From Psammoneis japonica (taxonomy: Eukaryota): 64,000 nucleotides of DNA. The translations under genes and the position numbers were made by a program. The stretch spans positions 1-64,000 of the forward strand of contig QPGO01000087.1 in NCBI GenBank assembly GCA_008632985.1, in the 5' to 3' direction. Each line of letters begins with the position of its first letter. Within the stretch, counting starts at the first letter, position 1. The notes below the pieces were generated by a model. The model did not search any database. It was not told where the DNA came from and saw only the letters and a list, made by a program, of their open reading frames with translations. This document shows positions 1 through 64,000 of the stretch, in pieces.

Positions 1-495
1 TTATCTCCCTCCGACAACGGGAAAGGAGCCGGGGCAGGTCGACGACAATGGCGGCCGCTCCGAAAAACACAAACATAAACGCACAGATTTGTGATTGTCC
101 TTCGTATTATCATGGCATCGATTCCGGCATCCAAAACGCAAGATTGGGACACCCATCATCGTTCGTATCTCATCTGACAGGGAGGACTTGAATCAATGTT
201 TCTATTTGAGACTTATTCGCTTTTGATTCACTTGATGTGGTATTTCTCATAAACCACTGAAGTACGCATGCCGGTACAAGATGCGCAGGATTGAAGTATC
301 TAAACTTTCCAAGCACTGGCGAAATCTTTTTTGCTCCCGTTTCTTCCGTATGTTCACGTCTGGCGCCCAGATAATGCACGTCTGGAGCGGGCGTACCCTC
401 CCCATCCATCCATATCCAGAACGGCCCCATTACATTGAATTCATATCAAGAAAACACACAAAAAAATTCAAACACACTGCAGTAATCAGTCTTTG

Positions 496-3400
496 ATGCC
501 CGTCCGAATCAGCCTTTGTCGCAATGCCGGCGCCAACCGGGGAAAAGTTGTTGCCGCTGTTGTTGTCAAAGATGATTCTTCTGCGTTCCATGATGTTCTC
601 AGAATTGCGAGAAACAAATTAAAGATCCCAAAAAAGAAACCAGTGAATTTGTACGAGCACATTCGTGGAACGCAGATTAACGAGGAAAATTGGGAACAAG
701 TCGTTGTCAATGGAACGATACTAAACGTGGCTTGCGGTGAAGCATTCATTTCACCACAGGGAATTGTTCACACCGAGGACAGCTCGACGGAGCTCTCAGA
801 CGTGCCCACCCCACCGCGGTGGCCGGCTCCTTTTGGGAACAGCGCGCTTGATGTAAAACGCAATGAAGCACCACGAAGGATTCCAAAAAGTCCTCACGCT
901 GTTGTCTACGTCGACCTAGATGGCGTACTGGCTGATTTCGATCGGGGAATCGCTGAATTATGCGGTGGTCGTAGCCCAGAGCAAATGTCTCCCACGGAAA
1001 TGTGGCAAGCTATTGGTGATGCGGAGGACTTCTTTGGATCACTCGCTTGGACCGAGAAAGGCCAAGATCTGTTTGATGCTATACAGAGCATGTTTGGAGA
1101 GGATCATATCGAAATTCTCTCAGCTGGCCAAGGCAAATTCGGTGACCAAAAGAAGAGGTGGTGTCAGAAGCATCTTGGGAGCATCAAGGTAAACATTTGC
1201 ACAAGCATTAGAGAAAAACCGAGGTGGTCGCGAAAAGGTTGCATTTTGATTGATGACAGGCTTGATTTGAAGACGCCATGGGAGAATCGTGGTGGTCGTT
1301 TCGTGCATCATATAAGCCTGAAAGAGACGCTGACTGCGCTTCAACAACTTTCCGATGAGAAGCTACCTGCCGTAGAAACGACAAGTAATAATCTCTGGCC
1401 CTGCAAAAAGGTTGAGTATGTTGCTCTTGACGTTGATCCAGTCGATCACGAGGAGATACTGGGCAATCTTCCCACCGAACTGAAGAAAAGAATCGACAAG
1501 TCTGGACGAGTGGCAAACCTTCACGTGACGCTGGCGCATATGAATCAGGTATCTCAAGAAGAAATGCGCAAAGTATTTGGCGGCCTCGAAGGAGAAAAGG
1601 TCGATGTGGAAGTACGTGGCCTCTTGTGGAGCAAATCTATCGCCGCTCTCGACGTTGCTATTGCGGAAAAGTCCAGAAGATGTAAAGATATTCCTCGATC
1701 TTTGAACCGGTTTGCTCACATGACAATCTGGCATCAAGCTAGCACTAAAGCTTCTGAAGCGAACGACTTGCCACGCCAGGTACAAGGTGGCCATGCGCGC
1801 GAGACACGTTTCGGCAAACCTATTCGTTTGGTTTTAACATTGACGTACATGAGTGACTCCACCCTGCCTACTAGGATGAATCGTCGACGATCGCCGTTCG
1901 CTGATTTGAGTGGCGACGTTCTAAATCATTTCAAGCGTCTCAGTCGTACTAACCGATATATTCAACTTCGAAGATATGACGAGCACATTTCCGTCGACTA
2001 CACTGACCTGGCTGCATTTCAAACGGGAGACGTTTCTGATGTCAGACTGAAAGAATGCCGAGGACTGTTGGTTTCTCCGATTGACGGAACTGTTCTCGCC
2101 CGTAGATTCCACAAATTCTACAACGTGCACGAGGTACTCGAGTCTGATCATGGAACCGGCATTGACGTGAGAGGTTGTTTGCTTCTGGAAAAGCTTGATG
2201 GATTTCTGGTTTCTCCTTTTGTGTCTCCGGTATCCGGCAGGGTTAGGTGGGCGACGCGACAGGAAATTAGTCCCGCTGCCGAAACCTTTGTCGCACGAAC
2301 GCCAAGTTGTGATTTTGCATCCTTTTCCAAGTATTGGATGGACAAGCGGTTCACTCCACTGTTCGAATGCATCAACCGAAGTCAGCAGAAAGGAGTTGTT
2401 ACGTATGATCGCGACCGAATGGTTCTTATTGCCATCCGCCACATGGACACCGGATTGTATGTTGACTGGGAAGAAGCGGCGGCGTCAGCTAAACAATTCA
2501 ATTTACCAACTGCACGGACAATCAGTCTTCCAGTTGGACAGGCACAAACGCTTGAAGGAATTCTAGCCTTCGTGCGCAATAACTTGTCTATCAAAGAAGA
2601 AATAGAAGGAGTTGTTATGGTTTTGGCTGATGGTCAAAGTCGCTACAAGATCAAGACAAACTGGTACCTGAACAATGTGAAACTGCATCTGAAGAAACCA
2701 TCACGACTCAAAGAGAGCAGCACTGTAGAACCTCCGTTGCTTACTTGGGGCGGCCTGCAGTGTTCTCATTGGACTGAGATACCAAATCAACTGCTCTGGG
2801 AGCTGGCTCTTTGGAAATGGCTCTGCGACGAATCAATCAATGATGACTTGTTGCCCGACTATGTACATCGCCTGAATCTTGCCACAAATTGCCCCATTGA
2901 CATTCTGCTTTACTTTATTGAAACCACTCGAGTCGCAGTCGTTCAACTGGATCAAGACTTGGCTTATTGGGCGTCGAATGAAATCGTCCAAAGAAACCAA
3001 GGGCTCGCTTTGCGTCAAGCACTATCGGCGGGATGGGAGACGGGCCTCGTTCAATCCTACTTGACAATGTCTAAGGATTCCACCAATGGATTACGACCGC
3101 TTGTGTCATTTCTGTGGAGCAAAATAATCCAGAAATCGGAATGGGGTGCCCTTCAGCGACTTCTGTCCATTGATTTTGTTCGACTGTCGGATCTATCGAC
3201 TGACGTGGGTCTTTTGTTCCAGACCGTCTTTGATAACAAGAACGCGAACAAGGATCAAACAACCATTATCCTTCGTGGATTACCAGGTTCAGGGAAATCG
3301 CACTTTGCACGCCAAGTTCTAGCGCCGTACCTAGCTCCGAGCTCGGTCGAAATTGTTTCAGCGGACGACTTTTTTGTAACCCATCGAGGGTACGAATTTG

Positions 3401-3681
3401 ACGAGTCGAGGCTTGGAGCTGCTCACGCTGATTGTCGCGAGCGTTTTATGACATCGACTGCAAGCATCCGAATCGTTGACAACACCAATTCTACACTGCA
3501 GGAGTACGCATTTTACAAGCGAAAATCGCAACAACCAGTGCTGGTGTTTGAGATTCACAGGAAACCTTCGATCAACACCAATGATCACAATGTCCCGCAA
3601 GTCGTCATCAACCGAATGAAGCGTCGGTGGGAGAATGATTCGGACGCTATTCATGTGCAGAACTTTCACCGCTGCTACTAA
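496..3681 (+). CDS. Multidomain RNA end-healing/sealing enzyme: N-terminal ubiquitin/DCX-like domain, HAD 5'(3')-nucleotidase-like, 2H phosphoesterase, T4 Rnl1-type RNA ligase, P-loop polynucleotide kinase (AAA_33-like)
   Basis: Intronless 1061-aa ORF from ATG 496. HAD motifs VYVDLDGVLADF and ILIDDR. Two HxT motifs (HVTL, HMTI). Rnl1 motifs ECRGL, RRFHKFYN, EKLDG, EGVV, YKIK. Kinase motifs LRGLPGSGKS, SADDFF, VDNTN, HNVP. Confidence 0.85.
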   Translation: MPVRISLCRNAGANRGKVVAAVVVKDDSSAFHDVLRIARNKLKIPKKKPVNLYEHIRGTQINEENWEQVVVNGTILNVACGEAFISPQGIVHTEDSSTELSDVPTPPRWPAPFGNSALDVKRNEAPRRIPKSPHAVVYVDLDGVLADFDRGIAELCGGRSPEQMSPTEMWQAIGDAEDFFGSLAWTEKGQDLFDAIQSMFGEDHIEILSAGQGKFGDQKKRWCQKHLGSIKVNICTSIREKPRWSRKGCILIDDRLDLKTPWENRGGRFVHHISLKETLTALQQLSDEKLPAVETTSNNLWPCKKVEYVALDVDPVDHEEILGNLPTELKKRIDKSGRVANLHVTLAHMNQVSQEEMRKVFGGLEGEKVDVEVRGLLWSKSIAALDVAIAEKSRRCKDIPRSLNRFAHMTIWHQASTKASEANDLPRQVQGGHARETRFGKPIRLVLTLTYMSDSTLPTRMNRRRSPFADLSGDVLNHFKRLSRTNRYIQLRRYDEHISVDYTDLAAFQTGDVSDVRLKECRGLLVSPIDGTVLARRFHKFYNVHEVLESDHGTGIDVRGCLLLEKLDGFLVSPFVSPVSGRVRWATRQEISPAAETFVARTPSCDFASFSKYWMDKRFTPLFECINRSQQKGVVTYDRDRMVLIAIRHMDTGLYVDWEEAAASAKQFNLPTARTISLPVGQAQTLEGILAFVRNNLSIKEEIEGVVMVLADGQSRYKIKTNWYLNNVKLHLKKPSRLKESSTVEPPLLTWGGLQCSHWTEIPNQLLWELALWKWLCDESINDDLLPDYVHRLNLATNCPIDILLYFIETTRVAVVQLDQDLAYWASNEIVQRNQGLALRQALSAGWETGLVQSYLTMSKDSTNGLRPLVSFLWSKIIQKSEWGALQRLLSIDFVRLSDLSTDVGLLFQTVFDNKNANKDQTTIILRGLPGSGKSHFARQVLAPYLAPSSVEIVSADDFFVTHRGYEFDESRLGAAHADCRERFMTSTASIRIVDNTNSTLQEYAFYKRKSQQPVLVFEIHRKPSINTNDHNVPQVVINRMKRRWENDSDAIHVQNFHRCY

Positions 3682-5014
3682 TCTATTTTAGCGATGCCGA
3701 TGCTGCTCTTACAGTCCTCTTGTAAATGGGGATGGAAGCGGGTGGCTGTGGATGGACGTCCATGAATCAAAAATGTTTGTACAAGCGGTTCTGCCAGCAA
3801 GCTGCATTTTACTTTTGCATGACACAAAATTTAATCAACTAGAGCAGGAAAACGGTCCAGGCCAAAATGATTTCGCTCTGAAAGTGTTGGACATCCAGCA
3901 ACTGGCCCACTGTCATTGTTTGCAAGCTTGTTGTTGCTTCTCCTTCTGATGTCAAGGCCTGCTTGCTCAAGACCCCAAAGATCTCTATCCCTGACCTTTC
4001 TGTTGTTCTGCACAATGGTGGCAGCACACTTCAGAATGATGGATCATTGGTTGAAGTTGCTTTGGATGGTGTTTTTGTTGTCATTTGTTCATGTTCCATC
4101 CAATGACATGGCTGCATTTCATTGCTCTGCAGTTTGCAAGGACAAGTGCCCAAGGTTTGATGAGTCAACCAACCCAGCTTGCACACAACCCAGCTGTTGC
4201 TTCACTGTGTTGCAGCAATTCTTGCACCAGGCATGTGTCCTCTGTGCTTGTCCTCCACAAGAAAATGTGCACACTGCAGCAAGAATCACACTCCATTGTT
4301 CTTGGCAGCTGGGTTTGTGAAAAGTTGTCTCTGCAAGTTTTTCATTTGGCTGAGGAGGTTTTGGTGTGCATGGGCATGCCCGTCATTGCCACATGTTTGC
4401 TTGTGTCTTGCCATTCAGCGCACTCATGATTTTGCAAAAAAAAAAAAGAGTTGGGCTCCTTCTCTCTCGCCTGAAACAGTGTGTGGCTTGCTCCCAGCAT
4501 GCATGCAAGCCAGCTACTCAAGAGCAAGGAGTGGGCATTTTGAGCAGCCTTTTTGCATGCTGCACTGAGCGGGTCATCATTGAAGAAGAGCTTGCTCCAG
4601 GAAAATCCCATGTGGCAAAGAAGCTGATGCTTGTGATGTGCATGGCACCAAACTTACCTGACAAGCTCAGAAAATGTGCAAGCATGCATTTTGTTGTTTT
4701 CACTTGTCTTGAAGACACAAAATTTCTCAAGTGTCACACACTCACCCCAAGTGCAGCTGGCCTGCGATGCCACTTGGTTTGCCAAACACCAGGTTGGCCT
4801 GAGCAGTGGCAGTGGGTGCTTGCACCACCTGCTGGACAGCAGCTCTGCATTTGACCCATGGAACAATCTGAGCTCAACAGATTTTCTCAATTGCCTGCTT
4901 TTGACATTGTGCACCTGTCATGTGCCACAGCTGCCGTGCCAGCAGACCATTGTTGCCACATTGCTGCTGCTTGTTTTTGGCAGATGGCAGCTCTGCACAT
5001 GGCAGCACCAGTGG

Positions 5015-5015
<1 letters not shown>

Positions 5016-5047
<32 letters not shown>
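5016..5047. repeat. (CT)n microsatellite
   Basis: Run of CT units. Confidence 0.9.
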
Positions 5048-5049
<2 letters not shown>

Positions 5050-5479
5050 CTCCTTCACTTCTTGACTTGATGATGTGCAGCTTTGCTGCTGGAGTTGACT
5101 CGCCCATTTGGCCAGCATGGGAAAAAATGTCTGTGTGGGCCAAGAACATGTGGTGTGAGGTTGTGCTGGTTTGGAAAGTGCTCTCTGCAGAAGTTGGTGT
5201 CACTCTCTTTGGTTGATGGTTGTTTCTTGCTCATTGTCAATGGGGGAGAGGGGGCAAGCCACACCACTGCAGAAGCTCAGTGGTGGAGCCAGCTTCACAC
5301 AAACATCCACCAGCGTGCTTGTCCTGTAAATGCAAGCTGTTGATTGCAGCTCCAGGAGAGGGCAGCAAAGATGACCAAGCTTGGACAGAGCTGAAGAATG
5401 CTGCCAAGATGCAAGCACCAGGAGCCACCCCTGGGGGGGAAGTGCACAATCAAAAGTGGAGCATTCTTTCTGTTGTTTT

Positions 5480-5503
5480 GAAGAAGAAGAAGAAGAAGAA
5501 GAA
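5480..5503. repeat. (GAA)n microsatellite
   Basis: About 8 GAA units. Confidence 0.85.
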
Positions 5504-5903
5504 GCCATCGCGATCCATGCAAAGATTGTTGCAAGAGTCCAATTCTGACAAGCCGAAGCAACAACGTCGCTGAGCTTGTCTTCGGCAATTTGAAATGGTC
5601 GTTGTGGGATTGTGCGCTCTTTGTGTTCAGTCAACATGTCTCGTGTTCGTTCCAGCAGTGCTTGTCGCGGCGTTTTCTTCCTCCGCAATCAGCTCCGACA
5701 GCAAGTCGCAATTGACTTCAGAATATAGTGTGCACCATCCAAGCAGTAGCATTTTTAAAGTGTGCAAGCATTGAAAGGCTACCTGCGATAGGACACTGGC
5801 TATGAGATTCGTGCCTTATGGACAAAGTTACGATAAAATTGGAACCTATGGAGCGAAAGTAATGTAGCCTCTAGTTCGCACCAGGAACAACTTCAACTGA
5901 AGG

Positions 5904-7199
5904 CTATATATCAAGGGATGCCGCAGTAGCAAGTGTCGAGGCAACGGAATCACCTGAATGCACGTACATGTCTCCTTCATCACAATACCTTACAGCATCT
6001 TTCAACTCTTTCAAAATGGACAAGAAACCTCGGTCTCCCGAGCAAAACACACCTGGTGTCTCCGCCGATTCTCTTTCTGCAGCAAGGGGCGACTCTATCA
6101 GGTCGTCCACTCGTTGTTGATGATCACTCTCGTGTCGTAATTGTTGTAGGATAGGCTCCAATCTCTTAAATCTTGTGGTTCCAAATGTATCAAGCAGAGA
6201 CTGTGAATATAGCCGGTTGTTGCTGGATACATCATCCATACCATCCGGCAAAACATCAACCCGTATCCTGATCCTCGCGTCTTCATCCAGTACAACTGAC
6301 GCTTCACCGTCTGAAACAACAAGTGGTGGTTGGGACTGTGGCTTTTTCACCGGAAGATCCATTGTTGTTGAAACCCTATCGTTTTGACCAAAGAAGACAA
6401 GGTAGGCAATTCCCTCTTGAGCTCGAGTAGCCAGAGCCTCGGTATCCTCTTCGTCGTCATCGCAAGACAAGCCAAGGGTTTCATCGCTTTTTCCAGCCAC
6501 AAGAGTCACATTCAACTCTATAATTTCAGGCATACCGGACCCAGATGCTGACCAAACCACACTAGGACCTCGGGTTACGGATGCAACCTCGTCTCCGTCA
6601 TCCTCGTCAGAAGTCGATTTCGCCAGAATGTATGCACCACCATCACTGCTAAGGTCTGAACTCTCCAGCTCTGGCGTTGTCCGCGTATTCTCTACAACAT
6701 CGCAGTCTCGGTTCATTTCCTCCAGTGGAACCGACGGCAAATTCGCATCCCTCGACGGTAGCCGAATGGTTAAGTGTGGCTTCTTTGTGCTGTTTCTTCG
6801 AGGAGAACCACTCTGCAGAACTTCATCACGTTTATCCCACTGAGCCACGAGCTGAAATACATCCTCGTCCCTACCAGATGTATCAATTGAGGTATTCGGT
6901 GATGTTGTTTTCAACGGAATGAGGCACGCTGGATCGGATTCCACCAGCAAATTTCCAGAACGGGGACAGAGCGAAGAAGAACCGACTTGCATGTCCTTGA
7001 GTGAACCAGAAAAAGACACCGCCGCTGTCACGTGCGGAACAACGGGTCCCTCGTCGCCCAAGTCATTGTTTCGTTTTCGAGTCTTGAGCGATATTCCTTT
7101 GAGACTTTCCAAGGTCACTTTGATTAATGGCTGTGTTGCTGGAGGTTTTCGAGGAAAAGATCGCGACTTCATCATCATGGCATTATTAAATTCACTCAT
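5904..7199 (-). CDS. Hypothetical protein (431 aa)
   Basis: Long ATG-initiated ORF with normal dinucleotide composition; no recognised motif. Confidence 0.7.
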   Translation of the reverse strand: MSEFNNAMMMKSRSFPRKPPATQPLIKVTLESLKGISLKTRKRNNDLGDEGPVVPHVTAAVSFSGSLKDMQVGSSSLCPRSGNLLVESDPACLIPLKTTSPNTSIDTSGRDEDVFQLVAQWDKRDEVLQSGSPRRNSTKKPHLTIRLPSRDANLPSVPLEEMNRDCDVVENTRTTPELESSDLSSDGGAYILAKSTSDEDDGDEVASVTRGPSVVWSASGSGMPEIIELNVTLVAGKSDETLGLSCDDDEEDTEALATRAQEGIAYLVFFGQNDRVSTTMDLPVKKPQSQPPLVVSDGEASVVLDEDARIRIRVDVLPDGMDDVSSNNRLYSQSLLDTFGTTRFKRLEPILQQLRHESDHQQRVDDLIESPLAAERESAETPGVFCSGDRGFLSILKELKDAVRYCDEGDMYVHSGDSVASTLATAASLDI

Positions 7200-8095
7200 G
7201 GTGCCCTTCTAGACTACAACAGTGGCGAATAAGACTTGTATATACTCTGCCCTTACAACCTGAATGACATGCCAAACCGAGATCAACATGAGATAATCGA
7301 AAGCAGCACATACGGTAGCAACATGGAACAGGCAACAACGCGAAACCTGACTTTCTTTGTTTGGGCGGGAAGACATCCGTTTCGCCGCCAACGGTTTGAT
7401 CGTGTAAGCTCACGAAGGTTGGATAAATCCTAAATTTTTCGCAAGATTGGTAATTGGATCAAATTGGATCTATTTGGATCTTATGCAGCAACTGAAAACG
7501 GATATGTCTAACTAAGAACTCTAAGAGTATTTATACCTTTTTACTGCATACAAGACGGAATAAAATATTCTGTACCCAATTTGCCGTGAAGAATCATCGA
7601 CTATACTGTAATAAGAATACACAGCATAACTTATATTCAATGATTTTATTCGCATACAAAGAAAAAGAATAGAGGGAACATTCCGTTTCAGTCGTACTGT
7701 AGATAGCCTCAGCGGGGGTTTTGGCGCTTTTTTCCCGGCGTGTCTCCCGCCAAGAAAGAAGGAACAATGCTTCAAACGCCCGAGCCATGCTCAATTAGAC
7801 TCTGCGTTGTGGCTTGCGGAGCGAGAATGCCAACAGCCCCCTTCAGTGTGATGGTGGCTGCAAAGCTTCGGCCTCTGAGCTCTGAACGAGCCAGCCGCCC
7901 CATCTCAGACTTTCACAGACTGGGCTGTTGACTGGGTGGCAGATCGCCAGACAGGCGCTCCGTGGCTCTCTCCCTCTCCCTTGCAGATTTCACAACCAAC
8001 CACAAATTTTTTGCAAACAAGAAAGTGCTCTCGCACACAGCCGGCACAAGGCACACAAAAGAGGGTTTTTGGTGGCAACAACACTCCTGTGCTTT

Positions 8096-8371
8096 TGACA
8101 GAAATTGAAGGCAAATGGCAAGAATTCAAACAACAACTCCTTGCTGCTGTCTAAACAGCAGATGAGTCTCCGCTCAGAGACCGTCACAGGAGCCGAAAGA
8201 CGTGTAAGTCGGTGTGATCGGGCCACTGTTGTCATTCTTGTGAGCCTTGTGGCTTGAAAGCAAACTGCATCGTGCGCGAACGCGTGGAACTGAAGCACAC
8301 AAAACTGTGCGCGGCAAACTGAACAGTGCGCGACATTTCGCGCGCACCCAAATCCTGTTCAAATCCTGTCA
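8096..8371 (-). repeat. 3' LTR of the 3.3-kb element
   Basis: Direct repeat of 11101-11376 with TG...CA ends. Confidence 0.92.
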
Positions 8372-8437
8372 CTCCCCAGTTTGCTTGAGGAGCCACAGAA
8401 ACAGATTCGACTTCGGATTGACTAAAGAACTTTGGAG

Positions 8438-10144
8438 TCAAAGCACCAAAACATGAGGAGACAAGAAAGGATCAAGATCCGAGAGCAACGTTGCATTCTC
8501 CAAGTGGGTCATCTTGAGATGAGCTGCGTCTCCCCAATTGCAGATGCCGTTGTGCTTTTCAAAGCTCAAGGCACACTTGGGATCTTGTGGGATTCCACAT
8601 CCGCGCTTGCAATGGAAGGAGCAAAACTTGGTCTGGTTGACAATGTTGAACGGTGGGGCAACATTGCAGGCGGCATGGCGTTTGCACGACTCGGGGAACA
8701 GAGCAAGCATCAGTTCAAAGGCACAAGCGGTGGTCTTGTGTTCCACCAATCCGACTGCATCTCCTGAGAGACTGATCCAATTGGAGAAACGAGTCTCAAG
8801 GTGCAAGCCTTTGGGGATCGGATTGGAGCAAGACATCTTGTGGTGCAAGGCTGCAGATGTCTGATTGGGGCAACCAGTCCCGTGCTGCAAGACTTCTGGG
8901 ATCCAAAAGGACTTGCCAGTGTTGTGACACGAGTCTTCGGGGATCCAATCAGGAGGCCAAGTCTTGAGGTGCAAGACTTGGGGGATCCAATCAGGAGGCC
9001 GAGTCTCGTGGCGCAAGACTTGAGGGATCCAATCCGGAGGCCGAGTCTTGAGGCATGAGACGTGGAGGATCCAATTGGGAGGCCCGGTCTCGAGGTACGA
9101 GACTTGGGGCATCCAATCAGGAGGCCCAGTCTCGAGGTACGAGACTTGGGGCATCCAATCAGGAGGCCTGGTCTCGAGGTACGAGACTTGAGGCATCCAA
9201 TCAGGAGGCCTGGTCTCGAGGTACGAGACTTGAGGCATCCAATCAGGAGGCCCAGTCTCGAGGCACGAGACTTGAGGCATCCAATCAGGAGGCCTGGTCT
9301 CATGGTGCAATGCTTGGAGGATCCGAAGACAACAAAGCTGCTTGGATGTCCTGAACTCCCCATCCAATGAACCGGTTGAACTGTTGTGAACAGATTCAAT
9401 GACGGGAAAAGGAGGCTCCCCATCAGGAGACACGAGAAGCAAGTTGTCACCTCCATCACTTCCCAAACGAAGACTGTGAAGGGTGACAGCGACAGAAGTC
9501 GACACGTGGAGGTTGGCAGCACGTGGTTTGTGGGGTGCAAAGACTGCAGCTTTGGAAGCCATGGGTGGAGTGTCCCAACTGGTCTCGAAGTGCGGGCCTG
9601 TGCAAGGGCTGCAATCCTGCACTGGGCCGAGGTTGCTTGCAGGCGGGTTGGTCAAGACATGCGGGGTGCGACTGACACCACTTCTAGGAGACACCTGAGT
9701 GGCGGCACAGTGCAAGGCTGGTGTCAAAATGGCACTGGGTTCATCTGGTTTGGATGGCAAGGGACTCAGCACAGGTGCGGAGGGTGCTGCGCCAGTGGCT
9801 AGAGAGGTCAAGCAGTCCGGACCAAGGCAGCAGTTGCGAAATTCCTCGGGTGTGAGCAACTGGGGTTCATTGATCACATCATCACCGTTGCAAACTTTGA
9901 CAAAGTGGAAGCTGATCAAAGCTGCTAGGAGGTTTCTGTGGGTCCGTGGCAAAGGCACTGCATTGGCGCCGTCTCTGTAAGTGAGGGCGTCAATTTGGGT
10001 GGGTGAGAACGTGAACTGTTCCTCGCACGATTCAATCCCGTTGATGGACAGGGCAGAACGAAGAGGGCTGTCATCGTCTTGATTGAGCACAGTGCCTAGA
10101 ATGCATTTGAAGCTTTCGGTTTGTTGCTGTCGCGTGAGAACCAT
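8438..10144 (-). pseudogene. Chimeric Copia ORF: Gag N-terminus + 14-aa tandem repeats + pre-RT remnant
   Basis: N-terminus (ILGTVL..DDDSPLRSAL..NGI...IDALTY) resembles diatom Copia Gag starts. C-terminal GCGIPQDPKCALSFEKHNGICNWGDA resembles the pre-RT segment. No integrase, RT or RNase H. Confidence 0.6.
8775..9305. repeat. 42-bp minisatellite, ~12-13 units (ETRPPDWMPQVSYL on the minus strand)
   Basis: Repeating gcatccaatcaggaggcctggtctcgaggtacgagacttgag units that degenerate toward 8775. Confidence 0.92.
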
Positions 10145-11100
10145 GATGGAGGACGGTGCAGTAGAAACAAAAGACAGGAACCAATCTAGAGCGCGGTCTT
10201 GACTCGGAGTTTTGACTTGGAACTTGGCTTGAAAAAGACGTGACTTGAGCCAGACTTGACTTGAAATCTTGGACCATCTTAAAATCAGAAGTCGCCGGGT
10301 TGTGCCACCCCGTTTTGTTGTTGAGTGCTAAACTTCCTGTCCGGTCCGCAGAGTTGTGCCGGCACGTCTGAACCCGCAGCTGGCGGCGCTTTGGGTTGCT
10401 TGCGAGCGGAGTGGCGGGTTGTAAACCCCTGCAGGTGAGCTGACTGGAGGTGGACAAGACCCCCGAACCGTTCTCATTTTGTGTCGGTTGGATTTCCCGA
10501 TCAGGCTGGCCAGTTGACGCAGGCGTTGGGCGCTGTGGACGAACGAACAAATGCGGGAAAGCACCCTCGCCCCAACGCAGGCTGCAATCACGGCCACTTG
10601 CTCTCACAGTCGTCCTCGTGGACCCAGTGGAACTGCAGAGCACCAGCAGTCTGGGGCAGATCAGGTGCAATGGACTCGGTGTGCTTGTAGAGTGGCAGCA
10701 AAACCGCAGTCCGAAGAGTGGGTGCAGGTTCTTGGCCGTGAAGATGTGCACATGTGTGTGTCTTCAGCGACGAAGATCCTTGAATGTGCAGGGTTCTTGA
10801 CCGTTGACCGATGAACAGGTGTGTCAAGGGATGAGGATCAAGGACAGACTTGGATGTGACCGTTGAATGCATGTCTTCAGCGATCAAAGGCAGCACAATC
10901 AATCCAGACATCCAGCGGCAAGGAGACTTGACGGTGACGTTAACTTCCTGCCGATGCCCTGGCATTGAATGCGCGTAGACTTGCCGATGCATGTAGAATG
11001 TGTGCGGAGGTCCACGTGGAATTGAGGTGGCGTCGTTGGTAAATCAACGACGACGATGGCGGTTGCTCAATGGGTTGACAATGAGCAAAGACTGTTAATC

Positions 11101-11376
11101 TGACAGAAATTGAAGGCAAATGGCAAGAATTCAAACAATGACTCCTTGCTGCTGTCTAAACAGCAGATGAGTCTCCGCTCAGAGACCGTCACAGGAGCCG
11201 AAAGACGTGCAAGTCGGTACAATCGGGCTGCTGTTGTCATTCTTGTGAGCCTTGTGGCTCGAAAGCAAACTACATCGCGCGCGAACGTGCGGAACTAAAG
11301 CACACAAAACTGTGCGCGGCAAACCAAACAGCGCACGACATTTCGCGCGCACCTAAATCCTGTTCAAATCCTGTCA
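11101..11376 (-). repeat. 5' LTR of the 3.3-kb element
   Basis: Direct repeat of 8096-8371 with TG...CA ends. Confidence 0.92.
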
Positions 11377-12189
11377 GCTTTGACCAAATCACAGCGTGTG
11401 TGACAAACAAATGACAAAAAATCCAGCTTCCAAATGCTGCAGCACCTTTGCCCAGCAACGCCAGCACAATCTGGCTCTGCTTTTCCACAGCTCACTGGCC
11501 AGCATGGCAGAAGGGAAAAAGTTTGGCAACACAGACAGCTGGCCAGATGACGGCGTGGGTGCCGTGAAGCATGGCACACCTTGAAGGCTGCTGCTCACCC
11601 TCAGCTCTGGGCCTGTTCCAGCTCCAGGTGATCTGCTTTTCATCACATGAGAGGCCAATTTTCTGCGCAGTTTAGCACAATTGACTCCTTCAATTTTGAT
11701 CATTTCGAAAATCGAAAGGTGAGTGTGCACCCGAAAATGCACGCAAAGTGCACACTCGCCCTTCGATTTGGCAAAAAACGGATTTGGAAAAAGTCAATTG
11801 CGCCAAATGCACAAATTGCCAAATGATGGAAATTGAACCCACGCGGAGCACCTGGAGCTGGAACAGGCCTCTGCCACAGCAATCCAACTCTGACTTTTTT
11901 CAGCCAAGCAAGCCCCACGTTCTTCTCAGCCAAGTTTGCAGCATCAGCAGTGCTGCGTGATCTTTTCAGCAGAGGATGCTCTTGGTGCTCCCTTTTGTTG
12001 CTGACAGCAGTTGACTCTGCCTCCATGAGACAATGTCAAGCAGATGATTGTGCCGCTGGCATGCAGCGCTTTGGTTGGGATCTTTCCACAGCTCCTGCCA
12101 GCTCTCCCAAATGACCGAGTGGAGCTTGATTTGTGCCAGCCAGTCAGAGGGTCTTTTTTTGTTCTCAGACTGGTGAGCACAATTGCTGC

Positions 12190-12800
12190 CGAAAAAGACC
12201 TGAGCTGACCAAATGAGCCAATTGGATCACTTTTCAAAAGTCAAAAAATGACCATTGAAAAACTGATGCCAGCCTGTGTCATTCTGGGCATCCCACAAAG
12301 ACTGGAGCCAGCAATCTGTCTCATCCAAACAAACCATCTCCCCCCACTGAACCAAGCTTGCACACAGGGAAGATGACAGAAGCCAAAATGTCAGAGACGA
12401 GGAGGTGTTGAACCCAGTTTGTTGCAACAGCCCTGCAAACCTTGCAAGAACTTCCAGCACAAAGAAGATTCACCAGCCAGGCATGAAAGAATGTGGTCTC
12501 TGTGTTTTGTCAGAGACTCACAAGACAAGCAACAACGGCGGGGCCAGACTGGGTTGCATTGACCTGCAGCCAGCAACCTCATTGGTTGGGAGCAAGTCAC
12601 AAGCCATCTTCACAGTGCTGGCATGATGCAAACCTTCCAGCCCATGACATCCACAATGTCAGGCCACCATCAATTGTTGTGTTCCAACACATGCTTCAGT
12701 GGGGGGGGGGGGGGGGGGGGTTGGTGGCTGCACTGCAGATCTGTTTCTTAAAGTTTGGTGCAATTGCCTCATTGTGTCCAGTGACAAGCAGAACAAACAA
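12190..12800 (-). mobile_element. Non-LTR (LINE-like) retrotransposon C-terminal remnant
   Basis: CLSCESLTKHRDHILSC (CCHC-like) followed by LWDAQNDTGWHQFFNG, resembling the C..C....H...C / Q..IGW....G tail of diatom LINE ORF2. Confidence 0.5.
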
Positions 12801-13361
12801 ATGATGGCACTGCCAACAATCTGCCAGCAGCAGCCTCCTTGGACCTTCAGCTTGTTGCTCTGTTTGGGAAGAGATCTGGAGTCAGGGGCTTGGTGAGAAA
12901 ATTGGCCTGTTCACAAGTGGGCTGGGCGCCCACCTTGTTGACCATGAGGACATGACAAACTTGTTGCCGTGGGGGCATTAGAGCATGCGTTGTGGTGATC
13001 TAGACCTCCTTTCTCGTGGCCATGTTTCTTCCTTGCATTTGAAAATTCTGTGGTTTCAAACCTTGACAGTTGTGTGTGTTGTGATGACATGTCAGCTGTT
13101 GCAGTCAAGCATTTTTGTGCCATGAGGTCTGACCCCCCCAGTCCCATGAGGAAACCATGCTTCACAGTGAAACAGCCACCCATTTTCCCTGTGAGAGTGC
13201 CCACCCTCTGTCCCTGCAAAACCTGCAAATTAAAATCATTTGCATTGCAAATGTTCCATTTTGTTGTTTGCATTTAATTTGGATGATGCTGGCGGAAACA
13301 ACAACACGCCAGTTTGCAGCAGCTGCTGCAGCTCTCTTTCTTGAAGTGCCACTGCTGGCAG

Positions 13362-13825
13362 CCACCTTGTTTGTTGCCAAAAAGTGCAGAGCATGTTGTG
13401 AGAGCACAATGTGGATGAAGCAACACAACCAATGGGAACGGCAAAATGAGCTCACCGGTGCATCCGGCGCCGCTGGTTCTGGAGCAGGTGAGTTTGCAGC
13501 AGGAGCTGCTGTTCCATGATTTGAACTGCTGTTGCTCTTGTCCACCTTGTTCACCGCCACAAAGTGCAGAACATGTTGCGAGAGCATGGCATGGATGAGC
13601 CAACACAACCCACAGGAACGGCAACATGGACTTGCCAGAGCATCTGATGCCACTGATTGGAGCAGGTGAGTTTGCAGCTCAAGTGCTGTTGCTCTAATCC
13701 ACCTTGTTCATTGCCAAAAAGTGCAGAGCACATTGTGAGAGCACAACATGGATGAACCAACATGACCAATGGGAGTGGCAAAATGGGCTTGTCGGTGCAT
13801 CTGGCACCGCTGATTCTGGAGCAAC
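13362..13825. repeat. Three diverged ~160-180-bp tandem units
   Basis: ccaccttgtt...aagtgcaga...ggagca units starting at ~13362, ~13542 and ~13699. Confidence 0.8.
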
Positions 13826-14163
13826 ATGGGCACCAGTGTGCGGTGCATGACATTGAGCACCCAGTTCCACCCCTGTGACTAAAAGAAAACACAGAAAGAA
13901 AGAATGTGAGCAAGCAAAAAACATCTCAAGGGCCACAGAATTTACTTGATGCAATGGCTGTGGGAACAAGCACTGCCTGCATCTGCACCACACTGCACAA
14001 GGCGCCACATGAACAACAAAGTCATGCAGCAATGACCAAGTTTGTCCCGCACCTCCCATGCTGCACATGGTTTGTTGATGACACATTTGGAGCATGGACC
14101 AGAAACAGCAGAGAAACAACTCAGGCAACCTCCATTGGGTCTCCTCCCCACTCTCTGCCTCTG

Positions 14164-14520
14164 CAGTCTTTCTGGATCTGGACAAAAATTGGAGAAGACG
14201 GGTGAAACATCAGCGAACATGTCAAAAACCAATGAACCTCTTTTGTGCACACCTTGTTTGAACAGTGTTGTTTGTGGCACATGCACCATTTCACACGAGT
14301 GATTCTGAGAGCTGTGGGAACAAGCGCCACCTGCAGACCTTCTGGATCTGGACACAGAAATTGGAGAAGACAGATGCATTGTCAGCGAATGCACAAAAAA
14401 ACCCAATGAACCTCTTTTTGCACATGCCTTGTTTGAAGAGTGTCATTTGTGGCAACTTGTGATGATTCTGGATGCAAAACTCTGACTTGTTGTGATTCTG
14501 GATGCAAAACTCTGACACGT
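14164..14520. repeat. ~170-bp duplication plus a ~31-bp duplication
   Basis: tctggatctggaca...aattggagaagac...aatgaacctctttt occurs twice; tgattctggatgcaaaactctgac occurs twice. Confidence 0.75.
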
Positions 14521-15382
14521 GCAATCATGCCAACGCTGCAGAAAAGCTTGTGATGTGCATGCACACAACAACATGCCAGAGCATGGCATTCTGGATGACG
14601 ATGATTCTGGGATGCAGTGGATTCGTGACAGCACACTCGCGTTCACAAAACTCAAGTGACACCCCAATCAAAACCCATCTTGACCAACCAAAGGGGGGGG
14701 CTCACCACAAATTGAGCTGTTGTCATTGGCCAATGGGGCAAAGTCTTTCACAGCCATGGCTGGTTGCTGATTTGCAGATTTGCAGCCACACATGGAATCC
14801 ACATGAAGTCACAACAGCACACGCTCTCATTTTTTTTTATTTTTGGGGAGGGGGTGTGCTGGTGTGAAGTGTGTGGAAAAATGTGCATGTAAAAAAGTGC
14901 TGAAAACACCACAGACCAATGGCTGCACAAATCTGGGAAGCAGCAAAGAGAAATTTAAAATGAGGGTGGGTCATGGGCGTGCGTGAAGCAGACTGCAAGC
15001 ATGCAAAGACACAGGCACATGAGAGTGGGGAGGACAAAGTTAAAACAAGTTCAAATTGATTGCCATTAAAACCAAACCATGCATCACAAAAAATGAATTT
15101 CTGTCCCAGCTAAATTGAAAATTGCGCGCACTTGATTGAAGCTTGTGCAAGAAAAGCCAATGAGACATCAGATGAAAAGCACAAAACAGCTGCATTTTGT
15201 TGAGCACTTTTGCTGGCATTTTTCAAATTCTGCTTGTTGACAATTTTGACAATGCACATTAAAAAATTAACAAAGGAAAGTGGGGAGACCACTGTGTTGC
15301 AGCCTCTGATGGGCAGAGCCAGCACACCACTTGATGAGTGGGTGCATTTGGCACAGCTGGCAGTGCACAGTGTGGCTGGTTG

Positions 15383-15498
15383 CCAGGTGGAGCACACCTG
15401 GGTTGTCTTCAAACATTTGTGCATGAGCAGAGGTCCTGGTTGCCCGGTGGAGCACACCTTGGTTGTCTTCAAACATTTGTGCATGAGCAGAGGTCCTG
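15383..15498. repeat. 60-bp tandem duplication
   Basis: ggtggagcacacct.ggttgtcttcaaacatttgtgcatgagcagaggtcctg twice at 60-bp spacing. Confidence 0.85.
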
Positions 15499-18089
15499 AA
15501 GGAACACACACATCCTGACCAACAAGACTTCTGGAAGCAAGTGTTTTTTTTCAAATGCAAAAGTGCGCAAAGCATGTGAGGAGGCAGGAGGAGCTTGCCA
15601 CTTGGGCAGCTTCAAGGGTTCTTGAGCACAAATGAGCTGACTGAAGATGCAACTTCCATGCCTGATGCCAGCATGAGATTGCACAGAGTTGTCCAAACCC
15701 AATTCCCCCAATCAAAGAGAGCTGCCAAGCCAGCATCAACCTGCCAGCCAAGACCTGACAAGCTCATGGGAAATGAGAACATGATGTCTTGGCTGGTGGC
15801 AAGTTCTCTTGAGGCACATCAAAAACCAGAGTCTTGGCAGCAGCCGCACAGGGTCATTTGGGGCTCAGGTTGAGCCTTGCAATGTGGCTGGTGGCAAGAA
15901 ACAGGTCAGGGCAAGTGTGCTGGTTCACAAACAGCATGACAACATTCTGGCAAAACTCCAACAATCATCTTGCATTGGTCTTCTTTTGAGGTCACTGTGG
16001 CTGCCAAGAGCCTCTTGATTGAGTCATGACCTGGCTGGGGAGCAAATTTGGCTCAGAAATGATCTGCTGGCAAGCAGCAAACTGCCACTTGGCCAGGCAA
16101 TCTTTGCAAAACTGTGCCAACTGAAATTGTGAGCTGTCCAAGGAAAATCTGGCAACTGCCGAGAAAGGCTGTTCTCTCAAACACCTGTGCTGGCAGCAAG
16201 GAGGACAGCCATTTCCACAACAAGCAACCTGGCACTGATGAAGAAAAGCTCCTGGGCACAACTCGCAGTGAGCAAGGTTTAACCAAAGAGTCAACCACAC
16301 TGCATCAACCCAGCCAAGCATTGTCTTGAGTTTGCATGCATGTGCCTGCACTGTTTTTGTTGGTTTTGGCTGGTGTGTGTTTCTTTTCATTGCTTTGCTC
16401 ACTCCCAGCTCATTTGGCTGATGGCCTCTGATGCTCTCAAAAAGTCAATTTGTTGTTTCACTTGCCAGCCAAGCAGCATCATGGTTGGTCTCCTGAGTGA
16501 AAGAGCAGAGGGTGGGGAACCATGTCAATGAGAAAAAGAGTGTTCCTGGTCTGCATTGTGACATCACAAGTTCCCTCTGCAAACTGCTGAACTTGGCACC
16601 CACCATGCTGCATTGCCAGGGCTGAAATTGTCAAACAAGTCACCATTTTGGGGAGGTGTTGTAGAGCAACAATGAAGAAGACACTGACTTGTGCATGGAG
16701 GAATGGCAGCAGTGACCAGTGGATTGCAGCAGCAGCAGGAAGGTTTGGCAGATCCAGCTGCGCCATCATCTGTTGCTGTGGGCCTTGTTGAATGGGTCAA
16801 ATCCAGACATCTGCTGACCCAAACAGAGCCAATTGTCACCCAGTTGGATGCTTGTTCTTTTCTGAGCTGGGTCCCAAAGAACAGAAATGTGACTGTGATT
16901 GCTGCCAGAAAGTCAGTTGGGGCCATTGAGCACAAGGCTCACAACACCTGCAGCACAAACAAAAATTTGGCTGTCACACAGGAGCTCACACAAGAGTGTG
17001 CCCCTGTGCAAGGGGGGCTCTCATCCAAAATGAGGCTCATTGCTCTGCAACAGAAGGTGCCAACAAAGCTGCCAGATGCATTGGTTGATGGCTCTCTTGG
17101 CTGTCAGTGCCAATTTTGATGCAGAAGGCTGAGGGATCAAATCTGCACCAGTCTCTTGCTGGTTTTCCCATGCTCTGTTTTTGTGGTGGCAACTCATTGT
17201 GTAAAAACATTCAAAGAGTTGTCATCCCTTGTTTCAGACAAGCTGAGACATTTCTTCCATTGTCAAACAAAAGAGAGAACAAATTGTGCCATGGAAAACA
17301 GAAACTTTGCTCTTTGTCTGTTCCCTTTTTCTTTGACTGCTTTTGCCTGGAGTGCACCAGCCAGGGTTGGAACAAATGACCAGCATCAGCATCTTTGTGA
17401 CCCCCTCATTTTCACATGCTGATCTTGTGCTTGGGGCCTCATTTCTTCTCCAGCACTGAACCAAACAAGATGGGCCCAGGTGACAAGCCGCCTCAAGCAC
17501 AAACACAACACCCCAAACAAAGTTGGGCAAGTGCCCTCTCCAGTGGTGAGGCCATGATTGCACAGAATTGTCAGGAGCTCAAAACACAAAGAAAGCCTGA
17601 CCTGTGCTGGTGGCAAGCACCACCCCACTGCACAACATTGTTGGTGAGGCACAGCCAGCATGTGACAAAGGAGTGGCCAGAACACCAGGATGATCATGGT
17701 GGCAGCAATGCACAAACAAGCACAGTGGCCAAATGTCAGAGTGTTGCAGCCGTCTTGCCAGCTGGCACACATTTGGCCTCACCAACCCTGAACTCACCGT
17801 GTGGCTTGACTTGCTGCCATGTCAACCAGGTGCAGAAGCTAAAAAGTGAGCATGAGACCTGCAACCCAAACCAAGTTGCAAATGTCTGTTCACCACATTG
17901 TCCACAGTTGTCAGTTTGTCTTTTCACTGCAATTTTGTCGGTCTGTTCCATGAAAACTGCCTCTGACCCAAATGTTCCAATGCAGTCCTTTGCATGGGCC
18001 ATCAATTGACTGCACTTGTGTGCATCAAGCACAGGAGGATGACACTTGGAATCCATGTCACCCATGATCTGCATCATCTGACTCTGCTT

Positions 18090-19100
18090 GCAAACAATGT
18101 TGTCAGGGCAATGCTTTCTCACATGCCCAACCTTGTCAAATTTCTGGCACTTTGTCTGTTGCTTCTCAATCTGCACAAAACTTGCACCCTCAGGTTTCTT
18201 GTTGGCCCTGCAGGTGTCCAACACCTGCAGTGCCTCCTCAGCCAAATTGGGGCAATTTGTCACCCCCCATGTGAGCTGCCGATGCAGGTCTTTCAAGACA
18301 AGCCAATGTTCTCTGGCACCTTCCATTGGCATCACCACTGACAACTTGTTTTCTTTCTCCATTCTGGGCATCATTGGCATCCTTGCTGAGCCCATCTTCT
18401 TTCTTCTTGACAATTCCTTCCTGGATGATCCTGCCACAGGACATTTCTGCCACCTCAGCAAACAATGCTCATGAACCAGGTGCAACAATCTCAAAGCACC
18501 TCTCCTTCATCTTGATGAATGAGTGCAAACTGCTTCCAAGCCTTGCCTGCCTGGGGACATGTGGGCTTGTCTTCTCATTGCATCAAACAAGATCAACTTG
18601 AAAACTTCCGGCAGTGCTGCCATGCCCACTCCTTCACAACTCTTGCAAACTCCATCACTCTTTTGTTCTTGTGACAAAGGCCTTTGCACATTGCCCCACA
18701 ATTGTGATAAATGCCCTCACCTTCTGCCTCTTGTAGACCCCATTCTGTTTTACACAGTGATTGCCTTGCTTGTCCCAGATTGCCTTTTCCTTCTCCAACA
18801 TGGTGCACCCCAACAGATGATGATGCTCTGGCTCTTTTAGCATGCTGTGCTCTCCTGCTGCCTCAGAGAGGCCAGCAGCACCTGCATCTCTTGTCCAAAC
18901 ATTTTTCTGACATGCTTGCCAATCTTCCTCATGGTTTCCGTGTGACCACCTGCCTGCTGCCCCAACTCCGCAATGGCTTCTTGCACCAACTCCTTCTTTC
19001 GTGCTTCTGCACTCAGCTGTGTGTCCTTGCCCACATTTTCTGGGACTTGTGTTGGAGTGTCATGGACTGCCAACAGCCACACACTCAGTCTTGCCAACCC
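18090..19100 (-). mobile_element. Decayed Copia gag remnant
   Basis: TIVGQCAK; LKDLHRQLTWGVTNCPNLAEEALQVLDTC (consensus L..DL...G...YP.T..EA..LL..Y); degenerate zinc knuckle CQKFDKVGHVRKHCP. Confidence 0.65.
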
Positions 19101-19238
19101 TGACACAACCTTGCCACACCCTCTTTCAGCAGACTGTTGGCAGCTTCTTTGACAGCAAGGCCCTTCAGAGACTGCTGTTTCTTTGCCCTCGTCCAGCCAG
19201 CTTGTTTGCCACAATCCACCAACACAAGATGCACCTTT

Positions 19239-19322
19239 GGATTCCTGACAACTTCCCAGCCTGTGTTCCTGGATTCCTGACAACTTCCCAGCCTCTTTTC
19301 CTGGATTCCTGATGATTTTCCA
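19239..19322. repeat. 31-bp tandem repeat, ~3 units
   Basis: ggattcctgacaacttcccagcct repeated. Confidence 0.75.
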
Positions 19323-20261
19323 GACTTTTCCTTTGAACGACATAAAGCGCAGCGACTTTTTGGCTTCTGTGTTGGAGCACCGCTGCTTGCCACGAACCAT
19401 CAGTGCACGTTTAGTTTCACCAACCCCAAACTCACAGTGTGGCTTTCAAACACATTCCTGATGCTGTCAACTGCTGTTTCCATGCCAGCTGGGTGCAGAC
19501 ACTGAAAAGCGAGCACAAGACCCGCCACCCCAAACCGAAGCACAAATTCACCACGTCGTCCACAATCGTCAGCGCATCTTGCACTGCAGCTTTGTCTGTC
19601 TGTCCTCCCATGAAAACTGCCTTTGACTCCAATGTTCCAACACCAAAGCAATCACAGCACTGGCTCTCAAGCAATTGCTTGCCAAGCTGTGTGGCGCAGG
19701 TTGGAGAGTCGAGCTCAACACATTGCTTGTTCTCTCACTCTGGTGAAAGAGCTGAGTTCACATCACTTTTGATTGCATCCACAGCAACAAGCATCACGTC
19801 ATGATGGTGCAAGGCTTTAACAATGTTGGGTCCACGTCTTTGGGCAACAAATGCTGCAAAGCACGCCGCAGACATGGTGTCTCGCCTCTTTTCAGTGAGG
19901 GAAGCCGGGAATGGAGTGGGGGGTGATTAATGATTCTGTTCTGCGGGCTCTTTTTATATAAATCCTCAACGAAGTGTAAAAATTTGTATTCGCCAAATGA
20001 ATTAGTGTCCAAAACTGTCGCATTGATAATGGCTGGTGTTCGTGGACCGTTAGGACGGGACTCGTGTAGTCCGTGGTAGTATTCTACGTAATTTACACCC
20101 CAGTCTTGGATTGGCGACAGCAACGTCTTCACACAATTTGAGTACCGGCTATTTTACCCCACCTTCAACCTGCTTTTCCCATCACAAAGCACAAACAAGA
20201 GAAAACATACCGAATCAGCCAAGATAGCAACATTGTGAACGACTACTACTGTGTAAACAAA

Positions 20262-21552
20262 ATGGTGGTTGCGATGAGAAATCGAGCCTTTCTTCTATGC
20301 TGTTGCATCGTGTTTGGGAGTTGCAAGGGATGCAAGGGAGACAATCTTTTCTATCGAATTGGATGCGTCGTGCGCCACCGGCACGAAGAATGCCCGGGAG
20401 AACTAGATGTGGATTCTCCTACTGCCTCGCCGACTGCTGGTAAGGGGTCTTATGTTAAGCACATGGAAACAAACTTTGTTGGAGCTTGAAACCGACTATT
20501 CGCTGTTGAATGAAGCATTTGTAGTGTGCTCGTTCTTTGGTGAAAAACGCACGAGTCATTCAATCGTTCATGTTGTGACTTCAATCTTATCAAATTTGAT
20601 CATCCGTTTCTCTCATTACAGACACCGAACTCGACGTTACACCTTCACCGACTCGAATGCCAACTCTTTCACCAACTCTATCACCAACTCTATCGCCAAC
20701 TTCTCCACCGTCTTCGTCGCCATCTACCGTACCAACTCTTTCACCGACTAATTCACCCACGACAGCGTCACCCACGACAGCGTCGCCGACACTAGCGCCA
20801 ACTTTAATGTGTGAGGTGGATAGTCTAACGGGCGAATTTGGGACTACGACGGGCTCATTTGTAGTTGTGGACTATGCCTATGAGTTGGGGATACAAGAGG
20901 GGGGAGAAACGGTTCAAGTTATAGTGCCTCCATTGGAGAATGAATTCAACAATTACATTTTGCCCAACTTGTTTGGTTCTGTTTGCAATGAGCGCCGAAA
21001 TCTTCGTACAGTACGTCGACTTGCTCCAACCGGAGTGAGTCCTTTACCGACAGATTCGCCACTAATAGATGGTACGTGAATGTGAATTCTCTTTCCAACA
21101 ATCTTGACAAGGAGCTTACCCGCATTGCTCTTTTGCTCCGATTTCTTCTAGTCGAATGTGGAGAGCAATACGGAGACGAAACTTGTACATGTAGAGTAAT
21201 GAAGGGAGGTATTACGGTTTTTGTGGACGGAGACTCAAGCGGAGTCAAAGAGGCTGTTCGTGCGGCATTGAAGGAGGGCATGGACAATAGCAAGTTTGAT
21301 GATGCGCACGAGAGCATTTGCCACGTTTCCTATGTGGAGCTTGCTTCCATCCCGGACTCGCAGAAACCTGCTGAAGTTGACACGGAGGATAATCCTCAAA
21401 TTGGAGATGAGGGAAACGGAGCGCTCGTTTGGGGAATCATAGCCGGTACTGCAACATTGTTGGTGGCCGGCATGGCTGTCGTGTGGCGAAGAAGGCGCAA
21501 GAAGGGTGAAGAAGACTCTGCTCTAAGCACAGAAGCACCAGGCGTCGAATGA
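20262..21552 (+). CDS. Type I membrane/cell-surface protein with Pro/Thr/Ser linker (3 exons)
   Basis: Exons 20262-20439, 20622-21071 and 21152-21552 joined by phase-1 GT-AG introns. Signal-like N-terminus, PTLSPT repeats, RRL motif, C-terminal TM helix followed by RRRRKK. Confidence 0.8.
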
Positions 21553-21959
21553 ATGGAGTAGACCTCGGTTCGAACAAGTATAAACAGTGAACAAGCAACA
21601 CCATGATGTGATATAAAGGATAAAGTACACAATGATTATTGCGTTTTGAAGCGTGGAGTGCAGTTGTCTAGCACACAACAACATCCAACGTATCGGCCTT
21701 CAAGATTAAGTCTAATGCTGTTGTATTGTTCTTGGTATTCAGGCGACATCACTGGGCGATTCCATGTTGTCTGCAGCCTCCACATCACATCGGGATTAGC
21801 AGTGTCTTCACTTGCCACCCGTAGTGTTTCCCATTCCGTTTTCAGGTTGGTGGACTCATCTCCATTGCTTCGTACGGGCACTGCAATTTCGATGCGCCAA
21901 ACATTTGAAATAATAGGGCGGTTTGCATTGAAACACCACGTGTGACGTCTGGCACAACG

Positions 21960-23877
21960 GCTGCGGGTGGAATGTCAATCTGTTCGTTGCTCTACGCCAT
22001 CCAAACTTCAATCTGGAAAGCAGCACTTTTGATGACATGTTTCACCCTTGGTGACAAATCCCGTGAACTGCACTACAGTCAGTTGGGTAGGTGTGGCACA
22101 TTGACAATTGTGACAGCACCATTGTCACAGTTGTCTGCTTGCAAAGGATTTGGGAAACCTGTCACCACTTTCAGCGTCGTCCTTTTGGAGTTAAAAGTGC
22201 ATCTCACCCCATGACACTGTGGTGACTGGTGTCATCATGGCCATGGTCTTGCCTTTGACATTGGCTGCAAATGGATTGGCTGCAGATTTCCTTCTTGACA
22301 AAATGTCAGACCACCGTTGCCCAGCCAACTTAACCAACCACCAACCCAGCAGCATCAGAGTGGTGAACCCCAATGTTTTCCACTGCTTTCTCTATTTTGA
22401 AAATTTCTCCAACCACATTTTGGGTTCAGTTTGAGGCAGATGTGTTGATGAATCACAGCAAGAGACTTTCTGTTGCACAGCCAAGTGGGCAATCTGTTTG
22501 ATTAGATGTCACCTGGTGAATGACAGCACCGAGCAACAATGCACTTCCTGAACATCCATCTGTCCCAAGTGTTGATGCCAAGGACAATCAGGCAATGTGT
22601 TGATGAATCACAGCAAAAGACTTTCTGTTGCACAGCCAAGTGGGCAATCTGTTTGATTGGAGGATGTCACCTGGTGAATGACAGCACCAAGCAACAATGC
22701 ACTTCCTGAACATCCATCTGTCCCAAGTGTTGATGCCAAGGACAATCAGGCCAAAGGCCTTGTTGTTGCTTGCAGTTGTCAAGTTTTTGAAGCTTGACCT
22801 TGCTTGCAGCTTTTTGACAGCCATCCTTTCCCACCAGCACAACAGAGAGGAAGAGCTGTACAAAGCATGCATGGGCATCAATGTCTCCCCAACCTTGGGA
22901 CATTTCACAGAGGCTTGTTGGCATGTGCAGTGCATTGGAGGAGAGGAGCCCTCCTCAGCTCCTCCAGCAACCTTCTCCCAGTGACCTTCCTCTGTGATCT
23001 GCACAAAGATGATGGCAGCACAGTCACAACAAAACAGAGACTTGCTGAAGAAGGGCTTTTTGTTCCATTTCTCTTGTGGCACTGCTTCTTTTTGTGGCAA
23101 CAATTGGCTGGTCCTTGTCTCTGGTCAACTCACATGCAGAGACATCTGGGGAACTTTCCTTTCAGTGGCTGCAGCTCTTGCTTGCAGCTGTTGTGCACAA
23201 ACATCTGCCACAATGCACCATTTGGTGTGCACTGGGGGATTGATGAGCTTCACCTTTCTGAACAGTGTGCACTTGGTTGACACAGCTCTCAATCATTGCC
23301 TTGCCCCCAACTGCTTGTTCTTGTGATGTTCTTGAAATGATTTCTCTTTTCTTCTTGTCAGAGGAGCTCAAACCCAATGCTCAAAGACAGCACAGGGCTC
23401 AATGCACTCTTTCAACAGATGCCTGCAAAGATGAGGAGCTTGCAAGTTCAACCTGCTTTCTCTTTTCCAACATCAGGTGGTGGCAACACATTGGCCACAG
23501 CATTGCAAGGACTCTCTGTGTTTTGTGTTGCTGCTGACACAGCCAGCTGCTGCTCGTCCTCCTCTCATCATTGTCATCTCCTGACAACTGGCCATTGCAA
23601 GCATGGCTTGAAGTGTTGGCAGCAGCAACAGCAGCAGCTGCCATCATTGCTCAAGGGACCCCACACTTCTCTGTGGCAGCCCCCCACACCTTCTCCCTTC
23701 CACTGCTTGCACGGCTGCATTGCTGGCATGGCTGCTGCACATCTTTTGTTGCACGCTGATCTGCTGCCACTGACTGCCATGTGTGTTGACAGCATGCATC
23801 TGTTGTGGGTCAGCTTGCAGCCAAGCTTTGGCCACACTGTTGTGCAGGAGGCAGACTTTTGAGTGCGCACTCCACAT

Positions 23878-23912
<35 letters not shown>

Positions 23913-24830
23913 AGAGCACAAATCTTGGCCTGTTGACCTCGCCGCACATGCCTTGCTCAGATTTTGTTCCAAAACTGCAATGCAACATGGGTCCTTGCCA
24001 AAACCCAATGGGTTCAACAACAAATTTTCCAAGAACTCGCCACTCTTGCCCTTTTTTTGACTTGCAACACCTTGTTCGGCATTCTGGCGAGGCACGATGA
24101 TGAAAATGATGGGTTTGTGCAAGATGATCACATGAGAACAAAAAGCCTCTTGCATGAAGTTTGCTGCAATCGTTTGCCATGCACCCTGATGGCTGCCACC
24201 ACCCATGGTGTTCTTTGTCTCATTGGCTTCTTGATCAAAACACACCACACCCCTCCTCTCACACACACAGCTGCNTTCTGGCGAGGTGCAGTGACAAAAA
24301 TGATGGGGTTGTGCAAGATTGATCACATGAGAACAAAAAGCCTCTTGCATGAAGTTCACTGCAATCTTTTGTCATGTGCCTTCATGGCTGCTGCCACCCA
24401 TGGTGTTCTTTGTCTCATTGGCTTCTCGCTCAAAACACACCATTTCCCTTCTCTCGCACACACAGCTGCTGGCTGCTGCCACCTCTGACTTCATTTTGCA
24501 CTTCTTTCCACATGTTTCTCATTGCTCTTGCTCAATGTGCTTTTTAAAATTATGGACCTCAACATTGAAGGCACTTGAGAAGGGAATGGCTGGGTGTTGG
24601 GTGTGCTGCACTCTCTGGGAGAGCAGGAGCTTTGTGAGAAGTGTGCCGGCTTGTGTGTCCTGCCTGTGTCGCAAATCTTCTTGAGAGCTTGAGCTGAGCA
24701 CTGGGCTGAGTTTGAATTGTTTTGTGCTGGGAATGACTTCAGTGGTTAGAGCCCCCCCTCACTTAGGCCCACAAATCCCTTCCTCTGTGGTGGCCCCTGC
24801 TCTCTAGGGCCACTAGCGCCGCCGCTGATG
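21960..24830. repeat. TpA/CpG-depleted degenerate block
   Basis: Almost no TA. Contains a ~155-bp tandem duplication (22436-22750), (CA)n at ~23879-23910 and a ~195-bp duplication (24100-24470). Confidence 0.8.
23879..23910. repeat. (CA)n microsatellite
   Basis: About 16 CA units. Confidence 0.9.
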
Positions 24831-25042
24831 TGGTTGCTGCATCTCCAGCTTCCCGCGCCAAAATTTCGACATTTCCTGGTTACCTTCTCACGTACCGGAG
24901 ATTACGTATGTACAGAGTACGTGAAATTTAGTACAAAACGAAGCATTTGCGTGTCCTCATCTTTTCTCTCTCTGTTCTTTTCACTTTTCAAGTTGGGCCG
25001 GTGCGGTTGCGGTTTGATAGTGCTACCCAGTTAAGGTGAACA

Positions 25043-26251
25043 ATGGTACAAGATTCGGAGAACAATGAGAAGGACCTCAAATCTACAAAAGAGGAAGAGG
25101 AGTTGATCAAGACGACGTTGGGTAGTGAACCTCGGGCGACGCGCGAAGCGACCGTGAAACGCTTGATGCACTCTTGTATGGACGGCGTCCGACTCCCTGT
25201 GACGTGCACGGCCGTGGTCCCATGCTTGTATCGGATATTCCAAAGAGTGCGACCGGCAACGGTGTCATTATGGGTATCGACGAAGCCGGTCGTGGACCGA
25301 TTCTCGGTCCCATGACGTATGGTGCGGCGTTTTGGAACCCCGACGTTCAAGATTGCATTCCCAAAGGATTCAACGATTCCAAAGCTCTTTCAGCCGAGAC
25401 GCGTTCCAAGCTGTTTCAAAATATTTTAGACAATCACGAGATTGGCTTTGTGTTGCGTGTTTTGCACGCTTCTGAAATTTCGCGCAACATGTTGCGGAGT
25501 CAACCTTATAATCTCAACGCCATGTCGCATGATGCAGCCATGCTTATGGTGTCGTCCGTGTTGAATGCCGGTGTCAAGATTGACACATGCTATGTCGATA
25601 CCGTAGGAAATCCGGATGCGTACCGTACTCTGTTGGAGCGGGAGTTTGTGGGACAGGGGATTCGTTTTGTGGTGGAGAAGAAGGCTGATGCCAAGTATGC
25701 GCCTTGCTCTGCAGCGTCTGTTGGTATGTTTTATGAAAGCAGTATCGACCTCGTGGACCGCTATGCTTATCTAAGCGAAACATTTTCTAATTATTCCTTT
25801 TTCGCCACATACAGTCGCCAAGGTTTCACGAGACCGAATGATTGAGTCATGGAAATGGTCCGAGACAAACTTTGAAGCACAGGGTGGCTTGGACTTTGGT
25901 TCCGGATACCCCAGCGATCCAAAGTGCAAAACGTGGGTGGAAAATAATCTTGTTGATCCTGTCTTTATGTTTCCAGACCTTGTTCGGTTCAGTTGGGGGC
26001 CCGCCAAGAAGGCTGCAAAAGAGCACGGCGTGGCTGTAGAGTGGGAAGCGGACGAAGACGAGGACAATAATGTTGATTCGGACGGAGTCAGCAGGCAGCA
26101 GATGGATATGAGCTCGTTTGTGGTTGGAAGCAAAGCAGTAGAGAAGAAGAAAAAGAAGCAGAGTGCCTCTTGCGTCTTGACGAAGAAACCGAGGCTTGCA
26201 TACTTTGAAAAGAAGGGGCTTCGAGCTGTGTCAAAATTATCAGTGTCCTGA
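25043..26251 (+). CDS. RNASEH2A: Ribonuclease H2 catalytic subunit A
   Basis: GIDEAGRGP, NDSK, YVDTVG, KKAD, GSGYPSDP; SAASVVAKVSRD is rebuilt across intron 25724-25814. Start uncertain: ATG 25043 needs an indel near 25175, otherwise a downstream ATG is used. Confidence 0.9.
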
Positions 26252-26799
26252 TTAAAGTCACTGTCTACGAGTAGAGAGTACAATTACATGTAGAGCGAAA
26301 TTGGCACGCCGGGTTCAGCCACGTCAATTCTCCTCAAACTAAACTTGTATACCTACAGTACTAGGTGTTTTGGCTGTTTTGAGACTTTTGAGTTTCGATT
26401 TTGCAGTTGTCTTGTTTGTTTTTTCTTGAGTTGTCGTTGTTTCATAATAAATGAGCCGAATGAAGAAAAGAACAAGAATCGTACCATGTACACAACGAAA
26501 CAGCTAATTTATGCGTGACTTCAAGTCCACTCTAGGAGACGAAACTGCGTTTGAAAACTCGCGACATACGACTAAAGTAGAAACATCCAACTACAGTAGA
26601 AATGACGAAGTCCTTCCACTCATCCTCCTCTTTAGTGTTGGCTTTCTAGTTCCTCTCTAGAGAGAATGAGTAGGGACTCGTATCATTATATTTTAGAAAT
26701 AAGTTGACGGTATCCCGTCTAAAAGCACGAGTAAGTCAAGTTAGGCCCCATTTTTCCATTTGCTCTCGTTTTGACTGACTCGATCACAAAAAACAAAAA

Positions 26800-26945
26800 A
26801 GTATGACGTGCGTTCGGAGTTGTACCCGTACAAAATGCTCGTGCATTCCACGTGACAACTCCGCGTATTCGCGCGTTGAATCTTACGAGGGGAAACACGA
26901 CTGACGCGATAGTGGTCCAAGCCACAAAATCGAGACGTCAAGGCT
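26800..26945. promoter_or_regulatory. Cluster of TGACGT/TGACGC bZIP (aureochrome/CRE-like) motifs upstream of paralog A
   Basis: TGACGT 26804-26809, TGACGC ~26902, ACGTCA 26935-26940. Confidence 0.3.
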
Positions 26946-27024
26946 GTCAGGAGGCTGTCAAGAGCGGGTGAAGAGCTCATAAAATTCTCAAGTGGTGTCA
27001 AAACGTTCGATCTACATCCGAATA

Positions 27025-27468
27025 ATGTCTCTGACAATGATCCGAATCCCCGCCTCACGTGCTCTTTCCCTGGCTAGCTCCCGCAGCGCACCGGTTTCTC
27101 GATCGTTGTCTACGCAATGCTCGGAGTCAGTTCAGAAGCTTCGCCAAGTCTTGGAGGAATACCGTCTGGAAAAGTAAGTTGTTCCGATGCTCGTGTTTTC
27201 TTGCCAATGACGTTGGATCAGTTTTCTCACGTTTCTTTGACATTGTTTCTGCAGTTACACGCAAGAGATTCCTTCGCGCTTCAAGAAAGAGGTCGCTCAA
27301 GCTGCTAAGGGAGCGAACCAAAACAGCATTGCTCCGGCGGGTTTGGAACGTGTACTTTCAAATATTGGTGCGTCCAACCGCATTTCCGAGTCAGACCTCG
27401 ATGCCATCTTCTCCGAGCTTGGCGAATCAGGGGCTCTTCCTGTTCAAAGTTTCGTTCGAATGATATAG
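27025..27468 (+). CDS. Small putative mitochondrial protein with degenerate EF-hand-like C-terminus, paralog A
   Basis: Two exons (intron ~27174-27254). Arg/Ser/Ala-rich presequence; KLRQVLEEYR..YTQEIPSRFKKE..GLERVLSNIGA..IFSELG. Confidence 0.75.
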
Positions 27469-28049
27469 AATATGAGCTCCGCGTTGATCACGGTAGAATG
27501 AATCATAGAGCATCGTCGGTATGAATCATTAAGAAGGAAAAGTGATAGACGCAAAGTGGAAGGCGACCCCTCTAGACAAGTAGAGAATGATGTAGAATAT
27601 AGATTAGATTAAAACCGCAGTTTACTGTTCTAAGCGCATCAGAATAGGACGCACAACACTGAATATAATGTTGAACAACCCATTGACCAACTTGAAAGCC
27701 CATCGTCAAGTCGAACGAACTAAGAACGTTTTCAAGGTGAGAGAGTTATTTGCAAATCGACTCATCGAACTCGGTTTGATGACACTTGGCGTGTTTGGTC
27801 GGTTCACCTTCAGTCAAATTAACAACAACAACAGGTCATCACGACCATCCAACATCCAAGACCCAGTTGACACCCGTATGGAAACTCTACGTAGAGCTCT
27901 ACGTAACAGACCCGGAAAAGAAACATCCAATGCGCCATCAGCGAACTCTTTGGTCTTCGGAAATCAGCACGGCATTTTTTCTGTCACAGTCACAATTGTT
28001 TGCTTTGTAAATCAATCGCCTCGATGCCAACGCATTCCATATATCACTC

Positions 28050-28522
28050 ATGGTGCTGGTAAACGCTGTGTCTAGGTTGGCTGGTGCCAACGGAGCCTCC
28101 ATAGCAGCTGCTGCTACATCAAGAATTCTTTCGACTCAATGCACATGCTCAGTAAACAAGTTGCGACGATTGCTCGAGGAGTTTCACTTTCATGAGTACG
28201 TAAGCAGCGCATTCACTCCATAAATCGGCTCGTCAGTTATCGGTGTGTGTTTTCCAGTCTTACATTCCCAATGACTACGCGATATAACAGTCGGCGACAG
28301 GATTTGCCTACTCGGTTTCATGTCGAGGTGGAGAAAGCAACCAACGGCTACAAAGACACGATTGTTCCGGAAGGGTTGGAACAGATTCTAAACGCTATGG
28401 GTGCTACGAATAGACTTTCAAAGCACGACAAGGATATTATATTCTCAGAGCTCGGCGAGTCTGGCGCTATTCCGATCCATCGCTTTATGCAGATTATCTA
28501 CACTGAAGACAGCGCTATCTAG
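28050..28522 (+). CDS. Small putative mitochondrial protein, paralog B
   Basis: LSTQC..VNKLRRLLEEF, intron at the equivalent position, DLPTRF..GLEQILNAMGA..IFSELGESG. Confidence 0.7.
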
Positions 28523-29165
28523 AGCCCGCAAGAGAAAAGTGTTGCTTCCGCGCCTATTGAAGACTCCATGCGCTACAGTACCCGTGACCCTATCAGATAG
28601 ACTTTGTGATTATAGAGAAATTAGAACAATGACGGTAGTATTGCTTTTTCCGACGCCATTGCCTTGTGACCCTCCTCCGTCCGTCCGCAACCTCCCTCTT
28701 CCCTGCCCTGCCTCTCGATGATGGGCGATGATGGCGGATGTCGCACTCGTGACACCCGGGATTCAAACCGTGACACGCTGCGCGCTGTGTGACACCCAGC
28801 AGATCGCAAAAACGCGACCATTTGACTCATGAAACGGGAATGAATCATCATCCGGCACCAACGAGCGTTGGCACCGGCATTTGGGGGTTCGGCTTTCTGG
28901 TGCGTCATATATTGGAGCGTCATCTTCGATTTTTTTAGCGAATCAAATCGCCCGTCGTGCGTGAGACTGACACATTGTGACATTTTGACAGATTTCAAAC
29001 GAAACCGGCATGCGTTTTTTCTCGCCGATTGACGCATTGGTGCCGATCCCATCACCTCGCTCTTTATTTGCTTCATGCATTCTGCATTCATCACATCACT
29101 GGTGTTGTCTCGAACAGCACACAATTTCATCAACGTCTCAACATACAAGCCACCCAACCAACAGC

Positions 29166-29601
29166 ATGTCTCTTTATGCTAAATGTTCAGGGCTCCTACC
29201 TTGAGAATCGCACCAGCATCGTCTCGAACGCTCTCGACTCAATGTTCGAGTCTTTGGAGAAACTTCGTCAAGTCTTTGAAGAATATCGCATGGAAAAGTA
29301 AGTTCACATGAGCATTGGTATCGAAATATACACCTACATGAGTGACATCCTGATGACTTACACGTGATATCTCTTCTTGTCTTTCAGTTTTACCCGAGAG
29401 ATTCCATCACGTTTTAAAAAGGAAATGGTCAAGGCTGCCGGCGCCGAGAACCATGTCATTGCTCCGGAGGGTTTGGAACGCCTCCTTTCCAACATTGGCG
29501 CTTCCCATCGTCTTTCCGATAGCGACAAAAAGATTATATTTTCAGAACTCGGTGAATCACCAAGCTCCATGTCGGCCCAGCGATTTGCTCAGATTATTTG
29601 A
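29166..29601 (+). CDS. Small putative mitochondrial protein, paralog C (1-nt indel(s) in exon 1)
   Basis: RTLSTQCS, KLRQVFEEYR, intron, FTREIPSRFKKE..GLERLLSNIGA..IFSELG. Confidence 0.7.
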
Positions 29602-30099
29602 GAATAATGGCAAAAAGCACGAAGTCGTTTCAGGAAGATTTTGGTTCCAATGATATACAAAGGCTCACGCGCATCGAGGTGACAAGGAAGAAAATAGAAA
29701 TAAATGTAAATAACAAGTAAGAGAGCATGGTCTACATCATTTTGTTCCTCTTTGCAAGTGGAAGAAGTCTCGAAACCACACATTTTTGTGCACTTCGCTC
29801 GCAAGTTGCCGGATAGTCGTCTAAGTCGGGAAGAGACAATAATGATGTGATGACTACTCTAGAACTAACTCTCCATCAATATATTATAGTTTCTAAAGCA
29901 TTCAGTTCAAAAAGACAAGATTTCTGTAGGTATGGTTAGTGCTTTCCGCTTTCCGTCGGTGCGGCCGGGTTGCAAAAGTAGAGCAGTCTGTCCGACCCAC
30001 CTAACAACTGCCACCATCCATTTTTTTCGAAATCTCCCTCCAACACCCGACAACCTCCATCCAACCTCAAAACCACACCTCGACCCGAAAGAGCTAACA

Positions 30100-32568
30100 A
30101 TGGGATCTAAAAAGAAGAAGTCCAAAAAGTCCAGGAAAAATGAAAACAGAAGGAAACATCGGACGCCGTCAAGGTTGAATCCAAGTCTGAATCTCCCCGA
30201 AACGACGAAACGTCCTCAAAGAACAATCCAAATTCCTTTCACAGCATTTCACCTCCTCTGTCGAGTGGCGTGTTGCAATATGTCGACTCTCATTCCTTTC
30301 ACACCATGACTCCTGTACAAGCCACGACGATTCCGCTCTTTTTAACAAACAAGGACGTGGCCGTTCAGGCCGTGACGGGAAGCGGAAAGACACTTGCCTT
30401 TTTGATTCCCATTGTTGAAATGATCTGCGACGAACCGTTTTGCTCACCAAACGACAAGTCGGAGCTTTGGTGTTGAGTCCGACGCGAGAGCTGGCACGAC
30501 AAACGTACCAAGTTGCTCTGGAGCTTTGTCGGCTGTCGTCCCTGTCGGAACCATTGTTGTTGGTGGGAGGAACGTCTGTTTCGGATGATTTGAGACTGTT
30601 TCAGAAAAATGCAAGTGACATTGTGATTGGTACTCCCGGTCGTATGGAAGATATTCTGACACGCTATGATGTTTTGGATGTGTCTGAATTGGAGTGTCTC
30701 GTGTTGGACGAAGCGGATGTGTTGTTGGATATGGGCTTTGACGTGGTCTTGACGAATATTCTCGGTCGACTGCCGAAAATGCGACGAACCGGTTTGTTTA
30801 GTGCTACTGGGACAGCCGGCGGAGTTGGTGGTGCTGGAAGTAGGGGTTTCAAGGAATTAGTGTCTCGAGCTGGAATGAGAAATCCCGTTTGGATAATGTG
30901 GCAATCGCTGCATCAAACAACACCAATGATAATACAGAGGCTCCCGATAAACAGAAGGACTCGACAGATGATCCAAAGACTCCTTCTGGAGAACAAGCAA
31001 CACCGTCCTCGCTAACCAACTATTACCTGGTATCACCATTGGACGAAAAGCTGTCTCGGCTTGTATCCTTTCTCAAATCACACCGAAACGACAAGGTGAT
31101 TGTCTTTTTCCTAACGTGTGCCTGTGTCGAATTTTATGGTGCCGCGTTACAACAAATTCTCAAAAAGAATCACTACATGGAACTGCTGCACGGTAAAATG
31201 GTTCAAAAGCGGCGAGAAAAAGCCATGGAACGGTTTCGACAAGAATGTACACTCGAAGAAGAATCCACCACTGACAGGAAGAACCGTGGCGGTGTGTTGC
31301 TTTGTACGGACGTTGCAGCTCGTGGTTTGGATACGTATGTCAATTGGGTGGTTCAGTTTGATGCACCGACGGATCCGGCATCGTATGTGCATCGGGTCGG
31401 ACGGTCGGCACGTGCCGGGCGAGTTGGATCGAGTCTCTTGTTTCTGACCGAGGAGGAAGAGAGTTATATTGATTTTTTGCAAATGAAAAAGGTGCCGCTA
31501 TCACAGCTGCCAGACACAGAAGTATGCGCACCGCCACCAGAATCAGAAACCAATGTCACAGACGGCTCTGACACAAACAAGCAAAATGATGACGAGGACG
31601 AAGAAACCGAGACACGCGTCATTCGGAGCGCCGTCGGACCAGATCACACATTGCAGATGTTTTACCAAAGGTTCGAAAGATTGTCATGTCGGATCGCGAT
31701 GTACTGGAAAAGGGAACAAAGGCATTTACATCCTACATTCGTGCTTACAAGGAGCACCACTGCGCCTTTATCTTTAGGTACGTCTCGATCTCTCGTTATA
31801 CATGAGTGTTTCGCAACGGGCGGGCCTGCTGCCGGTACAGACTGAAGAATCATTTGAAGCGGCTCCAAAATGGAGCTACATTCTGTGATTCTTCCTTGAC
31901 GACCGGATTGTCTCCGTCGAATGCAATAACAACCTTTTGAAAGAAATTCAGTAGTTCTTTCGCAGAGTCATACTCACTGCCTCTCATTAAATCACCACGA
32001 GAGGATCAGTAACCCAGGACTCGTACAGATTCAGATAAGTTCATGCAACCATATTGTGCGACCCTATTCTAACTTGTGATCATTCTCTCTTATGCTAAGG
32101 TTCGCTTCTCTCGATTTGGGTTTGCTTGCCACTTCGTTTTGCTTGTTGCGTTTGCCCAAAATGCCCGAACTCCGCGACAAGGAGCTCGTCAACTTCAAGC
32201 CCGCTCAAGTGGATATTTACGCCATTGCCTTTAAAGATAAAACAAGAGAAAAGGCTCGTCAAAAGCGACTTGCTGCCGAACTGGCGGCGGGTGGCAAGAA
32301 TGCCAAGCAAATCAAGGCCGAACAGCGACAGGCCGAGCGGTTGCGCAAACAAAAGGAACGCCGCCAAGCGGAAAAGGCCAAGGGGCGCAACCCGGACAAG
32401 AAACGGGGACGGCAGGCACAAATGTTTGACGAATGGGACGATTTGGCAAAAGAGGAGCGTCTTTACAAGAAACTGAGGAGAGGGAAAATCACAAAGGAGC
32501 AGTACAAGAAACTCATGTACGGTGACGCCAAAACAGAAGAAGAGTTTGACAGCGATGACTCCGAATAA
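30100..32568 (+). CDS. DDX55: DEAD-box RNA helicase DDX55/SPB4 (several apparent 1-nt frameshifts; intron ~31779-32099)
   Basis: [61 protein letters not shown]-terminal [10 protein letters not shown] and basic tail. Confidence 0.9.
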
Positions 32569-32689
32569 GTTGTATCATCCTGCCTGAACAATCAAAATGA
32601 AAAGCGTTTCTATTAGGTATTGTAATCTTAGCGGTTCTTTGACTTTTTTTGTTGTTGTCGAACAACGACTGTCCCTCCTGTACGTTGCC

Positions 32690-33445
32690 TTACTGTACAG
32701 TCGTCGTTGTTGTTGCTGTATTAGTAGTAGCGGTTGAAGCCATCAGAGCTTCACTGTTATCATCATGACTGACTTTTTGTTGCTTATTCGGGTCTTCTTC
32801 TGGATGTTCTCGATAATAATCCACCAACTCAGCCTTGGTTAGAAAACGCCCCCCGGGTCCTCGCGGCCTCTTCATGGCGTGACGATGACGTGATTCGTGC
32901 TGGTAAGGTCTTCGCTTCCCATTCGCTTCAGCCGCGGCACGCTTTTGTCGATAGTACTCTTCTATGCGAGCTCGTGCCTCTCGACGTTTGAGAATCCGTC
33001 GATACTGCTTAGCATTGACAAAAGTGGGCCGCGGTTTTGCTGCTTGAGGAGGAGGCGGTGGTAGTGGCGGTGGTCCGAGTTGCGCTTCTCCGACCGCTGC
33101 AGCGGCAGAAGCGGCTGTAGCGTACATTTGCTGCATATCCACGCCAGGAGGTGGCATCCACATGGCTGTTGCAGCAACTGGAGGAGGGGGAGTGGTTGAT
33201 ACCATTGTTGTAGCAGGCGTAGCGACAGCCTCTTGCTGCTGATTTGCTCCTTCTGAAGTCCCTCCCAGTGCCGACTGATTGAGCGTTGCCTGCACCGGAG
33301 CTCCGACTGCCTGTGTCACGAACTGTTGATCTGGAGCGGGCGCTGGAACCGAAGCAGCAGCATTAGCAACAGCTGATACTCCAACAGAAGTTGCTTGGGG
33401 TAGATTAAATGCGGTTTGCGTTGAAAAGTTCATGGTTGGAAGCAT
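32690..33445 (-). CDS. NFYA: Nuclear transcription factor Y subunit A (CBF-B/HAP2)
   Basis: [21 protein letters not shown] and [24 protein letters not shown]. Confidence 0.95.
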
Positions 33446-33882
33446 TTCTTACATAGGACCGATGTCACGATGCATGGCCGAGTTTTTCAAATCAACAGTC
33501 GCTGACGTCCGTCGTCCCTTTCTCGTGCTGTCATCTTCTGAATGCTGCAAGATGATTGGTCGGTTCAGCTTCAATCTTGATTTCGCGCGCCCGGATCGCG
33601 TGTCGTATGCGACATCGCCATCACTGCAATGTATTCAAGTCTTTTGGTTTTTATCAAATGCGTTGGACATTAATGAAATGAAACAGTTCGTATGATCGAT
33701 CTTTCATTTATCATTCAGAAGCGTAGTTATACAATTTCGAATAAGAAATGCCGTGGTCGTCAGTCTCACATTTTGGCTTTTCGGCGATCTTTTGACACCC
33801 TGAACTGATTATTCGATTGATTCCTCACTCTCTCATTGCTTATTGGGGGCCAGGTAACTGAAGTGAGGAGCAGCGTTCAACA

Positions 33883-34830
33883 ATGGCAAATTTCTGGCGT
33901 GGAGCAGCTTGCATCTTTTTATCGGTTGTGGCGACCAGTCTATGCGTTTGCGTTTCGGGTTTCCAAGCAAGACATGGTAGAGCGTTTCTTTCTAAAGCAT
34001 TCACCTCCTCGACTCTTCTTGTGTCTAAAAATGCTGACAATGAACTCCGATCTACGGAATTATGGCTCGACTTGAGAGGAATGGCGATATCACCACGAGA
34101 AGCGTTGATGTTTCTAGCATCTCAAGAACAGGATGAAAGTTGGCAAGAAGACACAATATCCTTTGATCCCATAAATGTCGATCGGGTTTTGATTTCAACA
34201 GATGCTATCGATGTTGCATTGCAGTTACTGGAAGAGGAAACAAATGTGCCTGTAATGATGTATGCCAACGAAACGGACGGATCGATTCGAGATGTACAGG
34301 ATCAATCCACGCTTTACGGGCATGCCATTCAAGTGACTACCAATTTCATTGACCCCATTCCTGCTCTGGTTACCGTGTCTAATGGAGGGTGGGTGGTTGT
34401 GGACTCCACAGAAATCAAGGACGAAATGGATCGCAAGGATGTCATTTCGAGTCTCTACGAGTTTGTATCATCGGGTTCGTCGCCATCCCTACTTGGTGGC
34501 GGCTTGTTGCTAGGTGGTGATGACACTCCGAACGAGCCCTTCGTCACGCGCCCTGGCGAGCAAAGCACAAGTTATGGCGGTGACGGAGAGGGTGGTGTTG
34601 CTATTAGCTGCAGAACCAGCACCGATGTTGTCAATGTAGCCGGACTCGTGCAAAGCACGCTTGTGGATGGTGTTGTGACAACGGAGAGCGGCATTTTGCT
34701 TCGCCAGGCTCCGAATGAAGAGATTGACGCGTCAAGCAAAGTCAAGGCTTTGCACAAGTCGGCACTGCTTTTGCCTTTTGATATCCTGATCTGGAAGACT
34801 GCTGCAATCGTATTTGGCAACACGGAATAA
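33883..34830 (+). CDS. Hypothetical protein, possibly plastid-targeted
   Basis: 315-aa ORF; signal peptide ending VSG-F followed by a transit-like stretch. Confidence 0.7.
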   Translation: MANFWRGAACIFLSVVATSLCVCVSGFQARHGRAFLSKAFTSSTLLVSKNADNELRSTELWLDLRGMAISPREALMFLASQEQDESWQEDTISFDPINVDRVLISTDAIDVALQLLEEETNVPVMMYANETDGSIRDVQDQSTLYGHAIQVTTNFIDPIPALVTVSNGGWVVVDSTEIKDEMDRKDVISSLYEFVSSGSSPSLLGGGLLLGGDDTPNEPFVTRPGEQSTSYGGDGEGGVAISCRTSTDVVNVAGLVQSTLVDGVVTTESGILLRQAPNEEIDASSKVKALHKSALLLPFDILIWKTAAIVFGNTE

Positions 34831-34880
34831 TTCGCGGAAGAAAATCTTCAATCCAGAACTATCTTATGTCGGCTGCGGAT

Positions 34881-35570
34881 TTATGAGCGACTGAAACTCA
34901 TGGTGGCACTGGGTGTTATCAGCATGTCCATATAGAAGTCGTATTCCGCAACAGGAATGCTCTCCACAATCTGAGGCTCCATGGCCACAGCCACCAACAG
35001 AGGTTTCTTAGGTTGTGTCAAAGTTTTGCTCTCCTTGGCAGAGGTCTCTCTCATTCGAGCAATGAATCGATCGTAGTATCCCTTGCCCTGGCCCAAGCGA
35101 GCTCCCGTCTTGTCGAACGCCAATCCGGGCATAATTATAACGTCAATATCTCCTGGTTTCGCCGCTTCTCGAGGCATGCTTTCGGGTGGTTCCGGTATTC
35201 CCCACTTATTTCGTGGCCAGTCATGGTGAAATATTTTGTCATTTGCGTTCTTGTCATTGTCAACAAACACACGCATTAATTCCATATCATAGTTCTCGAA
35301 ATTCTGCCCAACTTGCGGAATATAAACGGTTTTGTCACTTGTCAGAGCGTTGACAAGGGCAGTGTCTGTTTTCAGTTCCCAGTTGGGCATGGATAAGAAC
35401 AAACCCACACTATTTGCCTCCTTGTAAACATCAAGTGCAAATAATCTTTCCCACACGTCTTCACTTTGTTTTGATACCGTCTCTGCAGACATTTCTCGTA
35501 TCCGAGACCTGACCTCTTTCCGCACAGCCTGCTTTTGTTTTCGAATTTCATCCGACGAGTTAAGGGACAT
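34881..35570 (-). CDS. MTHFS: 5-formyltetrahydrofolate cyclo-ligase
   Basis: KQAVRKEVR, NKWGIPEP, PGLAFDKTGARLGQGKGYYDRF. The frame is open to 35762, so an N-terminal extension is possible. Confidence 0.92.
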   Translation of the reverse strand: MSLNSSDEIRKQKQAVRKEVRSRIREMSAETVSKQSEDVWERLFALDVYKEANSVGLFLSMPNWELKTDTALVNALTSDKTVYIPQVGQNFENYDMELMRVFVDNDKNANDKIFHHDWPRNKWGIPEPPESMPREAAKPGDIDVIIMPGLAFDKTGARLGQGKGYYDRFIARMRETSAKESKTLTQPKKPLLVAVAMEPQIVESIPVAEYDFYMDMLITPSATMSFSRS

Positions 35571-36467
35571 TGCTGCAGGCCACTGTGTAGGCAGTGATGT
35601 TGAAATTGGACGCGCAAGATTGGGATGCGAAATAAATGCTCGAGCTGAAAAGGTTGATGCTGTCAAACGAAGAATCCTAATAGCCGACACTCCCCTTGGT
35701 ACGAGTACGCCACTCGGGCGTCGTCGGGACCAAGCACTTGGTAGAAGAATCTTGCTACGCACAGCCCTGAATGGTTCGGTGCTGTCTCAATTCAGAGCAT
35801 GCATCAAGCTCAAAGATCTCTGTTGAAAACGATGGTTGCAAGATGACGTAGCGTAAAGTGGGCTGACTGATTCCTGGCCACTCAAGCCAATGACTGATAT
35901 CTACTTCAAGTTGCTGAAGTGTTGCAATCCGAAATCCGAACTGTTGTCAACACTCAACAACACGTTGCAGCAAAAAGTGGATGCAAAAATGACGGCTGGC
36001 AAACGGGGCATCAGCTTTCTTTAATTTCGTCGATGATGACAAATCATTTAACGCATTTTTACTTATCAAGAATTCTCAACTTCTTTCAGCACGTCACGGT
36101 CATTAATTAGTCTGGTTACGTGGCTGAGTTTCCTGCAGTCATTCTGCAATCTTTGAGAGACACAAAATGATGCTTTTTTCTGGAGGTCGAACTTTGTACT
36201 ATTTTACGTGTAGAATCTACAGGCCCATAAATAAGAAATCGTTTCAGAAGTTCGATGACGCACCCCTAATTGTTTCCTCTTCTTCGGCCACGTCAATCCA
36301 TTGGCCTTAAGTGATGACGCAATGGCTTCCGATACGATTCAACTTGCACACCCGCGCTCAAAAAATCAGCACATCGAGGTTCCAGCGACACCTCTCACAA
36401 AAAAAGTTTATGCAGGCATTAGAACAACGACCACAAGAAGCAAAACCCACCATTTTCGTACATCACC

Positions 36468-37695
36468 ATGATGTCTCCACTCACTTCTCGCCTTCTTGGA
36501 AGGCAATCGAGCAGCTGTAGTAGCGCATCGAGTACCAGCAGCAGTAGCAGCAACGACTCCAGCAGCGATCAGGGGAACAACAGCAGCAACACCAAGAGTG
36601 TCAGCGGCTACTCTGCAGACATGGAGAGCCTCACTTCTTCCAATCCTCCTGTACTGCAGATCAGCTCTTGTGTGAGACACAAGCGACGTGCCACTACGGA
36701 AGAAGAGCAGGCGAAACGAAGAAAGATGAACGAAGAGCAGTTTGTTGCGGCAACCGCTCGGGCTGAGCTCGAAAAGTCGACTCTCCCTACTCCAGCCCTC
36801 AGACTAGGAAAATACTCTCGAGTTGTTCCGATGGGACGTGTCGACATGTCTAACGTCAAGTTGATCCCTTCCAAGAAAGTCGAAGCTTCGCCCTTTTTGG
36901 CTCCGCCCTCTCATATTCGTCTTTACGACATTGGCGAGTCCTACAAGGACCTTGTGATATCATGCTCCCATTACTACAAGGGCAAATACTCGAGACATCA
37001 AGAGGATGAAAAGAAGATTTCCTATGAATCATCTGGTGATGAGTCGAGCTCCTCTCTAAGTGAGGACGGAGACAGCGACGATTGTCGCACGTCACCGCCT
37101 CTTGTCCTGAATGCTCGGCTTGACGACGCAATTGGGGGAAGAACCAAGGCCATGAAACCGAAATCGCCCGCTTGCCACCTCATCTCCAGTGCTGGGTCCA
37201 TGTCCTTGGAACAAGCTTTGGATCCGAAACCGCATCCAAGGTGAGATACATTTTCTCTCGACACCATCCGACTTGTGAATTGATTGAAACAGTTTCTCAC
37301 TGCATGCTATTCCTTTCTTTCACTCTCAGATTGGTTACAAGCTCTGCCGCTCCCTTTACTGTGGTGCACTGCAACGCTGCCTACTCTCGCATGTCCGGCT
37401 TATCTTCAGGTTCCCTCCTTGGACAGCCACTCTTGGAGCTTTTTGCTTCCGTGGCATCGTCGGACAAGTTCTCTTTGGCATCCTGTGCCGCATCCTCCAA
37501 AGACATGGCTGTCGACATTCGGTGCCAAGAGGATTGTAGAAAGTGTGCCATGAAGGTGTCACCCATTAGCGCCGAGTCAATAACGTGACGCACTTTGTCA
37601 TTGACTTGACGGTGGATAGTGAAGACGCGCTTGACGAAAACATAAGCAACAGCATCATTCACGCCGAGCCGGCGCAGGTGCATGCGGTTGTGTAG
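36468..37695 (+). CDS. Ser-rich protein with C-terminal PAS-like domain (2 exons)
   Basis: Intron 37241-37329. RLVTSSAAPFTVVHCNAAYSRMSG..LLGQPL; VTHFVIDL follows a probable 1-nt indel near 37580. Confidence 0.7.
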
Positions 37696-37988
37696 GGTAA
37701 GAGAAGAGGGGAACTTGATCATTTATAGTATACTCAGTATATACTCTAGAACATATTTCTTTTAGCTTTAGTTTATCAATTCTTTTAGGTACTGTACAGT
37801 AATTATGGACGAGTAGTCCGAGTGTAACGTTTCAGAAAAAACAGATGGAGAGCGCCTCCTTACATCAAAGCAAAAGCTGGAACCTGCTTCAGTAAAAGCT
37901 CATAAATAACATGCATTCTATAGGATATTCACAAAATCAAAACCATGGCGGTCTTTTCTTTTTTTTTCTCTGCGCATTCCCTGCGCAT

Positions 37989-38860
37989 CTAAACATCCAA
38001 AACACGGCCCACACCGGGCACAACGATTCTCGCAATGTCTAGAAGACGACGAAGCGCCTTTTTGCTATCCACATCACCTCCAGAGCTGCCTTGTAATACC
38101 ACAGACACGCTTCCTCGTCACTTTGTGGCACTCCTCTGGCTTCTTCAAAGGCTTCAGCGACACTGAATTTCGCCGTGGTGTTTCCCGCATTCGCAGCCTT
38201 CATGTACCAATCCAACGCTTCTTCATCGGATTGCTCCCGACCACATCCCAATTCACAGACAAGTCCGTATTCTACCATGGCTTCGACGTGACCGCCTTCT
38301 GCAGCCTTGCGGAACCATTCTGCTGCAAGTGTCGGTTCCTGTTCCACGTCGTGTTCTCCGTATTCAAACATCAACGCCAGTTCGTGTGCCGCCTCCACGT
38401 CGCCACCTTGTTCGTGTGCCGCCTCGAGCCAACGAACGCCGACATCCTTGTCTTGTGCGACACCGTCTCCGTTCAAATAACAATTTGCGATTTTCTTCAT
38501 GGCAGGTGCAAAGGGTTCTTGCAATGGGATGCGTTCCAACTCGTCATTCAATCCAGCCAATTCTTGCAAGAGCTCAACGGCGCGAACCGGATTACGAGCC
38601 ATGCCGTGTGTGCCCTCCAACAAGGCTTGTGCCAAGTCCCATTTTGCCTCGTGTCCACCAAAGTCCATAGCGCCTTGTACAATGCTAGAGAGTGATGTTT
38701 GAACCGCAGACACTCGTGCCAGCTCACCCCAATCAGCATATTCAAACACTTGATGCAAGAGTTCGGCGGGGAGGTTCAACAGAGGCGACGATGATTCAGA
38801 ATTCGAAGTATTATCGAAATACAAGAGCGGAAGACTCGGATTCTTCGTATTGCTAGTCAT
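37989..38860 (-). CDS. F-box-like + Sel1-repeat protein
   Basis: LLNLPAELLHQVFEY plus repeated G.GV.QD/S...A..W..KAA..G motifs. A probable indel near 38078 extends the C-terminus from 38039 to 37989. Confidence 0.88.
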
Positions 38861-39381
38861 GATAGAGAAGTAGTTACAGTGTCAATGCAACGATCGGATG
38901 TTTGTGATGTGTATCGATCGATTGATGGTTCCTAGTGCCGTTTTGTGTTGCCGAGTGGCGAGAAAGTGCCGGTGGTCATTTTTTGTTCTTGTTTGCGTGG
39001 CGCGCGCCATCCGTGTTTCACGGCTCGCGTCATTCGATCCCCGTGACGGGAACGCTTTTTCATTGGCCACCAAGCGTCACCTTATGTGATGATGACGTAG
39101 AAATGATGACGAAGGAGTTATGACGGAATAGGGAATCTCAACCTTTCATTGGCGCAGATTTTTCCCTCCGACCTCGTCGCGTCCGTCACTTTTTTTGGTC
39201 GCAACAACACGACAACAACGAACAACAACCGAAGCAAGATATTTGTCAACAAACGCAACTATCTTTCTGATACATCAAAGGACGCTGTTGAATTTTTTTT
39301 CATTACATCATTGATTGCATCTTATCATTCAGTTTTTGCCATGTCACCCCGTCTGCTCCCGTCGCCTCTGAAAAACCAAAC

Positions 39382-40131
39382 ATGCCGCTCGCCACGACAC
39401 TCTTGTTGGACATGGACGGTGTCCTGGCCGAAGTGAGTCAATCGTATCGGGCTGCCATTATTGAAACGTGCAAACACTATGGCGCTACATCCATTACTCT
39501 TGATACCGTCGCAGAATGGAAGGCACGAGGCGGCTGCAACAATGATTGGGTGCTGAGTCTCGATTTGATCAACACGGATCCCAACGGCCAAAAGGGACTG
39601 ACACTCGACCAAGTGACGGAAACGTTTGAAGAATTCTATCAAGGCACTGCGGATCGACCGGGTCTTGCCGAATTGGAAACACTCATTTGTACCAAGGAAA
39701 CGCTACAAGAGCTCCGACGACGCGCCACGGGTGGCATGGCGGTGGTGACGGGTCGGCCACGAAAGGATTGTGACAAATTTCTAAAGCACCATCAAATCGA
39801 TGGTCTGTTTGATGTCTGTGTGTGCATGGAGGATGGACCGCCCAAACCGGATCCCTTTCCCGTCAAGAGAGCGTGTGAATTGTTGGGTGTGGAGCCCGGC
39901 AAGCAAGTCATCATGGTAGGAGATACGCCTGACGATATCAATGCGGCCGTGTCAATCAATTGTCAAGGTGTGGGAGTGGCAACCGTGGAGGGAGCACAAG
40001 AAGCGGCCAAGCTGGGCAAACCGAATGATTCGACGGCGTTGTGTGTCGCTATGAAAAATTGTGGAGCCAATGTGATTCTAGAACCGGGATTTGCTGCACT
40101 CGTAGACATGTTTGCACCCGTACCAAAATAA
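39382..40131 (+). CDS. HAD-superfamily hydrolase subfamily IA (resembles HisB-associated phosphatase domains)
   Basis: LLLDMDGVL, NNDW, VVTGRP, KPDP, MVGDTPDD. Confidence 0.85.
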   Translation: MPLATTLLLDMDGVLAEVSQSYRAAIIETCKHYGATSITLDTVAEWKARGGCNNDWVLSLDLINTDPNGQKGLTLDQVTETFEEFYQGTADRPGLAELETLICTKETLQELRRRATGGMAVVTGRPRKDCDKFLKHHQIDGLFDVCVCMEDGPPKPDPFPVKRACELLGVEPGKQVIMVGDTPDDINAAVSINCQGVGVATVEGAQEAAKLGKPNDSTALCVAMKNCGANVILEPGFAALVDMFAPVPK

Positions 40132-40634
40132 TAATGAATGACGGCGAAAGTGGCTATTATATAGATCGAGAACGAACATATATTCATCAACTCCTTTGTC
40201 ATCCACGTTGTTGCATCTTTTATTCGCAAGCTTGGCCTGCTTCTCGCCCAGTCGTTTGCGTTGACGTCGTAAGCTTATCTCAAACTTCTGCTGGTGGTTG
40301 CTGGCTACAGTACCTTGACGAATTCTCTGGCGATAAAGAAGTGTTTCGGAATTCTTTCATCTTGTAATATCACATTTGAGACAGAAAAAGTTACGAAGAA
40401 CGGCAGAGAAATGCCCTGGGTTGCGATTCAAGGGGATGTCACATCCAATGTGTTACGCGAAAGTCACCATTGAAAAAATGCTTCCGTTGTTCTTCACTGA
40501 CTAGCTAGAGGTCTAGAAGTTCTACTGAATTGTAAGCTCGCGCAAGCTGGCACATGGCTACCGCAGTGTACGACGTCAAGACATAGCGGAAACGCTCTCT
40601 GCTCTCTCTCTCGCTCTGTACTACACTACCTGTC

Positions 40635-42112
40635 TTAGGCAACATTAGCGCACAGAACCCAGAAAGTTCCTGCGCCATTACCTTCAGCTTTGAAAAGCCA
40701 TGCTCTACCACCAGTGGGACGAGATTCCACGATTTTTCGAGTATCCGCGAGGGTGAATCCACCGCTAATTGCAATCTTGTTACCTGGACAATTAAAGGTT
40801 TGAATTACGTCGCCCGGAAAATCAAAAGATCTTGTCTCAAGAGACACGCCACTAATTCCAGGAGGACCAGGTGGACCTACTAGACCTCGGGGGCCATCCA
40901 TTCCAGGAGGGCCTTGGGGACCTGCCAAAGGTGCAATGCGGTATAATTCTTTGCATGAGCGAAAACGTAAAGTGAAACTGCTGCATAGAAGCATGTGCAA
41001 CGACCAACTTACCTGCATTGCCTCGGCTGCCAATCGGACCTTAAAAAAATATAGAAAGATGCAACGTTATGTAAAGAATTGTGAGACCGACGCGATTTGG
41101 TGGTAGAGATATGAATATCGCAAGTTTGCCTTGTTTGAAAGATGTAACGACGAAGTCAACCTGTGTGCGTCACTACGCCGGTGCTGACCTACCTCTGGGA
41201 CCCTCGTTACCTTGAGGTCCTTGCGCTCCTCTGTCGCCTGTTGGAGCCCAACAGCAATACGAAAGTGAGGATCATCTGTACTTTCCCGAACAATCTCAAG
41301 CACAACGCGCGGGAAACAAAAAATTCCAAGGACTACGTTGTACCTACCTTTGTCACCCTTGTCGCCTTTATCTCCTTTTAGACCTGAGTAATGAAAAACC
41401 AACATGATTTTCTCGTTTGCAAGCTTGTCATCGCAAAATATTATATACAGATGTGCGACAGCTTTTGAACGACGTACCTTTGATTCCCTGCGGACCTCGA
41501 TCGCCTGGCATGCAAACGTGGGTGAGAATGAGAAAAACACAACTGTGTTATGAAAACGAAACGCAATGCCTTTCCACGCACCTTTTGGCCCTTGGATGCC
41601 CTGGCGACCTTTGACACCTGAAGATAAACGCATAATGAGGCAAGTGTGCAACAATGGGTTAGCCGTTTGTATTCGCACGTCGAACGAAATAAGGGAACTC
41701 CATGGCACACGCGCCCACTGATATAAACGTACCTTGGATACCCTGCTTGTTTACTTTAACAGAGTAAATTTTTGCCGGACCACCAAACATCAGGCATCCT
41801 GCCGAAGTTGTCGCGGCACCAACGGCTTTGTTGTCTTCCTTTTGAAGGCAAACGAAGAAAGGTTCTGGGGAACCAGGGATGCGTGGTGGTGGTGGGCTGG
41901 TGGGGCCAGACCCACTGGAGAGCCTGCGATCCAAGTTATCGCCACTCAAAAGACGAGCTTGTGCTCCTGATTCCCTTTGAAAATGCACGCCGACGAAAAG
42001 AAAACAGTGTTGGAAAGGATGAACGAGTTTTATTTGTAGTGTCAGATGGTCAACGACGCATTCATCACTTACCCTGATACACAAGGAAGGATAGAAGTAA
42101 TGCAAGTTTCAT
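40635..42112 (-). CDS. Secreted collagen-like (Gly-X-Y) protein, paralog 1, 8 exons
   Basis: Signal MKLALLLSFLVYQGAQA; micro-exons of 36, 27, 36, 45 and 27 nt encoding Gly-X-Y; C-terminal CPGNKIAISGGF...SRP...W...VLC domain. Confidence 0.8.
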
Positions 42113-42179
42113 GTTGCCCCTTTCTTGAAGAATCGCGTGCACAAACTAATGTCAAGATTGTCAGATTGTGTGTCCAAGG

Positions 42180-42600
42180 TGTGCCGGCACAAGACATTCT
42201 GAGATTGTTTGGAGGTCCAAGGTCGGTGATGCCACAGTTTTGTTTCCCTCTTTCCTCCAGTCTTGCATTTGTTAAGAAATGGTTCTAGGTGACTGCGACG
42301 TATTATAGAGTTCTCGATCGCGTTGCCAGATTGAGCATCTAAGACACAGTGCCGGCAAAAGAGATTGCGAGATTGTCACAGGAGGTCCAAGGTCGGTGAT
42401 GCGACAGTTTTGTTTCCCTCTTTCCTCCAGTCTTACATTGTTAAGTCCTTGGTGACTGCCACGTACAGTGCTCGATAGCATTACTAGCTCTAGCACAAGA
42501 GTTGGTGAGATTTTTTGAGGTCTAAGGTCGGTGATGCGACAGTTTTGTTTGCCTCTTTCTTCCAATCTTCCTTTATGTTAAATAATGATCCTTGGTGACG
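42180..42600. repeat. Three ~140-170-bp tandem units in the bidirectional intergenic region
   Basis: aggtc.aaggtcggtgatg..acagttttgttt..ctctttc.tcca.tctt at ~42213, ~42384 and ~42518. Confidence 0.8.
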
Positions 42601-42834
42601 TCAGAAAACTTTAAGTGTTCGTTGTGAGTCAGAATTTTGGTGGTGTATTTGGCAAGAAAGTACGACTGCGGACACGACAGCGCTCGATCTATGGTACCGG
42701 TATCGCATTGTCGCAGTTTTTATCTGTATACTTGTGTACCGTATGAACAAGAATTCTCAATAATTGTACCGTACCGTATCCTCACAGGTCTCACAATATT
42801 CACTAATTCGAAAAGTGACGGCACCGGCAGCAGC

Positions 42835-44383
42835 ATGAAACTTGCACTCTTTCTTCCCTTTCTTTCGTACGGTAAGACCCCGACTTTCGCAATGCTGCAA
42901 AGTTCCGCCTTGATGACGGCGATTCATTCCCACCAGAACGATTTCTCCTCATTGTCGTTTGCTTCATTTTTATCGCTGTGACTGTGTTGTTGGGACGCAG
43001 TAGGAGCACACGCTCGTCTTTTTAGTAAAGACGACTTGGATAGGAGGCTCTCTAGTTCCGGGTCTAGTTCCAAAATCTCCTCCCCACCAAGGATCATAGG
43101 CCCCCCTAAGCCCTTCTTTGTTTGCCTCCAAAACAAAGACAACGAAATTATTGGCGCCTCGACAACCTCGGCAGGATGCCTGATTTTTGGTGGCCCAGCT
43201 AAAATTTACTCCGTTGAAGTAAGCGCCCAAGGAATTCAAGGTGCGTTTGAAGAACACCCTTCAGAGCGCACATCTGGTTAAAGTGAGGTAGTGACGACTG
43301 CTCACATTCAGTATTTTGCTGCATGCTTGCATCATTTCGCTTTGTACAACAGGAATCAGAGGTCCCCGGGGTATTCAAGGGCCAAAAGGTATGTTCAAAT
43401 GAGGGTTTTGCCGTTTTCTGAGCCTGCGAAATCGACGGTTGATGCACGGAATTATTGTTTTCTCATATTCTTACCTGCCCAAAAATTCTCGCAGGCAATC
43501 AAGGTCAGCAAGGAATTCGAGGTACGTGAAGTTGCTGATGCACATCTACATTTAAGGTCGCAAATTTGCAAACATACATAATATTGGTCTTTCATGAGTC
43601 AGGGCTAAAAGGAGACAAAGGAGACAAGGGTGACAAAGGTAGGTAGCTTAGTCTTGGGATGAATCGCGTCTTCATCCCACTCTGTTCGGGGAAGTGACTT
43701 ACCATATCTTTCCTTTCTGCTTGTTGTTGTAAAAAAGGTGACACCGGAATCCAAGGTCCAAAAGGAAATACTGGTCCTAGAGGTAAGGTCAATATATCGT
43801 GTTGTTTAGTTCTACTCCGTTGAAGAAGCATCTTGATCTAACATTGTAATCCTGTCTCGATTCGCAGGTACGTGCACAACGCATGCTATCGCGATATTCA
43901 TATCCCATCACCAACAAAAAGCCTTCCTCACCATCCTGTAAAATGAAAATCTGGTTTTTCGAAAGGCCCTGCTGGCAGCACTGGTTCAAGGGGTGAGTCG
44001 GTCGTGGGGGTGTTTCGATTTTCTCTCAATTTCTCTTATCCAAGAAGCACTGTTATCGCATAACATATTTAATAGGCCTTCCAGGGCCTCCTGGTATGAA
44101 TGGTCGCCAAGGTACGCGAGGTTTGGCCGGTCCTGCGGGAAACAGTGGCCTTGTTAACGAGTTCACTCTTTTCACGGTCAATGAACCGGCCTCTAAACCT
44201 CGCAGGAGAGCCGAAGTCACATGTCTTGGGGGTTCTACGAAGAAACCAATTAGCGGAGGATTCACCCTACGACCTGGTCAGACAATCAGGGAATCCCGTC
44301 CCACTGGCGGCCGAGGATGGTTGTTCGACATAGAAGGTCGTGGGGTAGCCGAGGTGTATCTTCTCTGCGTTAATGCTGCATAG
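42835..44383 (+). CDS. Secreted collagen-like (Gly-X-Y) protein, paralog 2, 8 exons
   Basis: Exons 42835-42871, 43001-43240, 43353-43388, 43495-43521, 43603-43638, 43738-43782, 43966-43992 and 44076-44383; all introns GT-AG, phase 1. Confidence 0.82.
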
Positions 44384-44685
44384 GTAGAGAAGTGCCGATG
44401 TCCACTTCTTTTAACGTCCCACGTCGTTGAGGAGTTTCTGAAATTCAGTAGGAATATGTAACCCGATTTCTTCGTATAGTCCGTTATCTGGTGTGTATGG
44501 CGTACCAGTAGTCACTAATTTAACACCACATGCATGTGTCACGCTTGCGTCCAGATGTATCGACCGAACTGTTGTGGATTTTTCAGCCCAGGATTGATCG
44601 GCTTCTCTCCCACTCGTTGTGCCTTCCACGCCATCATTCAGAGCCGGAATATCTAGATTTGACATCGAATACGCAGGCCATTCCT

Positions 44686-46920
44686 TTAACTCCACGCCTC
44701 CACACTATATCGACCTGTTTGTTGCAGCTTTCTCAGCACAAGCTTGGCTTGATTCTCGCCCACTCGTTTCTCGATACATTCTCGTATCTCGTCCTTGACG
44801 GATTTCGCCATTTTGGCTCCTCCTGCGACATACATGGCTCCTCCACTCTCCAAGACGTGTTGGGCAATCAGCATTCCGTTATTGGCCTTGCCAATGACTT
44901 GTTGTACATAAATCTTGTGCCACTGATCCCGACTGAAGGCCGTCATGACCGTCAACTGACCCGCAAGGACGAGAGTCTCCCACTCGTCACGGTAATAGTA
45001 GTCGCAAGCTTCCTTTCGACAACCAAAGATAAGGATATTGTCGGCGAGTGACGAGTCGGCATCGTTAGATTGCTTCTTATCACCGTTGACTGTGCTGTTA
45101 CTTCTACCCTGATGAGACGCCTGTCTCAAGACTGCAACTCGCTCCAACAATAGAGAGCGCAGCGGCGCGATTCCCGTTCCTGCCCCGACACACAAGATCG
45201 GCGTTTCAAATCGAGTTTGCCCATCTGTAGAAACAGCGGTCTCTAGTGGAAGTTTTCCAAACGAGCCAGGGCGAATCCAAAGACGGAGCAGTCGGCCGCT
45301 GTCGGGTGTGTTGTTTGAAAGGAAATTGGAACAAAGGCCATGAAACGTTCTTCCAAGAGGAGTCGTGCCCCCAACGACAGCCACGCACAGTTCAATGTCA
45401 AAGCTGCTGTTATGTTTCAAATCGTCACCGGCAGTCAATGAGTGGTCCGCATCGGTGTACGACGGTGCACTCGCAATGCTGAAATCGCGTGGTCGAATCG
45501 CAGGCAAGAGGGACAGTAGCGCCTCCAACGTCAGTGCATGGTTACTGGCACTCGTGGAACCTTCCCACCGAATCGAATCAAAGTCATAAAGCACGTCGGA
45601 CCAGTTTCGCTTCTCACGCAAAATGTAGTCAGCAAAGAGTGCTGCGCCAGACGTTTCACTCAGAGAAACGAGTTTTTTTCGTTGGTCGCGACCCATTTCG
45701 TGCTCTTGTTGACAGTAGTATGCAAGCACACGCAAATCCTCTCGTTCGGGAAGTGAACCAATGTCGGCACAATACGTAAGCAAACCGCGGAGGGTGCAAC
45801 GACGAGGCCATGGATTCGAGCCGCTACCAATGGGTGTGATTTCCAATTCGTGGTCGGCGACAGCACGAATTGCCGAAGGCAGCACATTGAGCAGCGTTGA
45901 CACACCCTTGTCCGTGTTAAAGGGGAGAACGGTAGCAACGTCCCCGGCCTGATAAGGGAGCTCCAAATGTGATGATTCTGTTGACTCTGAATCATTTTGT
46001 TTCGTCTTGATGCGTATCTGCAAATGCCTTGTGTCTTGTTCCCAATCAGAAGCAGTGATTCTGTCATTTTTCAGTACTTTGGCTAACAATGGCGGGGATC
46101 GAGTTCTTCTTCCAACTTGTTCCAGTCGCGAACTTTTTGAATATTGATAAGCAGTCATAGGACACCATGTTTCAAAATAACTGTTGTACAGTGCATTGTA
46201 CGTATCTCGCTCCCATTCCTCTATGGAATCACAAGTGTTGTTATCCGTCTCATCCTTGAGTACGCAAACACTGTAACGAATCGGTGGACGCTCCAGTTCA
46301 AAAGTAGGAGATATGGGACTCTGCAAGCCATCAAATCGCTTGTCTATTGCCGGCAACAATGTTGTTTCTAACCAAACATCCAAATCATAAAACACACCGC
46401 CATTTGGTGTTCCATCATCGCCGAATCCAACCCCACAAAACGGACTGGCGCCCAGTTGTACCAACCGCGCCGCAAGCTTGCGTCCGCCTGCACAAAATAG
46501 TGGTCCGTACGCTCGATCCCCCAAACAAAACAGCGCAAAGCTTACGTTTGAAAATAGGTCGCGAGGCAGGGATTTGCTTCGTCTGTAAAAATATGAAGAG
46601 CGATGTGATTGAGATACGGTACCGAGAATTTCATCACGAATCTTCAACAACAAATCAACTACTACTCACAATGCTTTCCACGTTTCCGATATCGAATCAC
46701 ACTGCTCTCCATCGCCGGTGGTACTGACAAACAAAAACAAAACCTTCCTGTTGCTTTTTGGATGCATGAATTCCGCATCACAATCAAACTCGCATCCTTC
46801 TCCAAGGATATTGAGGCCCTTTTGAGACCGAAGGATTCTCGCCGTCCGACGAGCGCAAGCCTTGGCACGTCCGGTTTGCGTGGACCACAAAATCGAGCAT
46901 TGTGGAGTATTCTCAGTCAT
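44686..46920 (-). CDS. NDOR1: NADPH-dependent diflavin oxidoreductase 1 (Tah18/NR1-like)
   Basis: STQTGRA, STTGDGE, FCLGDRAY, RDFSIAS, GAGTGIAP, FGCR, KIYVQ, C-terminal EAWS; one intron ~46584-46669. Confidence 0.88.
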
Positions 46921-47544
46921 TTTTGCTCGGATTGCTAAAGTAAAGCAAAGTCTATTTTAAAAAGGTACAGTAGGCTCGTCGGTGGGCACAGTTCACCTTT
47001 CACAGCTTCATTCATCATTGCATTCACCTCATACGATGTTGCTCAAATCGCCTCTATCCGAAGACGTCGTCCGTGCTTCTTTGCTCAGCGCGTACTCGAT
47101 CGAATCAGAATCGATCGATCGATCGATTGATTGATCGCTCGCTCGTTCGCTTCCCTGTTTCTATGAAATATATATTTTGAATTTATGGATGACGCATTTA
47201 AGATTTCATATGTATCTGCTTATATATTTATTCAAAGTTTAACACAAATATATGTATTTTAAATATATACAAGTACATTTGTTATAAATAGCAAGTAACT
47301 TTTTTCGATGACGGACCTGCGATACATGAAAGTCTGCACAACCTACACAAATTCAATAATGTTAAGTAAATATACCCTTTGTGTATATAGATTAAATAAA
47401 ATTAGTCACGTCACATCGGGTGGGATTTCAAACCCAGAGAAAAACCAAAAATTTTGAGCCGGCTGAAAAGCAGGTTTGCATTTTGCATTGTTTATATTCT
47501 GCTGAGTTGTCACGTGTAGTTCTCACTTTCTGCACGATCTGCCA

Positions 47545-49980
47545 ATGTGGACTGCTCTTTTGCTGTTTTGTTGTTGGGGTTCTCCTTCGTTGGCAACAGA
47601 AGGGGTCTATAGAACAGATCCCAGAGGGGGGAGAGCAAAGCCAAAATCGACAGACCCGGCGGCACGGGTGAGTTGCGTCAAAGCATAATTTCTGAATGGC
47701 CTCTTTTTCTTCTTTTCGCTCACCACGTCTTTGTTGTCGTACTGTAGCCATTTTCGCGTATTATTGGTGGATCCGATGCTCCACCTGGTCGGTATGGATA
47801 TTCCGTTAGTTTAGAGACAAGATTCGGCTCTCATGTATGTGGCGGAACTCTGGTTGAGTCCTCTATTATTTTGAGTGCGGCTCACTGCGCCGAGTCCTTT
47901 ACCCACGTTACGATTGGTCGGACCAATCGTACCGACAAGTCCGGGTATTACGAACGCTTTGCCGTAGACAAAAAGGTGCTTCATCCGCTCTATTCGGACG
48001 ATGACTTTCCTTACGACTTTATGCTTGCCAGCTTCAAGGGTGTTTCCCAATTTACTCCCGTGCGGATCAATCGCAATCAAGCCATACCAACCAAGGAGAC
48101 GGAGCTCATCGTTATGGGCTTTGGGGTGACTGTGCCGGGAGGCAAAAAGGCATCCGACATTTTGCAGGTGGCTACCGTCAAGTACGTACCGAATCGCGTT
48201 TGTGACAAGTCGTCTGATCCGAACTTTGTGTATGACTCCTACAGAGGCAAGGTGAGTATAGAATTACCGTTCGTCTTGACTGCTGGTGTGCTGTTTGAAA
48301 AGTGTATTTGACGAAAAGTTGTAGTGCTAACCTTCCCGTTTTTGATTGCCGTATGAACTGCCTCAGATTTCATCCGACATGTTGTGTGCGTCCGAGTCGG
48401 GTCAGGACAGCTGTCAAGGGGATTCGGGCGGGCCGCTTGTCAAACGAGGAAGCACTCCTGACCAAGATGTGCAAGTCGGTCTCGTGTCGTGGGGGTATGG
48501 ATGTGCGCTCGACGCCTTTCCCGGTGTCTATGCCCGTGTCAGCCACGAGATTGAATGGATGGATGAAGCGGTGTGTGCCTTGACCAATTCTCTGTCGACG
48601 CGGTTTGATTGTGGGGTCACCCCGGCACCCTCGCCTCCCTCCGTGGTCACACCGGCACCCTCACCTCCCTTAGATATGGCAAGTGTGGCGGTTGTGACTC
48701 TTGTAGTGCAGCTTGATTCGAAACCGTTCGAAACAGGTTGGCTTATTGAGGACTCGGCGGGCAATGTTGTGAGAGAAGTGCGGCCGGGATCGTATACACA
48801 ACCAGGAGCGCTCATGACAGAAATAGTTTATCTGCAGCCTGACGAAAAACATAGCCTTGTCGTTCAAGACAGTGCCGGCAATGGTTTTTGTTGCGGGAGC
48901 GGATCCGGATACTATAAGTTGTTTGCGGGATTCCCTGAAGAAGGCAATGAATTGGTGTTTGGGAATGGCGTTTTTGCTTCCGAAAAAGTCGTGGATTTTA
49001 CTTCTCCACCGCTTGTCTCCCCCCCTTTGCCAGAGACGACAAAGCCGCCTGCATCCTCACCGCCACGGGCGACACCAGTGCCCGCCACCGAACCGCCAGA
49101 GCCGGTGGTTATAGATGAGATTCCAGTGACTGTGCAGTTGCAGCTAGATTCATATCCCGAGGAGATTGGGTGGCGGCTAGAACGTCACAGCAAGGATGTT
49201 ACCATTGTCGGCGGTGCATCACCGGGAACATACTTGATGCCCAATGCTACAGCAGTGAAAACGCTGATGGTGGAGGCGGGCGGCTTGTACAAATTTGTCA
49301 TTTTTGATTTGTTTCAAGACGGATTCTGTTGCCAGTTTGGTGGTAACGGATATTACCAGATCTTTATGGGGACAACTGACACTTCCGATGAAGATGCTGT
49401 GATTATTTCCGAGAGCGCGGATTTTGAGCAAGGTCGCGAGCATACCTTTGTGGCACAAGGAAATGGGGTGGTGTATCCGCATCCCGTGAGTCCAACAGAC
49501 CACTTTTTGACGCTCGAAATCAAGTTTGATAGCTTTCCCGGAGAAATTGGGTGGATTCTCGAGAGCGAAAGCACTGCAGTCACGAGCCAGAAAGAACTCG
49601 ACACCACGGGCCTTGTCGTCGTTGACTATGCCATGGCTGGATACTATTCCGAAAACGAGGCGTTCAAGGATGTGAAAGAAATCATTGTGATCCCGGAGAT
49701 CCCAATTGGTTCTTCTCGTTTCTTTGTGTTTACCCTTACCGATTCTTCATCCGGATTGTGCTGTGGTTTTGGGTCGGGTTATTTTAGCCTGTACTACGGA
49801 CCAAGAAACGAGAATAATCTTCTTGTCTCCAGTCCGATTTCAACTGGTGCAAGAGAGTCTCATGTCTTTACTGTGGAAGGCAATGGCAGTTTTGTAAACA
49901 ATGCGAATTCAGCCGCTTCTCGGCTTCCAGTGTGGCTTGGAGCCATTGCTGGAACAATAGCTTGTTATCTCATGGTATAG
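47545..49980 (+). CDS. Secreted/anchored trypsin-like serine protease with three repeated C-terminal beta domains
   Basis: Signal peptide, [25 protein letters not shown]. Introns ~47668-47747 and 48252-48366. 3x (D..P.E.GW...G.CC..G.GY); hydrophobic C-terminus. Confidence 0.9.
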
Positions 49981-50035
49981 AAACTTATGTGAGGATAGAG
50001 CTGCTTTTCTTTTTGGACTGGACATGGTTCTTTGC

Positions 50036-51235
50036 TTATATTAAAGCTGGATTCTTTCGTTTGCTGTTGCCAGACTTTTCTCGTTTTCTCTTTTTGGGAC
50101 TTGCCTTGTCGTGCTCTATTTCGCTTGTTTGAACAAAAGCCGAAGAATGCAAAACACCACCAAACATCCATCGATTCTTTACAAATAAATCATTGGCCAT
50201 TGTTCCACTTTGTCGTACACGGCTACCGGCATAGGGGTTTTCTCCAAAAAACATGACTTCGTCTACGGGTACAACGTCATGATTGTCGTCTCCCTGCATC
50301 ACAGTGGCAACGACCGGCGGCAGAGCTGATACGTGTCCTTTTTCAAAAAGAAACTGACAATCGGCAATGGCTTCGAATTGTGTATTGGTTGTCACCAAAA
50401 ACGGTGTATCCTTCGATATGGACGACAAGGCAGAATCCCATTCATAATCCGGACAGGTAAAACCAGGGTTGAAAAAGACAACCAAATCTGCCTTTTCGAG
50501 TGATTCGTCCTTTGCATCATATTGGCGACACCGAGTCTCGCCGACAAACTTGTATGAATAAAAGTCATCATTAGGTTTTGTTCTTTGTTCCACAAGGTCC
50601 TTTGCAGGACATTCGGGTCCCACAAAACACACACGGATCGTCTTTAATCGGTGTTGTTCCGCGACAGACGACAAGGCCTCTGCGTATCCATCAAATGCGT
50701 CGTCCTTTCGCTTTGAACCCCACAGCTCGACATCACTTGATGCACCAATCACATGAATCACAAGGTCTGTCTTCTTTGCAATGGACTCTTGAAAGCATGG
50801 AGCATCCAAAAGAACGTTTGCGAGCGTTGCGGGGTAGGACTCGTATTCACTCTGCACTCGTTGCAGGGCAGCTTCGTCGTCGTCCTTATTCCTCTTGTTG
50901 TTGCTGCTGCTGGCTTCGGCGTCTTCATCGGCTTGACAGAGAGCCAAAAGTGCACAAATAATAGATGAATGCCCCATGGCTGTTGTTTCCTCATTACTGT
51001 CAAGTTTGTTTGACGCATCCTGTTTACGACACTCTTTGGAACAGTACTTGACGCGGTGGCATGCTATGCACTCGACCTTTACATTCTTTCGACTGGCACA
51101 CGTGCAGCAGGCGTTGAATCCCAGCGAGATAATGTCATTCGCATCATTATTATTTTGTAGCCTTTCTCCTAAATGCGCAATGCGAGTTTGCTGCTCGGGT
51201 AGCTCCTCGAGATGAAGCGACGCCAAGAGGTCCAT
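50036..51235 (-). CDS. MYND zinc-finger protein, MSS51/ZMYND17-like
   Basis: CCTC..CIAC.RVKYCSKEC, HVIGAS, FVGPE, FFNPGF, ENPY. ATG at 51235; the longer ORF-track start lies inside the LTR. Confidence 0.8.
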   Translation of the reverse strand: MDLLASLHLEELPEQQTRIAHLGERLQNNNDANDIISLGFNACCTCASRKNVKVECIACHRVKYCSKECRKQDASNKLDSNEETTAMGHSSIICALLALCQADEDAEASSSNNKRNKDDDEAALQRVQSEYESYPATLANVLLDAPCFQESIAKKTDLVIHVIGASSDVELWGSKRKDDAFDGYAEALSSVAEQHRLKTIRVCFVGPECPAKDLVEQRTKPNDDFYSYKFVGETRCRQYDAKDESLEKADLVVFFNPGFTCPDYEWDSALSSISKDTPFLVTTNTQFEAIADCQFLFEKGHVSALPPVVATVMQGDDNHDVVPVDEVMFFGENPYAGSRVRQSGTMANDLFVKNRWMFGGVLHSSAFVQTSEIEHDKASPKKRKREKSGNSKRKNPALI

Positions 51236-51256
51236 GGTTGCGTTATGTGTGCTGTG

Positions 51257-51490
51257 TGTGATAACTCTCGTCTGAGAGTTAGGAGAAGTCGACGGAAGGT
51301 CGAGTCGTATTGCTAGCAGTAGGGCTAACAATAGCGATAGAATCGATAAAGCTGCTAATGTCTTGTTACACTAGGTGTTGTAATTGTGAGCAGAAAAAGG
51401 GGAGAAGTTCTCCAAAAGAAGGGCGGGAACCGCATACGGTACGTAAGTGAAGAGCGCGCGAATCGCGCATGAGTTCGTACTGTGTTGACA
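51257..51490 (-). repeat. 3' LTR of the 7-kb Copia
   Basis: Direct repeat of 58026-58261. Confidence 0.93.
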
Positions 51491-51510
51491 CTCCCTCTCG
51501 AACGAAGAAG

Positions 51511-54500
51511 CTACCAACCGCAAAGCAATTTGCGAATAGACTCAAATTTGACTGTGACGAGTCCTTTTGTTAAAATGTCAGCGCGTTGCAGGTCTGTTGC
51601 GATCTTGGATACGGTAACTCGGTTTGGTTTCAGCTGTGAACGAAACCAGCGACACTTGATTGCGCAGTGCTTGGACCTTGGCGCAATTCGGCCAGGTTCC
51701 ACGTCAGCCAGAGTCAAGGCTCCAGCATTGTCCTCCCACACGGTGGTCCTGATGGTCTTGGTGGTCCCTGGACCAACTCCAATGCCTTGGGAAATGGCTT
51801 GTACAGTGCGAAGAAAGGGAAGGACAGTGTTCATGCATGTGGAGAGAGCACTGCACACTCTGCTTCCATTGTTGAGAGTGCGATCTCGGGTTCAAGCTTG
51901 CTGGACCAGATGACAGGACAGTTTGAAATGCAAATGACAAATCCTGTTCAGCTCTTGACACAAGCCGGGTCTTGCTTGTCTTCATGCAGCCACAATCCAG
52001 CAAAATCTGAGTCTGCAAAAACATCAATGTTGAAGTCCCCAGATGGCTTGAGGATTGAACCTTCCTCCAATGTGCCTTTGAGGTGTCGGCCGATCCTCTC
52101 GAGGGCTTGTTCATGTGAGCGGCGTGGACTGTGAACAAATCTTGCGGCAGAGCTAACTGCACAGGTGATGTCGGGCCTTGAATGGCCCTGGAGACACTGG
52201 AGCATGCCAACAACACTGGCATGATTGAAGGCTCCATTTGGTGGGTCTCCATCGGTGTCCTTGACCAATGGAGCAGCTAGCGCGGGTGTTCGGGCCTTTG
52301 GCAGATGGCCCACATTGAGGGCTTCGACGACACGCTTGGCTGGGCCGCTCTGGGTGAGCTTGACAGTGCCATTGTCGGTGTCGCAATGGATGTGGACGCC
52401 TGAAAAACCTGCGACGGAATCCTCGACTTCGATGGCCAGACTGCCATCAATTTTGAGTTTTTCAATCACTTCGTCGATGCACTCTTGCTTTGGTGAAAAG
52501 AACAATGTGTCGTCAACATGCACAAGGCAGATGACCTTGTCGGACACAAAGAGACACGGATCAACATCATCTTGAGATTGAAATCTGGCGTCTTCAAGTT
52601 TTGATTTGAGGTGCAGGAAAAAGTTGTGTGGTCCTTGCTTGAGACCACACACGGTCTTCTTCAGTCACAGCACTTTGCCAGGCTTTGTGCATCTGCAAGG
52701 CATTTGTGTGAACACACCAGAGCATTCCCGCTCTTTGGGTGTCACAGCATCCCATTTGGGATTTTTGTCAATCGGAGCATGCAGGAAAGCCGTGACACAA
52801 TCAACTTGCTTCATGGAGAGCTCAAGAATCTGAGAAAGCATGAGCATCAGCCGCACTGTTGTCCAATTAACAACCGGAGCAAAGGCATCAAAACAATCAA
52901 CACCTTCCAATTGCTTGTCACTGCGGACACAGAATTGAGCTTTGTGTTTTTGGAATGACCCATCAGGGTGCCGTTTGCACTTGAAGGCCCAAGTGGATGG
53001 CAGAACATTCATCCAATCTTGGCGGTCGACTTCCTCCCAAGCATCTTTGCCTTTGACAAGGGAGTCAATTTCGACATCACAAGCCTTGAGATGGGCTGCA
53101 CGATTGGGTCCACTCACAGCTTCTTCCCAAGCAGGGTTGTTGGCGGAATTTGCATTAGCTGCTGGAGCCAGAGGATGCATTTCTTCAAGTGTGCCGTGAA
53201 CTTGATCGGCATTTTTGTTGAAAAGGTTGATCACAGCACGCAAGTCTTTTGATTGGAGTGTGTTTGTAACGCTGTCCCACTTTGGTGCCATCAGAAACTG
53301 CTTGTTGAGTGTCTCTGACTCAACCATTCGTTGGGGATTCTTGCAGGCTGTCGGCAACTCGTTTGGAGGAATGCGAACATCAGCCGTCATGGCTTCAATG
53401 AGGCGGTCCGGTTTCTTGATGGCACGGCCGCTGCGAGTCCGAGTGGCAATGGCAGGAGTGTTCGGAGCCGCTTGAGTGGGCTCAGCGATGTCTGAACCAA
53501 GATCCAAGTCTTCAGGCAAGTCGTGATGGTTGACCAGGGACAATTCGTCATCGCTGTCATCACTGGGCTCATCGATCTCGACTCCCTCTGGAGCCTCTGA
53601 AGTTGCAGATGCCAGATAATCCGATGATTCAGGATCAGTGGGAAGCTCTCCCTCTGGAGCTGTGACGGAAGAGGTTGGTTGAGGAGGGGTTTTGCCAGGA
53701 GGGGCGCGCTGTTGGCGGTGTAACTTCCGCGCCTGACAATGGTTCTCGCGGTGGTGGCGCTCTTCAGGCATCAGCCAATCGTCATGCAGTGCGGGCAAGC
53801 GATGGCAAGGGTCTTTGGAAGGCTCGTGGTCAAGAGTGTGGTTGACTGCGGAGTCAGCAGCAAGCAGGGACTCCCAAACATCAGTGGAGAAAGGGACGTC
53901 CTGAAAGCACCCCCCAGAGTTGCTGTTGGGTGCGGTGGAGAAGTGGTTGTCATAGACCACATGGCATTGAGGGCTAACACAGCCTGTCACAAGGTTGAGG
54001 ATCAGGCCAATGTTCGTAGAATGAGCCGGGGAGATGCCAAGGCATTGGCCGCGACAACTGCATGGATCCCACTTTGGAACTTTCTTGCCATCCTGTAGTT
54101 TGGGATCTAAAACATGCGTGGGACAGCCCCACACCTGCAAGTGCTGTAAATGCATGTGGGAATCAAAGTGTTGCTTGGAACAGATCTCGACAGGAGCAGT
54201 GCGAGTGTCAATTTTCGGAAGATGATTCCACAAACAAGCGGCGTGAGTCATGGCAAAAGGCCAAATTTCCAGATTGGCTGCATCAGGCCACACAAGGACG
54301 GCATGGAGCAACACAGATCTTGCCCATGAGGTGATGGTTTGTGTGGAGCGCTCGGCGATGCCGTTTTGATGATGGGCACCAACACCAGAGAAGTCGATCG
54401 TCTGGTGGTTTTCTTCGAGATCTTGCATGAAGGCCTCAGAGCCGAAAGGCACATTGTTGGCAAGGCATTGCTTCACCTGGACCCCAAATTGGTCACTGAG

Positions 54501-56626
54501 CTGCTCAAAGGCGCGCTCAGCATGCACAGTTTCACCTGCAGTGAGACCAACTTGATGGGTCAGGAACACACAGCTAGAAGCATGATCGACAAAAATCGTG
54601 CGCCGCTGCACTTGTCTTTCTCAGGTTCACGCCCCTTGGTTGACGGAAGATGGCCAGGGATGCAGCTGATGTGCTGGTCAATGGAGACGCATTGACCTGG
54701 AGATAAATCGCCCTCTTGCAACACCATGGGCGGAGGTTTCGATGCACTGCGGCGGTCCGGAGTGCACCGCTTTTGTTTGGCCAGTTGACAGGTGGCACAT
54801 GATGGAGGTGTGCAACCTGCCACCGCATTGGATTTGGGTTTAAGGACTTGGGATTTGGCAGGATCCCTTGGGATGGCACTGAGACGTTGGATGTGTTGAA
54901 AGCCAGCGCGACCGAGTTTTTGATGAAGCAGCAGAAGCTCCTTTTGACCTGGAGCAAGGTTTTGATTCGTCTGTGAAGTGACGGACAAGAAGGCATCCAG
55001 TCGGTCTGCAGTGCTGATTGGAGCCAAATTGCACCTGGAAACTCCAGCGGATGTCGGTTCGGACATCATCATAAAAGGCAAGTTGCTGTCCTTGTTGTGC
55101 GGGAATTCAAGGGTGTCACCACTCGGGAGAGTTGGGGCGGCTTTGTTGCCACGCACTGAACATTCACCTTGATTTCCATTTTCTTGAAAACAGGTTTGCG
55201 GGCTGAAAAGGCGGACAGAGGTGTCAGGGACGTAACAAGCCTTGGTGCGGACGGTGCGCACAACGTTCCAACAGTCGATTGCATCCCATTTGACGTAACC
55301 CTGACCCACAACACGAGCAGCAGAGAACAATCCCTTGATCATGGTGAGTTCTGCAGGTTCAAGAGGGCCTGTGAAGTCACTCAAGTGCGGAGTGAGAGAG
55401 GAAGAGGCGCTGGCATCAAGTGCCACGGGCACATCAACAGGTGAGGCTGATGACAGAGCTTGACATTGTGAGCTGTCAAGATGTTGTAAATTGGCTAACG
55501 ACTTGATTGGTTTTGTCAAATCTTCGGAGAGCCAAGGTGGATCTGGCAAGAATGCGTCAGTCAGGGACGGTCCAAATGTCAAGGTTTGGTGGGAGAACAT
55601 GGCTGCGCCGCCGAAACCAGTCAAACAGGTTGCTGCTGTCATTTGAGACAGATTGGTTGCTGTGCAGGAGAGAGCAGGTGCTTCTCCGCAAGCTCGTAGC
55701 ATGTCCTTTGAGGCAAGTGCTTTGATCACAAGAAATTGTGCAAGAGGGTCAATTCCTTGCACAAACTCATCCAATGAGATTCCAAACTGCACGTCGTCCA
55801 TGATCCAGGATTGGTGCGGCAGTCGGTGTTTGATGCGGGCAAACTCTTTGAGTTCGTGTTCTTCGGGGTCGTCCGGTGGTGCAAAATTGGAGGGCGCTGT
55901 GTCAGTGGGATTGAATTCAGCAGACTCAGTCCGCAGGTGATTGCCCAGCAGATCCAGCAACATGACAAAATCAGTCAGTGTTGCACTGTGCAGCAAATCG
56001 TACATCTCAGAAGGTGGATGTAGGAGTTGATGATTGATTTGTGCATGAGCTTCGTTGGCTTCTTGAATGGGATCAACGCAGACAAACCCAGGCTTCTTGG
56101 GTTTCACAGGCTTGACTCGACATCTTGATTTTAAGAGTTTCCAGGACTTGGATCGGCGACACTGCTTGAAATTGGTCTCTGCGACGGCAGCATCATCCGG
56201 CATGGGTGCTTGACGTGTGTGGCGCCAAGTCATTGGATGAAGGAAGGAACAAGTGGGGTCTCTTTGTGGGAATCGAACTGGACGACGGTCCAAACGACAA
56301 ACTTGCGCGTGATGACATAATTTGTGGCGCGTCTGACGATGAGGATGATGATGATGTGGATTGTGTTCCAAGGACGAGGTGACAACAAACCAAGGCATGT
56401 CATCGTATGAGAGCAAAGGATTCCTGGAAAAGAGCAGCAAGCAGAAAAACAATCCACCTGCCAAAACAAAAAGGAACTGCAAAACAGCAGAGACGTCTGC
56501 TTCTCCTCCCTCTCCAAGAATCTGGAGAGCGAACCATAAGAAGAGGGACTGCGCCGCAGTCACACAAGCCTGGATGTCCCTTCCAGGAAAGGTTGTTTTG
56601 CTGAAAAGCGAAAAAGAATGGGCCAC
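51511..56626 (-). pseudogene. pol: Copia pol (protease, integrase, reverse transcriptase, RNase H), disrupted
   Basis: VALDASAS, HQKLG..C..C, HHQNGIAER, WGCP.HVLDP, FAPVV, CGLKQ, LVHVDD, EDNAGA, ADILTK; in-frame TGA stops and frameshifts. Confidence 0.92.
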
Positions 56627-56656
56627 ACGCTCAAAGAAGGAGGCGCGCCCAAAGCT

Positions 56657-57960
56657 TCAGGTGAAGGAAGCAAAGAGACCAGCAATGGTCTCGGCGACCT
56701 CGCGCTTGGCGTTCGTGACAGCCACTTCGCGGTCCGGATGCGGAGCGGAAGCAGGGGCCAGAGCAGGGGCAGGAGCAGGTGCAGGAAGTGCTGGGGACGC
56801 AGTGGCAGCACCAGCAACTTGAGCAACAGGGCGCCAGTGCTTGGTTTTGTAGTGATGACAGTGGTCTTTACCATCAATGTTGCGGCGACTGTCATTGTTC
56901 TTCTCGGCTTCAGCCGGTGGTTGCCATTTCTTAGGAATGGTCTTGATCGGCTCACCATCCTTCCTGGAGGAGGAATTGTTTTTGTTTTGGGCCGTTTCGC
57001 ATCGAAAAATGGTTTCTTGTTTGCACGCACTCGTGCATCGTCGATGGGCTGCTTGCAGTCGGAAAGAGGATGAGGGCCACCACAATTGAAGCAGTCAACT
57101 CTTCCGGCAACAAATGCGGTTGCATTCTTCTTAGCAGTCACGCCGGACCACTGGTCGGAAGATGCAAGGGCCAGGTGTCGAGCCTCCGTGAACTCAAGGA
57201 GATCAGGCATGGATGTGGCACTGATGCTCGGACCACTGGACTTGAGCTTGGAGATTTGAGAGTCCTTGGTGAGGTGGTCAAAAAGGGAATTAAATTCCGG
57301 GACGCTGGAGGTCTGGAACACCTTGGTGAGGTTTTCCATGAAATCAGAAGGAATGACAGACTTGCCTTTCTGATCCTGGAGGTTCTGGAGTCGAGTGCAT
57401 CCACCACGGATGAGTGAGACGACTTTGCTGACGTCTTCACCATCGAAATTGGTGATCTTAAGCGAGATGATGTTGGCAACCAAATGATGAGCAGCCTCCT
57501 CGGAGTTGCTCTGCAAGAATTTCATCACAAGTGAGAAAAAGAGAGGTCCGCCTTGCTCTTCTTGTGGACACTTGAGGCATGTCTCGTTGACTTTCTTCTG
57601 GAGGGCATGAGAGGCGTTCCTCTCAAAATGGTCACAGGTGAGACGAAGGTTTTGGCTGGCCCAGGTCCCATCATGGTCCTCAAGCATCGCAGCACACCAC
57701 TTGTTGCTCTTCGCGACTTCGGCTTCGGTGATCGTCGAATGCTCGGTGCAGAGATCACGAGTCTTGAAGGTGACAGGATCAACAATTTGGAAAACATCGT
57801 CCACATCGCACTTAACGTGGTTTGACCGCATGGTCGAGATGGACACAGCCAGATCACAAGTGTCTTCGAGCTTGTCTGGATCGTTGATGTTGAAATTTAG
57901 GAGGTCGAAACGCGTCTGCAGTTTCGCAGCAGCTCGTAAAAATGTACGGAGCTCACTTCT
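56657..57960 (-). pseudogene. gag: Copia gag, disrupted
   Basis: QGGPLFF, FDGEDVSK, FQTSSVPEFN, zinc knuckle CFNCGGPHPLSDC; one frameshift after the knuckle. Confidence 0.85.
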
Positions 57961-58025
57961 CATCCACCGGAGAGAAAAGAGATGAGGCGCAGGAGTCGTC
58001 AAGCGTGATGCTTGGGCTCCCAACC

Positions 58026-58261
58026 TGTGACAACTCTCGTCTGAGAGTTGGGAGAAGTCGACGGAAGGTCGAGTGGTAATCGCATTGCTAGCAGTAGGGC
58101 TAACAATAGCGAAAGAATTGATAAAGCTGCTAATGTCTTGTTACACTAGGTGTTGTAATTGTGAGCAGAAAAAGGGGAGAAGTTCTCCAAAAGAAGGGCG
58201 GGAAACCGCGTGCGTAAGTGAAGAGCGCGCGAATCGCGCATGAGTTCGTACTGTGTTGACA
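58026..58261 (-). repeat. 5' LTR of the 7-kb Copia
   Basis: Direct repeat of 51257-51490. Confidence 0.93.
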
Positions 58262-58586
58262 CTGTGTCGGTGTTTTTTTTCGGTGTGTTTGTTCATTCAA
58301 AGACGGGTGGAGGACGACCTACAGACCGCAATGGCGATCTACCGTCGCGTATCAAGCAAAGTTGGAAAAAGTTCGAAGTCGATCTCGTCGCTCGTCGCCG
58401 CATTCATTCGAGCTTTGTGTGGGGGGAGAGTTCTTCCTAGCCCTACTTCTAATTGAAGACGTAATTCCGAACACTCTGTACAGTAGATGTGGGTCAACAG
58501 AGACGAAAGACACAGGAGAGCGAGAGCGAGAGGGTAAATGGATTGGAAGTCTGGAGAATACCGTCGACACGAGTTTCGTAATATTG

Positions 58587-60476
58587 ATGAGTGGGAAGAA
58601 ACCATCCCAGCGAGATGACGACGACGAGAAAGACTGGAGCAGTGGCGGAGTTAGAGCCCGACGGGCTGCAGTACTGCAGCTCTTGTCACATTTATACTTT
58701 ACACGTCGGCTCTGGTTCTCCGTTTGGATCTCAAAAGCCGGCACCGCCAAGGATTTGAACGAGAACCCACCACGCGTACCACTGTCACAGATTTTACCAC
58801 CACCATGGCTCGAGAGTGTTGCTGGATGGACATATCTGGCGTCGCTTCTCGCGCAATTGTTGTTAGTCAGCGGCTTCATATCCGACACCAATCGATCCGC
58901 TACTGTCTCTTCTTGGATGGCAACAATTGCATTCTCTGTGGTTGCGACCTTTGATTGCGCGCACTTGCAGCCTCCAGTACTTACTGGCTTGGCGTTGATC
59001 CTTTGTAACGATCCGACGGCACAGCGCGTCGTCTTGGCAGGAACTTGGCTGTGGTCGGGTCTTCACAAGGTCAACCCCGGCTTTCTCAACAAAGAACACC
59101 ACACTTTGATTGATCCGGTCTACTCCTTGGTGCTTGGATCCAGTTTTGTCAAACGAAACCGTATTCTCCTGCGTCTCTTGACCGCCATGACTGAGGCTGC
59201 CGCTGGTGGATTGCTCTTGATAGCTTGCGGTCAAACACTTCCTCGTCGTTGTCGTCGAAACTTGCTCATTCTAACTCGAGTGAGCGTCTTGTTTCTGGTA
59301 TCCATGCACGCTGTCATTATTGTGCGTCTCATGCAAACTCGATGGAACTACCACGTTCTTGGGTGGAATGTAAGCTGCCTCTACTTAGCCTTGGTGCTGT
59401 GGCGGCATTGCTGGGGGCGGCGATATCCACACAAGAATGGTGATGGTGCAGAACAGAGAAAGATTCGCCGATTGGTTCTACTGACATACATAATTGTGTT
59501 TACAATTGCCCCAGCTACCGTGACATTTGGTTACCTGGATCCATACCTGGGAAATTCGAATTACTCCAACAATGTCCCCTCACTCGAGATGGAGCTTCCT
59601 GTTGGTGGTGGAGTGGCAGCAGCAGCAACCCATTATGAAATACCGGTATACCAGAAATGGGGCCTCATTGATGAGTCATTCATTCCAGCAATGTCGCACG
59701 ATGGACGACAAATTGTTCGCATGGACTATCTCACCTTTCACATCAAGGCAAAAGGAACCGTCGGCTACCCTTCCGTGTGGGCTCACAAGCAGTTTGCACG
59801 GGACCTCTGTGACAAGCTTCGCGCAGCCAATCTTGCCACTGACGACGCGCGGTTCTTTCTCTCCCTCCCGTATACGGGATGGACTTTGTGGGAATCTTTG
59901 TGGGCCACAGCATCATTCACAACTCAAACACCACCACTGCCACCACTCTTTGTGCAGAAGAAATGCAGCAATGAATGGCGGCCGTTTCAGTCACGGTTAA
60001 AACAAGGAGTTGGTTCCTTGATGGAACGGGACACTGGTATCTCTGCAACGTTTTCGACAACACTGCAGGAATCTCATCCTCCTGTCCAACTCTTTTGGGT
60101 CGACACGCGCTTGTCGGTTTTGCAAACCGATGGGACCGTCACGACGGTGACCCTCCTACAGCAGGGACAACTTGGCAGTGTTAACATTGCACCGAAACAC
60201 ATTCAGACGTTTGTCGGGCACATGTTTGTGGCTGCTCGGGACATCAACCACCAAGGTGGTTTGTGTTGTTTGGTGGTGTGGATCGCACTGCCCAATGAAA
60301 GCACGGATGGTGTATCCCAGCAGCACTTTGTGTTGGGGAAAGAGATGATGAACTCGACACATATTGCACTGCCGGGGATGAAAGCGTGTGAAGGACTAGC
60401 AGCAGAAACAGAAGCCAACGCACCGCGACGGTTTTCCGATGAAACCAGGCATGTCGTCGCAAACGATGAACTATAG
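58587..60476 (+). CDS. Multi-pass membrane protein (HTTM/DoxX-like) with C-terminal VHL-beta-like domain
   Basis: Several hydrophobic helices; WSGLHKVNPGF, E...G..LL, MH..I, WN..V..WN; VQLFWV...TFVGHMF. Intronless. Confidence 0.6.
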   Translation: MSGKKPSQRDDDDEKDWSSGGVRARRAAVLQLLSHLYFTRRLWFSVWISKAGTAKDLNENPPRVPLSQILPPPWLESVAGWTYLASLLAQLLLVSGFISDTNRSATVSSWMATIAFSVVATFDCAHLQPPVLTGLALILCNDPTAQRVVLAGTWLWSGLHKVNPGFLNKEHHTLIDPVYSLVLGSSFVKRNRILLRLLTAMTEAAAGGLLLIACGQTLPRRCRRNLLILTRVSVLFLVSMHAVIIVRLMQTRWNYHVLGWNVSCLYLALVLWRHCWGRRYPHKNGDGAEQRKIRRLVLLTYIIVFTIAPATVTFGYLDPYLGNSNYSNNVPSLEMELPVGGGVAAAATHYEIPVYQKWGLIDESFIPAMSHDGRQIVRMDYLTFHIKAKGTVGYPSVWAHKQFARDLCDKLRAANLATDDARFFLSLPYTGWTLWESLWATASFTTQTPPLPPLFVQKKCSNEWRPFQSRLKQGVGSLMERDTGISATFSTTLQESHPPVQLFWVDTRLSVLQTDGTVTTVTLLQQGQLGSVNIAPKHIQTFVGHMFVAARDINHQGGLCCLVVWIALPNESTDGVSQQHFVLGKEMMNSTHIALPGMKACEGLAAETEANAPRRFSDETRHVVANDEL

Positions 60477-60946
60477 CTCGCAGCGCCATGTGCTATTTTT
60501 GCTGCGCTGCTTTGAGGGGGTTGATGATCATGACCGAGTCATGAAGAGTGTCCCTTTTCAATTTGCGAGTTCGGCGGATCACAGACTAAAAACTACGACT
60601 GCAGGGTGCAAGTAGTAGAACCCTCTCTCAGCACTAGAGAGGTGCAGTATGGTGCAACGCAAGGTGACTCTATGTCTACTGTAGGGCCCTCTAGCTAGCT
60701 AGTCTCTAGAGCTAGAGTAGAGAGTACAGTAGCCAGCAAAGATGGGGCAGCAGGAACAGGACAGACCTCGTCCGTCCCTCGCGCGAAAAGATATTTTTCT
60801 CGCGACAGATCTTCACCATCACACAGACACTGCTGACTATGCGATGCTGGATGCTGGCATGATGCATACTGTATGCATGCTTAGTCTAAGTCTAGTTTCA
60901 TTCACACCTTACTTTTTACGTGCATTCCTCCTCCTGCAAGCGACAA

Positions 60947-63779
60947 ATGCATGGGAAAAAGAAGCATTGTTTATTGATTCAAAGTTTTGTCAGTTTCGTC
61001 AGACTCGCTTTTCTGTCCTTTTTGCTGCCGATCGCGTCCGGTCGTAGTACACCAGCGTTCTTGCGGCCAAAGGCGGGAGGTGTCAAAGAGACTGTATTGA
61101 AAATGAAAGGCACATCAGCCGACGCCATGGCTTATAATGCTTTTGCATCGGCCTCTGTGGACTTGTCGGATCCTTACGTTTCACACGACAATGGTATGTT
61201 GAGCATCACTCGCACCGTCCTGGACATTGATGCCGACGCCAAGCGAAAATATGTCTATTCAATTCCAATTCCTAAAGACGACAACAACGATTCACCGACT
61301 TGCAGCAGTAGTATCCCTCCGCAACAAGTGTCGTCTGATGTGACTGCTACGATTCCGTCTCCTTCCGGTGACAAGTTGGCCGTGTTTAAGAAAGGAAACG
61401 ACGACAGCAAGGAGCAACAACTCGTTGAAATATGGACGCATCAATGTCAATGCTTGTCGCATCGAATCGTATTGCCAAAATCTCATGGTAACGTGTGTCA
61501 GAACTCGGTTTGGTTTGGGTCTCCCTCGTGGAACGCCCAAGAAACAGCCTTGGTGTATTCCGCCGAACGAAAAGAAATTGAAACGAAATCCTTCTTTAGA
61601 AAGGACGAAAAAGGCATTGCGGGTGGACAACACACTTTGGGAGTTGGTAAAACGGAAAGTTGGGGTGAGAAATATTCAAAAATGTCAGCGCTTTTGGATT
61701 TGTATTGCTTGGACGTGTCGACGGGAAACGTGGGCCTTGTGAAGAACGTGCCCGGTTCTTTTAGCAATACCACGACACTGAATGGATACACCTTGGGCCA
61801 AGCCGTGTTCTCACCCTGTGGGACGCACATTGCCTATACCGCATGGGATGCGGGGGGTGGATCCAACATGCCTCGGCGGTTGGGTATGATTTATTGCTTT
61901 CAACGCCCATGCCAAATTTACGTGTCGCCGGTAATGAATCTGCTGTCTTTTTTGGCAAAGCCCAAAAACGACGAAGAAGAACAGCCTGAGGATGATTTGC
62001 CGTGCACGTGTCTAACCAAGGACTTTAGGTTGGCTCGATCACCGCGATTCCAACCTGTAGAGGAGCCTTCGGGGAGCTCCGCTTCAAAGTTGGCGTATCT
62101 GGCGTGTGAAGAAGGATACGATACGTAAGTTCAGAGAGTTTTTTCTTTTTGTTGGTTGTTAATGTTCGATCCTTCGTACTTGTAGTATGCTCAACTTATC
62201 CCATTGGTTGACTTTGCTTCCTTTCGTTGTCTCCTACGTCAAACATAGACACGGTGGTGCTGTCTCGTTATACATGATGGATTGGAAAATCGAGAAGTAT
62301 ATTGGTGCTCCTGTGATGGATAGTAATTGTGAACTAGTGAAAATGGTGGATCTCCCATCATTCTCCACCGACCAACAAGCAGACAATGTTGAGAGTGTCG
62401 CAGGCATGACCTTTCCTGGACTCTTCTTGAACCAGCTACCCGATTCATGTTTTCCTCCCAACAATCACGAGTACATTCTGCTGAATACGAAGTGGGGATC
62501 TGTTGCAAAGGTTGTTCGAGTGTCACTAGTGGACAGGAAGCTCACCGTGCTGGACCTGGACATTGACCAAGGAACTGCAAAAGCCACGGCAAAGGAGAAC
62601 CTCGCGAGTCAATCATTTCTTTGCTTCACTAGGAATGGTGGAGCAATAGTGTCAGAGAGCGCTTCGAATCAACCGGCTGTGATTGGATATGTTTCGCCTG
62701 AATCAATGTCTTCCTATTCGACACTACTTCGCGCTCGCTTGATATCAAACATGTCACCCATTGCGACATCCAGTGTGTCGAGTATTGACACCGTAGGGAA
62801 AATGAAGGAGTCATTTGACTACAAAGTGTTCAGTGTTCCAGCACCGACGTTGCCAGGTGCTGCGGAAACTCGTATTCAATGTATCCTGCTTACTCCCACG
62901 TCCGCGTCTGACAAGGGCAAGCCGCCGCTTCTCGTGGTGCCACATGGTGGCCCGCATTCGTCTTCTGTCACCACGTATATTGCCAGCTATGCCTTTTTGT
63001 GTGCTCACGGGGGGTACGCCGTCTTGTTTGTGAATTATCGCGGCTCGGACGGATTCGGAATGGACGCTCTCAACTCCTTGCCGGGCAATATTGGTGTAGT
63101 GGATGTGGCGGATGTAGTTCAAGCAACAAGGGCGGTTTGTGATTCAGGTCAAGTGGATGCTTCTTGGGTTGGCATTTGTGGAGGTTCGCATGGTGGATTT
63201 CTCGCCGGACATCTTTTAGGGCAATATCCAAACTTGTTTCAAGCAGCTGCAATGAGGAATCCAGTGACCAACATTGCAACCATGGTTTCCTCTACTGATA
63301 TTCCTGACTGGTGTTATGTGGAGACCTTTGGACACAAGGGAAAATATGATTGGACCAAGTTCAGTGGCCCTACCGCGCAACAATTGGAGGAAATGTACAG
63401 GGCTAGTCCGATTGCACACGTAAAGAATGTTGTTGCGCCCACGTTAATCGCAGTTGGGATGAGTGACAAGAGGGTGCCGCCATCACAGAGTCTCGAGTAT
63501 TATCATACGCTGCGATCCGCTGGGATCAAAACAAAGCTATTGATGTATGATGAGGATGATCATGCTATTGATCGTTCTGCGAGCCAAGCCGACCATTGGA
63601 TCAATGTAAGAAAAACTGCACTGGACGTGACATCCTGGTGTTTTTCTTTATACAGTACTGTAGTCTCTGGCTGGCTCACCCCTGAATCGTCTTCTTCTCT
63701 TCCTTCTTGCAAAACCACCTCGAATCTATTGTAGATCAAACGTTGGTTCGATGAACATTTGAGAGGAGGTGAGTGTTGA
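60947..63779 (+). CDS. APEH: Acylamino-acid-releasing enzyme (peptidase S9C)
   Basis: ESWGE, RLGMIYCFQRP, HGGPH, VNYRGS.GFG, GGSHGG, RNPV, DIPDW, DKRVP, DDHAI. Introns ~62125-62248 and 63606-63734; start and last codons uncertain. Confidence 0.9.
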
Positions 63780-64000
63780 GCAACATTGTTTTCTGACATC
63801 GAGTTTGGAAGAGGATCGACAAGATGATCCATTCAATTAGAATATAGTATTCTAAAGTTCGGAATACATTCAGAGCTGGGCATAAGTCATCCGTGAAATT
63901 CAAGGGTTTCGATTGGATTGAACTTTTTTGCGAAGGACCAAACGAGAGTTTGTGACGAGGACTGCTACGGAACTTTCTCTCTTTACGTAGTATTTTTAAA

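Follow-up and report, generated by a model that had tools for sequence, protein, structure and literature searches.

What makes the two long terminal repeats (LTRs) of a single inserted element diverge by transitions only, and only within a few kinds of dinucleotide? The question is raised by the element at positions 8096-11376 of contig QPGO01000087.1 of the diatom Psammoneis japonica, of which positions 1 to 64,000 were analysed (the window). The explanation that we favour, and regard as highly probable, is that this is a polymorphic, non-autonomous LTR element in a silenced transposon island, whose LTRs have been hit independently by TpA hypermutation and CpG decay.

The element and its insertion site

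Direct repeats of 276 bp with TG..CA termini bound the element, with GCTTT at either side of it (Table 1). In an independent public sequencing run, an empty-site contig joins position 8090 to 11377 (5 ambiguous letters; depth 46, with flank depths of 42-52), and the insertion is therefore still polymorphic. The identical 5-bp duplication on both sides and the empty site together make the LTRs true sisters, whose differences arose in chromosomal DNA. The minus orientation of the element would be set by a candidate polypurine tract read from the sequence; no convincing primer-binding site was seen in the element, and the window, in which neither tRNA genes nor Rfam families were found, offers no tRNA gene for comparison. 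The internal ORF (Tyr 0.8%, Cys 3.8%, His 4.3%) has no family in a Pfam scan and no match in a search for relatives, and the Pfam scan of the element's internal ORFs found no reverse transcriptase and no integrase family. On these grounds the element is filed as a non-autonomous LTR retrotransposon.

No further copy of the 276-bp LTR was found elsewhere in the window, and an exact 27-mer from it is absent from the metagenome contigs searched. In the independent run, the depth summed over the LTR is 170,000-290,000, against about 50 over the flanks: the family is very abundant, repeated a thousand-fold. It varies within itself mainly by transitions (158 of 169 variable places).

Table 1. Features of the element, of a Copia-type comparison element and of the surrounding DNA (positions in the window)
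Feature	Position	Strand	Remarks
Left target-site duplication copy	8091..8095		GCTTT, 5 bp; single copy in the empty-site contig
LTR1	8096..8371	-	276 bp, TGACAG..CTGTCA; 3' LTR in the minus-strand reading; 2 TA and 18 CG left
Purine-rich tract	8372..8382	-	AAACTGGGGAG (minus strand), abuts the upstream side of the 3' LTR; polypurine-tract candidate, read from sequence
Internal-region ORF	8438..10144	-	ATG at 10144, stop at 8438; within 629-codon open frame 8438-10327
Tandem array	8929..9301	-	42-bp unit, 8.9 copies; encodes 14-residue repeat
Eight in-register YpR steps	10745..10760		TG TG CA CA TG TG TG TG
LTR2	11101..11376	-	276 bp; 5' LTR in the minus-strand reading; 5 TA and 20 CG left
Right target-site duplication copy	11377..11381		GCTTT
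LTR mismatches (LTR1 numbering)	8134, 8135, 8205, 8214, 8215, 8216, 8224, 8225, 8255, 8267, 8273, 8283, 8285, 8292, 8320, 8321, 8327, 8330, 8349
TA- and CG-poor domain holding the element	7800..19600
TA-poor domains in the window	about 3850-5500, 7800-19600, 21950-24550, 51620-57800		Borders sharp to 100-400 bp
Copia-type LTR retrotransposon	51257..58261	-	Target-site duplication CTGTG

The differences between the sister LTRs

Aligned without gaps, the LTRs differ at 19 of 276 positions, with no indels and no transversions. All 19 mismatches lie in YpR dinucleotides, which take up 144 of the 276 bases (chance 4e-6, or 6e-5 when the mismatches are counted as 15 dinucleotide events); the 132 non-YpR positions, 264 site-copies, hold no difference at all. 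Sorted by dinucleotide, six sites have CG against TG or CA, five have TA against TG or CA, and four have CA in one LTR and TG in the other. A preliminary description, made by eye, had put the mismatches at about 19, all of them TA or CG against TG or CA, with several sites of the CA-against-TG kind; the count turns out to be exact, every example that it quoted is present and the spectrum is far from context-neutral.

Duplicates outside the TA-poor domains provide the control. Transitions and transversions are there about 1:1 (75:75 in the 676-bp inverted repeat at 41341-41968/43002-43645), and 67 of 144 transitions (about 47%) lie in YpR, which is the neutral expectation. Flips between CA and TG are a mark of the TA-poor domains: duplicates inside them have 4, 5, 12, 3 and 4, those outside 0, 2, 0 and 0.

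With polarity inferred as set out below, LTR1 has acquired five A>G and three T>C changes and LTR2 two A>G and three T>C; C>T or G>A changes are also assigned to both, and all types are interleaved along the LTR. The action on both strands in both repeats and the interleaving exclude strand-specific editing of RNA or cDNA, and simple conversion tracts as well. Both LTRs are copied from one template and are identical at integration, and changes made earlier are common to both; pre-integration editing is thus contradicted for the LTR differences. ADAR-like or APOBEC-like editing during retrotransposition nevertheless has precedents: retroelements are well-known targets of deaminase editing (PMC4866542, in the part available), and adenosine deaminases typically act where U or T is the 5' neighbour (bioRxiv 10.64898/2026.01.13.699255, likewise). 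Against it stand sisters that differ, with both strands changed in each, and the balance of tyrosine replacements in the Copia ORF described below; we give this source almost no chance. The preliminary description had argued in the same sense, for changes made after insertion, in chromosomal DNA and on both strands, and against RNA editing, and the target-site duplication, the empty site and the presence of A>G and T>C in both LTRs bear it out.

Ectopic gene conversion, in which the differences would be imported from diverged copies of the family, is made thinkable by the summed LTR depth and by family polymorphism at sites of this kind. It is nonetheless improbable: changes placed on LTR1 alternate with those placed on LTR2 along its length, without tracts, the transversions and indels of the family would be expected to come along (0 of 19 mismatches), and the question would only be shifted to the family polymorphism, which is itself so largely made up of transitions.

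TA and CG as the ancestral states

If TA is ancestral, as the preliminary description maintained, the changes run in the opposite direction from repeat-induced point mutation (RIP). Site patterns, family copies, domain composition and a protein outgroup all agree that they do. Among the site patterns, TA is kept in both LTRs once and in one of them five times, with four CA-against-TG sites; independent loss of TA with p = 0.75 expects 0.9, 5.2 and 3.9. The alternative, with the four double changes derived from CG (CG in both LTRs at 16 sites, in one at 6), fits poorly (expected 13.2, 11.5 and 1.25). The CG rate taken from single changes predicts 0.28 doubles against the 4 seen (P of at least 4 = 2e-4), and the log-likelihood difference between TA and CG origin of the doubles is 9.3, in a model that assumes equal rates among sites and in which seeming doubles could also come from some CpGs that change very fast. 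So modelled, the patterns support TA ancestors at the four double sites. The estimated loss per LTR is about 75% for TA and about 16% for CG. In each LTR a TA site would have changed about 1.4 times on average, compared with 0 changes at the 264 non-YpR site-copies, and the model places 13 of the 19 mismatches on TA sites.

The family copies speak to polarity at 5 dinucleotide sites, which hold 6 of the 19 mismatch positions and include none of the five single TA sites, in readings that rest on the best 40 of 179 variable places, mostly from one 600-bp stretch. At these six positions other copies have TA or CG. The depth of the family has A at 8321 in 93% and C at 8327 in 99%. Loose ends of other copies read ACTAAAC, with TA at 8320-1 (TG in one LTR of this element, CA in the other); AGCGCGCGAC, with CG at 8327 and 8330; and GAACGCGC, with CG at 8283 and 8285. 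At each of these four CG positions one LTR has TG or CA.

The internal region points the same way. To account for the shares seen at 10625-6 and 10628-9, TA must make up at least 30% and at least 14% of the depth, with TG and CA in comparable shares, and at least 22 single sites among those listed have TA in other family copies and TG or CA in this one. Other copies also have TA at 6 of the 8 steps of 10745..10760 (shares 0.22-0.40), which looks like a former (TA)n tract turned over step by step. Within the 42-bp tandem array, four near-identical central units retain TA and CG (GGTACGAG) where the outer units have TG or CA, a contrast used for polarity only qualitatively. Majority rule over the units was rejected as a guide to the ancestral state: it is unreliable, the majority at unit positions 2-3 being CA where CG is probably ancestral.

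Could cytosine deamination do it all? The CA-against-TG sites would then be CpGs that took one hit in each of the two LTRs, and the TA-against-TG or TA-against-CA sites would be CpA or TpG turned into TpA, in the RIP direction and toward a TA end state. This would put all 19 transitions under one chemistry class; the six sites with CG in one LTR exist, and LTR elements of another diatom are CpG-methylated (PMC2806351, in the part available). The proposal is very improbable all the same, in view of the excess of double hits over what the CpG rate predicts, the TA of other copies at 8320-1, the depletion rather than accumulation of TA in every transposon domain (o/e 0.03-0.18) and the conversion of conserved TAY codons to TGY or CAY in 9 of 12 columns, the last two of which are taken up below.

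TA- and CG-poor domains of the window

The element lies in one of several sharply bounded TA-poor domains (Table 1), whose TA-poor and CG-poor borders coincide within about 35-400 bp. Its immediate flanks have 0 TA (7797-8095) and 1 TA (11377-12400), and from 12001 to 19400 the o/e is 0.03-0.10 for TA and 0.06-0.26 for CG. The old domains (11.2 kb) have o/e values of 0.05 for TA, 0.13 for CG, 1.82 for CA and 1.90 for TG, compared with 0.55, 1.02, 1.18 and 1.17 in genic DNA (39.9 kb); the four sum to 3.9 in both. Across transposon bins, CG o/e ranges from 0.06 to 0.77. The G+C content is 0.49 in old domains, 0.49-0.53 in transposon DNA and 0.48 in genic DNA. GC-biased gene conversion was ruled out, G+C and the other dinucleotides being unchanged, and so were microsatellites or low complexity as the origin of the CA and TG excess, the domains being complex sequence. 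TAA and TAG stops vanish in the TA-poor domains, leaving long false ORFs; 17 ORFs taken from the old TA- and CG-poor domains had nothing above threshold in Pfam scans.

The TAs that survive in transposon domains are themselves a biased sample: the next base is T in 4 of 99 (32.5% in genic DNA) and the previous base A in 8 of 99 (26%). The target context seems to be wider than TpA, with TAT and ATA lost first.

A sequencing or assembly artefact has also to be considered: if CG and TA, both palindromic, carried modified bases in silenced DNA, they might be miscalled TG on the strand that is read, leaving TG or CA at random in the consensus. Both dinucleotides are indeed self-complementary, as symmetric modification sites are. 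However, the independent run has the same TA/TG/CA polymorphisms at depths of thousands. In the unique flanks, which lack TA, its contigs depart from the assembly at only 1 of 196 and 2 of 151 bases (3 of 347 together), and the host genes of this window read through as long, intact ORFs. The loss of about 95% of TA over 11 kb is far above known miscall rates. A matching signature comes from Illumina data in Bigelowiella natans (B. natans), according to the available part of the preprint (bioRxiv 10.64898/2026.01.13.699255). An artefact is thus hardly credible.

A Copia element hit inside and spared at its ends

The Copia-type element of the window shows that the process is uneven. Its internal part (51621-57799, about 6.2 kb) has o/e values of 0.10 for TA and 0.64 for CG, while TA o/e in its LTRs (51257-51490 and 58026-58261) is 0.76-1.05. 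The LTR pair has TA in both members at 12 sites and in only one at 3, with 4 YpR transitions, 2 transversions and 3 indels. Thus the LTRs and the adjacent untranslated parts are almost untouched while most internal TA is gone, and the process is not simply one that strikes everything in an inserted element; part of the internal TA loss may predate a given insertion.

The Copia ORF at 52665-54620 supplies the protein outgroup. Only 2 of its 651 residues are Tyr, whereas Tyr makes up 2.8% in 34 relatives (p = 2.6e-6). Twelve columns have Tyr in at least 40% of the relatives; in these the ORF has Cys (TGY) 5 times, His (CAY) 4 times, and Tyr, Val and Phe once each. Conserved Tyr codons have thus become TGY or CAY in 9 of 12 columns, and the balance of Tyr-to-Cys (5) and Tyr-to-His (4) means that both strands were affected. 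The host diflavin-reductase gene has ordinary Tyr (3.5% vs 3.1%). TA-poor codon usage as a trait of the Copia lineage was ruled out, relatives having normal Tyr and TA: 0 of 120 related Copia proteins have less than 1% Tyr, and the same ORF region, whose TA o/e is 0.11 here, has 0.14-0.81 in 78 metagenome loci (median about 0.55; the locus at 0.14 covers 477 bp). CG loss without TA loss occurs in several of these 78 loci.

The preliminary description had further held that dating by LTR divergence would badly overestimate element ages in this genome. For the element at 8096-11376 that is so: this still polymorphic insertion has 19 LTR differences, and 0 of them fall on the 132 positions outside YpR. 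The bias is not uniform over the genome, since the Copia LTRs are nearly spared, and it therefore differs between elements.

A proposed mechanism

Pattern, polarity, timing after insertion, action on both strands and restriction to domains are observations; the chemistry offered for them is more conjectural. On the favoured explanation, the two LTRs gathered transitions independently after integration, and only at the self-complementary YpR dinucleotides, TA and CG. One process is a TpA-specific hypermutation to TpG or CpA, on either strand, accounting for 13 of the 19 mismatches and for removal of about 75% of roughly 14 ancestral TpA per LTR; the loss of TpA per site exceeds that of CpG about 8 times in speed, and the rate of change at all other sites more than 100 times. 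The other is ordinary decay of CpG to TpG or CpA (6 of 19 mismatches, about 16% per LTR), most simply taken as deamination of 5-methylcytosine because LTR elements of a diatom are CpG-methylated, as already referred to. The TA part and the CG part are probably separate, superimposed processes. Both are confined to the sharply bounded transposon domains, with an end state in which nearly all YpR is CA or TG.

As to chemistry, analogy suggests, tentatively and at somewhat less than even chances, that adenine in 5'-TpA-3' is deaminated to inosine, which is read as G, by a polynucleotide adenosine deaminase of the TadA/ADAT2 type. Such an enzyme would be aimed at silenced foreign or repeated chromosomal DNA. 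The same phenomenon might have another chemistry, either a biased T:G-to-C:G mismatch repair or a mutagenic modification of TpA (5-hydroxymethyluracil, N6-methyladenine). Repair of the first sort, very-short-patch repair, depletes CTAG in E. coli; no TpA modification of the kind named is known in diatoms. The coincidence of the TA-poor and CG-poor borders would be expected if one chromatin or methylation state governed both losses, and the wider context of the surviving TAs (T next in 4 of 99, A before in 8 of 99) is something for which any mechanism must account. The exclusive occurrence of transitions (0 transversions in 19) fits deamination better than errors of excision repair, and we consider these other chemistries rather unlikely.

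What the adenine deaminase reading would entail goes further. Diatoms may carry an active defence that works opposite to RIP, a DNA adenine deaminase guided by chromatin, small RNA or copy number, sharing ancestry with the B. natans system and reflecting an old and widespread immunity of the SAR clade; we put this forward as a possibility to be entertained more than as one to be expected. If it is true, TpA is erased from silenced transposons faster than two haplotypes diverge by 1%, and Tyr codons, TATA-like motifs and TAA/TAG stops are abolished in the targeted transposons. How targets are recognised would then explain why the LTRs of a thousand-fold family are heavily hit and the Copia LTRs spared. 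The signature in diatom retrotransposons, much deeper than in B. natans and dated by sister LTRs to after integration, would itself mean that TpA hypermutation reaches another major lineage, the second, and another class of invader, and that it is able to outpace CpG decay. In practical terms, LTR pairs sorted by dinucleotide constitute a simple genome-wide assay; in such genomes, YpR sites have to be masked if LTR ages, Ka/Ks, repeat annotation and ORF calls (with their stop-poor false ORFs) are to be free of bias; and the wider-than-TpA context (TAT/ATA lost first) narrows the search for an enzyme.

Comparison with known systems

Our literature search found earlier TpA-specific hypermutation of chromosomal DNA only in a 2026 preprint on the chlorarachniophyte B. 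natans (bioRxiv 10.64898/2026.01.13.699255), the available part of which is the basis of this comparison. It describes TpA to TpG/CpA hypermutation of integrated giant-virus and virophage DNA, with de novo TpA mutations whose rate in mutation-accumulation lines is about 1000 times the background, and which occur only in the integrated viral DNA; reverse-transcriptase and DDE domains are enriched among its TpA-poor genes, and a polynucleotide adenosine deaminase of the TadA/ADAT2 kind is proposed. The two systems share the change of TpA to TpG or CpA according to strand, an extreme A:T>G:C transition bias, sharply delimited foreign or transposon-like regions, and TpA depletion with CpA and TpG enrichment as the long-term trace. 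They differ in host and target (a rhizarian with viral inserts there; here a diatom, a stramenopile, with LTR retrotransposons and old transposon islands), in depth (TA o/e 0.45 in the NCLDV region there, a far deeper 0.05-0.16 here) and in the loss of CG within the same domains here (6 of 19 mismatches; CG o/e 0.13), no C>T component being reported in that part of the preprint. The LTRs of one element, Copia, are spared here, and the B. natans evidence consists of de novo mutations, whereas ours is comparative (sister LTRs, outgroups).

Decay of methylated CpG, as in vertebrates and plants, has in common with the present case the change of CG to TG or CA (6 of 19 LTR mismatches; CG o/e down to 0.06-0.26 in old domains). 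It leaves TpA alone, unlike what is seen here; the metagenome Copia loci with CG loss and no TA loss are examples. APOBEC and ADAR editing is likewise a deaminase-type hypermutation aimed at retroelements, and adenosine deaminases prefer a 5' U/T; those enzymes act on cDNA or RNA, with strand bias and with results that both LTRs inherit alike, whereas these sisters differ and are hit on both strands. Fungal RIP shares several outward features: transitions at one YpR class, in both copies and on both strands, in repeats and foreign DNA with sharp borders, destroying coding capacity. RIP makes TpA from CpA and TpG, lowers G+C and creates stops. Here the direction is opposite: TpA is destroyed (o/e 0.05-0.16 in transposon DNA, 0.55 in genic DNA) and G+C is unchanged, 0.49 vs 0.48.

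Structure and insertion of the LTR element

The element at 8096-11376 is a non-autonomous LTR retrotransposon read from the minus strand, and is so classed because its open frame found no Pfam family in a profile search and no relatives in a protein search. Its LTRs start with TGACAG and finish with CTGTCA, and a purine-rich tract adjoins LTR1 on the minus strand. The ATG at 10144 is the probable start of the interior frame, within which a 42-bp tandem array (8.9 copies) encodes a 14-residue repeat.

Features of the two LTR retrotransposons
Feature	Position	Strand	Basis or remark
LTR1 and LTR2, direct repeats, ungapped, 276 bp	8096-8371 / 11101-11376		repeat finder and direct comparison
Target duplication GCTTT, 5 bp, both sides	8091-8095 and 11377-11381
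Long open frame in 2.7-kb interior	8438-10327	minus
Copia element	51257-58261	minus	TSD CTGTG, RVT_2 match

In contigs of X1, a public sequencing run, the unique flanks have a depth of ~42-52, and summed depth reaches 170,000-290,000 over the LTRs and 4,000-120,000 for most interior positions. This points to an extremely abundant family, although summed depth does not give copy number. In one contig, 8090 is joined straight to 11377, with five ambiguous letters, which gives the empty site and one GCTTT. The insertion thus happened once, cleanly, and is still polymorphic. The element inserted into a TA-poor domain and is itself depleted to a lesser degree, as expected of a younger insert.

Differences between the sister LTRs

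A preliminary description had counted about 19 LTR mismatches by eye, all of them TA or CG against TG or CA. Direct comparison bears this out, with exactly 19 mismatches, 0 indels and 0 transversions, and all 19 lying in pyrimidine-purine (YpR) steps. They sort into 15 dinucleotide sites: six of CG against TG/CA (8255, 8273, 8283, 8285, 8327, 8330), five of TA against TG/CA (8205, 8214, 8267, 8292, 8349) and, as had also been noticed, several (four) that pair CA in one LTR with TG in its sister (8134-5, 8215-6, 8224-5, 8320-1). YpR steps make up 144 of the 276 LTR bases (P = 4e-6 for 19 of 19, or 6e-5 counted as 15 events), and the 132 other positions are unchanged. A context-neutral spectrum is what the internal control, duplicates lying outside the TA-poor domains, displays instead: transitions and transversions are ~1:1 there (75:75 in a 676-bp inverted repeat, 41341-43645), 67 of 144 transitions (47%) are in YpR context, and CA-against-TG sites number 0, 2, 0 and 0. 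At 8213-8218, LTR1 reads TGTGAT and LTR2 TACAAT; with TA at both YpR steps, the integrating LTR would have had a TATA-like motif, now broken in both copies.

RNA or cDNA editing before integration is contradicted, being unable to make sister LTRs differ on both strands; the changes arose independently after insertion, as had been proposed. Ectopic conversion from other family copies would leave tracts and bring in transversions and indels, none of which is seen in the LTRs, and it is very improbable as the source of the differences. An artefact of base calling at modified palindromes is unlikely: in the independent run X1 these variants recur at high depth and the TA-free flanks agree with the window, whose host genes are intact.

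Polarity of the changes

That TA and CG are ancestral, and TG and CA derived, is supported by four independent lines. All four contradict a model in which only cytosine changes and TA is produced (the RIP direction), and they agree with the direction originally claimed. The LTR site counts at TA-type sites are one TA shared, five TA in one LTR only and four CA against TG. A model in which each TA is lost independently per LTR with probability 0.75, and with equal chance to TG or CA, expects 0.9, 5.2 and 3.9. Assigning the four double sites to CG ancestors instead (16 CG shared, six in one LTR only) fits poorly, the expectations being 13.2, 11.5 and 1.25; the CG rate from single changes predicts 0.28 doubles (P = 2e-4 for at least four), and the log-likelihood difference between TA and CG ancestry of the doubles is 9.3. 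On the TA-ancestral reading, the LTR had ~14 TA at integration, about three quarters of which have since been lost in each LTR, and CG loss per LTR is only ~16% of ~22 CG.

Other copies of the family can be read at 6 of the 19 mismatch positions (five dinucleotide sites). X1 depth is 93% A at 8321 and 99% C at 8327, and loose ends of other copies read ACTAAAC, which is TA at 8320-1 (TG in LTR1, CA in LTR2), AGCGCGCGAC, which is CG at 8327 and 8330, and GAACGCGC, which is CG at 8283 and 8285. The family state is therefore TA or CG, not TG or CA, at all six. The interior points the same way. Of 179 variable places in X1, 40 were listed, mostly from one 600-bp part, and 38 of these are interior: 22 are single sites with TG/CA here and TA in other copies (shares 0.17-0.96), 10 make up five adjacent TG/CA double sites, three are TG here and CG elsewhere, one is CG here and CA elsewhere, and two are outside YpR. 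TA here against TG/CA elsewhere is absent among the 38. The shares at 10625-6 (T 0.61, G 0.31) demand TA in at least 30% of depth, with TG ~31% and CA ~39%, and those at 10628-9 at least 14% TA, with 40% CA and 46% TG, as would be expected if TA decayed to TG and to CA independently in many copies. Positions 10745-10760 of the window hold eight in-register steps (TG TG CA CA TG TG TG TG), six of them TA in other copies. Over the whole stretch, 158 of 169 variable places in X1 are transitions. The change from TA to TG or CA is also visible inside one array, that of the 14-residue repeat (8790-9366), in which the four central units (SYLE) have a Tyr codon where the outer units have Cys or His.

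A two-state window

The composition of the window is sharply two-state. Observed/expected (o/e) ratios of TA, CG, CA and TG are 0.55, 1.02, 1.18 and 1.17 in genic DNA (39.9 kb), 0.12, 0.67, 1.53 and 1.41 in the two young elements (9.5 kb), and 0.05, 0.13, 1.82 and 1.90 in three old domains (11.2 kb; ~3900-5300, 12000-19400, 22000-24400). The four ratios sum to 3.9, 3.7 and 3.9, respectively, and in the old domains the other twelve dinucleotides (0.79-1.30) are little different from genic DNA and G+C is unchanged; YpR steps have therefore been interconverted, with CA/TG, not TA, as the end state. Across the old domains (outer limits ~3850-5500, 12000-19600, 21950-24550), TA o/e is 0.03-0.10 and CG 0.06-0.28. 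Their TA-poor and CG-poor borders agree within ~35-400 bp, the TA-poor zone tending to extend further, and the borders are sharp. Up to 7704, for instance, TA is dense; one more lies at 7796, and none between there and the LTR. The old domains consist of complex sequence rather than microsatellite, and a Pfam profile search of 17 of their ORFs found no family. Within a depleted domain, a single N (24275) falls where the two copies of a 197-bp tandem duplication (24079-24274 / 24273-24469) meet, and may mark assembly uncertainty.

TAA and TAG being nearly absent from the depleted domains, long stop-free frames are many on both strands, and gene callers would over-predict ORFs there. The 64 kb hold 67 frames of at least 150 codons (e.g. 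8438-10327, 54560-56656, 56560-58140, 17736-18506). Genic TA o/e is only 0.55, with CG ~1.0; the usual TA value is ~0.7-0.8, and weak leakage of the same TA-erasing process might be responsible. Surviving TA in the transposon domains is followed by T in 4 of 99 cases (32.5% in genic DNA) and preceded by A in 8 of 99 (26%), which hints that TAT/ATA may be lost first, a lead only, confounded by starting composition.

The Copia element

The Copia interior (51621-57799) has TA o/e 0.10 and almost no Tyr codons. Its LTRs, in contrast, keep 17 and 12 TA (o/e 1.05 and 0.76), and the pair shares 12 TA and 14 CG, with three TA and one CG changed in one LTR, two transversions and three indels. TA is also normal in the 130-230 bp next to the LTRs, so that the hypermutated tract ends inside the element, not at its ends. 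The LTRs and adjoining DNA have therefore been largely spared and the coding interior has lost most of its TA; alternatively, the interior was already TA-depleted in the source copy. Targeting is thus not simply of 'inserted DNA'; silenced-island position, copy number and transcript guidance are possibilities for how targets are chosen.

The proposal that LTR divergence overestimates age in this genome must be narrowed accordingly. It holds for the LTR element, whose sister divergence is 6.9% with 0 changes at non-YpR sites; flanking X1 contigs show 3 differences from the window in 347 bases (~0.9% haplotype divergence, a small count) and one 8-bp gap, and an all-site clock would overstate the element's age several-fold. 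As a uniform rule it fails on the largely spared Copia LTRs.

The Copia ORF 52665-54620 was aligned with 34 relatives, each covering at least 90%. Tyr makes up 2 of its 651 residues (0.3%; 2.8% in the relatives, p = 2.6e-6), and Cys and His are higher, at 3.4% and 5.1% (relatives, 1.6% and 3.2%). Twelve columns have Tyr in at least 40% of relatives; five of them are Cys (TGY) in the window, four are His (CAY), and the remaining three are Tyr, Val and Phe. Of 18 Arg columns, ten are still Arg in the window, three are Cys, and one each is His, Gln, Ser, Ala and Lys; Cys, His and Gln, five of the eight changes, are the outcome of CGN to TGN/CAN. None of 120 related Copia proteins has Tyr below 1%, and Tyr of the host diflavin reductase is normal (3.5% against 3.1% in relatives). 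Across the same Copia region, 78 related metagenome loci have TA o/e 0.14-0.81 (median ~0.55) against 0.11 in the window, and several have strongly lost CG with TA normal (L038, L078 and L050, CG o/e 0.11-0.18). TA loss thus belongs to this genome rather than to the element lineage, and can be separated from CpG decay. Locus L047 (266-742, a short match with TA o/e 0.14) and a few others (L028, L077, L074; 0.3-0.4 with raised TG) may represent a milder or related phenomenon elsewhere among organisms.

Among relatives of the Copia ORF, those with names are diatom proteins, as are the best relatives of the diflavin reductase (47-55% identity; Cylindrotheca, Thalassiosira, Nitzschia, Chaetoceros, Skeletonema, Cyclotella). 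The genome is accordingly that of a diatom or close relative, and the protein collection contains no near neighbour of it. The window's ORFs are long and almost intron-free (tRNA ligase, diflavin reductase, trypsin-like protease, MSS51, acylaminoacyl peptidase, the Copia-type element). The tRNA ligase (439-3681, 1080 codons) has a tRNA-ligase phosphodiesterase-like match (residues 366-456), then an RNA-ligase domain (residues 539-743) and a kinase-like P-loop match (residues 943-1019); this differs from the fungal order, ligase-kinase-phosphodiesterase.

Mechanism and relation to known systems

CG loss is the usual mark of methylated transposons. LTR elements of another diatom are reportedly CpG-methylated (PMC2806351). 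The TA loss would be superimposed on such CpG decay and, in this genome, carried near completion. Transitions only, on both strands and with a 5'-T requirement, fit adenine deamination, which is the chemistry we would propose; another chemistry for the same phenomenon, biased T:G repair or mutagenic modification at TpA, is the less likely choice, if a serious one.

The closest parallel is in Bigelowiella natans. As described in a 2026 preprint, 231 of 302 new point mutations in mutation-accumulation lines fell in two integrated viral regions, 230 of the 231 being A>G or T>C and all the GC-biased ones on TpA, at ~1000 times the background rate and in only some lines; reverse-transcriptase and transposase domains are enriched in other parts of that genome, in clusters poor in TpA and rich in CpA+TpG, and the mechanism suggested by the preprint's authors is deamination of adenine in DNA by an ADAT2-like enzyme (10.64898/2026.01.13.699255). 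A term search of the preprint text gave nothing on diatoms, CpG or LTRs (10.64898/2026.01.13.699255), and a literature search found no report of TpA-specific hypermutation of chromosomal DNA beyond it. The kind of process found here is so far known from that single preprint. For algae, the finding is of high interest with regard to genome defence, mutation-rate heterogeneity and the dating of transposons. The TA component would extend this kind of process to a second lineage and a second type of target. The TpA signature is common to both, but the target is viral DNA in B. natans and an LTR retrotransposon here, where the outcome is more extreme and the evidence on timing is clean.

Follow-up and report, generated by a model that had tools for sequence, protein, structure and literature searches.

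The window analysed here comprises 64,000 nucleotides of Psammoneis japonica DNA (assembly GCA_008632985.1, contig QPGO01000087.1, positions 1-64,000 of the forward strand) and carries a full-length Copia element on the minus strand at 51257-58261. An earlier note on this DNA had placed such an element at 51511-57960, and an LTR pair and a 5-bp target duplication (CTGTG) were found to enclose it. Both LTRs end TG...CA and the duplication is perfect, which fits a Ty1/Copia LTR retrotransposon. An RVT_2-type reverse transcriptase (RT) lies downstream of the integrase, whose SH3-like domain scored under its cut-off, and the closest proteins to the element are diatom Copia polyproteins; tblastn matches of relatives cover 51514-55894. 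The features identified were as follows (O/E, observed/expected ratio):

51252..51256, no strand: target-site duplication CTGTG, low side (same 5 bases at 58262-58266)
51257..51490, minus: 3' LTR (TG...CA) of the repeat pair, TA not depleted (17 TA in 239 bp, TA O/E 1.06, CpG O/E 1.34)
51491..51620, minus: spared fringe adjoining the 3' LTR (5 TA in 125 bp, O/E 0.53), where a tract rich in purines (candidate PPT) and the last part of the RNase H frame are located
51621..57810, minus: TA-erased Copia core (gag, protease, integrase, RT, RNase H; 35 TA in 6190 bp, O/E 0.10; TG 1.40, CA 1.61, CpG 0.64)
51511..51891, minus: ORF piece, RNase H C-terminus, 126 aa, 0 Tyr (from translation)
51948..52664, minus: ORF piece, RT C-terminal half with HVDD replacing YVDD, 238 aa, 0 Tyr (Pfam RVT_2 32.2 bits, cut-off 31.6)
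52665..54620, minus: ORF piece, integrase C-terminal part and RT N-terminal half, 651 aa, 2 Tyr (RVT_2 41 bits, same cut-off; upstream of it SH3_retrovirus 25 bits, cut-off 27)
54560..56656, minus: ORF piece, protease/integrase N-terminal region, 698 aa, 4 Tyr (from translation)
56560..58140, minus: ORF piece, gag-like, 526 aa, 0 Tyr, upstream end entering the 5' LTR (from translation; no Pfam match for this piece)
57811..58025, minus: spared leader adjoining the 5' LTR, PBS side (4 TA in 215 bp, O/E 0.32; CpG O/E 1.06)
58026..58261, minus: 5' LTR (12 TA against 17 in its twin, TA O/E 0.75)
58262..58266, no strand: target-site duplication CTGTG, high side (match to 51252..51256)

The TA depletion of this element is far beyond chance. 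Between 51511 and 57960, 44 TA were counted in 6450 bp (O/E 0.12), in agreement with the ~40 in ~6.4 kb given in the earlier note; CA (1.59) and TG (1.39) were in excess, and AT (0.89), AA (1.16) and TT (1.24) were the same as in the rest of the window. Ordinary 1-kb windows had a TA O/E of 0.40-0.80, and the flanks ~0.55, compared to 0.10-0.12 in the element core. Of the 2239 aa in the five ORF pieces, 6 are Tyr (0.27%), matching the previous estimate of ~6 in ~2170 aa, with Cys at 2.3-4.0% and His at 0.8-5.1% across the pieces, while Tyr in 120 relatives was 1.01-4.31% (minimum 0.84% in 132 further representatives). At 14 conserved-Tyr columns, defined from 41 long relatives, the element has no Tyr but 6 Cys, 6 His, 1 Val and 1 Phe; all five such columns of the RT C-terminal piece are Cys or His, and none of seven is kept in the integrase/RT piece, which retains 193 of all 252 conserved columns. 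The altered motifs previously quoted (HVDD, CGLKQ, GVDCF, RHLKGT, PQCHVV, PTHVLDP, DITCAV and KHCAIKC) were all found in the translations.

In the pol region, TA per kb was 6.1 compared to 36.9 +/- 10.9 in 42 relatives (minimum 18.6), while TG and CA stood at 97 and 96 per kb compared to 76 and 76; by mass balance, TA is ~31 per kb down, TG+CA ~41 per kb up and CpG ~4 per kb lower, the TA lost being offset by the TG+CA gained. No TA O/E below 0.37 was found among 77 relatives' metagenome loci, and several relatives with CpG decay retain TA (e.g. CpG 0.18 with TA 0.69 in L058). Judged from these relatives, TA depletion is not a habit of the lineage. An active lineage that avoids TA under selection, for instance to evade silencing signals rich in TA or a nuclease that cuts at UA, would account for the persistence of long open frames, for copies that seem to share the TA-poor state, and for other copies that may be without the frameshift at 54600 (this copy is frameshifted there because other copies have one extra C). 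This explanation is highly improbable and already largely refuted: catalytic and structural Tyr are replaced, including YVDD by HVDD, none of the 77 loci comes near this TA depletion nor any of ~250 relatives' proteins near this Tyr depletion, unrelated islands in the window show equal loss, and in the LTR pairs this change has accumulated as neutral divergence. The open frames can be read as a by-product of a process that eliminates TAA and TAG without making any stops; TGA accounts for 131 of 150 sense-strand stop triplets and for the flanking stops of four of the five ORF pieces. The description of the element as destroyed was overstated, since this type of mutation makes no stop codons and the frame is broken at ~4 places.

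The direction of change was determined from 101 polarised replacements, of which 27 were TpA>TpG/CpA, 3 other A:T>G:C, 18 CpG>TpG/CpA and 1 other G:C>A:T; the remaining 28 transversions and 24 multi-step replacements are as expected between 45%-identical families. A TpA-specific A:T>G:C change on both strands, as claimed in the earlier note, was therefore borne out, with 27 of 30 A:T>G:C replacements at TpA, 14 of them to TpG and 13 to CpA. Among single-step transitions (30 A:T>G:C and 19 G:C>A:T, 18 of the latter at CpG), the result agrees with mutation that is almost exclusively A>G/T>C. The polarity is opposite to that of RIP, in that TpA is lost and not created, and the earlier exclusion of both RIP and 5mC decay was upheld.

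Sliding dinucleotide counts within the 64-kb window, a check the earlier note had proposed genome-wide, restricted the TA loss to islands, with ordinary TA in the genes between. Four TA-free islands make up ~23 kb (~36%) of an otherwise normal window, and their edges are sharp (e.g. from 26 TA to 1 TA per 250 bp). Apart from the Copia island they are, with their internal repeats:

3841..5723, no strand: second TA-free island (0-2 TA and 0-3 CG per 250 bp; CpG-free up to ~5508)
7705..19927, no strand: third TA-free island, spanning 12 kb (CpG reduced to a moderate degree at 7.7-12 kb and almost lost at 12-19.3 kb)
8087..8371, no strand: LTR-like repeat a (pairs with 11092-11376, 92% identical)
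11092..11376, no strand: LTR-like repeat b (pairs with 8087-8371)
21994..24746, no strand: fourth island, TA-free and CpG-free (from dinucleotide counts)

Pfam searches of 3841..5723 and of the ORFs in 7705..19927 gave no match at E <= 0.001, and tblastn with relatives gave no match in the window outside the Copia island. Transposon identity was recognised in one of the four islands only; no recognisable retroelement genes were found in the ~17 kb of the others, and several different sequences are thus affected by the host process. In the older islands CpG O/E was 0.05-0.3. The TA-free zones reach past the CpG-free zones (at 5509-5723 and 19338-19927), and TA loss in the islands is complete before CpG loss.

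The LTR pairs recorded changes made after insertion. The Copia LTRs differ by 12 substitutions, comprising 4 TA versus TG/CA, 1 CpG and 7 other (4 of the 7 in a block misaligned by a 4-column indel and 2 in the last two aligned columns); at all four TA sites the TA is in the low LTR (51257-51490) and TG or CA in that at 58026-58261. Across 277 columns, and after 4 edge columns were dropped, the pair 8087-8371/11092-11376 showed 15 differences: 5 TA versus TG/CA, 4 CA versus TG doubles, 6 CpG and no other. Changes that were neither TpA nor CpG thus numbered 0 compared to 9 TA-type events, a rough proxy for rate. Since differences within the pairs are nearly confined to TA/TG/CA and CpG sites, the process also appears to have been active post-insertion, on DNA. 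In a 42-bp array, one position is TA, TG, CA or CG depending on the unit, and in-place action on chromosomal DNA is supported by the two LTR pairs and this tandem array.

In the Copia element, the LTRs and the 125-215 bp beside them keep TA despite being part of the one multi-copy insertion. Uniform action in place would remove only ~11% of interior TA while the LTRs lost 4 of ~36 site-copies. Of 21 interior differences visible between this copy and others in the reads, 14 were CpG-type, 1 had TA in the other copy and 1 was a CA/TG double. As the other copies differ mostly at CpG and not TpA, the interior depletion may come, partly or largely, from an already edited source copy. The same comparison indicates that family members may in part share the Cys/His states, a situation which the earlier note had counted against its reading. 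The family exists in multiple copies (its depth sums to as much as 644 compared to ~57 in the flanks), but the proposal that repeats as such are targeted was not supported, as the LTRs, which are no less repeated than the interior, have TA O/E of 1.06 and 0.75 compared to 0.10 in the core. In the alga Bigelowiella natans the main hypermutation target is single copy, as reported in a preprint (bioRxiv 10.64898/2026.01.13.699255).

The context of the surviving sites was compared between the five depleted stretches (104 TA) and ordinary DNA (1505 TA). YTAR made up 49% of surviving TA compared to 16% in ordinary DNA, and RTAY 9% compared to 32% (chi-square p = 1e-19); survivors being rich in YTAR and poor in RTAY, TAY is the preferred context on the edited strand. 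Within the Copia element the survivors were also strand-biased, with 17 RTAR and 1 YTAY on the + strand (p = 1.6e-5) and sense-strand survival of 3% for RTAR compared to 20% for YTAY, a 17:1 bias that a purely symmetric double-strand process does not predict. More complete editing of the minus-strand-cDNA polarity (window + strand) is what would be expected if an adenosine/deoxyadenosine deaminase acted before integration on element RNA and minus-strand cDNA, so that new copies arrived TA-poor; LTR regions would then escape because they are double-stranded early. The sparing of the LTRs and adjoining fringes, the TA-poor state that other copies appear to share, and the nature of this copy as a true transposition product with a target duplication are in keeping with such editing. 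We nevertheless consider it rather unlikely. An APOBEC3G gradient would be expected to expose most strongly the stretch that adjoins the purine tract on its upstream side. A one-strand bias with a PBS/PPT gradient of the APOBEC3/ADAR type was sought and was not seen: the outcome was strand-balanced (14 TpG and 13 CpA; 6 Tyr to Cys and 6 Tyr to His) and TA is spared in the 125 bp that immediately precede the purine tract. Moreover, the TA-site divergence of both LTR pairs postdates insertion, the ~17 kb of other islands are TA-free throughout, and the B. natans process acts on integrated DNA in growing cultures, as reported in the preprint (bioRxiv 10.64898/2026.01.13.699255).

The reality of the sequence was assessed using a DNA run (depth ~57, contigs up to 315 kb). 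Word-based contigs of this run matched interior pieces of the element to within 0-3 differences, their word depth (52-61) being that of a single copy, and contigs from the flanks extended into both LTRs. Confirmation in short reads, as suggested previously, was thereby obtained, since short-read-type contigs show the same sequence and the signal persists. An artefact of sequencing or assembly, such as the miscalling of modified bases where long reads cross methylated repeats, might track domains of this kind, which could be modification domains, and the runs found come from one sample in one study, possibly the assembly's own source. Given the reproduced contigs, changes that make sense codon by codon and fall evenly on TG and CA, and LTR twins that differ in the expected manner, such an artefact is extremely unlikely, and we are highly confident that the pattern itself holds.

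To our knowledge, every hypermutation defence known in eukaryote genomes before 2026 was C to T. RIP of fungi, which causes C:G>T:A mainly at CpA and creates TpA and stops, is similar in being a localised transition hypermutation that inactivates chromosomal mobile DNA and leaves a sharp-edged dinucleotide footprint; here, in contrast, TpA is destroyed, no stops are made and LTRs are spared. APOBEC3/ADAR editing in animals likewise relies on deaminases to hypermutate retroelements and favours a particular neighbouring base, but APOBEC3/ADAR act on replication intermediates and mark one strand, whereas here the strands are equal, LTR pairs diverge post-insertion and islands that do not look like retroelements are also hit. 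Methylation-driven CpG decay works in the same islands, explains most differences between family copies and feeds the TG/CA pool; however, it cannot remove TpA, and relatives with strong CpG decay retain TA.

The earlier statement that no such system had been described is now outdated, as exactly this signature is reported for integrated viral DNA of B. natans, where TpA-only A>G/T>C hypermutation was found (Mettrop et al., bioRxiv 10.64898/2026.01.13.699255). According to that preprint, the hypermutation arises in mutation-accumulation lines (231 de novo events), is episodic, exceeds the background rate about 1000-fold and is proposed to involve an ADAT2-type deaminase; low-TpA coding sequences are enriched in reverse transcriptase and DDE endonuclease, and its Discussion states that ADAR favours U before the edited A (bioRxiv 10.64898/2026.01.13.699255). 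The two cases share A>G and T>C changes only, at TpA only, giving TpG or CpA by strand; restriction to foreign or mobile DNA in an otherwise ordinary nuclear genome; and long-term TpA loss with CpA+TpG gain. The hosts differ, being a diatom-like stramenopile here (by one host gene) and a chlorarachniophyte in B. natans. The targets also differ, in that an LTR retrotransposon and unidentifiable repeat islands are near saturation here (O/E 0.03-0.12), compared to a Rho of 0.45 for the NCLDV insert given in the preprint. The TAY preference, the sparing of LTRs and fringes and the CpG loss in the same islands are absent from that text as far as it was available, the term CpG occurring 0 times in it, while the process is read here from its sequence footprint and in B. 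natans from the de novo events.

Taken together, a host process of the B. natans kind, converting A:T to G:C at TpA in integrated mobile DNA, is favoured as the probable overall explanation, and a host process at the DNA level of some kind is very likely. The host would mark integrated mobile DNA, presumably in defence, and rewrite A:T as G:C within the chromosome, with specificity for 5'-TpA-3' and irrespective of strand, TA becoming TG or CA until nearly none remain. Tyr codons (to Cys or His), ATA, CTA, GTA, TTA and the stops TAA and TAG would be lost, so that proteins are wrecked and reading frames left open, and CpG decay would follow in the same islands at a slower pace. A chromatin or RNA guide may set the domain, leaving LTRs and fringes untouched in a young element.

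The likeliest chemistry would be enzymatic deamination of adenine to hypoxanthine, read as G, by an ADAT2/TadA-type deaminase recognising T-A and favouring a pyrimidine after A. The adenine deaminase (TadA/ADAT-like) suggested earlier is still the most economical chemistry, and the survivors' 5'-TAY bias fits it; we hold it as a serious candidate that falls slightly short of probable. Adenine and thymine as the target are indistinguishable at the palindromic TpA, and the survivors' bias reads equally as a 5'-RTA preference for T. A TET/JBP-type oxygenase or similar could modify the T of TpA in silenced DNA to 5hmU or 5-formylU, with mispairing with G or wrong repair giving T>C on either strand, an outcome identical to that of adenine deamination; in the DNA of dinoflagellates TpA is the preferred site at which 5hmU takes the place of T, and 5-formyluracil promotes T>C. 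The sequence gives a thymine target no advantage over adenine deamination, however, and the requirement for T before A matches the U33-A34 context of ADAT/TadA substrates, so that a thymine target is unlikely, if somewhat less so than editing before integration.

A TpA-specific A:T>G:C process had previously been reported once, in a preprint, for one rhizarian alga and mainly on integrated viral DNA. The same footprint in a diatom-like stramenopile suggests that the process is more than a peculiarity of a single species, and it may be widespread in marine algae. More speculatively, diatoms and chlorarachniophytes might have in common an ancient DNA adenine deaminase defence, guided by chromatin or RNA, which edits 5'-TAY-3' on both strands of silenced mobile or viral DNA, spares the promoter-bearing LTRs of young elements and has cytosine methylation as its partner. 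Elements would then be killed with long frames left open, because Tyr codons and TAA/TAG are erased without new stops, and such a defence would amount to a naturally occurring base editor for DNA adenine, from which new coding sequence might arise. The 5'-TAY preference and the sparing of the LTRs and the 125-215 bp beside them are new here; together with the co-occurrence with CpG decay, the preference and a domain that stops 125-215 bp inside the LTRs offer handles on the machinery. Should the enzyme prove to be a DNA adenine deaminase that occurs in nature, both genome-defence and base-editing research would have an interest in it. The TA-free, stop-poor islands also yield many spurious long ORFs, which mislead gene callers and dinucleotide-based screens for foreign DNA.

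The stretch at 51511..57960 lies between the LTRs of a full-length Ty1/Copia retrotransposon that is oriented on the minus strand. An earlier note made from the sequence alone had described a full-length Copia element here; the LTR pair, the terminal dinucleotides, the target duplication and the RVT_2 domain were all found, as follows.

51257-51490 (3') and 58026-58261 (5'), minus strand: LTRs, with ends TG...CA
Both sides of the LTRs: target duplication CTGTG, 5 bp, perfect
Interior, minus strand: gag, protease/integrase, integrase/RT, RT and RNase H, in that order, in five stop-to-stop pieces

RVT_2 scored above the Pfam cut-off twice and a retroviral integrase SH3-like domain fell slightly under it. 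The nearest proteins are Copia polyproteins from diatoms (Fragilaria, Nitzschia, Fistulifera and Cylindrotheca) and marine metagenomes, with an identity of ~45% over the whole query and at most 62% over part of it. No further copies of the family were found within the window (blastn and tblastn), nor did the RT piece match anything in the viral contig collection that was scanned.

The loss of TA and tyrosine, which had been noted from hand counts, was observed to be stronger than those counts indicated. The region contains 44 TA in 6450 bp (observed/expected ratio, O/E, 0.12), with CA at 1.59 and TG at 1.39. The five ORF pieces contain 6 Tyr in 2239 amino acids; the Tyr content is 1.0-4.3% in 120 relatives and at least 0.84% in 132 further cluster representatives. 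All eight motifs quoted in support of Tyr replacement were present in the translations, and none of 14 Tyr columns conserved among 41 long relatives has kept Tyr (6 Cys, 6 His, 1 Val and 1 Phe). The pol of 42 metagenomic relatives carries 36.9 +/- 10.9 TA per kb (minimum 18.6) and 76 each of TG and CA, while the homologous pol of the element carries 6.1 TA, 97 TG and 96 CA per kb; the lost TA is recovered half as TG and half as CA. A TA O/E of <0.37 was found at none of 77 relatives' loci, which were picked by peptide patterns, one starting with a Tyr/Phe/Leu position, such that edited copies may be under-sampled. Four relatives have Cys/His at conserved Tyr columns (proteins P0024, 4/6; P0041, 4/13-14; P0264, 4/14; and P0241, 5/14) and, as leads only, may represent partly edited environmental Copia copies in other hosts or native substitutions; the states in P0241 may be native because it has several full-length members of identical size, and transitions are in any case the commonest changes of Tyr.

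The polarity of change was assigned at 101 conserved columns where the element is unlike the relatives' consensus, by seeking a single base change linking the codons. Given more than one possible ancestral codon, the TpA route was taken; most calls were single-route (Leu TTA>Ser TCA, Val GTA>Ala GCA and Ile ATA>Thr ACA are examples).

Table. Classes of change at 101 conserved columns
TpA>TpG: 14
TpA>CpA: 13
Other A:T>G:C: 3
CpG>TpG/CpA: 18
Other G:C>A:T: 1
Transversions: 28
Multi-step: 24

Seven of nine A>G replacements at first codon positions (Ile>Val, Met>Val, Lys>Glu, Ser>Gly and Thr>Ala) are preceded by T. A>G change is thus enriched at TpA, and the lack of such enrichment, which the earlier note gave as a refuting observation, was not seen. 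GC-biased gene conversion was considered and rejected, since the change is TpA-specific and the frequencies of AT, AA and TT are the same as in the remaining window.

Surviving TA sites were compared with TA in ordinary DNA to examine sequence context. Among 104 survivors in five depleted stretches, 49% are YTAR (TAR on both strands) and 9% RTAY (TAY on both strands), compared to 16% and 32%, respectively, of 1505 ordinary sites (chi-square p = 1e-19). This bias indicates a preference of the edited base for 5'-TAY-3' in the case of A, or for 5'-RTA-3' in the case of T. On the sense strand of the TA-erased Copia core (51621..57810), survival scaled to the relatives' composition is 3% for RTAR, 4% for RTAY, 20% for YTAY and 34% for YTAR, and the gain of TG is limited to TGY. 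The Copia survivors include 17 RTAR and 1 YTAY (p = 1.6e-5), the plus strand of the window (antisense to the element) being the more thoroughly edited. A survivor strand bias of 8:1 was observed in the island at 7751-12000, while survivors in the remaining islands are too scarce for a judgement. The strand bias may reflect transcription, replication or a cDNA stage.

TAA and TAG are nearly absent from the core (51621-57810), TGA accounting for 131 of 150 sense-strand stop triplets, and as a result many long spurious ORFs are present on both strands; 45 ORFs of at least 80 amino acids overlap 50500-59000. Over-prediction by gene callers is to be expected at the TA-erased element.

Three further TA-free islands were identified in the window which, together with the Copia core, make up ~23 kb of the 64 kb.

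About 3841-5723: TA-free island
About 7705-19927: TA-free island
About 21994-24746: TA-free island (the fourth, counting the Copia core)

No copies of the Copia family were found in these three islands (blastn and tblastn), nor any Pfam domains among their 83 ORFs at E <= 0.001. Island edges are abrupt, with TA falling, for example, from 26 in 7501-7750 to 1 in 7751-8000. Photoproducts, which UV forms at TpA, were rejected as a cause, as such confinement to islands would not be expected from them. In older-looking parts of the islands CpG has also been lost (O/E 0.05-0.3) and TG/CA rises to ~1.9, whereas the Copia core has a TA O/E of 0.10 but a CpG O/E of 0.64. At 5509-5723 and 19338-19927 the TA-free zones reach 200-600 bp past the CpG-free ones, and so the borders of TA loss and CpG loss do not coincide exactly. 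The order in the islands is TA loss first and CpG loss later. Relatives elsewhere with heavy CpG decay retain TA, which argues that TA loss is not a mere by-product of methylation decay. A single N at 24275, within the fourth island, adjoins a 195-bp two-copy repeat (24082-24470).

As the two LTRs of an element are identical at insertion, differences between them record post-insertion events in the chromosome. Of 12 substitutions between the Copia LTRs, 4 are TA in the low (3') LTR and TG or CA in the high (5') LTR and 1 is at CpG; among the remaining 7, 4 lie in a misaligned block next to a 4-column indel and 2 in the last two aligned columns. A second LTR-like pair and a tandem array were found inside the island at 7705-19927.

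8087-8371 and 11092-11376: second LTR-like pair, 92% identical
8790-9366: 42-bp tandem array, ~9-14 units, between the members of the second pair

Once four misaligned edge columns were dropped, the second pair showed 15 differences: 5 TA versus TG/CA, 4 CA versus TG doubles, 6 CpG versus TpG/CpA and 0 of any other kind. A double could have had TA or CG as its ancestor, while a CG ancestor is impossible for the single TA differences; in this pair, the yield of TpA change per site exceeds that of CpG decay severalfold. The array lies in a 629-aa open frame (8441-10327, minus strand), neither array nor frame having a Pfam match, and TA, TG, CA and CG occur at one position among its different units. 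The divergence of LTR pairs and array units supports action of the TpA process, at least in part, on DNA resident in the chromosome.

The Copia LTRs themselves keep normal TA (O/E 1.06 and 0.75, compared to 0.10 in the 6.2-kb core) and have a CpG O/E of 1.3 (0.64 in the core). Inward of the 3' LTR, TA is also kept for 125 bp, and inward of the 5' LTR it is partly kept for 215 bp; the 125-bp stretch would be the most exposed part under an APOBEC3G-type gradient. Since insertion, ~4/36 site-copies have been lost from the two LTRs; in the core, the loss is >80%. This leaves two readings, a rate of change at least 15-fold higher in the core than at the ends, or editing of the core that predates this copy. 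Over the Copia interior, contigs from a public DNA run reach a depth 2-11 times that of the flanks, indicating that the family is multi-copy. In a comparison with other copies covering 40 of 362 differing places, 21 of them interior differences, 14 of the 21 were of CpG type, 1 had TA in the other copy and 1 was a CA/TG double. The reads lean towards a core already edited before this copy arose, although the TAY rule predetermines about half of outcomes, making shared states weak evidence of shared descent. Some copy must nevertheless have had its interior edited and its LTRs not, and the description of the process as repeat-targeted is accordingly better replaced by recognition of a domain, which might be set by silencing chromatin, methylation or small RNAs.

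Fungal RIP converts C:G to T:A at CpA, creating TpA, which is the opposite direction to the loss in Copia, while 5mC decay removes only CpG; the earlier argument that neither removes TpA stands. The class of mechanism then put forward, a DNA adenine deaminase or error-prone processing of a modified base, is the best available. TadA/ADAT enzymes have U33-A34 as substrate context, 5hmU is present in dinoflagellates and 5-formyluracil mispairs. No deaminase domain was found in 49 scanned ORFs outside the islands (Pfam, E <= 0.001), 84 ORFs of at least 110 aa being listed there.

The earlier note knew of no description of such a system, but the signature has been described, only months before, in a preprint (Mettrop et al., bioRxiv 10.64898/2026.01.13.699255), the only report of it found in our literature search, which gave none from diatoms. 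According to that text, 15 mutation-accumulation lines of Bigelowiella natans gave 302 new single-nucleotide mutations, of which 231 lay within two viral regions integrated in the genome. With one exception these 231 were A>G or T>C, and every GC-biased one was at TpA; the rate was ~6e-7 per site per generation, and only some lines were affected. Low-TpA coding sequences number 324 in that genome, with an enrichment for reverse transcriptase, endonuclease-RT and DDE endonuclease, and windows poor in TpA and rich in CpA+TpG form 124 clusters; an ADAT2/ADAT3-type adenine deaminase was proposed, and neither 'diatom' nor 'CpG' is mentioned in the available text (10.64898/2026.01.13.699255). As far as that text goes, the Copia case represents a like process in a different algal phylum with a retrotransposon as target, and adds a preference for TAY, spared LTRs and fringes, and TA loss before CpG loss.

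The following host and neighbouring genes were identified in the window.

439-3678: tRNA ligase-like gene
25129-26248: RNase HII gene, in two frames (presumably an intron), directly beside the fourth island
30144-31842: DEAD-box helicase
44686-46665: diflavin reductase, host gene
50036-51370, minus strand: zf-MYND/MSS51-like gene (stop-to-stop frame, Pfam)

The named best hits of the diflavin reductase are only diatoms, at 47-55% identity, the level seen between diatom orders, which places the organism among the diatoms or very close to them and sets it apart from Bigelowiella. Inverted repeats at 41571-41913 and 43060-43399 (arms of 189 nt and 84 nt, 73-75% complementary) enclose ~1.1-1.7 kb of ordinary TA content; 41571-43399 could represent an old foldback or terminal-inverted-repeat element without TA editing.

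Three public sequencing runs were available, all from one sample and one study. Contigs of the DNA run (word depth ~57 in the flanks; longest contig 315 kb) reproduced four interior pieces at a depth of 52-61 with 0-3 differences, and flank contigs extended ~30 bases into each LTR. The sequence thus recurs in short-read-type contigs, a check which had been called for and which tests base calling rather than an independent isolate, the run possibly deriving from the assembly's own sample. A second run (X2) may be RNA, as intron-like GT..AG skips were observed in the flanking genes; it gave no cover over 52000-57999, a gap that is given no weight here. An X2 contig which departs from the window at 51620 was considered as an unedited copy and rejected, being TA-containing but unlike in sequence. 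The Copia insertion site precedes the first in-frame ATG of the zf-MYND/MSS51-like gene by ~14 bp (window 51236-51371). An X2 contig spans 50767-51371 and thus enters the LTR, which may serve as the source of the 5' end or promoter of this gene.

What the first reader, a model, noticed from the sequence alone, without database searches (positions are those of the whole stretch)
51620..57930. TpA loss is uncoupled from, and precedes, CpG loss
Seen: the structurally intact 7-kb Copia has lost most TA but keeps many CG (e.g. 52321-52380 has several CG and no TA). The fragmented blocks at 11.9-19.3 kb and 22-24.8 kb have lost both. Inference: two processes converge on TG/CA, a fast TpA-directed one and slower 5mC deamination. 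Their ratio would give an internal clock for repeats.
Basis: partly seen in the sequence, partly recalled or inferred. Interest (0 to 1): 0.7.

Follow-up and report, generated by a model that had tools for sequence, protein, structure and literature searches.

The report
Fast TA erasure outruns CG decay
In this diatom, jumping-gene DNA has its TA steps rewritten to TG or CA tens of times faster than it loses its CG steps. Both changes fall in the same targeted stretches, which points to a natural DNA-editing defence working alongside ordinary methylation decay.

Summary
The order is confirmed; 'uncoupled' is not. The Copia at 51257-58261 has lost about 85% of its TA and 30% of its CG sites since insertion. 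The old blocks have lost both.

In 16 young copies of a second Copia family, scored against an unchanged natural copy, 1514 of 4122 TA sites but 179 of 5701 CG sites were lost. Three more families agree. Young copies inside CG-dead blocks keep their CG, so age, not place, explains the order.

The two losses share a target: CG loss rises from 0.9% to 5.8% with local TA loss, a hazard ratio near 46 (34-69; clear in one family only). Both LTRs here escape both. The A>G ranking (TAC>TAT>TAG>TAA, both strands) matches TadA-type base editors.

Best reading: a DNA adenine deaminase and slower 5mC decay act in the same silenced domain. No enzyme or methylation is shown. The ratio is no clock: TA loss runs from 0 to 100% within one element and saturates early. 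The copy is not intact.

The TpA signature is known from Bigelowiella natans, and this scan found it and the order before on other DNA of this genome.

The parts
51252..51256 (.). Target-site duplication, left copy (CTGTG); right copy at 58262-58266
   Evidence: flanks printed
51257..51490 (-). 3' LTR; spared from both losses (17 TA, 17 CG); ends 21 bases from an in-frame ATG of the MSS51-domain host gene
51491..51499 (-). Polypurine tract next to the 3' LTR
   Evidence: read from the sequence
51621..57935 (.). Erased domain: 37 TA (5.9 per kb, against 60 and 43 per kb in the spared edges); about 85% of TA and 30% of CG lost
51706..53129 (-). Reverse transcriptase and following pol region; Pfam RVT_2 split over two stop-to-stop frames by a stop at about 52665; Tyr-poor
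53931..54946 (-). Pol region upstream of RT, by position the integrase; matches residues 399-720 of the pol of a natural Copia copy
   Evidence: tblastn; Pfam SH3_retrovirus below cut-off; integrase label inferred from Copia gene order
56560..57920 (-). gag-like region (by position; no Pfam match)
   Evidence: inference
57934..57935 (-). Site where this copy lacks about 613-620 bases of 5' leader present in related copies
58026..58261 (-). 5' LTR; largely spared (12 TA, 16 CG); the pair differs by 4 TA-type changes, 1 CG-type change, 1 transversion and short indels
8087..11376 (.). Internally deleted copy of another Copia family (F3) with 285-base LTRs; intermediate stage: in the 1.5 kb compared it keeps 630 of 716 CG and 111 of 488 TA comparisons
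11900..19300 (.). Old block, both steps lost (TA o/e 0.05, CG o/e 0.135)
12973..15312 (.). Dispersed 2.3-kb repeat inside the block; 12 copies compared, all with TA o/e 0.05-0.09 and CG o/e 0.16-0.30; median pairwise transversion distance 4.4%
22000..24800 (.). Block with both steps lost; no dispersed copies beyond its first 470 bases, so undated
4050..5350 (.). Small block with both steps lost (TA 0.04, CG 0.10); undated

Best explanation
After a transposon inserts, part of it is taken into a silenced domain that widens over kilobases. Two chemistries then run in that domain. (2) CG sites, probably methylated by a DNMT5-type enzyme, decay to TG or CA tens of times more slowly and keep falling for much longer. 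'TpA first' is therefore a rate difference inside one shared target, not two independent processes. Shown: the order, origin after insertion, strand symmetry, context ranking, CG specificity, shared domain (one family, the LTRs of this copy, the window plot). Inferred: the deaminase, the methylation, widening in time, a defence role.
For: Order: 1514/4122 TA against 179/5701 CG lost in 16 young F1 copies, with 0-4 transversions each in 3970-5180 sites; 19 copies of three more families lost 21-80% of TA and 1.6-7.3% of CG. After insertion: in 27 LTR pairs of elements with inner CG o/e of 0.8 or more, TA differs in 202 sites and is kept in 214, CG differs in 29 and is kept in 482; outcomes agree between copies at 676 of 1111 sites, well short of inheritance. 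Age, not place: five F3 copies with flank CG o/e 0.03-0.43 keep inner CG 0.90-0.93. Shared domain: CG loss 16/1871, 10/829, 12/530, 43/1065, 64/1104 across rising local TA loss; hazard ratio 46, bootstrap 34-69; LTRs of this copy against its interior p=0.0003. Enzyme fingerprint: in hit zones TAC 566/978, TAT 305/682, TAG 190/647, TAA 109/519; non-T AY leak 75/6474 against 12/9085; non-T AR at background; sense and antisense rates about equal per context. ABE editors are best at TAY and worst at MAR (PMC10879117, passages). C>T is raised only at CG, 107/4317 against 20/4928, and not more next to a mutated TA. The genome has ADAT2-like, TadA-like, DNMT3-like and DNMT5-like genes. DNMT5a loss removes transposon CG methylation in Phaeodactylum (PMC9998398, passages).
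Against: The within-copy coupling is clear only in F1 (likelihood ratio 84); it is weak in F2a (4.6) and absent in F3 (1.9) and F2b (2.3), which have almost no unhit bins. In the first F1 sample the middle bins lost only 7/563 CG, no more than the low bins. Inner CG o/e did not track LTR-pair transversions alone (rho -0.14, p=0.37); it did track transversions plus other transitions (rho -0.41, p=0.008). No methylation or inosine data exist here. ADAT2 and TadA are housekeeping tRNA enzymes (established knowledge), so their presence is weak support. A>G at TAY cannot be told from T>C at RTA. 5mC was not hypermutable in Prasinoderma, on few mutations (PMC11884799). The 5' context of CG loss differed between young and older copies.
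Confidence: 0.6

Rival explanations
1. One mutator makes both changes: a dual A/C deaminase, or a methyltransferase-linked deamination step, with CG as a minor substrate.
For: A roughly constant hazard ratio in young copies and identical spared edges follow directly. The B. natans preprint cites ADAT2 enzymes that edit both A and C in DNA. The genome has many C5-methyltransferase matches (27 matches).
Against: C>T is confined to CG, with no rise at TC or other contexts (33/13455 against 33/16688). CG losses are not closer to mutated TA sites. In B. natans 230 of 231 mutations in the two regions were A/T>G/C, although so few would barely show a 1:46 side activity.
Confidence: 0.17
2. The TpA change is not enzymatic adenine deamination but follows a base modification or damage (a modified A, or a modified T in RTA) with biased repair or error-prone copying in silenced chromatin.
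For: Sequence data cannot say which base of the pair was hit. No dedicated DNA deaminase was identified among 10 PF00383 and 4 PF02137 matches.
Against: The full context ranking, including the weak non-T AY leak and the AR background, matches TadA-derived editors. Transversions and non-CG C>T are not raised in hit zones, which speaks against sloppy synthesis.
Confidence: 0.14
3. One reading: two independently targeted processes whose ratio dates a repeat.
For: The order is right. Across 25 F1 copies CG loss follows transversion distance (rho 0.77). Three of four families give no firm within-copy coupling.
Against: CG loss almost never occurs without TA loss: windows with TA o/e of 0.4 or more and CG below 0.6 number 0 of 64, 1 of 71 and 2 of 308. 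Within-copy coupling in F1 is strong. One element can hold 0% and 100% TA loss.
Confidence: 0.06
4. TA poverty is inherited from the source element, comes from RNA editing or RT error during retrotransposition, or is an assembly artefact.
For: Every internal stretch of this family fetched is TA-poor. Raw counts in F1 favour TA>TG on the sense strand, 379 to 267.
Against: F1 copies with identical LTRs have normal TA (o/e 0.70-0.72). LTRs of one element differ by up to 14 TA sites with 0-1 transversion. The strand excess vanishes once context is fixed. TG-versus-CA mismatches imply 30-39 lost TA per kb in this family, near the 43 per kb of an unchanged copy. Short-read contigs follow the window with 0-3 other letters (probably the same sample).
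Confidence: 0.03

Closest known systems
TpA-specific hypermutation of integrated NCLDV and virophage DNA in Bigelowiella natans (Mettrop et al., bioRxiv 10.64898/2026.01.13.699255; parts 1-3 of 5 read, plus a term search; supplements not seen)
   Same: T/A>C/G transitions on TpA, giving TpG and CpA; regional; spares host genes; TpA-poor coding sequences there are enriched for transposon domains; an ADAT2-type enzyme is proposed.
   Different: Here the host is a diatom and the targets are multicopy LTR retrotransposons and other repeats. The process has run to its floor (115 of 200 windows in ten arbitrary stretches have TA o/e below 0.2). Hit and unhit zones lie inside single elements, a 3' context ranking is resolved, and CG decay shares the domain. 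The preprint's main text has no occurrence of 'CpG', 'diatom' or 'clock'. No rate per generation was measured here.
DNMT5-dependent CG methylation of diatom transposons (PMC9998398, passages) with 5mC deamination
   Same: CG-only C>T loss confined to repeats; a Tudor + methyltransferase + SNF2 gene is present.
   Different: Methylation was not measured here, and it cannot make TA>TG/CA.
Repeat-induced point mutation of fungi (established knowledge; also described in the B. natans preprint)
   Same: Repeat-directed, both-strand, dinucleotide-specific transitions that cripple transposons, tied to cytosine methylation.
   Different: Opposite direction: RIP is C>T and creates TpA. Here young copies 98-99% identical to their siblings can be untouched, and hit zones cover only part of the shared homology.
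TadA-derived adenine base editors (PMC10879117, passages)
   Same: A>G in DNA, best at TAY, worst at MAR.
   Different: Engineered and Cas9-guided; here natural, kilobase-wide, much stricter for a 5' T, enzyme unknown.

Membership tests
B. natans-type TpA hypermutation | T/A>C/G transitions almost only on TpA, both strands | tested here: met
   TAN 21-58% against about 1% at other AY and 0.2% at other AR; strands about equal per context
B. natans-type TpA hypermutation | Confined to foreign or mobile DNA, host genes spared | tested here: met
   host DNA TA o/e 0.47-0.55; sharp edge at 51621
B. natans-type TpA hypermutation | Acts on chromosomal DNA after integration | tested here: met
   LTR pairs; largely independent outcomes between copies
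B. natans-type TpA hypermutation | About 1000-fold raised rate per generation, active in only some lines | not testable with these tools
   needs mutation-accumulation lines; per site, TA loss (37%) exceeds transversions (at most 0.08% per copy) by several hundred-fold or more in young copies
B. natans-type TpA hypermutation | Same enzyme (an ADAT2 homologue, itself only proposed) | tested here: inconclusive
   ADAT2-like and TadA-like genes present; activity unknown
5mC deamination at methylated CG | C>T raised at CG only | tested here: met
   NCG 107/4317 against 20/4928; other C 33/13455 against 33/16688
5mC deamination at methylated CG | A CG methyltransferase is encoded | tested here: met
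   Tudor + methyltransferase match + SNF2 on G000:C76; DNMT3-like gene. That PDB 7R76 is fungal DNMT5 is recalled; the call names it Rad8
5mC deamination at methylated CG | The decaying CG sites are methylated | not testable with these tools
   no methylation data; one search listed only contig runs
Fungal RIP | C>T transitions, mostly CpA>TpA, raising TpA | tested here: not met
   TpA falls; non-CG C>T not raised
Fungal RIP | Triggered by pairing of duplicated sequence in the sexual cycle | tested here: inconclusive
   near-identical copies can be unhit or hit in part; life-cycle link not testable
ADAR or APOBEC editing of retroelements in transit | One-strand bias, fixed at insertion and shared by both LTRs | tested here: not met
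Ty1/Copia LTR retrotransposon | LTR pair, target-site duplication, RVT_2 RT downstream of the rest of pol | tested here: met

The most novel reading that the evidence does not exclude
Diatoms carry a natural DNA adenine base editor of TadA/ADAT2 type that is recruited to the same domains as DNMT5 CG methylation and widens along newly inserted transposons: a reverse-direction counterpart of fungal RIP, shared with Rhizaria. TA loss and CG loss would then be the fast and slow hands of a clock of time since silencing.
Probability: 0.4. Interest if true: 0.9.

Novelty: new variant of a known kind. Interest (0 to 1): 0.66.

Why it matters
If the reading holds, a eukaryote edits adenine in its own chromosomal DNA on a genome-wide scale, with the motif of laboratory base editors, and aims it through chromatin that also decays at CG. 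Copies caught with hit and unhit zones give a direct test bed: methylation, small RNA and inosine maps can be laid on known zone edges. It also warns anyone dating or annotating diatom repeats. LTR divergence is dominated by TA changes, loss of TAA and TAG makes dead elements look open, and CG o/e drops by about a tenth from the G+C rise alone.

Tried and rejected
CG made from TA by double hits: 0-2 per F1 copy; CG gains 3-18 against losses 13-168 in six hit copies; rejected as the reason CG is high. Neighbourhood as the reason: rejected by F3 copies in CG-dead flanks; a modest place effect is not excluded, since the three nearest copies keep 0.51-0.61 of CG where this copy keeps 0.62-0.70. 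Transcription-linked strand bias: vanished with context. A general 5'-to-3' front: seen in F1 (pooled TA loss 0.76 near base 1250, 0.07-0.11 beyond 5500) but not shared by F2a, F2b or F3. Collateral damage from repair: no distance effect (13/180, 43/885, 47/733, 17/384). A calibrated CG-to-transversion clock: ratios ran from 12 to 386, and the 8-11 kb element is 4% transversions from F3 with only 12% CG lost. An ACG preference as a sign of 5mC: ACG highest in young copies, TCG in older ones; dropped. Dating 22-24.8 kb: no copies. Exact look-up of three host frames: none found. The methyltransferase frame on C1 stayed unclassified. No RNA holder listed. No empty-site joint in the two runs laid; contigs cannot prove absence. 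Paper searches for this signature in diatoms gave only the B. natans preprint; listings served for leads.

Full report
Setting. The window is G000:C86:1-64000 of a 91.4-Mb assembly. Named relatives of a host gene are diatoms such as Trieres, Fistulifera, Seminavis and Fragilariopsis. The finding lies in a minus-strand Copia element: LTRs at 51257-51490 and 58026-58261, a CTGTG target-site duplication, RVT_2 matches.

The observation. TA o/e is 0.10 and CG o/e 0.64 in 51620-57930, against 0.05/0.135 and 0.06/0.125 in the two blocks and 0.55/1.04 in host DNA. The copy is not intact: about 613-620 bases are missing beside the 5' LTR, a stop splits RT, and Tyr is nearly gone. Two single-base gaps near 54600 and 56992 are not supported by the short-read contigs over them and may be assembly errors. 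By sites, the copy keeps 128 of 183 and 132 of 189 CG of its two nearest relatives, at 1.0-1.6% transversion distance. Its original TA count is estimated from TG-versus-CA mismatches; 12-16% survive. Of the 37 survivors 3 have the context that is fast on both strands.

This family showed no unchanged copy among the 11 related copies aligned, so I used a second family, F1, found through an RT search (150 of 804 candidates scored, biased to well-kept copies). Two F1 copies have identical LTRs and normal composition (TA 0.70-0.72, CG 0.92-0.93). I projected 27 copies on one of them, used two as a site mask and scored 25. Sixteen young copies (under 0.1% transversions) lost 0-73% of TA and 0-7% of CG. 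Three copies at 0.33%, 0.52% and 2.2% lost 91%/17%, 91%/28% and 92%/57%. Two at about 1% lost 69%/18% and 41%/13%. Three at 4-6% lost 90-94%/44-56%. TA thus reaches its floor while CG is near a sixth lost. Nineteen copies of three more families (column tallies; two singletons, L032 and L110, left out) lost 21-80% TA and 1.6-7.3% CG. The 2.3-kb repeat in the 12-19 kb block is older by the same rough measure: 12 copies, median 4.4% transversions, 60 of 272 CG comparisons kept. The 22-24.8 kb block could not be dated.

After insertion, and by age. LTRs are identical at insertion (established knowledge). Among 42 pairs, the 27 from CG-rich elements differ at 202 TA sites (214 kept) and 29 CG sites (482 kept). 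Five F3 copies sit in flanks with CG o/e 0.03-0.43 yet keep 0.90-0.93 inside, with TA at 0.17-0.26. DNA nested in a related copy on C27 has more CG (0.65-0.72) than its host element (0.43-0.50). Against a tidy age series, inner CG o/e did not correlate with LTR transversions alone (p=0.37), only with transversions plus other transitions (p=0.008); LTRs are short and often spared.

Not uncoupled. In 500-base windows, CG o/e below 0.3 goes with TA below 0.2 in 54 of 54 (ten arbitrary stretches, 200 windows), 22 of 22 (this window, 128) and 129 of 130 (transposon-centred loci, 1010). TA below 0.2 with CG of 0.8 or more occurs 7, 3 and 130 times. Young F1 copies hold hit and unhit zones side by side, for example 25 of 26 TA lost in one bin and 0 of 28 in another. 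In 15 young copies, leaving out changes shared by more than two, CG loss rises from 16/1871 to 64/1104 with local TA loss; no within-copy permutation of 5000 reached the observed value. A hazard fit gives TA:CG = 46, bootstrap 34-69 over copies. It is a lower bound where TA saturates. The other three families give ratios of 46, 92 and 151 with unbounded intervals and little or no significance, and they have almost no unhit bins. In the window's copy both LTRs escape both losses (p=0.0003 against the interior).

The clock. A roughly constant ratio dates nothing. TA loss reads exposure only up to about 5% CG loss, then sits on a floor set by context: older copies keep 3/424 doubly fast, 46/609 singly fast and 32/159 doubly slow sites. 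Site-based CG loss is the usable slow hand, but it counts time inside the domain, not time since insertion (inference). Its ratio to transversions ranged from 12 to 386, because distance to a family reference includes subfamily history.

Mechanism. In hit zones A>G runs TAC 0.58, TAT 0.45, TAG 0.29, TAA 0.21, with a ninefold leak at other AY sites, background at other AR sites and about equal rates on both strands. TadA-derived editors are best at TAY and worst at MAR (PMC10879117, passages). I infer a TadA/ADAT2-type deaminase acting on DNA. ADAT2-like and TadA-like genes exist, but tRNA editing alone would account for them. C>T is raised only at CG and is indifferent to nearby TA hits, which fits methylation. 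A Tudor-methyltransferase-SNF2 gene matches the DNMT5b layout described in PMC9998398 (passages). A caution: 5mC was not hypermutable in Prasinoderma (PMC11884799, abstract and passages). How the domain is aimed is open. In F1 it peaks in the 5' third whatever the flank; other families differ.

What is known. The TpA signature was measured in Bigelowiella natans (bioRxiv 10.64898/2026.01.13.699255; abstract, introduction, results and discussion read). Its main text does not mention CpG, diatoms or a clock. Its supplements could not be seen and may bear on the context ranking. Five searches found no account for diatoms; the library lacks most subscription papers. The scan's earlier notes on this genome state both the erasure and the order; a word search for the coupling found none.

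Verdict. Real, and a new variant of a process reported once. The order is secure. Independence and the ratio clock should be replaced by one shared domain with two rates.

Noticed in passing
window 51233-51256 and 58262-58333: The element sits in a short gap between a minus-strand MSS51-domain gene (in-frame ATG 21 bases from the LTR) and a long plus-strand frame. Both LTRs are spared, perhaps because they now serve or abut host promoters.
   Followed up: partly
L114:819-2291 (G000:C79, minus): One open frame joins a CDA/MafB19-type deaminase domain to DIOX_N and 2OG-Fe(II) oxygenase domains; an unusual pairing worth a look among mutator candidates.
   Followed up: no
L061-L068, L112, L113, L122-L125: The genome has 27 C5-methyltransferase matches at about a dozen loci, several full-length; most were not classified.
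   Followed up: partly
L022 and L023, 5' flanks: Flanks with TA o/e 0.07-0.10 but CG 0.77-1.06: either young neighbouring inserts or spill-over of the erased domain beyond the element.
   Followed up: no
L033-L040, near the 5' end: The 5' leader of most F3 copies keeps TA (o/e about 0.9-1.2) while the body is eroded; likewise the first 1 kb of the DNA nested in the C27 copy.
   Followed up: partly
window 11900-16964 and L059 (G000:C126:1-5039): A second copy of 5 kb of the old block; over 4.4 kb it differs by 0.66% transversions yet at 53 CG sites (16 shared), so CG still turns over near its floor.
   Followed up: partly
L007 and L009: Two copies on C237 and C113 show no transversion difference; a haplotype or assembly duplicate.
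   Followed up: no
window 41341-43645: Large inverted duplication (arms 68-189 bases, 73-88% complementary) around a threefold 59-base repeat, in DNA with host-like TA and CG.
   Followed up: no
window 439-3681: 1080-codon frame with T4-type RNA ligase, tRNA-ligase phosphodiesterase and kinase-like domains.
   Followed up: no
window 8790-9366: 42-base tandem array of at least 10 units inside the deleted F3 copy.
   Followed up: no
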